From the NCBI GenBank assembly GCA_963768385.1, contig CAVYHQ010000002.1:255270-287269 (forward strand): a stretch of 32,000 nt of DNA. Reading direction: 5' to 3'. How positions within the stretch are numbered: the stretch's first letter is position 1; every line of letters starts with the position of its first letter. The notes beneath the pieces are model-generated. The model was not told the origin of the DNA. It made no database searches and saw only the letters and a list, made by a program, of their open reading frames with translations. Of this stretch, positions 1 to 32,000 are shown piece after piece. The DNA comes from Bryobacterales bacterium (GTDB lineage: Bacteria; Acidobacteriota; Terriglobia; Bryobacterales; Bryobacteraceae). The translations under genes were made by a program, and so were the position numbers.

Positions 1-576
1 CGGATTATCTACTTCAACGCATTCCAGGAGGGCCACCTGTTCTCGCGCTTTTCGATGCGAACCCGCGGCGCGCCGGCTGCCGTCGCGGGCGATTTCCGGC
101 GGATCGTGAACGGCGTGCTGAAGAATGCCGCGGTACAGCGGATCACGACCCTGGAGGATCAAGTGGACGCCGACCTCGTCCCGGAGCGCCTGATCGTCAC
201 GCTCTCGGAGTTGTTCGGCGCGCTGGGTGCGCTGCTGGCGGCCATCGGGCTCTACGGACTGCTCAGCTACGCGGTGACGCGGCGAACCAATGAGATCGGC
301 ATCCGCATGGCCCTGGGAGCGACCGAAAGCGCCGTGTCCCGGATGGTGCTGGGGGATGCGCTGGGGATGGTCTGCGCGGGACTGGCGATCGGAGTGCCCA
401 TGGCGCTGTGGGGCAGGAGCTTCGCCGCGAGTTTGATCCAGGGGCTGCCGGCCAAGAGCGGGATTCCAGTCGTCTTTGGTGCTGTGGCGATGATGGCGGT
501 GGCGCTGGTGGCGGCATATGTGCCGGCACGCCGCGCGGCCCGCGTGGAACCCATGGAAGCTCTGCGATACGATTAG
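1..576 (+). CDS. FtsX/MacB-like ABC-transporter permease (ADOP-type), C-terminal fragment; the 5' end lies upstream of the window
   Basis: Frame +1 is open from base 1 to TAG 574-576. The translation carries the C-terminal FtsX block (TRRTNEIGIRMALGA, several hydrophobic helices, ending YVPARRAARVEPMEALRYD), typical of MacB-like/acidobacterial duplicated orphan permeases. Confidence 0.8.
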   Translation, partial: RIIYFNAFQEGHLFSRFSMRTRGAPAAVAGDFRRIVNGVLKNAAVQRITTLEDQVDADLVPERLIVTLSELFGALGALLAAIGLYGLLSYAVTRRTNEIGIRMALGATESAVSRMVLGDALGMVCAGLAIGVPMALWGRSFAASLIQGLPAKSGIPVVFGAVAMMAVALVAAYVPARRAARVEPMEALRYD

Positions 577-595
577 AGGCGGCCACGAGGGTCTC

Positions 596-2980
596 ATGCG
601 CTACGCCTTCAGGATGATGTGGAAAGCTCCTGCCTTTGCAGCGGCCGCGATGGCTACCATTGCGCTGGGTATCGGCGTCAGCACGGCCATGTTCAGCGTG
701 ACCGACGCGGTGCTCCTGCGGCCGCTTCCGTACAAGAATCAAGGCCGGTTGGTGCTGACCGGCACGATGCTCTCCAACGCCGATTTTTGGGACCTGCGCA
801 ATGGCACCAAGGCGGCGTTCGAGGATATCAGCGCCATCATGGTGTACCGCGCCATCGTGCCACGCGAGGACGGAAGCGCGGAGCGGGTGAGCAAGGGACA
901 GGTAACCACCAACTTCTTCGGCATGATGGGCGCGAAGATCGCGTTCGGCCGCGATTTTACGGACGCCGACGGAAAGCCGCCGGCGCGGATGGAGCCGCTC
1001 TTCCCGCCGCCCGAAGGCGCAGTCGCGATCCTCAGCTTCGAGTACTTCACGCGCCGCTATGGCGGAAATACGGCTATTCTCGGGCACGAGATGCTCAGCT
1101 ACCAGCACGGCCCCAAAATCGTGGGTGTGCTGGCGCCGGGCTTTAAACTATTGCTGGCGGCGGACAGCCCCGATATCTGGATTGCCAACGACCGCGGCTA
1201 CGACGCACCCAACCGGGGCGAGCTGATGCTGCAAGTGATTGGAGCGATGCGGGACGGTGGGACTCTGGAGCAAGCACAGGCTCAAGTGGATAGCGTGGTT
1301 TCGGGTTGGCGGATTCCGCGTTTCCGCGTTGGGCTGAAGCCGTGGCACAAGACACTGGCAGCCGAAGTGCGGCCGGCCCTGGTGGCGTTGATGGGATCGG
1401 TGATTTTTCTGCTGCTGATCGCGTGCGCCAACGTGGCGAATCTCCTGTTGGTGCGGGCATCCATGCGCGGCCGCGAGCTGGGGATACGCGCCGCGCTGGG
1501 AGCCGGATGGCAGCGGATCGCCGGCCAACTGCTGGCCGAGGCCTTGCTGTTGGTGGGATTCGGAACGCTGATGGGCGTGGGCCTGGCATGGGCCGGTGTC
1601 CGTGCACTGCTGGTTTTTGCGCCATCGAATGTGCCGCGGCTGGAGTCGGTTGGAATCGATTGGCGGGTGCTGGCATTTGCAGCGCTGGCGGGTTTGCTGG
1701 AATGCGGCATTCTCGCCGCGATACTGGCGTGGCGCGCTGCCCGGCCCGATGTCATGGGCGCCCTGCGGTATGGGGGGCACACCGGCGGGCTGGCCACTGG
1801 GCGGGTTCTGCGCGATGGCGTGGTGGTCGCCGAAGTGGCTCTCTCGTTCGTGCTGCTGATCGGGTCGGGCCTTATGTTTCGCAGCTTTCTGGAACTGCGG
1901 CGGGTGAATCCAGGCTACGATCCGCACGGGCTGCTGACCTTCCTGCTGATAGGAGATGCCCGAGGATTTCAGCAGCCGCAGCGGCGTCTGGCGTTTCTCG
2001 GCGAAATTGAGGATCGGCTGCGTGCCATACCAGGAGTCGAGAGCGTGGGCGCTTCCCTGGCTCTGCCCCTGGCGGGACGGCCGCTGATGTCCGGGTTGCA
2101 GTGGGGGTCGGAAGGAGCGCGCGAGAATCCCGTTTGGCGCGCCGATCTTTCCGTGGTTCTGCCGGGATACTTCGAGACGCTGCGCACGCGTCTCATCGAA
2201 GGGCGTACCTTCACCGGGAATGACAACGCGCCGGGCCGGAACGTGGCGGTGATCGATGAGTCTCTGGCGGCCAAGGCCTTCCCGAACCAGTCGGCCATCG
2301 GGAAGCGTGTTTTCGTGAACCTCCCGAACCCGGTGTGGCTGGAGGTGGTGGGGGTGGTGGCACACCAGCGGCAGGCTTCGCTGGCCGACGCCGGACGGGA
2401 ACAGATTTACCTCACCGACGGCTTTTTCGGAATCGGCATATCGCGGCACTGGGCGCTGCGCACGGCGGGCGACCCCACGAAGTACGGCGATGCCGTCCGC
2501 GCGGAGATGGCCAAATTTGCCCCGGGCCGGCTGGCGGTGACGGAGATGCAGACGATGGATACCACCGTGGACCGGGCCGAATCGGGAACGCGCTTTCAGT
2601 TTTTCCTGATGGGCGTATTCGCGGCCATCGCGGCGCTGCTGGCAGCGGTGGGTCTGTATGGCGTTTTATCGAGCGTGGTGCGGCAGCGAATGCCGGAGAT
2701 CGGCGTGCGCATGGCGCTGGGCGCCGCACCTTCCGGCATTTTCAAGATGGTGGTGGGGCGAGGGCTGCTTCTGAGCGCCGTGGGAGTGGCGGGCGGCTCG
2801 ATTGCCGCGCTTGTGCTGACGCGTGTGATGAGCGCCATGCTGGTGGGCGTAACGGCCAGCGATCCAGCCACCTTCGCGGCGATGATCGCACTATTTTTCC
2901 TCATTGCGGCAGTGGCATCCTGGGCGCCGGCGCGGCGCGCGGCGGGGCTTGACCCGAACACGACTCTGCGGATGGAGTGA
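596..2980 (+). CDS. ADOP-family (duplicated FtsX domain, MacB-like) ABC-transporter permease
   Basis: ATG 596 gives MRYAFRMMWKAPAFAAAAMATIALGIGVSTAMFSV, a typical ADOP N-terminus and TM1. The track start at 518 would overlap the upstream gene. Two FtsX blocks are present (LLLIACANVANLLLVRA...RELGIRAALGA and MPEIGVRMALGA...WAPARRAAGLDPNTTLRME), separated by large extracytoplasmic domains. Confidence 0.85.
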   Translation: MRYAFRMMWKAPAFAAAAMATIALGIGVSTAMFSVTDAVLLRPLPYKNQGRLVLTGTMLSNADFWDLRNGTKAAFEDISAIMVYRAIVPREDGSAERVSKGQVTTNFFGMMGAKIAFGRDFTDADGKPPARMEPLFPPPEGAVAILSFEYFTRRYGGNTAILGHEMLSYQHGPKIVGVLAPGFKLLLAADSPDIWIANDRGYDAPNRGELMLQVIGAMRDGGTLEQAQAQVDSVVSGWRIPRFRVGLKPWHKTLAAEVRPALVALMGSVIFLLLIACANVANLLLVRASMRGRELGIRAALGAGWQRIAGQLLAEALLLVGFGTLMGVGLAWAGVRALLVFAPSNVPRLESVGIDWRVLAFAALAGLLECGILAAILAWRAARPDVMGALRYGGHTGGLATGRVLRDGVVVAEVALSFVLLIGSGLMFRSFLELRRVNPGYDPHGLLTFLLIGDARGFQQPQRRLAFLGEIEDRLRAIPGVESVGASLALPLAGRPLMSGLQWGSEGARENPVWRADLSVVLPGYFETLRTRLIEGRTFTGNDNAPGRNVAVIDESLAAKAFPNQSAIGKRVFVNLPNPVWLEVVGVVAHQRQASLADAGREQIYLTDGFFGIGISRHWALRTAGDPTKYGDAVRAEMAKFAPGRLAVTEMQTMDTTVDRAESGTRFQFFLMGVFAAIAALLAAVGLYGVLSSVVRQRMPEIGVRMALGAAPSGIFKMVVGRGLLLSAVGVAGGSIAALVLTRVMSAMLVGVTASDPATFAAMIALFFLIAAVASWAPARRAAGLDPNTTLRME

Positions 2981-2991
2981 GACAAGGCCTA

Positions 2992-5094
2992 TCACCGTAA
3001 ATCCACTAAGTAAATGTTGGCAGCAAGGCCTTGGCGTTCGAACACCACCTGATCGCCTCTTGGAGACCAGGCGGGATAGCGTACCATTCCCGAGGGCGAT
3101 TGGAAGTGCGTCAACTGCTGCACATGTCCGGTAGTGCGCGAAACCCAGTAGATGTTCCACAGGCCGTTGCGCAGCCCGGCGAAAACAATTTGATCGCTAT
3201 TGGGCGCCCAATCGTGCAACCAGGAGTGAACCGGCTCATCCAACAGCGTTTGTACCCGGCCGTTCTCCGGAGAGATGAGCACAATGGCGTCAGTCGTTCC
3301 GTGCTCTTCCTCCGCTGCGATCCAACGGCCATCGGGCGACCACCTGGCATATCCGATGCTGCGGTCCCTCGGTGTCAGATCGCGAATCTGGTCGGCGTGC
3401 TCGTCTCCCACCACCACCCTCATTCGTCGCGAAGAAGCGTCGCGAATGTGCGCGACAAGTTTCTTTCCGTCACGGCTCAAGTCGGGGAACTGGACCTTCA
3501 TCTTCCCGACGAGGTGCTGGGGAGGTCCGTGCAAAGGGGAAATCCAGAGGTCCCGGGGCGCACAGAAGTACGCACACCGGCCCTGATCCAGCCAATTCGG
3601 GAACTCGCACGCAGAGCCCTCGGGCGAGATCATCTGTGGGGCGGAGCCATCGGCGTTCGCCACGAATATAGCTACGGGCTCGCCCTGGCGAACCGACGCA
3701 TAAGCCAGCATCGATCCGTCCAATGAGAAATCCGGCTCCGTGTTCCGGGAACTGAGATTCTGCACGAGCGGCCTCGGCTCCCCCCGCGGGGCACCGGACG
3801 GGTCGATACGGACACTCCAGATGCCGCTCTGCTCTATGCGCTGGCTGAACGCCAGGCGTGAACCGTCCCTCGAAAGGGCAATATCGGTTGGCACGGCCGC
3901 GGCTATCGGCATCAACAACTCAGAATCTTGCGCGTGCCAGTCCCGGCCAAGCCGTGTCCGGTATAGACCTTGAACGCTGCTGGCACACCGCGTAGTGAAA
4001 TACAGCGCAGTTCCCGTGAGGGAAGGAGCAAGATTGTTAACGCAGTGGTTTCCCAGGTCGATTTTCCTCGGTTGTCCGGCCCACGCGTCCATCAGCCAGA
4101 TGCCTCCGTTTGCAAGAAACAGAATGTGCCGTCCATCGCCCAGCCAGCGGGCATTGGAATGAACTGCCACCGGGTCGCCAGGATAGGTCAGTTGGTGGGC
4201 AACGCCGCCTTCAGCCGCCACCGACATCACGTAGTTAGCAGTGGAAGGCGGGGCAAAACGATTGACCTGCAACACCGTTTCCACGTTGAACGGAGAATAG
4301 ATCAGCGTCCGGCCGTCAGGCGACCATTGCGGTCCACTTCCGCTGTCCGACAAATACCGCACGGCTCCACCGGAAACCGGCATGACGACGATTCCGCCGC
4401 GCGCCTGGAAAGAGCAGGCTAGGTACTGGCCATCGGGGCTCCAGGCGGGTTGAATGACGTCCTGGCCGCCGAAAGTGATCTGGCGCTCGGCGCTCCCCGG
4501 CGCCAGGGAGCGGATATAGAGTTCAAAATGACCGGTGCGGTTCGAACTAAAGGCGATCTGGCCGCCGTCCGGCGAAAAGGAGGGAAACAGGTCGGCGGCG
4601 CCGGAGTTGGTGAGCTGCCGCACAGCGCGGATGGCGCCCGCGGTTTTCATGTTTGGCTGGCGCAACCGCCAAACAGCGATCCCCACAAGAACGAGCAGTA
4701 TAGCTGTGGCAGCCAGCAACCGGCCCGGAAACCGTGGTGTGTCCACGGGCTGCGCAGCCAGATCAGCGGCTTCCACATTCGCAATGAAACGGTAACCGGC
4801 AGTGGCGGCGGTTTCGATGTATCGGGGGTAGTGAGCATCATCGCCGAGCTGCTTGCGAAGCTGGGCAATGACGCGCGTAAGGACAAACTCGGTCACGAAA
4901 GCGCCCGCCCAAATGTGAGCGATCAACTCCTCTTTGGTGACCACCCGGTCGCGATTCTCTATCAGGTGGAAAAGAACGCGCATCGCCTTAGGTTCCAAGG
5001 CGACTACACGACCGCCCCGCCGGACTTCGAGACGTTTGGGATCCGCAGTGAATTCCCCAAACTGGTAGACCGGGGCCGGTTTCGGCGCCATCAC
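2992..5094 (-). CDS. Membrane-anchored winged-helix (OmpR/CadC-type) transcriptional regulator with a TolB/PD40-like beta-propeller sensor domain
   Basis: The N-terminus is YQFGEFTADPKRLEVRRGG...EPKAMRVLFHLIENRDRVVTKEELIAHIW...YIETAATAGYRF (trans_reg_C type wHTH). One TM helix follows (LLAATAILLVLVGIAVW). After it come repeated PD40-like blades (FSPDG, WSPDG x3, LSRDG x2, FSLDG, WSPRG). The codon at 5094 is GTG, with ATG next at 5091. Confidence 0.85.
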   Translation of the reverse strand: MMAPKPAPVYQFGEFTADPKRLEVRRGGRVVALEPKAMRVLFHLIENRDRVVTKEELIAHIWAGAFVTEFVLTRVIAQLRKQLGDDAHYPRYIETAATAGYRFIANVEAADLAAQPVDTPRFPGRLLAATAILLVLVGIAVWRLRQPNMKTAGAIRAVRQLTNSGAADLFPSFSPDGGQIAFSSNRTGHFELYIRSLAPGSAERQITFGGQDVIQPAWSPDGQYLACSFQARGGIVVMPVSGGAVRYLSDSGSGPQWSPDGRTLIYSPFNVETVLQVNRFAPPSTANYVMSVAAEGGVAHQLTYPGDPVAVHSNARWLGDGRHILFLANGGIWLMDAWAGQPRKIDLGNHCVNNLAPSLTGTALYFTTRCASSVQGLYRTRLGRDWHAQDSELLMPIAAAVPTDIALSRDGSRLAFSQRIEQSGIWSVRIDPSGAPRGEPRPLVQNLSSRNTEPDFSLDGSMLAYASVRQGEPVAIFVANADGSAPQMISPEGSACEFPNWLDQGRCAYFCAPRDLWISPLHGPPQHLVGKMKVQFPDLSRDGKKLVAHIRDASSRRMRVVVGDEHADQIRDLTPRDRSIGYARWSPDGRWIAAEEEHGTTDAIVLISPENGRVQTLLDEPVHSWLHDWAPNSDQIVFAGLRNGLWNIYWVSRTTGHVQQLTHFQSPSGMVRYPAWSPRGDQVVFERQGLAANIYLVDLR

Positions 5095-5193
5095 AGGCTA
5101 TCTGCCTCCGATAATCCAGACCATCATATCCTATTACAAAACCATCTGAATTCCATCAGGATTCTCATCCGACGCGCCGCGTAGACTGCGGCC

Positions 5194-6036
5194 ATGATTC
5201 GGTCAATCGTGTACGCCATGTGGCTTGCGGGTTACGCGTTGGCTGGCAGCCCGGCCATGAAGAACGGGTCCAAAGTCGCCCTGGTGGATGGGTATGCCTT
5301 TGTGCAGGTGGTGATCAACCATCGAGGTCCCTTCCGGATGCTCATCGATAGCGGCGCCACCTCATGCGCCATGACGCCGGACGCCGGCCGGACCGCGGGG
5401 TTGGTTTACGACCATCAGGTTCTGTTGAACGCGGCAACCGGCAACGAACGCCCTATTCCGGCCGCTTACGCCACTGTCCGCGTTGCATCAGTCGAAGCCG
5501 ATTCGGTCGAGGTGTTGGCCGACCGGCTCGAAGGCGCCCAGAAACTCAACACCAAAGTGGACGGCGTCCTGGGACAGAGCTTCCTGGGCCGCTTCCCATA
5601 TCTGGTTGATTACCGGCGCAAGCGGCTTCTGCTGGGTGACGATGCAAGGCGGGCGTCCGTCCGGTTGGGTCCGGAAGTCGCGGTCACGCAGGCGTGTGGC
5701 CGGATTATCGTGGCCGTCAGGCTCGATCCGGAAATGCAACTATGGCGAGTGATCCTGGACATGGGAGCAAGCGGCCTGATCTTGCAATGCGGCAGCCAAT
5801 GCCCTCAACTCGGCGGCCTGAAGAACGCCGGCCGGATTGTGACCAATGCTGGCGACTGGCCGGTACGGCGTGGCAGGACGGCGCGACTGGAAGTCGGCGG
5901 CCTGGCCATTAGCCATGCCGAGGTCTACCTGGTGGACATGCCGGCGCTCGCCGATCATGATGGCATGCTCCCCGCCCGTTGGTTTTCGGCTGTTTACGTC
6001 GATGCCGGGCGCAACGTGGTGCGGCTGGCGCGCTGA
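5194..6036 (+). CDS. Retropepsin-like aspartic protease with two tandem half-domains (secreted or anchored)
   Basis: The N-terminus is hydrophobic (MIRSIVYAMWLAGYALAG). The first half has FRMLIDSGATSC (D-S-G catalytic motif) plus VDGVLGQSFLGRFPYLVDYRRKRLLL. The second half has WRVILDMGASGLIL (D-M-G, degenerate) plus HDGMLPARWF..VYVDAGRNVVRL. Confidence 0.7.
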   Translation: MIRSIVYAMWLAGYALAGSPAMKNGSKVALVDGYAFVQVVINHRGPFRMLIDSGATSCAMTPDAGRTAGLVYDHQVLLNAATGNERPIPAAYATVRVASVEADSVEVLADRLEGAQKLNTKVDGVLGQSFLGRFPYLVDYRRKRLLLGDDARRASVRLGPEVAVTQACGRIIVAVRLDPEMQLWRVILDMGASGLILQCGSQCPQLGGLKNAGRIVTNAGDWPVRRGRTARLEVGGLAISHAEVYLVDMPALADHDGMLPARWFSAVYVDAGRNVVRLAR

Positions 6037-6081
6037 GGTCAAGTCCTTTCATACCGGCCAATCCTCAGGGAGGGGTGGCAG

Positions 6082-6951
6082 CTAATGCAGGAGAGGTACG
6101 AAACGCGTTGGGAAGCTCTCAAAAAAATGCGTCTGTCCCCTTTTCGAAACGACGCGCGAATCCACCTGGAACTTCTTATAGTCGCTGAAGGTGATGACGA
6201 GTTCTTCGTGCAGGCTCTTGATGAGCGCGATCCGCGCCGAACCCCGCAGCGTCACGCGCTTCAGCAGCCACACCTCCTGGTTGATGTGCGCCTGCTCGAT
6301 GGTCAGACGGCTGCCCTTCGCGAGGCGCACCAGGAAGCCGGCGAAGGAGATGGTGTCCAGAGTTTCCACCTCTACCCTGGCCCAACGGTAGTCTTTCTTA
6401 TCGATCCAGAACCGCGCCTTCACCTTGGGGAAGTAGGCCGCCGAAGGCAGTTTCGGCTTGTAACCAGGCTTGGGTGTGGCGTCGATCACGTAAACCTCGC
6501 CACTGGGGAGCGCTTCCTCCCCGATCAGCCGGAAATCGAACCCGTCCGGCAGCTCTCTCAGGGGCTCGCGTTGGCGCTCCTGCCTGCGCTCCCAATCCGC
6601 AATCCGGCGCCTGCGCTCCTCCGCGGTTTCCTTACGCCGCTGCTCGATGCTCCTGCGCAGCTTGTCTTCCTCTTTCTTTTGCTCCTTGGGCGAGAGCGGC
6701 TGGTCGTCGCGCGCCACCAGGCGGCGATAGGGAGATCCCTCCAGCAAAGTCACATCCCAGGTTTGAATCTGAGTGCTCTTGACCTTGCCGGAGCCGTCCA
6801 GTTCGCGGTCCTCGTGGCGCTCGAGATAGGTGTAGCTGCGGGCGATTTCGGCGTTCTTCCGGTCGATCTCGACGGAGCGCCGCACGATTTCGCGCAGGTC
6901 TTGCGCCGCGAGGATGGCGGGCAGACAAACAATCAGACTGAAGATGCGCAC
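6082..6951 (-). CDS. Hypothetical secreted protein with a charged Lys/Glu/Arg-rich central segment
   Basis: A GTG start at 6951 gives the signal peptide MRIFSLIVCLPAILAAQD. GC3-rich codon usage on this strand favours it over the equal-length mirror ORF on the + strand. It overlaps the purA 3' end by 19 nt. No family was recognised with confidence. Confidence 0.65.
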   Translation of the reverse strand: MRIFSLIVCLPAILAAQDLREIVRRSVEIDRKNAEIARSYTYLERHEDRELDGSGKVKSTQIQTWDVTLLEGSPYRRLVARDDQPLSPKEQKKEEDKLRRSIEQRRKETAEERRRRIADWERRQERQREPLRELPDGFDFRLIGEEALPSGEVYVIDATPKPGYKPKLPSAAYFPKVKARFWIDKKDYRWARVEVETLDTISFAGFLVRLAKGSRLTIEQAHINQEVWLLKRVTLRGSARIALIKSLHEELVITFSDYKKFQVDSRVVSKRGQTHFFESFPTRFVPLLH

Positions 6952-8234
6952 TGAACCAGCTTCTCGAAACGGGAGCCGGGCCGGACAATGGTCTGGTTGC
7001 GCTCGGGTCCGGTGGAGATGCAGCCCACTTCCACGCCCGTCCGGCTCTCCAGAAACGCCAGGTAATGCCTGGCCTTCTCCGGCAAGTCGTGGTACGAAGA
7101 GACGCCGAACGTAGCGGCTCTCCAGCCGGGCAGGGATTCGTACACCGGCTCGACCTGTTCGATTTCCGCCACGGTGGGCGGCATTTCCGCCACTTCCTGC
7201 TGGCCCGAGCGGTAGCCCGTGCAGACCGGAATGCTGTCGAGCTCGTCCAGCACATCGAGCTTGGTCACCACCAGGCTGTCGAATCCGTTGATGGCGGCGG
7301 TGTAGCGCAGCAGCGGAACGTCGAACCAGCCGCAGCGGCGCGGCCGGCCGGTGACGGCGCCGAATTCGTTGCCGCGCTGGCGAATCATGTCGCCCGTGGC
7401 ATCCAGGGCTTCGGTGGGAAACGGTCCGCCGCCCACGCGCGTAATGTACGCCTTGGAAACGCCGATTACGCCGCTGATGCGGGTGGGCGCCACGCCTGTG
7501 CCGGTGCAGGCGCCGCCCGCGCTGGCGCTGGAGGAGGTCACGAACGGGTAGGTTCCATGGTCGATATCGAGCATGGTGCCCTGGGCGCCCTCGAAGAGCA
7601 CGGTCTTTCCGTCGCGGATGGCCTGGTTCAACAGGATGGCGGTATCGCGCACCATGGGCCGGATGCGCTCCGCGAAGGTTTCGTATTCGTCGCGGATGCG
7701 CCGCAGATCCAGGTCTTGGTAGATGCCGAGGGCCCTGGCGATGGCGACTTTCTGTTCCATCACGGAGTCGTATTGGGCGCGGAAAACCACTGGGTTGAGC
7801 AGGTCGGCGATGCGAACGCCGCGCCGCCCCACCTTATCCTCGTAGCAAGGGCCGATGCCGCGGGACGTGGTGCCGATGGAAACGGACAGCTTCTCCATCA
7901 TGCGGTGCACCGGAAACAACACGTGCGCGCGGTTGCTGATGAAGAGGTTGCCCCTCACCTGGACACCGGCGGACTCGAGGGCGTCGATTTCGGCGAGCAG
8001 GGCGGCGGGATCGATGACCAGGCCATTGCCGATCACGGCCTTCTTGCCGGGGTGCAGAATCCCGCTGGGAACCAGCTTCAGAACGAACTTCCGATCGCCG
8101 ACGACCACGGTGTGGCCGGCGTTGTGCCCGCCCTGATAGCGCGCCACGATGTCGAAGCGGGCGGAGAAGAGATCGACGATCTTGCCTTTGCCCTCGTCTC
8201 CCCACTGCGACCCCAGGATAATGACGTTTCCCAT
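6933..8234 (-). CDS. purA: Adenylosuccinate synthase
   Basis: ATG 8234 gives MGNVIILGSQWGDEGKGKIVD (canonical PurA P-loop N-terminus). Further PurA motifs are present: GGHNAGHTV, TTSRGIGPCYEDK, GAQGTMLDIDHGTYPFVTSS, FGAVTGRPRRCGW. The ATG at 8249 adds 5 non-conserved residues. Confidence 0.95.
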   Translation of the reverse strand: MGNVIILGSQWGDEGKGKIVDLFSARFDIVARYQGGHNAGHTVVVGDRKFVLKLVPSGILHPGKKAVIGNGLVIDPAALLAEIDALESAGVQVRGNLFISNRAHVLFPVHRMMEKLSVSIGTTSRGIGPCYEDKVGRRGVRIADLLNPVVFRAQYDSVMEQKVAIARALGIYQDLDLRRIRDEYETFAERIRPMVRDTAILLNQAIRDGKTVLFEGAQGTMLDIDHGTYPFVTSSSASAGGACTGTGVAPTRISGVIGVSKAYITRVGGGPFPTEALDATGDMIRQRGNEFGAVTGRPRRCGWFDVPLLRYTAAINGFDSLVVTKLDVLDELDSIPVCTGYRSGQQEVAEMPPTVAEIEQVEPVYESLPGWRAATFGVSSYHDLPEKARHYLAFLESRTGVEVGCISTGPERNQTIVRPGSRFEKLVQCASSV

Positions 8235-8349
8235 TTTGAACAAACCCATTCATTTTACCGTAGTCAGGCGGTTGCGCTACACTACCTTTGCATACTGCGG
8301 ATTCAGCCTGCGCGAGCAGGGGGCGGCGCGGCACGGCAAAGGAGCTGGA

Positions 8350-9552
8350 TTGACTCGCCAGACGGGGGTGGATGGCAAGTTGAAGGCGACGGGATCGAAG
8401 CGCATCCAGGCCGCCTCGAGCGAGGTAGTTCGCGATATCAACCGGCGAATCGTCCTGAACCTGATCAGGACGCGGCATCCCATTTCGCGCGCCGACCTGG
8501 CTCGTGTTTGCGGGTTACAGCGGAGCACCATTTCCCTGATCGTGGAACAACTGATCGCGGAGCATTGGGTGGTGGAAGGTCCCACCGGCCGGCTGCCGCG
8601 AGGGCGGCGTCCGACGTTCCTGCGGCTGAACGACGAGCGCGTCATTATCGGCGTGGACATTCGCCCGACACAGACCACGGTGGCCCTGGCAGACGCCAAC
8701 GGCAAGTTCACTTCTCGCGAAGTGCTGGCCACGCCTTCGGACCCAGAACCAGCGGTGGAGGAGCTGATTCAATGCATCCGCCGCATCATGGCTTCCTGCC
8801 GGGGGAAGAAGATCGAAGGCATAGGAATCAGCCTGCCCGGCCGTTTCGATCACCGCTCGGAAAGACTGGTTTTCGCACCCAACCTCAAGTGGCGCGAGTT
8901 CGATATTCGCAATCCCATCATGGAAGCCACGGGCCTGGAAGTGGAGCTGGAAAACGCCGCCAACGCCTGTGTTCTGGCGACGGTCTGGTTCGATCACATG
9001 GAAGAGGGGCGTAACCTGGTGGCGATCACGGTTTCCGAGGGGATCGGCACGGGAATCCTGGTGAACGGGCAACTGGTGCGCGGCCTGCATGGAATGGCCG
9101 GCGAGTTTGGCCACGTGCCGCTGGATTCGAAAGGCCCGGTCTGCGGTTGCGGCAGCCGTGGCTGCTGGGAAGTATTCGCCTCGAATCGGGCGGCCCTGCG
9201 TTACTACCTGGAAGAAGGTGCGGCGGCTGGGGGCTTGAGCTTCACCGATCTGCTCAGTCTCGCCGACCAGGGTGACAAGCGGGCGGTCAAGGCTCTGGAG
9301 ACCATGGCGCACTACCTGGGGCGCGGGATGCGGATGATCGTGGCGGGACTTGCGCCCGAGCGGATCGTGGTAGTGGGCGACCTCACGCGGTCCTGGCATC
9401 GCTTCGGGCCGGTGATTGAAGCCGAAGTCCAGGCCCAGGTGCTGCCGGGCGGCCTCGCCCCGCGCGTGGTCCCGGCGCACGAAGACGGCATGGCCCGTCT
9501 GCGCGGCACCGTGGCCCTGATATTGCAGAAAGACTTCGGCGAGTACGTGTAG
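8350..9552 (+). CDS. ROK-family transcriptional repressor (NagC/XylR-like)
   Basis: It has an N-terminal wHTH (RRIVLNLIRTRHPISRADLARVCGLQRSTISLIVEQLI), a ROK sugar-kinase fold and the Zn motif GHVPLD...CGCGSRGCWE. The track start at 8149 overlaps purA on the opposite strand. TTG 8350 is preceded by AAGGAG (8339-8344). The start is uncertain; GTG 8368 is an alternative. Confidence 0.8.
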   Translation: MTRQTGVDGKLKATGSKRIQAASSEVVRDINRRIVLNLIRTRHPISRADLARVCGLQRSTISLIVEQLIAEHWVVEGPTGRLPRGRRPTFLRLNDERVIIGVDIRPTQTTVALADANGKFTSREVLATPSDPEPAVEELIQCIRRIMASCRGKKIEGIGISLPGRFDHRSERLVFAPNLKWREFDIRNPIMEATGLEVELENAANACVLATVWFDHMEEGRNLVAITVSEGIGTGILVNGQLVRGLHGMAGEFGHVPLDSKGPVCGCGSRGCWEVFASNRAALRYYLEEGAAAGGLSFTDLLSLADQGDKRAVKALETMAHYLGRGMRMIVAGLAPERIVVVGDLTRSWHRFGPVIEAEVQAQVLPGGLAPRVVPAHEDGMARLRGTVALILQKDFGEYV

Positions 9553-9582
9553 GTCCGCCGCGGCCGGCCGCCTTTTCGATCC

Positions 9583-10035
9583 CTACTTGCGCGCGGTGAC
9601 GGCGATCTCGATGTGCGCTTTCGGCAACGCCAGCCGGGTCACGCCCACGGTGGCGCGCGAGGGCCGCGGGGTCTTGAAGTAGGTGGCGTAGACGGCGTTC
9701 ATGCGCGCGAACAGGTCCATATCCGTGAGATAAACCTGCACGGACACAACGTCCGCATAGGTCATGCCCGCGGCTTTAAGGACGATGCCGATGGTGTCCA
9801 GACAGGCCTTCACTTCGGCTTCGAAATCGGCGGGGACTTCGCGGGTTTTGAGATCGGCGCCGATCTGGCCGGAGACATAGAGTGTTCCATCCACCAGGAT
9901 GCCGGGGCTGTACATGGGCTCGGAGGCGGCCGGCGCGGGAGCGAATTCCGGCGGGGCGATGACTTTCCGTTGGGCCTGCAAGGGCACAGTGAGCAAGAGC
10001 GTGCCCAGAAGTAACGCGCAGAGATGGGTTCGCAT
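9583..10035 (-). CDS. RidA/YjgF/L-PSP family protein with an N-terminal signal peptide
   Basis: ATG 10035 gives MRTHLCALLLGTLLLTVPLQAQ (Sec-type signal). The RidA core follows: GILVDGTLYVSGQIG...FEAEVKACLDTIGIVLKAAGMTYADVVSVQVYLTDM..F..MNAVYATYF...PSRATVGV..L.....IEI. The longer track ORF (to 10323) runs into the upstream gene. Confidence 0.85.
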   Translation of the reverse strand: MRTHLCALLLGTLLLTVPLQAQRKVIAPPEFAPAPAASEPMYSPGILVDGTLYVSGQIGADLKTREVPADFEAEVKACLDTIGIVLKAAGMTYADVVSVQVYLTDMDLFARMNAVYATYFKTPRPSRATVGVTRLALPKAHIEIAVTARK

Positions 10036-10088
10036 GAAGGTCAATGTAGCACCGATCGTAATTCGGTGACAGGAAGCTGTGTCTTGAA

Positions 10089-11636
10089 TCAGAGTAGCAC
10101 CCCGTTGTCCGGGTTGCGGGTTTCGCCGGGGCTTGACACCAGGATTGCCGGCTGGCCTTTGATGACGCACTTGTTGGTGCAGATGCCGCATCCGATACAC
10201 AGTTCCAGGTTGACGCGCGGCTGCTTCACGGTGACCTTCCCGCCCCGGTCCATAGTTACCTGCGCTTCTTCGAACCAGATGGCCTTCTTGGGCGTGGGGC
10301 AATGCTCTTCGCAAACGATACACGTCCGCGCGGCGGCATACGGGAGACAGCGGTTGCGGTCGATGTACGCCAGGCCGATCTTGATCTTCTGCTTCTCTTC
10401 TACGCTGAGCGGCCGGATGGCGCCGGTGGGGCAGACCTCAGTGCACAGCGTGCACTCGTACTCGCAGTAGCCGATGGTCATCTTCATGACCGGCGTCCAC
10501 ATGCCCTCCAGCCCGCCTTCGAGCGCCGCCGGGTGAATGCCGTTGGTCGGGCACACCTTCATGCACTCACCGCAGCGGATGCACTTGGAGAGAAACTCCT
10601 CTTCGCCCAGCGCTCCCGGGGGACGCACCAGCTCGGGGTTGTAGGAGCGCTTGCCGGCCAGCGGATGCGTGCGGAACAGGAGCGCTCCGCCGGCGCCGGC
10701 GACGCCCGAGGCCAGCAACTGGCGGCGGCCGAGGTCCAGGCGCGAGTCCTTCGGCGGCTTCAGATAGCTGGTCCCCCAACTGAGAGTGACTGCCTGCGAG
10801 GGGCAATCGGACTGGCAGTTGAAGCAGTAGAAGCATTCCGCCGGCTTCCATTCGAGGGTGTTCCCCACGTTGGCGCCACCCTGGCAATCGGCCAGGCACA
10901 GACGGCAATTGTCGCAGGCTTCGGGGCTCTTGTTGAGCCGCACCAGCGGGTTCCTGCCGGCGATTCCGAGCAGCGCCCCGAGCGGACAAATGTACCGGCA
11001 CCAGAAGCGCGTCCGGTAGAAGTTGAGGGCGATAACCACTCCGAACAGCACCCCGATCAGGACGTTCCCGAAGTAATGCGGCTGCGCGACGGCGAGTAAC
11101 TGCCGGCGCAGTGAGTCGTAGAACAGGATCGAGTCAGCGGCGCTGTTGAGTGCCGGGTACACGGCCACCGCCATTCCCCGGAAGAAGAAAGAAAGCGGGT
11201 CAAGCCAGCCCACCACGTTGACGCCCAGCAGCGCGGCCGCCAGAAACACCACCAGCACGTAATACTTGGCCTTGTGCCAGCGGCCATAGCCGCCGGTATC
11301 GAGCCGGGCCTTGACCGGGCCGCCGCGCAGGCTGGAGAAGAGATGGTGCAGAGTGCCGAAGGGGCAGATCCATCCGCAGAACCAGCGGCCGAACAGGAAG
11401 GTGACGGCCAGCGTGGCGAGCGAGAGCAGCATGCCCGCGGCCAGCGCGTGCGACGCCAGCCAATCCGTCAGCATCACCAGCGGATCGATTTGGAAGAAGA
11501 ACTTGACTCCGCCGCCCACGCGGTTGATGGGGTGATACACGGTTTCCAGAAACAGGTAGAGGAACAGCAGCAGAAACGCGGTCTGGACGGCGCGGCGGAG
11601 CCACACCAGCGTGGTCGTTGGCGTTTTGCGAGCCAT
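10089..11636 (-). CDS. Membrane polyferredoxin; NapH/MauN-like N-terminal half fused to a NapG/MauM-like C-terminal half
   Basis: The N-terminal half is multi-TM with two CX3CP motifs (CGWICP, CRYICP) and two 4Fe-4S motifs (CDNCRLCLADC, CFYCFNCQSDCP), which is the NapH pattern. An RR-containing hydrophobic segment follows (LGRRQLLASGVAGAGGALLF). After it come LVRPPGALGEEEFLSKCIRCGECMKVCP and three more Cys clusters (CEYECTLCTEVCP, C-x8-CIVCEEHCP, CIGCGICTNKC), which is the NapG pattern. Confidence 0.85.
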   Translation of the reverse strand: MARKTPTTTLVWLRRAVQTAFLLLFLYLFLETVYHPINRVGGGVKFFFQIDPLVMLTDWLASHALAAGMLLSLATLAVTFLFGRWFCGWICPFGTLHHLFSSLRGGPVKARLDTGGYGRWHKAKYYVLVVFLAAALLGVNVVGWLDPLSFFFRGMAVAVYPALNSAADSILFYDSLRRQLLAVAQPHYFGNVLIGVLFGVVIALNFYRTRFWCRYICPLGALLGIAGRNPLVRLNKSPEACDNCRLCLADCQGGANVGNTLEWKPAECFYCFNCQSDCPSQAVTLSWGTSYLKPPKDSRLDLGRRQLLASGVAGAGGALLFRTHPLAGKRSYNPELVRPPGALGEEEFLSKCIRCGECMKVCPTNGIHPAALEGGLEGMWTPVMKMTIGYCEYECTLCTEVCPTGAIRPLSVEEKQKIKIGLAYIDRNRCLPYAAARTCIVCEEHCPTPKKAIWFEEAQVTMDRGGKVTVKQPRVNLELCIGCGICTNKCVIKGQPAILVSSPGETRNPDNGVLL

Positions 11637-12536
11637 CTAAACCTCCACCCGCGCCGGTGAGAGCGCCGCGTAATTCATGTTCCCGAGGCCGCGGGCGTGG
11701 CCTTCCACTATGTACCCAATGTCCGCTGGCCGGAGGCCCAGCAGCGTGGCGCCGAAGGCATCCACGGCCACCTGGTCCACGCCGGCCACGATGGTGTCGC
11801 GGCGTTTCACGTCGGCGAGATTGCCGCCCACCGGGCCGTTGGCCGCCAACACGCGCACGGCATCAAGCACCACCAGTTGCGGCCGGATGAAGCCGGCCAG
11901 GTCGGCGATGGTGTTGTTGATGTCCTGGTGGAAGCGGTTGCGCGCGCCGCCGGCGACGCCCATCAGGTTCTTCATTCCGAGGACGGCCAAGGTGAGGCTG
12001 TGGTGCTTGACAATCCCCACATTGATGACGCGGTCGGCCTCCACCACATCGCGATAGATTTCCCATTCCTTGAGGACATGAGCGCCCTGGATGGCCATCT
12101 TGCGGAACTTGCGTTCATCCATGAAATAGCACTGCGCGCCGGCCTTCTGGGCGGCGCTCTGGATGCCACTGCGCGGATAGGTGCTCTGCGGCGAGTTGCA
12201 GGGGTTGTCGCCGACCGCGACTTTTTTGGCGCCGGCCTGGAAGCACATCTCGACGAGCGCGGCGACCACGTCGGGGTTGGTGCAAGCCGCCTGTTCGGGG
12301 CGGCGGTCCCAGGCGATGTTGGGCTTCACCCAGACCACGTTGCCCTTGGAAACGAAACGGGCCATGCCGCCCAGCGCGTCAATGGCGCTGCGTGTCAGCC
12401 GCCGGGCCTCCTCCGCAATGCCATCGGGCTCGGCCGGAGAAGATTTGTAATGGGCAATGCTCAGCGACGGCGCGGTGGCGGGCAGAAGCGCGGGCGCAAG
12501 CGACAACAAAAACTGTCTCCGATCGATCTCCATCAC
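11637..12536 (-). CDS. DUF362-family protein with a twin-arginine (Tat) signal
   Basis: The N-terminus MMEIDRRQFLLSLAPALLPATAPSLSIA has an RRxFL motif followed by a hydrophobic region. The DUF362-like core includes VWVKPNIAW, CTNPDVVAALVEMCFQAGAKKVAVGDN and VKHHSLTLAVLGMKNLMG. The first codon at 12536 is GTG, with ATG at 12533. The stop abuts the polyferredoxin start with a 0-nt gap. Confidence 0.85.
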   Translation of the reverse strand: MMEIDRRQFLLSLAPALLPATAPSLSIAHYKSSPAEPDGIAEEARRLTRSAIDALGGMARFVSKGNVVWVKPNIAWDRRPEQAACTNPDVVAALVEMCFQAGAKKVAVGDNPCNSPQSTYPRSGIQSAAQKAGAQCYFMDERKFRKMAIQGAHVLKEWEIYRDVVEADRVINVGIVKHHSLTLAVLGMKNLMGVAGGARNRFHQDINNTIADLAGFIRPQLVVLDAVRVLAANGPVGGNLADVKRRDTIVAGVDQVAVDAFGATLLGLRPADIGYIVEGHARGLGNMNYAALSPARVEV

Positions 12537-13333
12537 GGCTTTACCTTGTCCAGAAAAGCGGCCGCGCCGGGCGGCGGATGAAGACAGAGTATGGCATAGT
12601 GGCCGCGTGCGAAGAAGATGACTTCACCGCCCGACCGAAGATAGTAGCGACGGAGTTGCTCTACTCTCTGGTTGGCGTCGCGGGCATCCGCGGCCAGCGA
12701 GATCACGAGAGAGGTTACCTGGCCATCGAAGCGGTAAGAGGCCGTCAGCGCAGGCGCCAGGAAGTCATGGCCGGCGGGAGCTTCGACCAGATATTTCTCC
12801 GACCGCGCCACGCGGTTCTCGCGGGGAAGAATGTCGAGCAGGGCCGGCAGCGAGCGATCCCCGCCGATATTCCGCGAGATCGCGCGCGCGAAGTTGTCGA
12901 GTGCCGGCCCAGCCCCGTCGCCGAAAGCCGAGAGCCGGACGTAATAGCGGCCCTGAAGAAAGTTGAGCGTCGATTCGCTGCTGTAACCCTCCGCCCCGAT
13001 GGAAATGAAATGATATTCGGGAGAGCGCTCCATCGAGTAAATGCCGAACGCTGCCAGCGGGCTGCCCATATCGAATACGTCCACCGTCATTTCGACGCCC
13101 GCAATCTTATACTCGCGGTGAACCATCGCCAGCAGCCCGTACTTGAGATAGATGTCGGCGCCGCCGTCCATGTACCGGTAGAGGTCGGACGAATAGAAGC
13201 GTGCTGGGTTCTTGCCATTGGGGAGCAACGCGGCGAGCCGCGTCTTCACTTCGGCCGGAATGGGAGCCTGTTGCGCGTAGAGTGCAGCCGCCAGAACGAG
13301 ATAGGCAATGGGTCTGCGCATGGTGTGCTCCAA
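12533..13333 (-). CDS. Hypothetical secreted protein, first gene of the DUF362/polyferredoxin operon
   Basis: It has a signal peptide (MRRPIAYLVLAAALYAQQ; starts at 13333 or 13321) and GC3-rich coding on the minus strand. The stop TGA (12533-12535) overlaps the GTG/ATG start of the DUF362 gene, indicating translational coupling. No family was assigned with confidence. Confidence 0.7.
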   Translation of the reverse strand: MEHTMRRPIAYLVLAAALYAQQAPIPAEVKTRLAALLPNGKNPARFYSSDLYRYMDGGADIYLKYGLLAMVHREYKIAGVEMTVDVFDMGSPLAAFGIYSMERSPEYHFISIGAEGYSSESTLNFLQGRYYVRLSAFGDGAGPALDNFARAISRNIGGDRSLPALLDILPRENRVARSEKYLVEAPAGHDFLAPALTASYRFDGQVTSLVISLAADARDANQRVEQLRRYYLRSGGEVIFFARGHYAILCLHPPPGAAAFLDKVKP

Positions 13334-13403
13334 GACCCCAAAAGAGTTTCGACTCTTATACTATCACCGTGCGATGCCTTATAATTAAGGTTTTCCGGTA
13401 CGC

Positions 13404-14657
13404 ATGCTTACCCTTGAGAAGTTCTCGATTGGAGTGGGAGACCGCTTCGCGCATCAGGCCAGGGCGCAACTGACTGCTTGCGTTATGGCTGCCAAGTCCG
13501 GCGTCACCGTGATCCCGGTCTGGAACAAATCGAATCGCGAGCACTTGATCGTCGGTACCGAACCGGGCAGCGTGCGGGCCGCCGCCGATGCGGCCGTCCG
13601 TGAACTGGGCTGGAAACATCCGTACCACGTGGACGCCGATCACATCAACCTGGGCACGGTGGACCGCTTCATCGATGCGAGCGATTTCTACACGCTGGAC
13701 GTCGCCGCGGCTATCGGCCGGCCCGCAGCGGCCGCGGACGTGGAAGCGTTCGTGGGGCGGCATCCGGAGCTGATCGGGCGGTTGAACGTCCCCGGAATCG
13801 CCGAGCCATTCATCACCACGCGGCAGTCGGTGGGGGCGGTTGCGGGCAAGTATCTCTTTGCCGTCGAGGAAGCCGGGCGCATCTATCGCCACGTCGCGGA
13901 GCGCAAAGGCGCGGGCCATTTCGTGACGGAAGTTTCCATGGATGAGACCGACTCGCCGCAAACTCCTCCCGAGCTGCTTATCATTCTGGCGGCCATCGCC
14001 GATGAGAAGATCCCCATCCAGACCATTGCGCCGAAGTTCACGGGCCGCTTCAACAAGGGCGTGGACTACGTTGGCGACCTGGCGCAATTTACGAAGGAGT
14101 TCAACGACGACCTGGCGGTGATCGCGTACGCCACCAGGCAGTACCAGCTTCCGCGCAACCTCAAGCTGAGCGTGCATTCCGGCAGCGACAAATTTTCCAT
14201 CTACGCGCCCATGCGGCGGGCGCTGCGGAGATTCAACGCCGGCGTGCACCTCAAGACGGCGGGAACGACGTGGCTGGAGGAGCTGATCGGACTGGCGGAA
14301 GCCGGCGGAGACGGGCTCAAACTGGCCAAGGAGGTCTACACCGAGGCGTTCGCCCGTCGCGACGAGTTGTGCGAGCCGTACGCCGCGGTGATCGACATCC
14401 ACTACGAACGGTTGCCCTCGCCGGCGGAGGTCGAGGGTTGGAGCTCGGAGCAGTACACATCGGCGCTGCGCCACGATCAATCGAACCCGGGATTCAATCC
14501 GGACGTGCGGCAGTTGCTGCACGTGGGCTACAAGGTGGCCGCCAAGATGGGCGCCCGATATCTGAACATGCTGGAGCAGTGCGAGGAGCCGATATCCCGC
14601 AACGTCACCCAGAACCTGTTCGAGCGGCACATCCGGCCGCTGTTCCTGGAGAAATAG
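13404..14657 (+). CDS. UxaE-like tagaturonate/fructuronate epimerase family protein (TIM barrel)
   Basis: The motifs match what I recall of Thermotoga UxaE: FSIGVGDRF near the N-terminus, HVDADH, VSMDETDSPQTP, VDYVGDLAQF, LSVHSGSDKFSIY, HLKTAGTTWLEE. The substrate is not inferable from sequence. Confidence 0.7.
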   Translation: MLTLEKFSIGVGDRFAHQARAQLTACVMAAKSGVTVIPVWNKSNREHLIVGTEPGSVRAAADAAVRELGWKHPYHVDADHINLGTVDRFIDASDFYTLDVAAAIGRPAAAADVEAFVGRHPELIGRLNVPGIAEPFITTRQSVGAVAGKYLFAVEEAGRIYRHVAERKGAGHFVTEVSMDETDSPQTPPELLIILAAIADEKIPIQTIAPKFTGRFNKGVDYVGDLAQFTKEFNDDLAVIAYATRQYQLPRNLKLSVHSGSDKFSIYAPMRRALRRFNAGVHLKTAGTTWLEELIGLAEAGGDGLKLAKEVYTEAFARRDELCEPYAAVIDIHYERLPSPAEVEGWSSEQYTSALRHDQSNPGFNPDVRQLLHVGYKVAAKMGARYLNMLEQCEEPISRNVTQNLFERHIRPLFLEK

Positions 14658-14658
14658 G

Positions 14659-17085
14659 GTGCGGTCTGGGTGGGCGTCGCGCCGCTTCCTTCCTTTGCTG
14701 CTGCTATTGTTCGCGGGCAGCGGTTGTTCCGCGCTGATCTACGAAATCGTCTGGTACCAGTTGTTGCAACTGGTGATCGGTTCCACGGCGGTTTCACTGG
14801 CCGTATTGCTGGCCACTTTCATGGGCGGGTTGTGCCTGGGCAGCATGGCTCTGCCGCGCATCCTCTCCCTGCGGCGGCAGCATCCCTTGCGCGTTTATGG
14901 GCTGGTGGAAATGGGAATCGGGATCTGCGGAATCCTGGTGCTGTTCGGAATGCCTCTGGTCGACCAGGTTTACGTGGCGGCGGTGGGGCACGGATTGCCG
15001 GCCATGTTGCTGCGCGCGGTGGTGGCGGCGGCATGCCTGCTGCCGCCCACGGTGCTGATGGGCGCGTCGCTGCCGGCCGCGTCGCGGTGGCTTGAAACCA
15101 CTCCGGAGGACGTTTCCTGGATGGGCCTGTTGTACGGCGGCAACACCGCCGGGGCCGTGTTCGGATGCCTGCTGGCGGGGTTCTATCTGCTGCGTGTCTA
15201 TGACATGGCGACGGCGACTTGGGTGGCCGCGGCCATCAACGGGGCGGTGGCTCTGATCAGTTTCGGCATAGCTTCGCGGACGCCGCACCAGGCTGCGGCC
15301 GAAGAGCCGCCCGCGACGCCGGCGGCGGAGGCTGCGCCGGCGGCGGGTTCATGGCCGATCTATGTGACCATCGCGCTCTCGGGAGCGTGCGCACTGGGCG
15401 CCGAGGTGGTTTGGACGCGCCTGTTAGGGCTGCTTCTGGGCGCCACGGTCTACACGTTCTCCATCATTCTGGCGGTGTTCCTGGCGGGCTTGGGGGTGGG
15501 CAGCGCCGTAGCGGCGGCGCTGGTGCGGGGCATCGCCCGGCCGCGCCTCGCCATCGGCTGGTGCCAACTGCTGCTGGCCGGGGCCGTCGCGTGGACCGCG
15601 TACATGCTGGCCAACTCGCTGCCGTATTGGCCCATCAACCCGCTGCTCTCCACCAGCCCCTGGTACACGTTCCAGATCGACCTGGCGCGTGCGACTTGGG
15701 CGATTCTACCGGCGGCGTTGCTGTGGGGCGCCAGTTTTCCGCTGGCGCTGGGGGCGGTGGCCGGGCCCATCGGGCACCCCGGCGGCGATGCCGGGCGAAT
15801 GGTGGGGGGCATTTACGCGGCCAACACCGCCGGCGCGATTGTGGGCGCCCTCGCGTTCAGCATGCTTCTGATTCCAGCCGTGGGCACGCAAGGGTGCGAG
15901 CGCGTGCTGATCCTGCTCTCTGCTGTGAGCGCGCTCTTCGCGCTGGCGCCGCTGGCTTGGCCGCCGCGGAGGAAAGCCGGCGGGCTCTTGCTGGCGGCCG
16001 CCACGGCCGGCGCCGTTCTCCTGGCCATGAGCGTCTCCGGGGTTCCTTCCATGCTGATCGCCTATGGGCGCCGAATCACGATCTCGGCGCACCGCTCGGA
16101 AATTCTCTACGCGGGCGAAGGGATGAACGCGTCCATCGCTATCTCGCGGTGGGACGACGGCGCGGTGCAGTTCCACGTCAGCGGCAAGGTGGAAGCTTCC
16201 ACGGAACCGTACGACATGCGGCTGCAGCGGATGCTCGGCCACATGCCCGCGCTGCTGCATGCCAAGCCCCGTTCGGTGCTGGTAGTGGGCTTCGGCGCGG
16301 GCGTGACGGCCGGCTCGTTTGTGCTGCACCCCGAGGTGCAGAGAATCGTCATCTGCGAAATGGAGCGGATGATTCCGCCGGTGGCGACGCGCTACTTCGG
16401 CCGGGAGAACTACAACGTTCTGAACGACCCGCGCGTCGAAATGGTCTACGACGACGCGCGCCACTACGTCCTGACGACTCAGGAAAAGTTCGATGTGATA
16501 ACCTCAGACCCGATTCATCCGTGGGTCAAGGGCAGCGCCACGCTCTATTCCAAGGAGTACTTTGAGCTGGTGAAGCAGCATTTGAACCCGGGCGGCATTG
16601 TCACCCAGTGGGTGCCCTTGTACGAGAGCGACCTAAGTACGGTGAAGAGCGAGCTGGCTACCTTCTTCGACGTTTTTCCGAGCGGAACCATCTGGGGCAA
16701 CGACACCGCGGGGGGCGGCTATGACACCGTGCTGCTGGGGCAGGCCGAGCCAACCAGGATCGACGTGGACCAACTGCAAGAGAAGCTGGAACGCCCGGAC
16801 CAGGCGCGCGTAGCCGCGTCGATGCGCGAGGTGGGATTCGGCTCGGCGATCGCCCTGCTTTCGACCTATGCCGGGCAGGGTCCCGATTTGAGGTCGTGGC
16901 TGGCGGACGCGGAGATCAACCTGGATGGCAACCTGCGGCTGCAATACCTGGCGGGACTGGCTCTGAACAACAGCATGGAAGGAGCCATTTACAGCCAGAT
17001 GCTAACCTATCGCCGGTACCCGGAGAACCTGTTTGTGGTCTCGGACCGGCTCAGGCCGGCGCTGATGGCGGCGTTAGCGCAGTAG
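14659..17085 (+). CDS. Fused MFS-like membrane domain / spermidine synthase-like protein (paralog 1)
   Basis: The GTG start lies 1 nt after the UxaE-like stop. The N-terminal ~450 aa are polytopic. A SpeE-like methyltransferase-fold follows (VLVVGFGAGVTAGSFV...QRIVICEME...YDDARHYV...FDVITSDPIHPW...LNPGGIVTQWVPLYE), then a C-terminal helical tail. Confidence 0.85.
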   Translation: MRSGWASRRFLPLLLLLFAGSGCSALIYEIVWYQLLQLVIGSTAVSLAVLLATFMGGLCLGSMALPRILSLRRQHPLRVYGLVEMGIGICGILVLFGMPLVDQVYVAAVGHGLPAMLLRAVVAAACLLPPTVLMGASLPAASRWLETTPEDVSWMGLLYGGNTAGAVFGCLLAGFYLLRVYDMATATWVAAAINGAVALISFGIASRTPHQAAAEEPPATPAAEAAPAAGSWPIYVTIALSGACALGAEVVWTRLLGLLLGATVYTFSIILAVFLAGLGVGSAVAAALVRGIARPRLAIGWCQLLLAGAVAWTAYMLANSLPYWPINPLLSTSPWYTFQIDLARATWAILPAALLWGASFPLALGAVAGPIGHPGGDAGRMVGGIYAANTAGAIVGALAFSMLLIPAVGTQGCERVLILLSAVSALFALAPLAWPPRRKAGGLLLAAATAGAVLLAMSVSGVPSMLIAYGRRITISAHRSEILYAGEGMNASIAISRWDDGAVQFHVSGKVEASTEPYDMRLQRMLGHMPALLHAKPRSVLVVGFGAGVTAGSFVLHPEVQRIVICEMERMIPPVATRYFGRENYNVLNDPRVEMVYDDARHYVLTTQEKFDVITSDPIHPWVKGSATLYSKEYFELVKQHLNPGGIVTQWVPLYESDLSTVKSELATFFDVFPSGTIWGNDTAGGGYDTVLLGQAEPTRIDVDQLQEKLERPDQARVAASMREVGFGSAIALLSTYAGQGPDLRSWLADAEINLDGNLRLQYLAGLALNNSMEGAIYSQMLTYRRYPENLFVVSDRLRPALMAALAQ

Positions 17086-17089
17086 GGGC

Positions 17090-17578
17090 CTACCAGCCGT
17101 GCCGCGCGGCCTCCACGCGCGCCAGTGAGACGACGGTCGGATGGACCAGCGCCCGGTAGTCCGCGGTCCGCATATGAACGACGTCGTGATGCGTTCCCGC
17201 GTTGAAAGCGATCATGTCCTCGCCGGCGAGGCTGCTGTCGAGGTACACGGGAAGATCGTACAGGCTTCCGATGGGCGGCATCGCGCCCAGCTCGCAATCC
17301 GGAAAGAGCTTGCCGAGTTCCTCTTCGGTGGCCAGCCGCGCGTGGGTGAGTCCCAGCGTGAGGCGGACCTCCTGAAAATCGACCAGCCTGGTGGCTGGGA
17401 CCACCATCATGTGATATCCGTTGTCACCGAATACGACGACGGTTTTAGCGACCTCCCGTGCGGGCAGGTGCTCCGCCGAAGCGACCTCGCGGGCCGTGAA
17501 AGCGGTGGGATGAACGGTGTGGGTATACGCGGCGTGATTCGCCTCGAGGAAATTGCGCAGTTTCTCCAACAGTGGCAT
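17090..17578 (-). CDS. YbaK/EbsC-type aminoacyl-tRNA deacylase domain protein
   Basis: ATG 17578 is preceded by GGAGG and gives MPLLEKLRNFLEANHAAYTHTVHP.AFTAREVA.....AREVAKTVVV......HMMVVPA..LVDF...........RLATEEEL..LFPDCELGAMPPIG. The 455-aa track ORF is an upstream antisense run-on. Confidence 0.8.
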   Translation of the reverse strand: MPLLEKLRNFLEANHAAYTHTVHPTAFTAREVASAEHLPAREVAKTVVVFGDNGYHMMVVPATRLVDFQEVRLTLGLTHARLATEEELGKLFPDCELGAMPPIGSLYDLPVYLDSSLAGEDMIAFNAGTHHDVVHMRTADYRALVHPTVVSLARVEAARHGW

Positions 17579-17632
17579 AGCAACCTCCGCTGATCGAATT
17601 GTACGCCCGAAAGGGGGGCGATGTAACATATC

Positions 17633-18520
17633 ATGGTGAACCTTCAACAGAGATCGCTCCTGATTCTGGCTGGATTGGCGGTTGCGGCCTGGGCTCAATT
17701 GGCGCCGCCGGCGCGCGAGATTCCGCTTTATCCGGGGGTGGCTCCGGGTTCGGAGAATTGGGACTATTCGGAGAGAGCGGCCGGCACGCCGGACCGGCCG
17801 CAGGCACAGAATGTGGTTCGGCCGGTGTTGCTCTATTACCCGGCCGAGAAGGCCAATGCCGTGGGCACCGCGATGATCGTCGCGCCGGGTGGCGGGTTCC
17901 GGACCCTGATGATGTCGTATGAGGGAGTGGATGTCGCCAAACGGCTGAACCAGATGGGCGTCGACGCGTTTGTGCTGAAGTACCGCACTACCTACGTCGA
18001 CCCTGATGCGCCACCTGCCGCCGCGGCCGGGAGGGGGCCAGCCACAACCGGTCCGCAAGCGGGCCAGAATGTGCGTGAGATGGCAGGCAAGGACGGCCAG
18101 CAGGCAGTGCGCCTGCTGCGGCAGCGCGCGGGCGAATTCGGCGTGCTCCCGGATCGAATCGGCATCATTGGTTACTCGGCCGGCGGCGCGGTGGTTCTCT
18201 CGACGGTATATGGTCCTGCCGATGGAAGGCCCGATTTCGCGGCCGCCATCTATGCCGCCGGTGCAAACGCCAATCCACCGCCGGAAGGCGCCACCCCGCC
18301 GCTGTTCATCGCGGTGGCGGCGGATGACCAGGCAGTCGGAATGCAGGGGTCGATTGACCTGTTTGGCGCCTGGATCAAAGCCAAGGCGCCGGCCGAACTG
18401 CACGTGTTCCAAACCGGCCAGCACGGGTTCGGAAAGAAGGGTGGCGGGGCCGATCACTACCTGGACCGGCTGGAGGAGTGGCTGAAGCTGAACGGGTGGC
18501 TGAGCAGGGGGGCGAAGTAG
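17633..18520 (+). CDS. Secreted alpha/beta hydrolase (esterase/lipase-like)
   Basis: It has a signal peptide (MVNLQQRSLLILAGLAVAAWAQ), an oxyanion-type VAPGGGF, the nucleophile elbow IIGYSAGG, and a C-terminal HVFQTGQHGF. Confidence 0.8.
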   Translation: MVNLQQRSLLILAGLAVAAWAQLAPPAREIPLYPGVAPGSENWDYSERAAGTPDRPQAQNVVRPVLLYYPAEKANAVGTAMIVAPGGGFRTLMMSYEGVDVAKRLNQMGVDAFVLKYRTTYVDPDAPPAAAAGRGPATTGPQAGQNVREMAGKDGQQAVRLLRQRAGEFGVLPDRIGIIGYSAGGAVVLSTVYGPADGRPDFAAAIYAAGANANPPPEGATPPLFIAVAADDQAVGMQGSIDLFGAWIKAKAPAELHVFQTGQHGFGKKGGGADHYLDRLEEWLKLNGWLSRGAK

Positions 18521-18538
18521 AACCAGCGACCCTCAGCT
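18520..18538. repeat. Left copy of an exact 19-bp direct repeat (gaaccagcgaccctcagct), part of a 26-nt tRNA-Arg-derived remnant
   Basis: It is identical to 21768-21786 inside the tRNA-Arg gene. It fills the 16-nt gap between the esterase stop (18518-18520) and the PIN stop (18537-18539). It is followed by atccacc, which matches tRNA positions 21804-21810. Confidence 0.85.
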
Positions 18539-19100
18539 ATCCACCGTCGATGCCTTGTTCTTCGCAGAAGTATTCGACAAACCCCGGCACGTTCTTGGAG
18601 AGGCTGTTGAGCAGGCGGGGCAGAGAAACGCCGATCGCTCCAGCCTGATCATGCAGCTTGCCGACGAACAGGCCAGCGTCGAGATCGTAGAGCCCGCGCA
18701 GGAAGGCAGACGGCGCCTGGACGTCGATCTCCAGCGGTTGCACCGACGCGGCCGGAAAGTGGCGTCTATTGTAGGTGACGATCAGATCGGAGTGAGAGCG
18801 GACTGCCACGGCCAGCACATGACGGTCGCCGGGATCGTTCGTCATCGCGTCGATGAGCGGCTCGTAGCCCTCAACCCACGCTTCCGGGAAGTGCCGGCGC
18901 AGCTCTTCCTCCCGCTGGCGGGCCTTCTCGGGCGGCATATTCCACTTCGCGATGAGGTTCCGCGTCACCTCGTCCATGATCCGCTGCGACCAACGCGGCA
19001 GATAGAGCCTGGGCGCCTCCGCCATTCGCAGAAGCGAATCGGCCAGCGGCATCGGGATGAGCACACACGCGTCCAGCACGGCGCGGTAGTCAGCCCTCAT
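18537..19100 (-). CDS. PIN-domain toxin (PIN_3-like) of a type II toxin-antitoxin pair
   Basis: MRADYRAVLDACVLIP (first acidic residue), DRHVLAVAV and DLIVTYNRRHF fit the PIN acidic-residue pattern. The ATG at 19100 overlaps the upstream antitoxin stop as ATGA. Confidence 0.8.
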   Translation of the reverse strand: MRADYRAVLDACVLIPMPLADSLLRMAEAPRLYLPRWSQRIMDEVTRNLIAKWNMPPEKARQREEELRRHFPEAWVEGYEPLIDAMTNDPGDRHVLAVAVRSHSDLIVTYNRRHFPAASVQPLEIDVQAPSAFLRGLYDLDAGLFVGKLHDQAGAIGVSLPRLLNSLSKNVPGFVEYFCEEQGIDGG

Positions 19101-19552
19101 TCGTCTTGGCCGCCTTCGGGTATGCCGGTGCGATCATACAGGCCGGATTCAAAGGCTGCCTTGGCGATGCGGTCAAGGGCCGCCTTTCGCTCCTTGTCAC
19201 GGCGTTTCTGATAGGCGGCCAGGTCCTTGAGGTAGATGCGGCGATGGCTGCCGGCCTTATGATAGGGCAACTCGCCGCCTTCCAGAAGCTTGATGAGATG
19301 GGGCCGGGACATGCCCAAAAGATCGGCGGCACGTTGGGTAGTCAGTTGTTGGTTCTCGGGGATCAGAACGACCGCCCGGCCCAACTGCATGTTGCGCGCA
19401 ATGTCCTTGAGCAGCCGGAAAACAGCGCCCGGCAGTTCAAGCCGCTCCCCATCGGCCCCAACCAGAGCAGGTGATCCAAGCTGGAGCATCCGATTGAGCT
19501 CTCGGATCTGGACCTCTTCGGACTCGGGCAACGCGACAGGTTCATGCGGCAT
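19097..19552 (-). CDS. Excisionase/MerR-type HTH DNA-binding antitoxin
   Basis: The HTH is LTTQRAADLLGMSRPHLIKLLEGGELPYHKAGSHRRIYLKDLAAY. ATG 19552 has GGAGG 9 nt upstream. The GTG at 19585 would fall inside the candidate promoter. Confidence 0.75.
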   Translation of the reverse strand: MPHEPVALPESEEVQIRELNRMLQLGSPALVGADGERLELPGAVFRLLKDIARNMQLGRAVVLIPENQQLTTQRAADLLGMSRPHLIKLLEGGELPYHKAGSHRRIYLKDLAAYQKRRDKERKAALDRIAKAAFESGLYDRTGIPEGGQDE

Positions 19553-19573
19553 GGGTGCGGGCCTCCAACTTCG

Positions 19574-19602
19574 AGTATATTGCACAAACGAAATAAACGC
19601 AA
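19574..19602 (-). promoter_or_regulatory. Candidate sigma70-type promoter for the antitoxin/PIN operon
   Basis: The minus strand reads TTGCGT-(17 nt)-TATACT. The -10 element ends 21 nt upstream of ATG 19552, and the GGAGG lies in that leader. Confidence 0.4.
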
Positions 19603-19832
19603 CACATTCGGATTATTCGAAATCTGCCTGCCGCGAGGTTTGCGCTCAAATCTCTGATATGGTGCGCGGCTTTGTGGTGCGCAGCGATCAGGTAGCAGCC
19701 AGTTTCATCGACAGTGATTCAGAGCAACGACCGTGACAGACGTTTCGGCGTTCCAACACGTACCACCACGCGGTAAGCCCATTAGGAATCTGGTGGAGGG
19801 GTTGTGGATCGAGGGCTGCAACGGGGCGGTTC

Positions 19833-21623
19833 CTAGGGTTGTGCTGGTGCCGGAGCTTGGCGCCCGCACAGATATGCGGAGATATCCGCAACGAATTCCG
19901 AGGCTTCCCGAAACACCTCTGGTGATTCGCCGATTTTAGGGATGGCCTTGGCGATCCAATCAGGCTTGTTTGTCGGACCTTCACGCCACCAACACTCAAG
20001 CACGCCGGCCGGCACCAAGAATAGGCCAACTTCTCGGCACTTCATCAAGAGTTCCTTTCCGGCGGTCAACTCCGCACCCGTTAGCCTGCTGATGCCGTAT
20101 CGTTTCACCTCACTCCAGTCTGTAGCCGAATCTAATAGCTCCTGGAGTTCCTTGCGGTCTCCAGACGTAATCCTGCCTGCCATCTCGACTCGATCCAAAA
20201 CTGACCGGGCACTCTCGGCAAACTCAGAGGCCAGCACGAGAGGCTTCCGGTCATTTAAGGCCGAGGAGGTTCTCTTGTATAGTATTTCGATCTTTGACGG
20301 ATCGCCTCTAAGGGTACCGTACAGTTTCAAGAATTCTTCCCGCCGCCTAAGGAGGTCCAGATCCGCAATTACAGCAGTTGGAACGTCGAGAGCCTTGTAT
20401 GTCTCCGCAAGGGTAGCGATGGCCCCCTTACCGCCGCCATGCACGAAATACAGATCCAAAGGAAGTGACGATTCCTTCTCGGTGCGCAAGGCGAGTGCCT
20501 CATAAAAGCGGCAATCGGAGTCTGCTTCGCACACCACCACGCCGGAATGAAAGAGTCCAGTGATCGCCATGGACGAGCGAAGGAGGGGTTTCGCCCATAG
20601 ATCCTGTAATTCAGATTTTCCGAGGGCGGAGACGCGATTTCTATTCCCGTCCCGTGTCATCCGACACACGATGACGTTCGGGGAAGCATCCATCGCACCT
20701 TGGATGATGTCGCTACTGTGTGTTGCAAGGATTATTTGACGGCTGCCGGTTGTTGCGCTTTCTGCAAGGATGCTTCCCAACCGGCGGGCCTGGGGGGGAT
20801 GCAGAAAAGCCTCAGGTTCATCGATGAGCATCACCGGATGGGTGCCAACTTCTGCGGCGAGCACACTTCCTACGAAGCTTCGAATACCGTCGCCCTCGTT
20901 GTCCAGCCGCGGCTGCAACTCCAGAGCCTTCAAGTATTGCACGGATACGCGATCAGCATCACGCTGTCTAGGCGGTTCCTCTCCAACGTGAAACCACACT
21001 TGTTGCCCTCCGCCAAAGTTTATGAGTAACCGGCGATTGAAGGCGGACCGCACGAGGGCGGAAACCCGTTCAGCTAGAACCTCGTCCCGCTGGAGGAAGT
21101 GAATATACGCGGTTGGATTGGTGGTATACGGAGCTGATTGTGTTGCCGAGGCGATGGATAACCGTGATTGGGTATCAAGACGCAGCATCAGAACGTGGCT
21201 CATCCCGGCCACGCTTTGAGCAGTAAGTGTGAAACCTGGCTGCTCTGGTCCAATGCCTGTTCCAGGGTGACCGCCCGCACCATGCGGGAGGGGTGCAGTT
21301 TGGAAGAATTCAATACCTGGAGCTTGCTTGAATGCTGGGTATCGGAGGCGTAACCACTCTGCAAGCTGGTGCGGGGTTCCGGTGCATTGAAACGCAACGT
21401 CGGTGACCACATAGAACGGAAGTTGTGGATTCGGGCCGAACGGGCCCAGCCGTTGCAGATGTTGCTGGATTTCCCGGAGAGTAATACTCTTGCCGCTATT
21501 GTTCGGCCCCGTAATTATCAGCGTCGTTCCCGGTGCGGGGGAAAGAACCAATCCATCGTTAAACGTCAGCTTTTCAATACCAAATGTGAATTCCGAGGCC
21601 GGTGATGCGAAGGAGATGCCCAT
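19833..21623 (-). CDS. ABC-type ATPase fused to a TOPRIM/DUF4435-like nuclease domain (OLD-family or single-chain PARIS-like defence nuclease)
   Basis: ATPase motifs are Walker A ITGPNNSGKS, signature-like EGDGIRSF, Walker B VMLIDEPEAFLHPPQARRL and H-loop LATHSSD. The C-terminal half has VVVCEADSDCRFYEAL (TOPRIM Glu), HGGGKG and VIADLDLL (DxD). G+C is visibly lower than the flanks. Confidence 0.75.
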   Translation of the reverse strand: MGISFASPASEFTFGIEKLTFNDGLVLSPAPGTTLIITGPNNSGKSITLREIQQHLQRLGPFGPNPQLPFYVVTDVAFQCTGTPHQLAEWLRLRYPAFKQAPGIEFFQTAPLPHGAGGHPGTGIGPEQPGFTLTAQSVAGMSHVLMLRLDTQSRLSIASATQSAPYTTNPTAYIHFLQRDEVLAERVSALVRSAFNRRLLINFGGGQQVWFHVGEEPPRQRDADRVSVQYLKALELQPRLDNEGDGIRSFVGSVLAAEVGTHPVMLIDEPEAFLHPPQARRLGSILAESATTGSRQIILATHSSDIIQGAMDASPNVIVCRMTRDGNRNRVSALGKSELQDLWAKPLLRSSMAITGLFHSGVVVCEADSDCRFYEALALRTEKESSLPLDLYFVHGGGKGAIATLAETYKALDVPTAVIADLDLLRRREEFLKLYGTLRGDPSKIEILYKRTSSALNDRKPLVLASEFAESARSVLDRVEMAGRITSGDRKELQELLDSATDWSEVKRYGISRLTGAELTAGKELLMKCREVGLFLVPAGVLECWWREGPTNKPDWIAKAIPKIGESPEVFREASEFVADISAYLCGRQAPAPAQP

Positions 21624-21747
21624 TCACCGCTATAGTAGCCGATTGGCCTCCTTTGCGGCGGAAACCGCCCAGAGTCCATCGCCAAGGGAAACCGGGAGGG
21701 ATTGCGGCCAGAAAGGCCGCAAAAACACGTTTCCTTTGCTTCGAGTC

Positions 21748-21824
<77 letters not shown>

Positions 21825-21876
21825 ACATCCTCAGTTTAGCGTGGCAAGCCGGTGCCGCGGTGCTGTATATTGAGAC

Positions 21877-22326
21877 GTGATTCGCACCTGCGCTGTTCTA
21901 CTTTGCCTCTCGGCTTCGGCTCTCCGGGCGGCGGACTCCGCTGCCACGGCCGCCGGGCGCTGGCGGACCTTCGACGATAAAACACCCGGCAAGGCCAAGG
22001 CCATCATCGTGCTGTACGAAGAGAAGGGGCTGCTGTTTGGGCGCGTGGAAACGCTGGTCGATCCGGATGCGGTCAAGATCTGCGACAAGTGCAGCGACGA
22101 ACGCAAGGGCCAGGCGGTGACCGGCATGGTGGTCGTTCGCAGAATGAAGAAAGACGGCGAGGAGTATAACGGAGGCGATATCCTCGACCCCAAGAACGGG
22201 TCGGTGTACCGCTGCAAGATGCGCCTCGTCGACCAGGGCCGCAAGCTCTCGGTGCGGGGCTATCTGGGCCTGTCCCTGTTCGGGCGCTCGCAGACGTGGA
22301 TCCGCGACGATTCGGGGCAGAAGTAG
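21877..22326 (+). CDS. DUF2147-domain secreted protein
   Basis: It has a GTG start and a signal peptide (IRTCAVLLCLSASALRA). The DUF2147 pattern follows: GRWRTFDDKTPGKAKAII, C..C, GMVVVRRM, GGDILDPKNGSVYRCKM, LSVRGYLGLSLFGRSQTW. Confidence 0.8.
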   Translation: MIRTCAVLLCLSASALRAADSAATAAGRWRTFDDKTPGKAKAIIVLYEEKGLLFGRVETLVDPDAVKICDKCSDERKGQAVTGMVVVRRMKKDGEEYNGGDILDPKNGSVYRCKMRLVDQGRKLSVRGYLGLSLFGRSQTWIRDDSGQK

Positions 22327-22452
22327 GAAGCGGGTGCGGGACTTGAAAAGGGAGTGGCGTTGGCTGGCGGAAAGAAAGGGCAAGCTAAAGCATGCCCCAC
22401 CAAGGAACTGCCCCGGATAGGCGCGGGCGGCGTTTTCTGAGATAATCGCGGC

Positions 22453-23367
22453 ATGAAGAATCATAGTCGCCGTGAATGGCTGGGCGGAACCAGTCTGGCT
22501 CTGCTGGCCGGCCGGCTGCGGGCGCTGCCGCTGTCACAGTTCAAACTCGGGGTGACCACCGACGAGATCGATGACGACGTCCTTACCGCCGTCAAGTTTC
22601 TGCGCGAATATGAGCTCGGCTGGGCCGAGGTGCGGAACATCTGGGGGAAGTACAATACCGAGCAGCCGATGGAGAAAATCCGCGAGGCGCGCGGCATCTT
22701 CGACCAGAATGGCATCAAGGTGTCGATCGACAGCACGCCGTTCTTCCGGATTCCGCTGCCGGCCGAATCCGCCGAGGGGCAGCGAATCCTGGATGAACAG
22801 TGGGCCTTGCTGAATACTTCCATGGAGCGGGCGAGGGCGTTCGGCACGCAGAAACTGCGCGTTTTCGCGTTCATGCTGAGCGGCAGCGGGACGCCGTCCG
22901 AAAAGAGCTATGCGCGAATCTACGAACTGCTGAGCGAGGCCGCGCGGCGCGCCAAGCCGGGGGGATTCCGGCTGGCGGTGGAGAACCTCGGCGGCGGTTG
23001 CGTGGCCACCGGGGCGCAAGCGGGCGAGATGCTGAAGCGCGTCAAGGCGGATAACTTCGGGCTCACGTGGGACCCCAACAACGCGGGCGAATCCGGCGAG
23101 CAGGCGTTTCCCGATGGCTACCGCAAACTGGACCCGGCGCGCATCTTCCATGTGCATCTCCGCGACTACAAGCACCAGAACGGCAAGGTGGTGTGGACCG
23201 CCGTGGGCGATGGCGAGTTCGACAACCTCGGGCAGATCCGCGCCCTGTTGAACGACGGATACAAGGAGACCTTCACGCTGGAAACGCACTGGCGGGACCC
23301 GAAGGGCAAGGCGTACTCGAGCGCGACATCGCTCAAGGCCCTGCTGAAGGTGATCGAGCGCGTGTAG
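22453..23367 (+). CDS. Sugar phosphate isomerase/epimerase (xylose isomerase-like TIM barrel) with a Tat-type signal
   Basis: The N-terminus is MKNHSRREWLGGTSLALLAGRLRA. The body is a typical AP_endonuc_2/XylA-like barrel (RVFAF, LAVENLGG, WDPNNA, HVHLRDY, TLETHW). Confidence 0.8.
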   Translation: MKNHSRREWLGGTSLALLAGRLRALPLSQFKLGVTTDEIDDDVLTAVKFLREYELGWAEVRNIWGKYNTEQPMEKIREARGIFDQNGIKVSIDSTPFFRIPLPAESAEGQRILDEQWALLNTSMERARAFGTQKLRVFAFMLSGSGTPSEKSYARIYELLSEAARRAKPGGFRLAVENLGGGCVATGAQAGEMLKRVKADNFGLTWDPNNAGESGEQAFPDGYRKLDPARIFHVHLRDYKHQNGKVVWTAVGDGEFDNLGQIRALLNDGYKETFTLETHWRDPKGKAYSSATSLKALLKVIERV

Positions 23368-23369
23368 AG

Positions 23370-25541
23370 GTGAGAGACAGAGTCGGAGTTCGGCCGGTTC
23401 TAGTCCTGATCGGCTTCACCGCGGCCATTGCTCAGATCGTGCTCATGCGCGAGCTGATGGTGGTCTTCTGCGGCAACGAGATTTCGCTCGGGCTGATGCT
23501 GGGGAGCTGGCTGTTTTGGACCGCCGCGGGCAGCGCGTGGGCGGGCCGTCTCGGAGAACCCCGACGCCTGATGGCCGGTCTGGAGGCGCTGGTGGCCTTG
23601 GCGCTGCCGGCGACCATCCTGGCGGTGCGCGCCAGCAAGGCGGTGCTCGAAGCGGTTCCGGGAGAAAGCCTGGGGCCGGGGCCAATGCTGCTTGGGTCGC
23701 TGGCGACGCTGAGCCTGTTCTGTGTCCTGTCAGGCGCTCTGTTCGCCGCTGGCAGCAGGCTGTACGGGGATGACGTGGCCACCTCCACGGGTTCGGTGTA
23801 CCTGCTGGAGGCGCTGGGGTCCGCCGCCGGAGGCATGCTGGCGGGCCTGGTGCTGGTACGATACGTCGCCCCGCTCGAGATTGCATTGGGACTGGGGCTG
23901 CTCAATCTTCTGGCTGCGGCGGGCCTGGTAATCCGCGCGCGGTTGGCTCGCGGCGCGGCGATGGGCGCACTCGCCGGCATGGCGGTGTTGCTGGCGCTTC
24001 CTTTCGGTTTCCCGAGGCTGGAAACAATTTCCCTGGAGCGCTTCTGGCGCGGCTTCCACCTGGTGACGACGCGCAACTCGGTCTATGGCAACCTGGCGGT
24101 GGTCCGGACGGAAGGCGCCAGCAGTCTTTACGAGAACGGTCTGAACCTTTTTAACGTGCCCGACCCGGCCGCGGCGGAGGAGGCGGTGCATTACGCTCTG
24201 CTCGAGCAGCCTTCGCCTCGAAGCCTTCTGCTGATCGGCGGAGGCGTCAACGGGAGCCTGGCCGAAGCGCTCAAGCACGGCAGCCTGGAGCGGATCGACT
24301 ACGTCGAACTGGACCCAGCAATTCTGGACCTGTTCCCCATACAGAAGGACCCGCGAGTGCGCGTACACGTGACCGACGGGCGCCTGTTCTTGAAGACCAC
24401 GGCATCCACCTTCGACGTCATCATCGTGAATCTGCCGGATCCGCAGACCGCGCAGTTGAACCGGTTCTACACGCTGGAATTCTTCCGCGAGGCGGCGAGA
24501 AAGCTCACCGCGAGCGGCATCCTGGCGCTGCGGCTGACGGGGGCGGAGGATTACATCAGCCCGGAACTGGCGGCATTTCTGCGCTCCATCTACAAGACCC
24601 TGCGCGCGGTATTTCCCGAGGTCACGGCGATTCCCGGCGAGACCGTTCACTTCTTCGGCGCCAAGCGAACGGGAGTCCTGGCGGCTGGCCCCGAGGAGTT
24701 GCTAGCGCGGCTGCGGGCGCGGCGGCTCGAAACCAGCTACGTGCGGGAGTATTACATTCCCTTTCGCATGATGCCGGATCGCATGGCCGGCCTCGAACGG
24801 CAGATCGAGCCGCGGCCGGAGACGCCCGTGAACCGCGACTTTGCGCCGGTGGCCTACTACTTCGACGTGGCGCTGTGGAGCAGCCGCTTCAACCACGGTT
24901 ACCGCGACCTTTTCCGCGCCATGGCGGGCGTCAGCTTTAGCTGGCTGGCGGGAGCGGTGGGCGTGGTTCTGCTGGTGCTGGTGGCCAAGAAGCGGCGGGC
25001 CCGGACGGCGGCCGCGTGCTGCACCGCCGCCATGGGATTCACTTTGATCGGCCTGGAGATGCTGCTCCTGCTGGCGTTCCAGGCGATCTACGGCTACGTC
25101 TACCAGCAGCTTGCCGTCATCATTGCCGCTTTCATGGCCGGCATGGCGCTGGGGAGTTGGCTGGCTCTTGCACGGGGCAGGTCGGGGACCTGCCCCACAA
25201 TGCGCACCCTGGTGCTTCTGCAAATTGGCGCGGCCATCGCGCCACTGCTGCTGTGCGCGGTCTTTCAAGCTGTCACCCAATGGCTGTTTCCCGTGTTGGC
25301 GCTCGGCTGCGGGATGCTGGGCGGATTCGAGTTTCCGGTTGCCAGCCGGATCTTTGGCGGGCGCAATCCGGGAACACTGTACGCGCTCGACCTGGCGGGC
25401 TCCTGCCTGGGCGCGGTGCTGTTCAGCGTCTACTTGATCCCGGTGTTCGGCTTTCTCAAAACGGCCGTTCTGGCTGCGATGGTGAGCTTGGCCCCGGCAG
25501 TGATGGCGGTTCGTTCGGTGTCGGAAAGACCAGCGCGGTGA
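23370..25541 (+). CDS. Fused MFS-like membrane domain / spermidine synthase-like protein (paralog 2)
   Basis: GTG 23370 lies 2 nt after the upstream stop; the track start at 23067 lies inside the preceding gene. N-terminal TM helices are followed by a SpeE-like core (LLLIGGGVNGSLAEAL...IDYVELDP...VTDGRLFL...FDVIIVNLPDPQTAQLNRFYTLEFF), then about 6 more C-terminal TM helices. Confidence 0.8.
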   Translation: MRDRVGVRPVLVLIGFTAAIAQIVLMRELMVVFCGNEISLGLMLGSWLFWTAAGSAWAGRLGEPRRLMAGLEALVALALPATILAVRASKAVLEAVPGESLGPGPMLLGSLATLSLFCVLSGALFAAGSRLYGDDVATSTGSVYLLEALGSAAGGMLAGLVLVRYVAPLEIALGLGLLNLLAAAGLVIRARLARGAAMGALAGMAVLLALPFGFPRLETISLERFWRGFHLVTTRNSVYGNLAVVRTEGASSLYENGLNLFNVPDPAAAEEAVHYALLEQPSPRSLLLIGGGVNGSLAEALKHGSLERIDYVELDPAILDLFPIQKDPRVRVHVTDGRLFLKTTASTFDVIIVNLPDPQTAQLNRFYTLEFFREAARKLTASGILALRLTGAEDYISPELAAFLRSIYKTLRAVFPEVTAIPGETVHFFGAKRTGVLAAGPEELLARLRARRLETSYVREYYIPFRMMPDRMAGLERQIEPRPETPVNRDFAPVAYYFDVALWSSRFNHGYRDLFRAMAGVSFSWLAGAVGVVLLVLVAKKRRARTAAACCTAAMGFTLIGLEMLLLLAFQAIYGYVYQQLAVIIAAFMAGMALGSWLALARGRSGTCPTMRTLVLLQIGAAIAPLLLCAVFQAVTQWLFPVLALGCGMLGGFEFPVASRIFGGRNPGTLYALDLAGSCLGAVLFSVYLIPVFGFLKTAVLAAMVSLAPAVMAVRSVSERPAR

Positions 25542-27018
25542 AGCGGAAGATGTCGGTGTCGGCGTCCTGCCAGCAATTCTTGGGCAAACCGGCCTTGTAA
25601 CAGGTCTCATCGAGAAAAGTGGTGCGGTCCCACTTTTCTTCTACCGGGACCTGGGGGAGCAGCAACCCCTCGATGTCGCCCTTCTTCATGATCAGGCCAT
25701 GCTGTCCCACGCGGATCTCCTTGACGTCCAGCACCCGGCGGAGCGGTGAAAGGACCGAGATTTCATACTCCAGCGCGCCCAGTTCGCGGGCGGAGACCGG
25801 CTGGAAGCGGGTGTCCCTCAAGGCAGCGAACATGGCCACGTCGCGAACGGTAATGGAGAGAGGCTTGACGGGAGCTACGTAGCCGATGCAGCCGCGCAGT
25901 TGGCCGTTCTCCTTAAGGGTGACGAAGGCGCCGCGCTCTTGCTCCAGAGCCTCGAACGCCACCGGTGAATATTCGTACTGTTTGTGATCTCTGACGGCGG
26001 TTTCCACGGACTTGCGTGCGATCTTGAGCAACTCATCTTTCTCCCGCTGGCTGAGGGAGAAGGGCGGCTCGCTCGAGCCGGCACGCGCCGGGGCTTTCAC
26101 AAAGGCCACGGCGCCGTAGCCCACCACGCGGGACTTGTCGCCGGCGGTATCGCCGGAGTTCGCATACTTCAGGACCTTGGCCTGCGAGGCTCCCAGCCGC
26201 TCGGAAGCGATCATGGCGGCTATGATCGGATATCCGCCGCAGGCCTCCCAGACGTTGACTCTCGGGTCGAAGTTGCGCGCCATGCTGAGGTAGTCCCACT
26301 CCTCGATGGCCTTCAAGGTCTTGTGGTCTATCTTCACGGCCTCGTCATAGGGATGGTAGTGCGAGAGGTCGGAACTGGCGACGATCAAGGTGTTGGTGCC
26401 CTGGATCAGCTTGGCGAGCGCCAGCCCCAGCGCGCGGCAGGTTTCATAGCTCTGGTCTCCTATGACGATGGGCACAAGCTGAAACTGGCCGAGCACGCGC
26501 TGGAGGAAAGGGAGCTGATCTTCCAAAGCGTGTTCCGGCTTGTCGGGCGTAGGGGTGTGTCCGGCCCCGGAAAGCTTGATGAGCTTGCTCATGGTGGCCA
26601 GCTTGGCGGCGAACGCCCGGTCCACGGGGACCTGGCCCAGCGGCGTGGTGTAAGCAGCGCCGTCGTACACCGACGCGTAACCGAAAGCTTCGTAATGCGA
26701 CGGCGCGATGACCACCACCCGGTCGAACTTGCGGCCTTTGAGCAAGGCATAGGAGTAGGCGGCCACTTGCCCGGCGTACTCATAGCCGGCGTGCGGTGCG
26801 ACCAGCGCCACGACATCGGTTAGTGGCGGAGGCGCGGCCTTCGCCAGGAAACCGTCCACCATTTTCGCAAGTTCGTTGGGGTCGGCCGGATAGAACGATC
26901 CGGCGACCGCGGCCGGCCGCACCTTGGCGGACTCGGCGGAGCTGGCGCCCCTGGGCCGCAGCAGAACAAACCCGGCCACCAGGACGAGTGCGATGACAAA
27001 CACAGTTACGATTCTCAT
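25456..27018 (-). CDS. amrB-amrA: AmmeMemoRadiSam system protein B (Memo-like) fused to protein A (AMMECR1), with an N-terminal signal/anchor
   Basis: ATG 27018 overlaps the amrS stop as ATGA. The leader is MRIVTVFVIALVLVAGFVLLRPRGASSAES. Memo motifs are GSFYP, APHAGYEYAG, SSDLSHYH and ACGGYPI. After a linker come the AMMECR1 motifs GAFVTL, LRGCIGY and GLLLPQVP. Confidence 0.9.
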   Translation of the reverse strand: MRIVTVFVIALVLVAGFVLLRPRGASSAESAKVRPAAVAGSFYPADPNELAKMVDGFLAKAAPPPLTDVVALVAPHAGYEYAGQVAAYSYALLKGRKFDRVVVIAPSHYEAFGYASVYDGAAYTTPLGQVPVDRAFAAKLATMSKLIKLSGAGHTPTPDKPEHALEDQLPFLQRVLGQFQLVPIVIGDQSYETCRALGLALAKLIQGTNTLIVASSDLSHYHPYDEAVKIDHKTLKAIEEWDYLSMARNFDPRVNVWEACGGYPIIAAMIASERLGASQAKVLKYANSGDTAGDKSRVVGYGAVAFVKAPARAGSSEPPFSLSQREKDELLKIARKSVETAVRDHKQYEYSPVAFEALEQERGAFVTLKENGQLRGCIGYVAPVKPLSITVRDVAMFAALRDTRFQPVSARELGALEYEISVLSPLRRVLDVKEIRVGQHGLIMKKGDIEGLLLPQVPVEEKWDRTTFLDETCYKAGLPKNCWQDADTDIFRFTALVFPTPNEPPSLPGPSSPSQPERPF

Positions 27019-28139
27019 AAGTGAAGTAATCCGTCCCAAACTCCCGGGATGGCTTGCTGGCAGAACTGGCACTTGCCCCGGTTGAGGTGAATGGCCCTCA
27101 CCGCGAAGCCGGCGCGCTCCACCACCATGCGACGGCACTTGGGGCAGTAGGTGCTCTCGGCCGGATGGCCGGGAATGTTGCCGATGTAAACGTAGTGAAG
27201 GCCTTCGGCGTCGCAAATGGCTTTGGCGCGCTCGAGGGTCGGCACGGGCGTGATCGGAAGGTTCTTCAGGAGATACTCCGGATGGAATTGCGAGAAGTGC
27301 AGCGGGACGTCCGGGCCTAACTCGGTTTTCACCCAGCGGGCGAGCGATTTGAACTCCTGGTCGGAGTCATTCAGGGTGGGGATTACCAGGTAGACGATCT
27401 CGTTCCAGGTGCCCTGCTTGCGAATGGCGACCAGGGTGTTGAGCACGGGCTTCAACTCGCCGTTGACCACTTCTTTGTAGAACTTCTCGGAAAAGGCTTT
27501 GAGGTCGATCTTGATGGCGTCTACGCGGCGGCACAACTGCTTCAGCGGCTCTTCCTGAATGTAGCCTCCGCTGACCACTGCGCTCTTCACGCCGGCTGCG
27601 CGGCCGGCTTCCGCGGTATCCAGGACATACTCGCAAAACACCACCGGTTCGCTGTAGGTATAAGCGATGGAAGGGCAGTTATACCGCTGGGCCACGGCGG
27701 GCACGCTTTGAGGAGGAAGATAGGTGTTCTCGACCTGTTCGGGCCGGGACTGGGAGATCTCCCAATTCTGGCACATTTTGCAATTGACGTTGCAGCCTGC
27801 GGTGGCGATGGAGAACGCCATGGTGCCGGGGATGAAATGGAAGAAGGGTTTCTTTTCGATAGGGTCAACGTGGGCGGAACAGACGCGGGAGTAGACGAGC
27901 GAGTAGTAAGTGCCGCCGCGGTTTTCGCGCACGCCGCAGTAGCCGCGCTCGTGGTCGTCGATGACACATTCGCGCGGGCAAAGCTTGCACTTGATCTTCT
28001 TATAGGGCAGTTTCTCGTAGAACCGCGCTTCGATGGTGAACTGCGCGTCGTTGGCCGCGGGCTTGGCCGGCGCGCCTTCGGCGGCGCACACCGCCAGGCA
28101 GGGCAGGGTAGCGGTCTTGAGAAATGCCCGGCGGTCCAT
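27015..28139 (-). CDS. amrS: AmmeMemoRadiSam system radical SAM enzyme with a twin-arginine signal
   Basis: ATG 28139 lies 4 nt after the DUF362 stop. The leader is MDRRAFLKTATLPCLAVCAAEGAPAKPAA. It has an N-terminal Cys cluster (CKLCPRECV...YCGVR), the radical SAM motif CNVNCKMC (CX3CX2C) and a C-terminal CPKC...CQFC ribbon. Confidence 0.9.
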   Translation of the reverse strand: MDRRAFLKTATLPCLAVCAAEGAPAKPAANDAQFTIEARFYEKLPYKKIKCKLCPRECVIDDHERGYCGVRENRGGTYYSLVYSRVCSAHVDPIEKKPFFHFIPGTMAFSIATAGCNVNCKMCQNWEISQSRPEQVENTYLPPQSVPAVAQRYNCPSIAYTYSEPVVFCEYVLDTAEAGRAAGVKSAVVSGGYIQEEPLKQLCRRVDAIKIDLKAFSEKFYKEVVNGELKPVLNTLVAIRKQGTWNEIVYLVIPTLNDSDQEFKSLARWVKTELGPDVPLHFSQFHPEYLLKNLPITPVPTLERAKAICDAEGLHYVYIGNIPGHPAESTYCPKCRRMVVERAGFAVRAIHLNRGKCQFCQQAIPGVWDGLLHL

Positions 28140-28143
28140 AGCT

Positions 28144-29115
28144 TTAGATCTCCACTCTTTCGATGAGGCTGGGGTCGTTGGTTCCGAGCCGGTGCTGCGG
28201 ATCGGCGGCCCTGGCGATGTAGGCCGGTTCCCGCTTGACATCCCGCAACGGCTGGATGCCCTTCTCGGCCCGTTTTTGTTCGATGATGCGCCACCCCGTG
28301 TAATCCAGCGCCACCGGGTCGCGGGAAACGATTACGCCGTTGAATGGCCAGGACCATTGCGGCATATAAGAAGGTCCGCCTTCGTACTGGGGCGCGATGG
28401 CGTCGCAGATAGTCAGCCTCACCTTCTGGCGGATGGGCGGCAGCATGTTGACGTCGGCGACGTACGGATCGCCGGCGGTGAGGTGGTACTTGTTGGGGTT
28501 GTGGATGGCGCCGAACAGGTTCTTGAGGGCCATGGTCACCCCCACAATGCCATGGTCTTTGAGGACCGGCAGGTTGACGACGGCGTCGCAGGTTCGCGTC
28601 AGGGTGGTGGAGAGGAGACTCCCCACGCTGCCGTAGATGGCCAGGTCGGTTTCGTATCCGGAGGCATCGTTGCCGATCGAGCGGATGCGATCTTTGCGAG
28701 AGGCCACCTGGAACCCGGCGCTTTCGAGGTCGGAGTTGAGGCGGTCCCAGATTACGATGTTTTTGGGCGGAATTCCCGCTTGCTGGAGCCGCTCGCAGAC
28801 GGCTTCGACGAGCACTGTATTGGTGGAAGCGCCGCGACCGGCCAGGCAGTTGACTTTCAAGCCGACCACCTCAGTGGGCCGTGCGATTCGCTTCCAGGCC
28901 TCGATGGGCGAATCGGCGTCATAGATGGACTGGACGGCGCGGTCAAGCACTTTCAGGAGACGGCTGGAATCGAGGGAGGCGCCCGATGGCCGCAACAACG
29001 GGTCGCGGGAGATGACGACTTTCGATTTGCCTGGGACGGCGGCGGGGGCGGGGAGCGCGCCGGCAAGGCACGCGCGCAGGAGATTTCGGCGACTGGTGCC
29101 CGGGTTTCGGTCCAT
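28144..29115 (-). CDS. DUF362-family protein with a twin-arginine signal (paralog of 11637-12536)
   Basis: ATG 29115 gives MDRNPGTSRRNLLRACLAGALPAPAAV. The DUF362-like core includes VVGLKVNCLAG, NTVLVEAVCERLQQAGI and VLKDHGIVGVTMALKNLFG, parallel to the first paralog. Confidence 0.85.
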   Translation of the reverse strand: MDRNPGTSRRNLLRACLAGALPAPAAVPGKSKVVISRDPLLRPSGASLDSSRLLKVLDRAVQSIYDADSPIEAWKRIARPTEVVGLKVNCLAGRGASTNTVLVEAVCERLQQAGIPPKNIVIWDRLNSDLESAGFQVASRKDRIRSIGNDASGYETDLAIYGSVGSLLSTTLTRTCDAVVNLPVLKDHGIVGVTMALKNLFGAIHNPNKYHLTAGDPYVADVNMLPPIRQKVRLTICDAIAPQYEGGPSYMPQWSWPFNGVIVSRDPVALDYTGWRIIEQKRAEKGIQPLRDVKREPAYIARAADPQHRLGTNDPSLIERVEI

Positions 29116-29394
29116 ACGCAACTCCCCCGCCTGGCCGGCGAATATCAGGTGGTCCGATTCTGTTATAGCACCCGGCTGGGGCCGGGGGCCAGGGGCCGGA
29201 GGCCAGGGGCGGAGCCTGAAGCTGACCCAGTACCGGACTCGGGCACGTTCCGGGCTAACTTTAGTTAGGTACCAATGCCTATCACGTACCGTGACCGTAC
29301 TCTTGGACCTTTCGCCAGCGCCCCCCACGGGCCATACTGCAAACGATACAGTCCGGGTACAGAGTCTGAAAGGTGTTCTGGAAAGGGTTTGATT

Positions 29395-30042
29395 ATGACG
29401 CAGCTTTTGCTTTACAGCAAGGAGCCCCTTCTGGCAAAAGCACTCGAATCGGTGCTTCGCCAGGCCGGGGGGTTCGACTTGCTGCCGCTGTGCAGTACAT
29501 TGGCCGAGTTAACGGAGGAGATAGGGCACAAGACGCCGGACCTAATTCTACTGGATCATGGTCCGGAGCTGACCTTTGCCGTCTTGAGCGAGATGCACCA
29601 CGCGACGAGCTCGAAGATTGTCCTCTGGGTGAACTTGATCTCCATTGAGCTGGCCTGTCAGGCCGTGGAGTTAGGGATTCGGGGGATCCTGCGCAAGACG
29701 CTGCCGCCCGGACTCCAGGTGAAGTGTCTGCGACAAGTGCAGGCGGGTGAACTGTGGTTTGAAAAAGCCCTGGTCAACGACTTCATCTCGGCGCGCCGTG
29801 TCGCCCTGACGCCGCGGGAAGGGCAGCTTGTGACCCTCCTCTCTCAAGGTTGGAAGGACAGAGAAATCGCTCTTCGTCTGAGCGTTTCGGAGGGCACCGT
29901 GAAAGTCTACCTTTCGCGGCTGTGCCAAAAAGCCGGCATCAAAGACCGCTTCGAGCTGGCCTTGCTCAGCTTGAAGAACCTGTCCGTCGAAGCGTCAAAA
30001 ACCGAGGCAGGGTGCACGACCTGCCCGCGCGGAGGAGAGTAG
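29395..30042 (+). CDS. LuxR/FixJ-type response regulator with an atypical receiver domain
   Basis: ATG 29395 gives MTQLLLYSKEPLL. The receiver fold keeps PDLILLD and the conserved Lys (GILRK), but the N-terminal acidic pair is S-K. The C-terminal LuxR HTH is LTPREGQLVTLLSQGWKDREIALRLSVSEGTVKVYLSRLCQKAG. Confidence 0.8.
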   Translation: MTQLLLYSKEPLLAKALESVLRQAGGFDLLPLCSTLAELTEEIGHKTPDLILLDHGPELTFAVLSEMHHATSSKIVLWVNLISIELACQAVELGIRGILRKTLPPGLQVKCLRQVQAGELWFEKALVNDFISARRVALTPREGQLVTLLSQGWKDREIALRLSVSEGTVKVYLSRLCQKAGIKDRFELALLSLKNLSVEASKTEAGCTTCPRGGE

Positions 30043-30054
30043 GGAGAAAAAACT

Positions 30055-30999
30055 ATGTCACGATACTTTGCTTTGCTTTCGATCGTCTTCATGATGGGCT
30101 TTGTGATGGTGTTCGACAAGGCTCACCTCGAGGGATGTAATGCCCGCTTCTGGAAAACAGACTCTGATGAGCCACCAAGAGGTGGATCAACTGCTCATGA
30201 TTCTGTCGGCTTGCCAAAACGGCTAGGGCCCTGGAAAGTACCTATGAATAAGCACATCACGTTGATGGCGCGGCTGGTATTTGCATTCCTGCTGCTTTGT
30301 GGGCTCGCCCCGGCAGGAACCATCATTGAGCCTACAGGAGTTGACTGGAACCGCGGGGAGAGCATCTGGATCAAGGAGGATGGTGTCGACACGCAGGCCT
30401 ACTTTGCCGGGGTGGTCTTCATCGCGCTCCAGCAGAACGGCCAGGAGTATGATCGGGACACGCTGTGCGTGGACCTGTTCACCAATATCTATCTTGGCGT
30501 GGAGTACGGCACACAACTCCTGCATCCTGACGAGGTGTCGGGCAAGAACCTGGGCCGGGTTTCATGGCTGGTGGATAATGCGCTTCTTCCGACCCAAAAC
30601 TCGCCGATCATGTCGGTCCTGCCGACGGGAGATTGGGTGGAGTCACCCTCCCAAGGGGCAGGGATTCAGCTTGCGATCTGGGATATTGTCCACGATGATG
30701 GCGATGGATTCTCGGCAGGAAGGGTGCAGGCCGCCGCCGCTACCGATCCCTCCGTGCTCTCCTGGGCGGAGGAATATGAAGGCCTGAGCGCGGGCCAGCA
30801 GTCCGGCCTCGCCGTGATTTACAGCAACACGAATCTTGAGACGCAGCAGCCCGTGCAGATGCTGGCCGGACCGGGGTTCGCGGACAATGGCCCCCAACCG
30901 AATCCCGAGCCCGCCACGCTGCTGTTATCAGGGACGGCTTTGATCGGCATCAGCGTGTTGCTGCGGCGGCGCCTGCGTAGAAATCGAGCGGCTGCATGA
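30055..30999 (+). CDS. PEP-CTERM sorting-signal protein (exosortase substrate)
   Basis: The C-terminus NPEPATLLLSGTALIGISVLLRRRLRRNR has the PEP motif, a TM helix and an Arg cluster. ATG 30055 has GGGAG 7 nt upstream. An in-frame ATG at 30244 gives a classical signal peptide (MNKHITLMARLVFAFLLLCGLAPAG). The start is unresolved. Confidence 0.7.
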   Translation: MSRYFALLSIVFMMGFVMVFDKAHLEGCNARFWKTDSDEPPRGGSTAHDSVGLPKRLGPWKVPMNKHITLMARLVFAFLLLCGLAPAGTIIEPTGVDWNRGESIWIKEDGVDTQAYFAGVVFIALQQNGQEYDRDTLCVDLFTNIYLGVEYGTQLLHPDEVSGKNLGRVSWLVDNALLPTQNSPIMSVLPTGDWVESPSQGAGIQLAIWDIVHDDGDGFSAGRVQAAAATDPSVLSWAEEYEGLSAGQQSGLAVIYSNTNLETQQPVQMLAGPGFADNGPQPNPEPATLLLSGTALIGISVLLRRRLRRNRAAA

Positions 31000-31000
31000 G

Positions 31001-31882
31001 CTACCGCTCTCCCGGCGGCGGAGCGTTCGGATTGCGGCCGCCGCGGCCACCGCGCCCTCCGCCAGGCGGCACCCAGCCATCGTTGGATGGACCGTTCTGG
31101 AAGAAGAAGGCGTCGTTGCTCAACGGATGGCCGGTGGCATAGGTTGCGTTGGCCTGGCCGAAGATCTTGCCCGCCCTCTTCGTGTCGTCGTGAATCTTGG
31201 TGATCATCGCCTGGTATTGGGGGGAGTTCTGCGGGTATCCCGAAAACTGGCTGAGATCGTTGTTCCCGACGATTACGACATCCACACCGGGCACCGAGGC
31301 GATATCGTAGGCGTTGGCAACACCGGTGGGGGTCTCGATCATGATCACCACCAGCATGTTTTCATCGACGGTGGTCCGGTAATTGATACCGTTGATGCCC
31401 CATAGCGTCGAATACTGGCCCCCGCCCGAACTGCGCCTTCCGTAAGGCGGATACCGCGCCCACATGGCTCCCTCGCGAGCCCGGTTAACGTCATCCACCG
31501 TGGGAATAATCACTCCCAGACAACCGATATCGGTGGCATGCTGGATATGCCATTCCTGCGCGTCGGGCAGCCGGATCATGGGAATAGCGGGGACGTGCGG
31601 GCACGCGGCGATCATCTTCTCGATATCGCCGAACTCCAGGGTGCTGTGCTGCATCTCGAACCAGGTGTAGTCGTAGTGTTTGGCGGCCTCGCAATAAGCG
31701 GCCGGGTCCATCTTGGATTGCGAGAAGCTGAAGATCTGTTTGCCTTCGAGCAGCTTCTGCTTGGCCGTGTTGTAAAGGTGCAACGGTTTGGTAATCGGCG
31801 GCGCCGCCGTTTGTGCTTGTGCCGAAACCAGGCACAACATCGTGCCCACAGCGGCGGGCAGGAACATTCGTTTGATGTTCAT
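31001..31882 (-). CDS. HpcH/HpaI-family aldolase-like protein with a signal peptide and a Gly/Arg-rich tail
   Basis: ATG 31882 is preceded by GGGAGAG and gives MNIKRMFLPAAVGTMLCLVSAQAQ. The HpcH/HpaI-like core includes YDYTWFEMQHS, PMIRLP, GVIIPTVDD, VVIMIETP, VDVVIVGNNDL. The tail is PPGGGRGGRGGRNPNAPPPGER. Confidence 0.7.
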   Translation of the reverse strand: MNIKRMFLPAAVGTMLCLVSAQAQTAAPPITKPLHLYNTAKQKLLEGKQIFSFSQSKMDPAAYCEAAKHYDYTWFEMQHSTLEFGDIEKMIAACPHVPAIPMIRLPDAQEWHIQHATDIGCLGVIIPTVDDVNRAREGAMWARYPPYGRRSSGGGQYSTLWGINGINYRTTVDENMLVVIMIETPTGVANAYDIASVPGVDVVIVGNNDLSQFSGYPQNSPQYQAMITKIHDDTKRAGKIFGQANATYATGHPLSNDAFFFQNGPSNDGWVPPGGGRGGRGGRNPNAPPPGER

Positions 31883-31912
31883 AAAGCTCTCCCTAATTCT
31901 AGGGGGCAAACC

Positions 31913-31963
31913 GGGGACAGGCAGCGAATTTCGCAAAGGCGGCGAAATTCGAAGCCTGTCCCC
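31913..31963 (-). terminator. Long compound hairpin between two minus-strand genes (possible terminator/attenuator)
   Basis: ggggacaggc (31913-31922) pairs with gcctgtcccc (31954-31963). The nested pair gaatttcgc (31926-31934) / gcgaaattc (31942-31950) closes a 7-nt loop. On the minus strand it is followed by GGTTTGCCCCC, so there is only a partial U-tract. Confidence 0.35.
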
Positions 31964-32000
31964 CACTTCTTCTACTTCACGACGCCGGGCGCCGTCTCAC

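Follow-up and report, generated by a model that had tools for sequence, protein, structure and literature searches.

A conserved DUF362-polyferredoxin gene pair, joined by a secreted DUF6599 protein, as a proposed periplasmic redox module in a Bryobacterales bacterium

Within a 32,000-nucleotide stretch of a Bryobacterales genome (contig CAVYHQ010000002.1; hereafter the window), positions 9583-13333 hold four co-directional minus-strand open reading frames (ORFs) encoding a DUF6599 protein, a Tat-signal DUF362 protein, a polytopic polyferredoxin, and a RidA protein (Table 1). At the junction of genes 1 and 2 (GTGATGG), the stop codon of gene 1 (TGA) shares bases with either candidate start codon of gene 2 (GTG or ATG). 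Gene 3 begins with an ATG immediately after the gene 2 stop codon TAG (0-nt gap), and 53 nt (10036-10088) separate genes 3 and 4. We thereby verified the four ORFs at the positions given by the earlier note and the coupling junctions that it described. Because the genes on either side, one UxaE-like (13404-14657, +) and one of the ROK family with its end at 9552 (+), lie on the opposite strand, the co-directional unit comprises exactly four genes. The divergent UxaE-like neighbor (cluster c11) is kept only in a Bryobacteraceae-like clade. No sigma-70 consensus was found in the region between this gene and the DUF6599 gene, and promoter and terminator scans of the block yielded nothing exceeding shuffled background; these scans therefore neither back nor exclude a single transcript.

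Table 1. Features of the four-gene block (positions in the window)
Feature	Position	Strand	Basis
Gene 1, DUF6599 (PF20244)	12533..13321, ORF up to TTG 13333	(-)	Pfam E 1.2e-39
Gene 2, Tat-signal DUF362 (PF04015)	11637..12536	(-)	Pfam E 4.3e-49
Gene 3, NapH::NapG-type polytopic polyferredoxin, 515 aa	10089..11636	(-)	Pfam Fer4_5 and other Fer4 domains
Gene 4, RidA/Endoribonuclease L-PSP, Sec signal peptide, 150 aa	9583..10035	(-)	Pfam E 2e-31
Divergent intergenic region, DUF6599/UxaE-like gene, 70 nt	13334..13403		Gene positions; presumed promoter region of block
DUF362 Tat signal peptide, aa 1-27, MEIDRRQFLLSLAPALLPATAPSLSIA	12453..12533	(-)	Sequence; RRxhh motif kept in family
Internal twin-arginine motif and low-hydrophobicity fifth TM helix, aa 300-326, LDLGRRQLLASGVAGAGGALLFRTHPL	10659..10739	(-)	Motif/hydropathy

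Gene 1, previously regarded as a secreted unknown, belongs to a defined family, DUF6599. Its start is likely ATG 13321 rather than the TTG 13333 called by the ORF finder, because the 262-aa product from this ATG is 100% identical to a database protein of that length (P0121). The DUF362 protein has 298 aa if read from ATG 12533 and 299 aa if read from GTG 12536. The export signals proposed earlier for the products of genes 1, 2, and 4 are present as Sec, Tat, and Sec signals, respectively: a Sec-type signal peptide in DUF6599 (MRRPIAYLVLAAALYA, followed by QQ, with predicted cleavage after LYA), a Tat signal in DUF362 (MEIDRRQFLLSLAPALLPATAPSLSIA, followed by HY), and a Sec signal in RidA (MRTHLCALLLGTLLLTVPLQA, followed by QRK). 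An RRxhh motif occurs in the N terminus of 117 of the 134 full-length DUF362 representatives, and several close DUF362 homologues match PF10518 (TAT_signal). We also observed an internal Tat motif in the polyferredoxin (LGRRQLLASGVAGAGGALLF, aa 302-325), which lies between its NapH and NapG halves and was absent from the earlier note.

Motif and hydropathy analysis of the polyferredoxin predicted four Sec-type transmembrane (TM) helices with two CX3CP motifs, two cytoplasmic and four periplasmic [4Fe-4S] motifs of the CxxCxxCxxxC type, and an internal RRQLL motif followed by a weak fifth helix, not called as TM even at KD 1.2, and then by positive charges (GKR). The internal RR motif is kept in 22/22 fused homologues, and where NapG is a separate gene it forms the N-terminal Tat signal. 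NapH::NapG fusions are not new, and judging from its sequence, gene 3 is best placed in the class of polytopic polyferredoxins described by Tooke et al. (2017), for which dual Sec/Tat insertion was shown experimentally (PMC5449189). Like Q1NSB0 of the delta proteobacterium MLMS-1 from that work, the gene 3 product joins NapH and NapG in one protein and has five predicted TM helices, and it shares with the Q1NSB0 class an RR motif directly before a weakly hydrophobic fifth helix, positive charges thereafter, and a four-cluster C-terminal domain outside. By analogy, dual Sec/Tat insertion is predicted for the gene 3 protein itself. That study, however, addressed biogenesis only, assigned no partner or function, and did not describe linkage to DUF362 or DUF6599.

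The NapGH quinol dehydrogenases of E. coli and Wolinella, with their MauM/MauN, NosR, and NapH relatives, offer a second comparison. Both have a NapH half made up of four TM helices, a pair of CX3CP motifs, and two [4Fe-4S] motifs facing the cytoplasm, and a NapG half in which a twin-arginine motif precedes four [4Fe-4S] motifs; in both, a membrane Fe-S module serves, or here would serve, a Tat-exported periplasmic enzyme. In contrast to NapGH, the two halves are fused here, and DUF362 takes the place of a molybdo-, copper-, or TTQ-enzyme as the partner; we found no napA, napB, napC, mau, or nos genes near the module among the window ORFs. Since the NCBIfam scores of the polyferredoxin are far under the cut-offs (NapG, 107.8 versus 269; NapH, 73.7 versus 213), it can be likened to a quinol dehydrogenase only by analogy.

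We analyzed conservation of the block in a genome census of 80 DUF6599-anchored loci and in a DUF362-centred census of 10 independently sampled lineages with 38-69% identity. DUF362 was directly beside a same-strand NapH/G-type gene in 48/80 genome loci, 36 of them in the order DUF6599-DUF362-NapH(G) and 12 in the order NapHG-DUF362-DUF6599. At roughly half of the loci, the gap from DUF362 to NapH did not exceed 6 nt, and the polyferredoxins at DUF6599-anchored loci were fused in 22 cases and split in 24. In the DUF362-centred census, a NapH/G-type polyferredoxin gene adjoined DUF362 or followed closely downstream of it in 7 of the 10 lineages. These include Acidobacteriota, Syntrophobacteraceae, and four other loci, sediment metagenome contigs among them, and the Syntrophobacteraceae locus (L086) has the same DUF6599-DUF362-NapHG order as the window. 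The DUF362-NapH/G adjacency is thus conserved well beyond close relatives, and its occurrence in 48 loci and seven lineages supports the earlier proposal that DUF362 may act in the periplasm as partner of a NapGH-type electron module. Of the two neighbors that the earlier note suggested might co-occur with Tat-DUF362 genes, the NapH/NapG-like protein did so and RidA did not, as detailed below.

DUF362, the polyferredoxin, and DUF6599 constitute a module of genes that is conserved across bacterial phyla, in which DUF6599 often accompanies the other two. DUF6599 adjoined either DUF362 or an AKR-FeS (aldo-keto-reductase/[4Fe-4S]) gene in 38/40 informative metagenome loci and an AKR, a Tat-signal protein with [4Fe-4S] motifs, in 69/80 genome loci; no gene cluster besides AKR-FeS recurred in more than 15 of these 80 loci. 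The DUF362-polyferredoxin module is optional, with the polyferredoxin missing in 3/10 DUF362 lineages and a second DUF362 type accompanied by other redox proteins (radical SAM, Fer4, and CCG proteins) that are typically cytoplasmic.

Following a suggestion in the earlier note, we compared the predicted DUF362 model (moderate confidence, pLDDT 74) with known structures by Foldseek. Members of the LarA superfamily of nickel-pincer nucleotide enzymes, named for the nickel-dependent lactate racemase LarA (PDB 5HUQ, 7S91, and 9Q3J for the superfamily), were the sole strong matches, comprising LarA, Mar2, and LarA homologues (E 5e-7 to 1e-4, probability 1.0, TM about 0.5). The structure would permit a redox-type role, because DUF362 folds like these hydride-transfer enzymes. 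Genuine LarA proteins in turn scored 25.8-26.1 bits (E 1e-5) against the Pfam DUF362 model, exceeding its gathering threshold of 24 bits, and both families belong to Pfam clan CL0471 (PMC11770544). DUF362 nevertheless differs from LarA in its mature length (about 270 versus about 420 aa), in having no Pfam match to LarA_C, the LarA C-terminal domain, and in a Lar_N score of 11.9 against a threshold of 23.3. It also lacks the second catalytic His, with no His at the LarA His108 position and Asp109 as the likely equivalent.

Across 134 diverse representatives, the near-invariant DUF362 residues were K70, P71, N72, D109, K176, H178, K188, R198, H202, and D224. In 97 DUF362 sequences of 36-52% identity, K176, H178, and K188 were invariant and H202 was at least 90% conserved, and K188 and H202 were each kept in 133 of 135 aligned sequences. 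Both hhalign and the Pfam Lar_N model placed DUF362 residues 157-190 on LarA residues 153-186, pairing H178 with H174 and K188 with K184 in an EAD...H(x9)K motif common to both, at a low significance (hhalign E 0.2-0.4; Lar_N E 0.13) that does not suffice alone; pairing H202 with H200 requires a 2-residue indel placed by eye. In this register, H178 would correspond to the catalytic His174 of LarA, K188 to Lys184, which tethers the cofactor, and H202 to the nickel ligand His200 or a position near it. DUF362 is likely the catalytic subunit of the module and, by analogy with LarA, a testable candidate for an exported nickel-pincer enzyme. We recognized no larB, larC, larE, or nickel transporter among the annotated window ORFs.

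For DUF6599, an AF2 model (pLDDT 90) gave weak fold matches (TM about 0.3) to the extracytoplasmic ligand-binding proteins TP0453, TiME, and PknH sensor, so that the corresponding search suggested for gene 1 returned ligand-binding proteins but no enzymes. DUF6599 most likely has no catalytic role and acts in the periplasm as a partner that binds substrate or aids docking. We found no experimental study of any DUF362 or DUF6599 member in the literature.

In one alternative, which follows the earlier note, all four genes including RidA form one pathway, in which DUF362 would oxidize a periplasmic amine or amino acid and secreted RidA would quench the released enamine or imine. RidA (TIGR00004 score, 102.2; cut-off, 106.25) is co-directional with and close downstream of gene 3, no terminator-like site lies between them, and its genuine signal peptide is kept in orthologues of about 90% identity, which occur 1.9-4.3 kb downstream of the module in three same-clade relatives (L006, L010, and L011). 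However, these are the only 3 of the 80 genome loci with RidA within 8 kb, always two or three genes off and never directly adjacent, and in L010 three opposite-strand genes part it from the module. RidA was not found in the other 77 genome loci, including the close relatives L005 and L007 (85-88% identity), or in any of the 10 DUF362-centred loci. In addition, the closest structural relatives of DUF362 use 2-hydroxy acids, not amines (PMC11770544). RidA is thus a lineage-specific neighbor and no conserved member of the module, the imine, amine, or amino-acid oxidation that its presence had hinted at finds no comparative support, and we consider a four-gene pathway highly improbable.

An accessory or maturation role for DUF362, as a cofactor carrier or electron-transfer adaptor, with catalysis by DUF6599 or by an unlinked periplasmic enzyme fed by the polyferredoxin, deserves somewhat more weight but appears unlikely. 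NapGH- and NosR-type modules typically feed separate catalytic enzymes, DUF6599 is common to two alternative redox neighbors (DUF362 and the Tat-signal AKR), and several of its polar residues are conserved among Acidobacteriota. Against this, adding a member of 22% identity breaks the invariance of those polar residues and leaves mostly aromatic or structural ones, and the DUF6599 fold matches are not to enzymes. Furthermore, 4 of the 7 DUF362-polyferredoxin pairs sampled from other lineages have no DUF6599 nearby, and DUF362 itself keeps invariant Lys and His residues in a pattern characteristic of active sites. We give hardly any credence to a functional but cytoplasmic-side module, or an assembly or regulatory device, whose export signals are mispredicted or mere membrane anchors. 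Elsewhere, numerous DUF362 proteins are joined to ferredoxin domains and lack export signals, as Pfam notes cited in PMC5742341 state and a DUF362+Fer4 gene at L174 exemplifies, and the second DUF362 type keeps typically cytoplasmic company. Yet the RR motif is present in the 117 DUF362 subfamily members noted above, the NapG-like half is always behind an RR motif that drives Tat export in a tested homologue (PMC5449189), and DUF6599 and RidA carry classical Sec signals.

Considering these alternatives, we moderately favor a model where the Tat-exported DUF362 protein and the NapH/NapG-type polyferredoxin are the conserved core of a periplasmic redox module, joined here by secreted DUF6599. 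Sec would insert the four helices of the polyferredoxin with the two cytoplasm-side [4Fe-4S] clusters, and Tat, acting on the internal RR motif and the weak fifth helix, would then carry the NapG-like domain, folded and with its four clusters, into the periplasm. DUF362 would be loaded with its cofactor in the cytoplasm, exported folded by Tat, and docked on the iron-sulfur wire. Such a design resembles MsrPQ (YedYZ)-type pairs, in which a Sec-inserted membrane redox protein is coupled to a Tat-exported cofactor enzyme; fused and split forms of both MsrPQ and polyferredoxin systems are found in different lineages (PMC5449189). The cofactors and folds are unrelated: MsrPQ has heme b and Moco, where the present system has a LarA-like protein and [4Fe-4S] clusters.

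In the favored model, a periplasmic substrate at DUF362 would exchange electrons with the membrane quinone pool or with the cytoplasmic side. Because of the LarA fold and the His...Lys...His triad in the LarA register, DUF362 probably uses a bound pyridinium-type cofactor, which may be the nickel-pincer nucleotide, to take a hydride from a C-H/C-OH substrate or to give one to it. The predicted Tat export of DUF362 and its coupling to Fe-S proteins, which distinguish it from LarA, suggest net electron transfer rather than redox-neutral racemization, and the Fe-S chain would re-oxidize or re-reduce the bound cofactor.

Positions 9583 to 13333 of the window hold four co-directional minus-strand ORFs, encoding proteins of the DUF6599, DUF362, NapH::NapG polyferredoxin, and RidA families (genes 1 to 4, respectively), which confirms the gene order described in the earlier note. 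The junctions were also as described there, with a TGA/ATG (GTG) overlap between genes 1 and 2, a 0-nt gap between genes 2 and 3, and a 53-nt gap before gene 4. Because the 262-aa product of gene 1 translated from the ATG at 13321 is identical to database protein P0121, this ATG is the likely start. Family assignments of genes 1 and 2 were well above threshold, at 136.2 bits (threshold, 27) for PF20244 and 167.7 bits (threshold, 24) for PF04015, with the latter match spanning profile positions 1 to 199 of 200. The block is flanked on both sides by opposite-strand genes. The window is GC rich (~0.56 to 0.71 in 1-kb windows), and the MAGs most closely related to it carry the labels Bryobacteraceae or Bryobacterales (phylum Acidobacteriota). 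Promoter and terminator scans of the window gave nothing above background, and an Rfam search of the window detected one tRNA alone and no riboswitch. Our literature search found no functional study of DUF362, PF04015, DUF6599, or Npun_F2552.

Features of the window and of homologous loci (L-numbers) discussed in the text
Feature	Coordinates	Strand	Assignment or remark
Gene 1, DUF6599	12533-13321/13333	minus	PF20244, E 1.2e-39
Gene 2, DUF362	11637-12536	minus	PF04015, E 4.3e-49
Gene 3, polyferredoxin, 515 aa	10089-11636	minus	Fer4_5 and Fer4 domains
Gene 4, RidA family with Sec signal peptide	9583-10035	minus	E 2e-31
UxaE-like gene	13404-14657		
Fused MFS/spermidine-synthase-like membrane protein, 808 aa	14659-17085	plus	NF037959
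OLD-family AAA/TOPRIM nuclease	19833-21623	minus	
tRNA adjoining the nuclease gene	21751-21824	minus	
Fused MFS/spermidine-synthase-like gene, 824 aa	23067-25541	plus	NF037959
Memo+AMMECR1 fusion	25456-27216	minus	
AmmeMemoRadiSam radical SAM enzyme	27015-28139	minus	TIGR04337, E 1.7e-114
Second DUF362 paralogue, 323 aa	28144-29115	minus	Tat-like SRRNLLRA
Radical SAM enzyme, L099	3695-4828	minus	outside the window
AKR-FeS example, L074	8919-10106		outside the window; loci range L005-L171
AKR-FeS example, L036	8797-10014		outside the window; loci range L005-L171

The central idea of the earlier note, that DUF362 works with a NapGH-type module, was supported and generalised by our census of homologous loci, while its extension to RidA and amine chemistry was not. 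An alignment scan with DUF6599, restricted to one genome per species, identified 519 relatives. The best 80 of these 519 loci, nearly all from Terriglobia, were fetched, and the four families were mapped in them by HMM and phmmer searches together with a trained gene caller. Within these best 80 of 519 loci, DUF362 was present in 52; the order DUF6599>DUF362>NapH(G) occurred in 36 loci and NapHG>DUF362>DUF6599 in 12, the polyferredoxin was fused in 22 and split in 24, and the gap from DUF362 to NapH was at most 6 nt in about half. We also assembled a DUF362-centred sample of 10 lineages whose DUF362 proteins are 38 to 69% identical to that of the window. In 7 of these 10 lineages, a NapH/G-type polyferredoxin gene adjoined DUF362 or lay a short way downstream, showing that the link holds beyond close relatives and withstands the refutation criterion of the earlier note, and one of the seven (L086, Syntrophobacteraceae) had the full DUF6599-DUF362-NapHG order including a 4-nt overlap. 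DUF6599 was found in 2 of the 10. Bacteria with the DUF362-polyferredoxin coupling came from peat, fen, and sediment. A metagenome scan with P0532, a Spirochaetota-like DUF362 protein, found nothing.

Some loci carried unexpected taxonomic labels. Among L009, L076, and L083, loci with the DUF6599 module lie in MAGs labelled Verrucomicrobiota or Verrucomicrobiia, and a DUF6599+AKR locus lies in a "Candidatus Binatia" MAG. Since the DUF6599 protein of L009 is 88% identical to that of the window, mis-binning is likely there, and the labels of these MAG contigs should be treated with care.

RidA had been proposed as a fourth member of the module, a proposal that the census did not bear out. As to the family assignment itself, gene 4 scored 108.9 bits for PF01042 (threshold, 27.3) and fell just under the TIGR00004 cut-off (102.2 against 106.25). 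RidA occurred within 8 kb of the module in just 3 of the best 80 of 519 loci (L006, L010, and L011) and in none of the 10 DUF362-centred lineages. These three orthologues are ~90% identical with the same signal peptide and lie 1.9 to 4.3 kb downstream with two to three genes between; the three intervening genes of L010 are on the opposite strand. RidA was absent from L005 and L007, which are closer relatives. Direct adjacency in the window is thus local in nature, the simplest explanation being that intervening genes were lost, and under the criterion of the earlier note (conservation beyond close relatives) the RidA link fails. With the RidA link falls the hint at imine-releasing amine oxidation, which removes a misleading lead.

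Motif and hydropathy analyses upheld gene 3 as a NapH::NapG fusion, although not as a novel one, since it is a polytopic polyferredoxin (PFD) of the class already described by Tooke et al. 2017 (PMC5449189). In that work, the class was defined as a NapH::NapG fusion with a weakly hydrophobic fifth helix after an internal twin-arginine motif, and the MLMS-1 homologue required both the RR motif and Tat to export a reporter (PMC5449189). Gene 3 shows the same combination of an even number of Sec-type helices (four TM helices by hydropathy analysis), an RR motif, a weak helix, and positive charges. Its internal Tat motif is LGRRQLLASGVAGAGGALLF, then R and GKR; the RRQLL occupies aa 304 to 308, and the segment from 306 to 325 was unflagged as TM at KD 1.2. 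Motif analysis placed Cys-rich cluster motifs on either face of the membrane, four of them outside: two CX3CP motifs (aa 87 and 213) and two CxxCxxCxxxC motifs (aa 241 and 268) precede the RR motif, and four further cluster motifs follow it at aa 352, 391, 430, and 480. By analogy with the described class, an established dual Sec/Tat insertion would place the four-cluster domain in the periplasm. All 22 fused homologues retained the internal RR motif, and in relatives with a split NapG gene the same motif, LDLGRRAVLAAG, stands at the start of the protein and forms its N-terminal Tat signal. Because the same RR motif is kept in both, we regard the fused and split polyferredoxins as two versions of one unit.

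The N-terminal half of gene 3 resembles NapH and the C-terminal half NapG, both far below the NCBIfam cut-offs for NapH/MauN (TIGR02163, 73.7 against 213.05; NF007013, 63.6 against 234) and NapG/MauM (TIGR00397, 80.3 against 178.85; NF007012, 107.8 against 269). No napA/napB, mauA/mauB, or nos genes were found among the annotated window genes. As judged by scores and gene content, gene 3 would be similar to NapGH in its working, yet it is not itself a Nap component.

DUF362 is a large family, comprising 6381 clusters at 50% identity (E 1e-3 or better), 401 of which are close to the window protein. The window protein carries a Tat signal consisting of a DRRQFLL motif, the h-region SLAPALLPATAPSL, and the cleavage-site residues SIA. 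An N-terminal RR motif was present in 117 of 134 full-length representatives (38 to 60% identity), and DUF362 homologues carry PF10518 matches. With residues numbered from the ATG at 12533, K70, P71, N72, P87, K176, H178, K188, G192, R198, H202, D224, and P234 were 96 to 100% conserved in the 134 representatives. DUF362 has no Fe-S motif. A sequence search for a solved DUF362 structure gave none up to E 10, and the AF2 model that we obtained had a pLDDT of 74 and a pTM of 0.78.

The structure search suggested in the earlier note revealed that DUF362 has the fold of the LarA (nickel-dependent lactate racemase) family of nickel-pincer enzymes. The top 18 Foldseek PDB matches of the model were all LarA, Mar2, or LarA homologues and were the only strong matches (E 5e-7 to 1.3e-4, probability 1.0, TM 0.43 to 0.55). 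DUF362 and LarA belong to one Pfam clan (PMC11770544), and genuine LarA proteins scored 25.8 to 26.1 bits on the DUF362 model, above the gathering threshold of 24. The fold, the shared clan, and this cross-hit above threshold together support homology to LarA. Direct comparisons in the other direction differed from LarA, with DUF362 scoring 11.9 bits for Lar_N (PF09861) against 23.3 (E 0.13) and showing no match to LarA_C (PF21113). Our own HMM against LarA sequences, and hhalign against LarA1 (the sequence identical to PDB 5HUQ) or a LarA profile, were likewise non-significant; we used these alignments for register alone, alongside the significant Pfam cross-hit.

DUF362 residues 157 to 190 fell on LarA residues 153 to 186 in each of three hhalign runs and with the Lar_N profile, in non-significant alignments (E 0.13 to 0.4). 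In that non-significant register, the common anchors are E-A-D, I, H, G, and K, and H178 and K188 would correspond to catalytic H174 and to K184, the cofactor tether, of LarA (alignments E 0.13 to 0.4). H202 is offset by two residues from the Ni ligand H200, and matching them needs a two-residue indel placed by eye. In an alignment of 97 sequences (A3), K188 showed no variation and H202 had a conservation of at least 90%, and each was present in 133 of 135 sequences of a larger alignment. Unlike LarA, DUF362 lacks a second catalytic His, as the region at LarA H108 reads VGDNPC, where D109 is conserved and His is absent; some LarA homologues have only one catalytic His (PMC12611868). These residue equivalences are a well-motivated lead from sequence comparison rather than a result. 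No larB, larC, or larE was recognised in the annotated window ORFs or recurred in the loci (flanks of up to 10 kb), and a literature search found no link between DUF362 and the nickel-pincer cofactor.

The gene 1 product, previously noted as a secreted protein of no known family, belongs to DUF6599. Its AF2 model was confident (pLDDT 90), and its only resemblances, all weak (TM ~0.3), were to extracytoplasmic ligand-binding proteins (TP0453, TiME, and the PknH sensor). A sequence search for a solved structure up to E 1 gave one chance-level match (E 0.95), and invariant residues across distant members were mostly aromatic or structural. An aldo-keto reductase with C-terminal [4Fe-4S] motifs (AKR-FeS), often with the Tat motif WNRREFI, adjoined DUF6599 in 69 of the best 80 of 519 genome loci, and neighbour clustering placed it there irrespective of the presence of the DUF362 module. 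We considered and rejected an AKR-FeS gene in the window, as none is there. A metagenome scan was anchored on a Syntrophobacteraceae DUF6599 protein 22% identical to that of the window; among 40 loci with room on both sides, DUF362 was adjacent in 24, AKR-FeS in 14, and neither in 2. We infer that DUF6599 has no catalytic role and acts in the periplasm as a partner of redox enzymes of the hydride-transfer type. A periplasmic AKR would be without an NAD(P)H supply. A 2026 paper described NPMN-dependent AKRs (PMC13524815). If DUF362 were a nickel-pincer enzyme, the AKR-[4Fe-4S] proteins with Tat signals that take its place or occur with it beside DUF6599 could hence be a parallel case.

An apparent DUF6599-DUF362 fusion, P0188 from an 8434-bp ENA contig, was rejected as Rosetta-stone evidence. 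Its sequence reads through the overlapping stop and start codons and is frameshifted at the C-terminus, and an error of assembly or gene calling is its more likely origin.

A second DUF362 paralogue, 24% identical to the first and keeping the same K/H/K/H residues, heads a minus-strand cluster at 25456-29115 with the radical SAM and Memo+AMMECR1 genes, convergent with the 824-aa MFS/spermidine-synthase-like gene. An orthologous set (DUF362, radical SAM, spermidine-synthase-like, Fer4, and CCG) lies divergent beside DUF6599 in ~20 sediment metagenome loci, such as L099. The 808-aa gene and the UxaE-like gene are syntenic with the DUF6599 operon in a Bryobacteraceae-like clade (L005, L006, and L011). 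The radical SAM enzymes of the window and L099 have twin-arginine-like N-termini (MDRRAFLKTATLPCLAVCAA and MKRRQFFKGVAGAGLLAS, respectively), located ~40 residues ahead of the family model start as read from predicted start codons. For a radical SAM enzyme, a signal of the Tat type would be unusual. Elsewhere in the window, 19833-21824 has a lower GC content (0.556 to 0.59, compared with a window average of ~0.63) and, with its nuclease and tRNA genes, may represent a small defence or mobile island that has become integrated there.

Our observations are consistent with a model in which Tat-exported DUF362 would bind the four-cluster domain of the polyferredoxin and exchange electrons with it, so that the module would connect a periplasmic substrate to the quinone pool in one direction or the other. 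In this model, DUF362 would carry a hydride-transfer cofactor of the pyridinium type, with the nickel-pincer nucleotide as one possibility, and this would explain its use of Tat despite having no Fe-S motif. Circumstantial hints point to a carbohydrate or hydroxy-acid substrate: UxaE-like and ROK genes flank the block, PfkB and SIS genes adjoin DUF362 in other loci, and DUF362-CBM9-dockerin proteins occur in cellulolytic consortia (PMC5742341). We consider it rather unlikely that DUF362 is a large unrecognised nickel-pincer (NPN/NPMN) branch, represented here by a Tat-exported holo-enzyme wired via the NapH/G polyferredoxin to the membrane. If true, the "hidden" hydride-transfer step of LarA would have turned into the net reaction of a periplasmic dehydrogenase or reductase of respiratory type. 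It would be the first member of the nickel-pincer group with a link to an iron-sulfur electron-transport chain, and also the first located beyond the cytoplasm.

As a composite, the system is uncharacterised; each of its parts falls in a known or named family, with the fusion protein in a described class. For DUF362, a very large family of unassigned function, these findings provide a concrete context, that of a periplasmic protein with the LarA fold that is exported by Tat and linked genetically to a membrane Fe-S wire. If confirmed, the module would be a new periplasmic quinone-linked oxidoreductase and would give polytopic polyferredoxins, which until now have figured only as a model of Sec/Tat biogenesis, a physiological partner. 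It might also carry nickel-pincer biochemistry beyond racemases, to enzymes coupled to electron transport.

Follow-up and report, generated by a model that had tools for sequence, protein, structure and literature searches.

A predicted Tat- and Sec-exported AmmeMemoRadiSam system with DUF362 as a putative partner in a Bryobacterales bacterium

The window analyzed here (the whole stretch of 32,000 nucleotides from a Bryobacterales bacterium, GCA_963768385.1) encodes an AmmeMemoRadiSam system in which DUF362, the radical SAM enzyme AmrS and a Memo-AMMECR1 fusion each begin with a putative export signal. Family membership, operon structure, conserved leaders, clade structure and neighbourhood statistics are shown. 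By a modest margin, here it is proposed that the system is exported via Tat and Sec to the outer face of the inner membrane, a reading in which export, activity, SAM supply and substrate are inferred. Conservation of Memo and AMMECR1 extends from bacteria to humans, and both have been linked to human disease; to our knowledge, no biochemical function has been established for either of them or for their radical SAM partner. The comparative treatment of AmmeMemoRadiSam is reportedly that of Burroughs et al. 2019 (JBC 294:10211), which the literature searched here did not cover; that literature contained only incidental mentions of the name. The features of the operon and its convergent neighbour are as follows.

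28144..29115, minus strand: DUF362 protein, 323 aa, first gene of the operon (PF04015)
about 29115-29035, minus strand: Tat-type leader of DUF362, MDRNPGTSRRNLLRACLAGALPAPAAV, (S/T)RRxxL kept in all full-length orthologues
27015..28139, minus strand: AmrS, AmmeMemoRadiSam radical SAM enzyme, 374 aa (TIGR04337, CX3CX2C)
about 28139-28029, minus strand: Tat leader of AmrS with RR motif, MDRRAFLKTATLPCLAVCAAEGAPAKPAAN, about 37 residues ahead of the family core
25456..27018, minus strand: fusion of Memo (AmrB, residues 34-306) and AMMECR1 (AmrA, residues 329-498) (TIGR04336, TIGR04335)
27018-26929, minus strand: N-terminal Sec-type signal or signal-anchor of the fusion, MRIVTVFVIALVLVAGFVLLRPRGASSAES, hydrophobic N-terminus kept in orthologues
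23364..25541, plus strand: 'fused MFS/spermidine synthase'-like polytopic protein (hereafter Spe-like), start uncertain (PF01564, NF037959)

The source is a soil bacterium. The minus-strand genes follow each other in the order DUF362, AmrS and fusion, and are translationally coupled. DUF362 starts with an ATG at 29115, with GGGGAG 7 nt 5' of it, and ends with a TAA at 28146-28144, followed by a 4-nt gap and the AmrS ATG at 28139, which is preceded by GGAG; the AmrS stop (TGA, 27017-27015) overlaps the ATG of the fusion at 27018 in an ATGA junction, and the stop of the fusion is at 25456. The original prediction, made from the sequence alone, had given these coordinates and junctions, the three N-terminal sequences and the lack of any ATG in frame from the RR motif to the first Cys cluster of AmrS, all of which were confirmed; it did not mention an in-frame GTG of AmrS (V17) or an upstream ATG at 28241. 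Because the orthologous frames in four loci (L005, L024, L026 and L066) open one or two codons ahead of MDRR, the start of AmrS is placed at 28139. Orthologue conservation also ruled out initiation at three other codons, namely the GTGs at V17 (AmrS) and V32 (fusion) and the ATG at 28241. No promoter or terminator was found above chance inside the operon, and no riboswitch or other RNA family (Rfam) matched in the 22-32 kb part of the window.

The family assignments are all above the cut-offs. DUF362 matches PF04015 at 81.3 bits (cut-off 24) over profile positions 1-199 of 200, AmrS matches TIGR04337 at 382.3 bits (cut-off 220) with the profile beginning at residue 39, and the single ORF of the fusion matches TIGR04336 for Memo at 261.4 bits (cut-off 26) and TIGR04335 for AMMECR1 at 178.6 bits (cut-off 99). 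The catalytic motifs are intact, including CX3CX2C in AmrS, PHAGY, SDLSH and ACGG in Memo and LRGCIG in AMMECR1. AmrS was rejected as a glycyl-radical enzyme activase, having only 58.9 bits against the PFL-AE family TIGR02493 (far below its cut-off of 231.75) and 51.5 bits against TIGR02494 (cut-off 174.35), and no gene for a glycyl-radical enzyme was found near AmrS.

The leaders of AmrS (DRRAFLK) and DUF362 (SRRNLLR) are real, of the textbook Tat type and under selection, while export itself is inferred, without any experiment. Judged by hydropathy and motifs, both read as tripartite, the n-region being positive, the h-region moderately hydrophobic over 12 residues and the c-region rich in small residues; their best 12-residue Kyte-Doolittle windows (1.75 in AmrS and 1.64 in DUF362) are moderate, Tat-like and below the strength of a transmembrane (TM) helix. 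By hydropathy and motif reading only, peptidase-type sites (APA-K and AAV-P) follow the h-regions. Among 80 acidobacterial loci, the RR motif of AmrS is preserved in 78, and the leader is 52% identical vs 79% for the mature core, with lengths from 23 to 60 residues; every full-length DUF362 orthologue has an (S/T)RRxxL leader. A lipobox-like motif follows the RR in 38 of the 80 AmrS orthologues, but the window has LAVC there. The N-terminus of the fusion is Sec/SRP-like or an anchor (best window 3.46), and its hydrophobic signal is retained in orthologues although the sequence drifts. Charge on the N-side equals or exceeds that on the C-side in 47/65 fusion orthologues; the subclade of the window has RPR directly after the hydrophobic core, and the charge balance there is therefore ambiguous. 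Hydropathy indicated no further membrane segments in the mature parts of the three products. The claim of an export signal on each product thus held at the level of inference, as Tat for AmrS and DUF362 and as a Sec-type signal or anchor for the fusion. The signal of the fusion, as judged from sequence alone, is the weakest of the three, and the original reading of it is amended, since it may possibly be an uncleaved anchor and not a cleaved signal.

The arrangement is not confined to this genome, which adds to the original prediction. RR leaders are present on 113 of the best 120 AmrS profile matches, in at least seven phyla; the NCBI names include Pseudomonadota, Aminicenantes, Brocadiales/Scalinduaceae, Chloroflexota, Schekmanbacteria, Calditrichaeota and Armatimonadetes. 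A tree of 127 AmrS representatives groups the 80 leaderless sequences in one clade without any exported type, and all exported or membrane-linked AmrS fall outside it. This tree was built by neighbour-joining, has short internal branches and no bootstrap, and its sample is biased toward the relatives of the query; for the metagenome set, the leaders of Memo and DUF362 were classed by direct reading of the sequences. With these reservations, and with export inferred, the exported AmmeMemoRadiSam is likely a large, old, multi-phylum branch with extra partners of its own. The clustering of AmrS with the fusion is kept in about 64 of the 80 acidobacterial loci. There is also a class with leaderless AmrS beside a TM-anchored Memo-AMMECR1, and therefore co-localization of the partners is not obligatory.

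DUF362 lies immediately upstream of AmrS in 78/80 acidobacterial loci, and this adjacency recurs in Calditrichaeota, Armatimonadetes, Aminicenantes, Brocadiales and further lineages. DUF362 was found within 3.5 kb of AmrS in 12 of 22 assessable Tat-type loci, vs none of 18 leaderless ones (0/46 overall), a difference between exported and leaderless forms with a Fisher p = 5e-4. The DUF362 of Aminicenantes has no leader of its own, suggesting that it is exported while bound to AmrS. In the DUF362 of the operon, no Cys motif for an Fe-S cluster is present, and its structural model (pLDDT 70) had no significant Foldseek match among known structures, and only context therefore speaks for a redox role. 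DUF362 belongs to Pfam clan CL0471, as do the LarA/DUF2088 nickel-pincer racemases (PMC11770544). Membership in the LarA-type racemases was not supported, for lack of any significant sequence or structural match.

In relatives, the modules fused to AmrS are flavinylated FMN-binding, NapH-like, DsbD-like or carbohydrate-binding ones. Two of these proteins (P0152 and P0157) have a single N-terminal TM, then FMN_bind with the ApbE motif D..SGAT and then AmrS, without an intervening TM, and two others (P0129 and P0130) have a signal followed by a beta-propeller or CBM11 and then AmrS. The topology argument uses single-TM fusions, and hydropathy could not settle the NapH-like P0143, P0146 and P0144. 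In the TM-anchored triple fusion P0142, positive charge is greater after the helix, which fits an anchor with its domains on the cytoplasmic face. In one relative (L086), tatC lies immediately 5' of AmrS, Spe-like and DUF362 genes. Extracytosolic electron transfer is an established function of FMN-binding domains and NapH-like proteins (Meheust et al. 2021, PMC8238504).

The Spe-like protein, not listed in the original prediction, is likely a fifth partner of the system. It has 7 TM, a Spermine_synth domain of 300 aa and another 7 TM, with 72 bits against PF01564 and a borderline 45 bits against NF037959 (cut-off 40), and its 3' end overlaps that of the convergent fusion gene by 86 nt. It occupies the same position in 54 acidobacterial loci, is on one strand with Tat-type AmrS in L084 and L086 and adjoins it in L169, and was found near 12/26 exported AmrS forms vs 1/18 leaderless ones (p = 0.006). 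Its loops have K+R counts of 17.8 inside and 2.0 outside, and therefore the catalytic SAM-fold domain is predicted to be placed outside. True aminopropyltransferases have the motifs GGGDG and DSSDP, where the Spe-like protein reads GGGVNG and NLPDP. Paralogues of both DUF362 and the Spe-like protein are found elsewhere in the window.

10089..13333, minus strand: paralogous operon of DUF6599, DUF362 and NapH-like genes (Pfam matches)
12533-13333, minus strand: DUF6599 (Pfam)
11637-12536, minus strand: second DUF362 with a Tat leader, MMEIDRRQFLL (Pfam; 24% identity to the first DUF362)
10089-11636, minus strand: NapH-like membrane polyferredoxin (Pfam)
14659..17085, plus strand: second MFS/Spermine_synth paralogue, 808 aa (PF01564 at 87 bits)

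The operon at 10089-13333 bears on the role of DUF362 as context only. The second MFS/Spermine_synth paralogue has 13 TM ahead of its catalytic domain, as counted by eye, and the TM bundles of the two paralogues align.

In the proposed mechanism, AmrS, with its [4Fe-4S] clusters, and DUF362, whose cofactor is unknown, would fold and load cofactors in the cytoplasm and be exported by Tat, each on its own RR leader; in lineages with a leaderless DUF362, this protein would probably ride on AmrS. The Memo-AMMECR1 fusion would cross via Sec or stay anchored by its N-terminal helix. At the periplasmic face, the proteins would act jointly on an envelope-associated substrate, most plausibly lipid-linked or glycan-bearing. 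DUF362 would be an accessory that lets radical SAM chemistry proceed extracellularly, most likely by serving in the redox or electron supply to AmrS; other lineages of the clade would cover this need with an AmrS fused to transmembrane electron conduits of the flavinylated FMN-binding, NapH-like or DsbD-like kind. The Spe-like protein, with its predicted outward SAM-fold domain, would be the best candidate within the same system for delivering or handling the adenosyl co-substrate. Inference alone supports actual export, extracellular activity, the role given to DUF362, the route of SAM and the nature of the substrate. The original prediction of an extracytoplasmic or membrane-face system with DUF362 as partner is supported, with export inferred, as both computational tests run that could have refuted it came out favourably: homologue alignments do not move the starts downstream of the leaders, and DUF362 adjacency is conserved in other genomes and specific to Tat-type AmrS. 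Its idea of an envelope or exported substrate is kept as a proposal, the substrate being inferred. Against the export model, there is no experimental support, SAM is not known to occur in the periplasm, and the orientation of the fusion is ambiguous by charge in the subclade of the window.

A possible rival is that AmrS draws on the SAM and reductant of the cytoplasm ahead of export, maturing DUF362 or another partner in one shot or taking along one bound SAM for a single turnover, and is then co-exported within the complex, inert or single-use outside. The paradox of SAM and reductant then disappears; the nearest characterized relatives of AmrS are protein-activating enzymes (PFL-AE, structure 3c8f), DUF362 is strictly tied to Tat-type AmrS, the leaderless DUF362 of Aminicenantes suggests export complexed with AmrS, Tat carries folded complexes, and in another system, cytoplasmic radical SAM enzymes mature a periplasmic effector (PMC13128918). 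However, dedicated maturases of Tat substrates normally stay behind and have no conserved signal of their own, the FMN_bind, NapH-like and DsbD-like fusions imply an ongoing trans-membrane electron supply to AmrS, a second SAM-fold domain in the cluster is predicted to face outward, and about half of the acidobacterial AmrS leaders are lipoprotein-like, implying a lasting post outside. It is less probable that the leaders do not translocate, being vestigial, chaperone-binding (as in NarG) or cytoplasmic-face tethers of a membrane-associated, cytoplasmic system. This unlikely reading agrees with SAM and low-potential reductants being cytoplasmic, P0142 and the fusion in the window have a charge balance compatible with a domain on the cytoplasmic side, and leaderless AmrS is found with anchored Memo-AMMECR1; against it, the signals read as full three-part ones with the lipobox-like motif in 38/80, a positive n-region followed by one helix places the passenger outside and not inside, tatC adjoins the genes in L086, and AmrS is on the same side as the fused FMN_bind and CBM11 domains.

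An annotation artefact, with true starts downstream and leaders that are untranslated or chance frames in GC-rich DNA, is all but excluded. High-GC DNA does yield long spurious ORF extensions, and there are in-frame GTG codons within the AmrS leader (V17) and just ahead of the Memo domain (V32). However, conservation of the RR motif and h-region at the protein level holds in orthologues with 72-98% identity and in sequences with 38-58% identity, Shine-Dalgarno motifs precede the proposed ATGs, several orthologous frames begin right at MDRR, and the fusion keeps its signal property while its sequence changes.

Returning to the export model, an exported membrane-face version would narrow the search for a substrate to envelope-associated candidates, and the system offers testable partners in DUF362, the Spe-like protein and the relatives fused to carbohydrate-binding or electron-conduit modules. 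If true, the existence of a radical SAM clade exported by Tat would contradict the working assumption that the superfamily is confined to the cytoplasm, would require a trans-membrane route for SAM and low-potential electrons, and would place the large orphan family DUF362 in a functional context for the first time. A bolder reading, judged less likely than not, is that many anaerobic or soil bacteria run multi-turnover radical SAM chemistry outside the cytoplasm, with electrons arriving via DUF362 or fused FMN, NapH or DsbD conduits, SAM or a derivative arriving via a dedicated MFS/spermidine-synthase-like protein, and Tat-exported AmrS, Memo and AMMECR1 modifying an envelope lipid or glycan. 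If true, the periplasm would have a SAM economy, and AmrS would be the first radical SAM enzyme to work outside the cytoplasm.

Among known systems, Tat exports hydrogenase small subunits and proteins of the DmsAB/HybA type, including by hitch-hiker co-export. Features in common with these Fe-S proteins and complexes are the RRxFLK-type leader on a cofactor-loaded passenger, the partner with or without its own leader and, in one relative, the adjoining tatC; unlike them, the AmrS passenger requires a diffusible co-substrate, SAM, plus electrons. No precedent for a radical SAM enzyme bearing a Tat signal or being exported was found in the literature searched, again without Burroughs 2019. The glycyl-radical enzyme activases (PFL-AE, 3c8f) are the nearest characterized radical SAM relatives and share the same core fold region, whereas AmrS has additional N- and C-terminal Cys motifs. 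With LarA-like enzymes, DUF362 has weak partial fold matches (probability 0.6-0.77, TM-score up to 0.38), but the Foldseek E-values are at least 0.04, and a sequence search of the PDB gave no match. Similarly to flavinylation-based electron transfer systems (PMC8238504), AmrS relatives carry the same modules with the [S/T]GA[S/T] motif kept, and the second DUF362 of the window is paired with a NapH-like protein; the AmrS operon of the window, in contrast, has no such module, and DUF362 stands instead. Radical SAM, Memo, AMMECR1 and DUF362 are not mentioned in that flavinylation survey. As in the AmmeMemoRadiSam system, all three families are above curated cut-offs, clustered and, here, translationally coupled; it differs in the export signal on each product, in an AmrS outside the 80-member leaderless clade, and in the extra conserved partners DUF362 (in no leaderless locus) and MFS/Spermine_synth (in 1/18 leaderless loci).

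In this window of a Bryobacteraceae (Acidobacteriota) genome, the AmmeMemoRadiSam genes form a minus-strand cluster of three head-to-tail genes, and the family assignments of all three products are firm:

29115-28144, minus strand: DUF362 gene, first of the three (PF04015, 81 bits)
28139-27015, minus strand: gene for AmrS, the radical SAM enzyme of the system (TIGR04337, 382 bits, cut-off 220)
27018-25456, minus strand: single gene fusing Memo (AmrB) and AMMECR1 (AmrA) (TIGR04336, 261 bits; TIGR04335, 179 bits)

A 4-nt gap separates the DUF362 and AmrS genes, an ATGA start/stop overlap couples the fusion to AmrS, and Shine-Dalgarno-like GGAG motifs lie ahead of the DUF362 and AmrS starts; a promoter, a terminator and an RNA family were looked for inside the cluster, and none stands out. 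The catalytic motifs of AmrS (CX3CX2C) and Memo (PHAGY, SDLSH, ACGG) are intact, as is LRGCIG of AMMECR1. The closest related locus belongs to a peat-bog MAG, with an AmrS 98% identical at the protein level.

The TIGR04337 profile first matches AmrS at residue 39, so that about 37 residues precede the family core as an N-terminal extension. This extension begins MDRRAFLK, followed by a 12-residue moderately hydrophobic stretch (KD 1.75), and the DUF362 leader contains TSRRNLLR before a similar 12-residue stretch (KD 1.64), both far under membrane-helix strength. Across 80 Acidobacteriota genome loci with AmrS 72-98% identical, 78 retain the twin-arginine (RR) motif in AmrS, with leaders of 23-60 residues that are 52% identical to that of the window vs. 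79% for the mature part, a variability that is normal for signal peptides. Several orthologous frames open only one or two codons ahead of MDRR, which fixes the AmrS start. A lipobox-like L-A-[AG]-C follows the RR motif in 38/80 orthologues (LAVC in the window), and therefore many of these proteins may be Tat-dependent lipoproteins. Every full-length DUF362 orthologue keeps (S/T)RRxxL. The fusion starts with an 18-residue strongly hydrophobic core (score 3.46); among its orthologues the sequence drifts, with three elements always retained: a positive start, the hydrophobic core and, leading into the Memo domain, about 17 residues of tether rich in Gly/Ser/Ala/Pro. Because RPR directly follows the core in the window's own subclade, the charge rule leaves the fusion's orientation undecided, and its signal is the weakest of the three. 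The original prediction had described the three-gene cluster with its gap, overlap and family identities, which coordinates and profile matches confirm, and had claimed an export signal on every product, which conservation upholds for the Tat-type leaders of AmrS and DUF362, with the fusion left uncertain as described. A conserved start downstream of the leaders, which would have refuted it, does not appear in the orthologue alignment.

Among 1.84 billion cluster representatives searched, 7905 are AmrS relatives, and N-termini were read for the best 150. Of these, 77 begin at the family core (leaderless), 35-40 carry RR leaders while being just 38-58% identical to the window AmrS, a few begin with a Sec- or lipoprotein-type sequence, and about 15 are fusions. 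With a profile built on 30 RR-type sequences, 113 of the 120 top hits examined have the RR motif within the first 45 residues, their source names including Pseudomonadota, Aminicenantes, Brocadiales/Scalinduaceae, Chloroflexota, Schekmanbacteria, Calditrichaeota and Armatimonadetes. When 127 full-length cores were placed in a neighbour-joining tree, the 80 leaderless AmrS grouped in a single clade that contains no exported type, and all Tat, TM and fusion forms lie on the opposite side with one unclear sequence, P0221. A single old split is thus likely, the evidence being strong but not final given the method, the short internal branches and the lack of bootstrap. Some AmrS are broken directly after CX3CX2C, by an intein with a LAGLIDADG endonuclease in P0164 and P0209 and at the same point in P0229, P0230 and P0259, whose inserts were not scanned for inteins. 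AmrS, AMMECR1 and Memo share one polypeptide, in varying order, in P0188, P0217, P0172, P0142, P0180 and P0171; some are leaderless, P0142 has an N-terminal TM helix, and the Sec-like signal of P0180 would send an Fe-S enzyme through Sec.

DUF362, originally predicted to be an unrecognised partner, is indeed a conserved neighbour, lying directly upstream of AmrS in 78/80 acidobacterial loci, with one of the other two truncated by a contig end; about 14 loci keep DUF362-AmrS with no Memo or AMMECR1 within 6 kb. It recurs among twelve neighbourhood look-ups of distant Tat-type AmrS genes, adjoining AmrS on the same strand (L083, L084, L085, L087, L170), within the AmrS operon (L086) or at 3.4 kb (L081). 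The look-ups also show, near AmrS, Memo or Memo-AMMECR1 (L085, L087, L088), a large membrane Spermine_synth protein (L084, L086, L169, L172) and, directly upstream of AmrS in L086, tatC (6250-6969). A leaderless query was used to draw a metagenome sample, which proved mixed and so served as a control. Counts over this sample and the first eight look-ups, limited to loci flanked by 1.5 kb or more on each side, put DUF362 no further than 3.5 kb from 12/22 Tat-type, 0/4 Sec/TM-type and 0/18 leaderless AmrS (exported vs. leaderless, Fisher p = 5e-4), and overall near 0/46 leaderless AmrS. Nearly all of these DUF362 partners carry their own RR leaders; the two from Aminicenantes (L084 6033-7004; L099) lack one, whereas their AmrS has it, which suggests possible Tat hitch-hiking on AmrS. 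Elsewhere, L101, L118, L119 and L146 have a short leaderless AmrS followed on the same strand by a TM-anchored Memo-AMMECR1 fusion, without DUF362, and then a Spe-like (MFS/spermidine-synthase-like) protein, except in L119, whose contig ends inside the fusion. An RseC/MucC-family membrane protein comes after AmrS in L171 (8205-8678) and about 6.5 kb downstream in L086.

Fusions within the exported branch join AmrS to a range of modules: FMN_bind in P0152 and P0157, FMN_bind and a NapH-like Fer4_5 membrane module in P0143, P0146 and P0144, DsbD_2 in P0140 and P0147, and a signal with a beta-propeller or CBM11 in P0129 and P0130. ApbE-flavinylated FMN-binding domains and NapH-like proteins are described as carrying electrons to extracytosolic enzymes (PMC8238504). 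P0152 and P0157 have an intact flavinylation motif (D..SGAT), one N-terminal helix and none between domains, which, as inferred from the sequences, must place AmrS on the same membrane side as the FMN domain. DUF362 is present solely with exported AmrS and is replaced elsewhere by fused electron conduits; electron supply or relay is therefore its best-supported putative role.

The original prediction overlooked a probable further partner, the Spe-like protein, which is listed here with related genes:

23364-25541, plus strand: Spe-like polytopic membrane protein, convergent to the fusion gene (Spermine_synth, 72 bits)
14659-17085, plus strand: second MFS/Spermine_synth paralogue, 1.3 kb from the paralogous DUF362 set
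10089-13333, minus strand: paralogous operon of DUF6599, Tat-leader DUF362 (24% identical to the first) and NapH-like polyferredoxin

The Spe-like gene holds this position in 54 acidobacterial loci, matches the NCBI 'fused MFS/spermidine synthase' model (45 bits, cut-off 40), and is near 12/26 exported vs. 1/18 leaderless AmrS (p = 0.006). Its 65 orthologues have a 300-residue domain between two sets of seven helices, with 17.8 Lys+Arg per protein in loops that are cytoplasmic if N-in vs. 2.0 in the short opposite-side loops, which predicts a SAM-fold domain outside, a location that would by itself be surprising in this family. The second paralogue, with 13 helices before the domain (by eye), would place it on the same side. 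True aminopropyltransferases have the motifs GGGDG and DSSDP; because this protein reads GGGVNG and NLPDP there, it is not called a spermidine synthase here. The fusion and Spe-like genes share 86 nt at their 3' ends (25456-25541), AmrS and Spe-like genes overlap by 11 nt in L169, and DUF6599 also adjoins DUF362-AmrS in L084.

Other features of the window include a xylose-isomerase-like TIM-barrel protein (22453-23367, plus strand), also with an RR leader at its start (MKNHSRREWLGG), and a PEP-CTERM-tailed secreted protein (30055-30999, plus strand) beside a LuxR-type regulator (ORF 29275-30042) divergent from the DUF362 operon. An OLD-like AAA+TOPRIM protein (19833-21623) and a PIN-domain protein (18537-19100), together at 18537-21623 on the minus strand, are possibly a defence or toxin island, apparently unrelated to the AmrS system.

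Here it is proposed that the window encodes an exported AmmeMemoRadiSam variant, in which AmrS and DUF362 would acquire their cofactors in the cytoplasm before Tat carries them across the membrane, the Memo-AMMECR1 fusion would pass through Sec or be membrane-anchored, and all would work on the outer side of the inner membrane. The strongest candidate to handle the adenosyl co-substrate would be the Spe-like protein. The substrate may be membrane- or envelope-bound, which fits the CBM11 and propeller fusions, neighbours that include SpoIID and an M23 peptidase, and the isoprenoid reportedly suggested by Burroughs et al. 2019. Tat export taken alone is likely, as inferred from leaders and context; the whole picture, in which export, activity outside and the roles of DUF362 and the Spe-like protein are all inferred, is favoured by a narrower margin.

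Alternatively, AmrS may act in the cytoplasm and then be co-exported, or complete one turnover with preloaded SAM. This remains possible, dissolving the SAM/reductant paradox and matching the kinship of AmrS to protein activases; however, acting before export leaves the electron-conduit fusions and the outward SAM-fold domain unexplained. The leaders could also be vestigial, or tethers at the cytoplasmic face, with which the charge balance of P0142 and of the window fusion is compatible, as is the existence of a class with leaderless AmrS beside anchored Memo-AMMECR1 and a Spe-like protein (L101, L118, L146); the complete signal architecture, lipobox-like motifs and tatC adjacency oppose this reading, which is considered unlikely. 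Mis-called start codons are refuted by conservation and all but excluded.

In the literature searched, which did not cover the main comparative paper on the cassette, no exported form was described, nor a DUF362 or MFS/Spe-like partner, nor a radical SAM enzyme with its own Tat signal, although the RR leaders are visible to anyone inspecting these database entries. The three-gene AMMECR1/Memo/radical SAM cassette itself was already known; with the proposed exported variant, the function of Memo, AMMECR1 and AmrS becomes easier to test, and the view of radical SAM chemistry as cytoplasmic is called into question.
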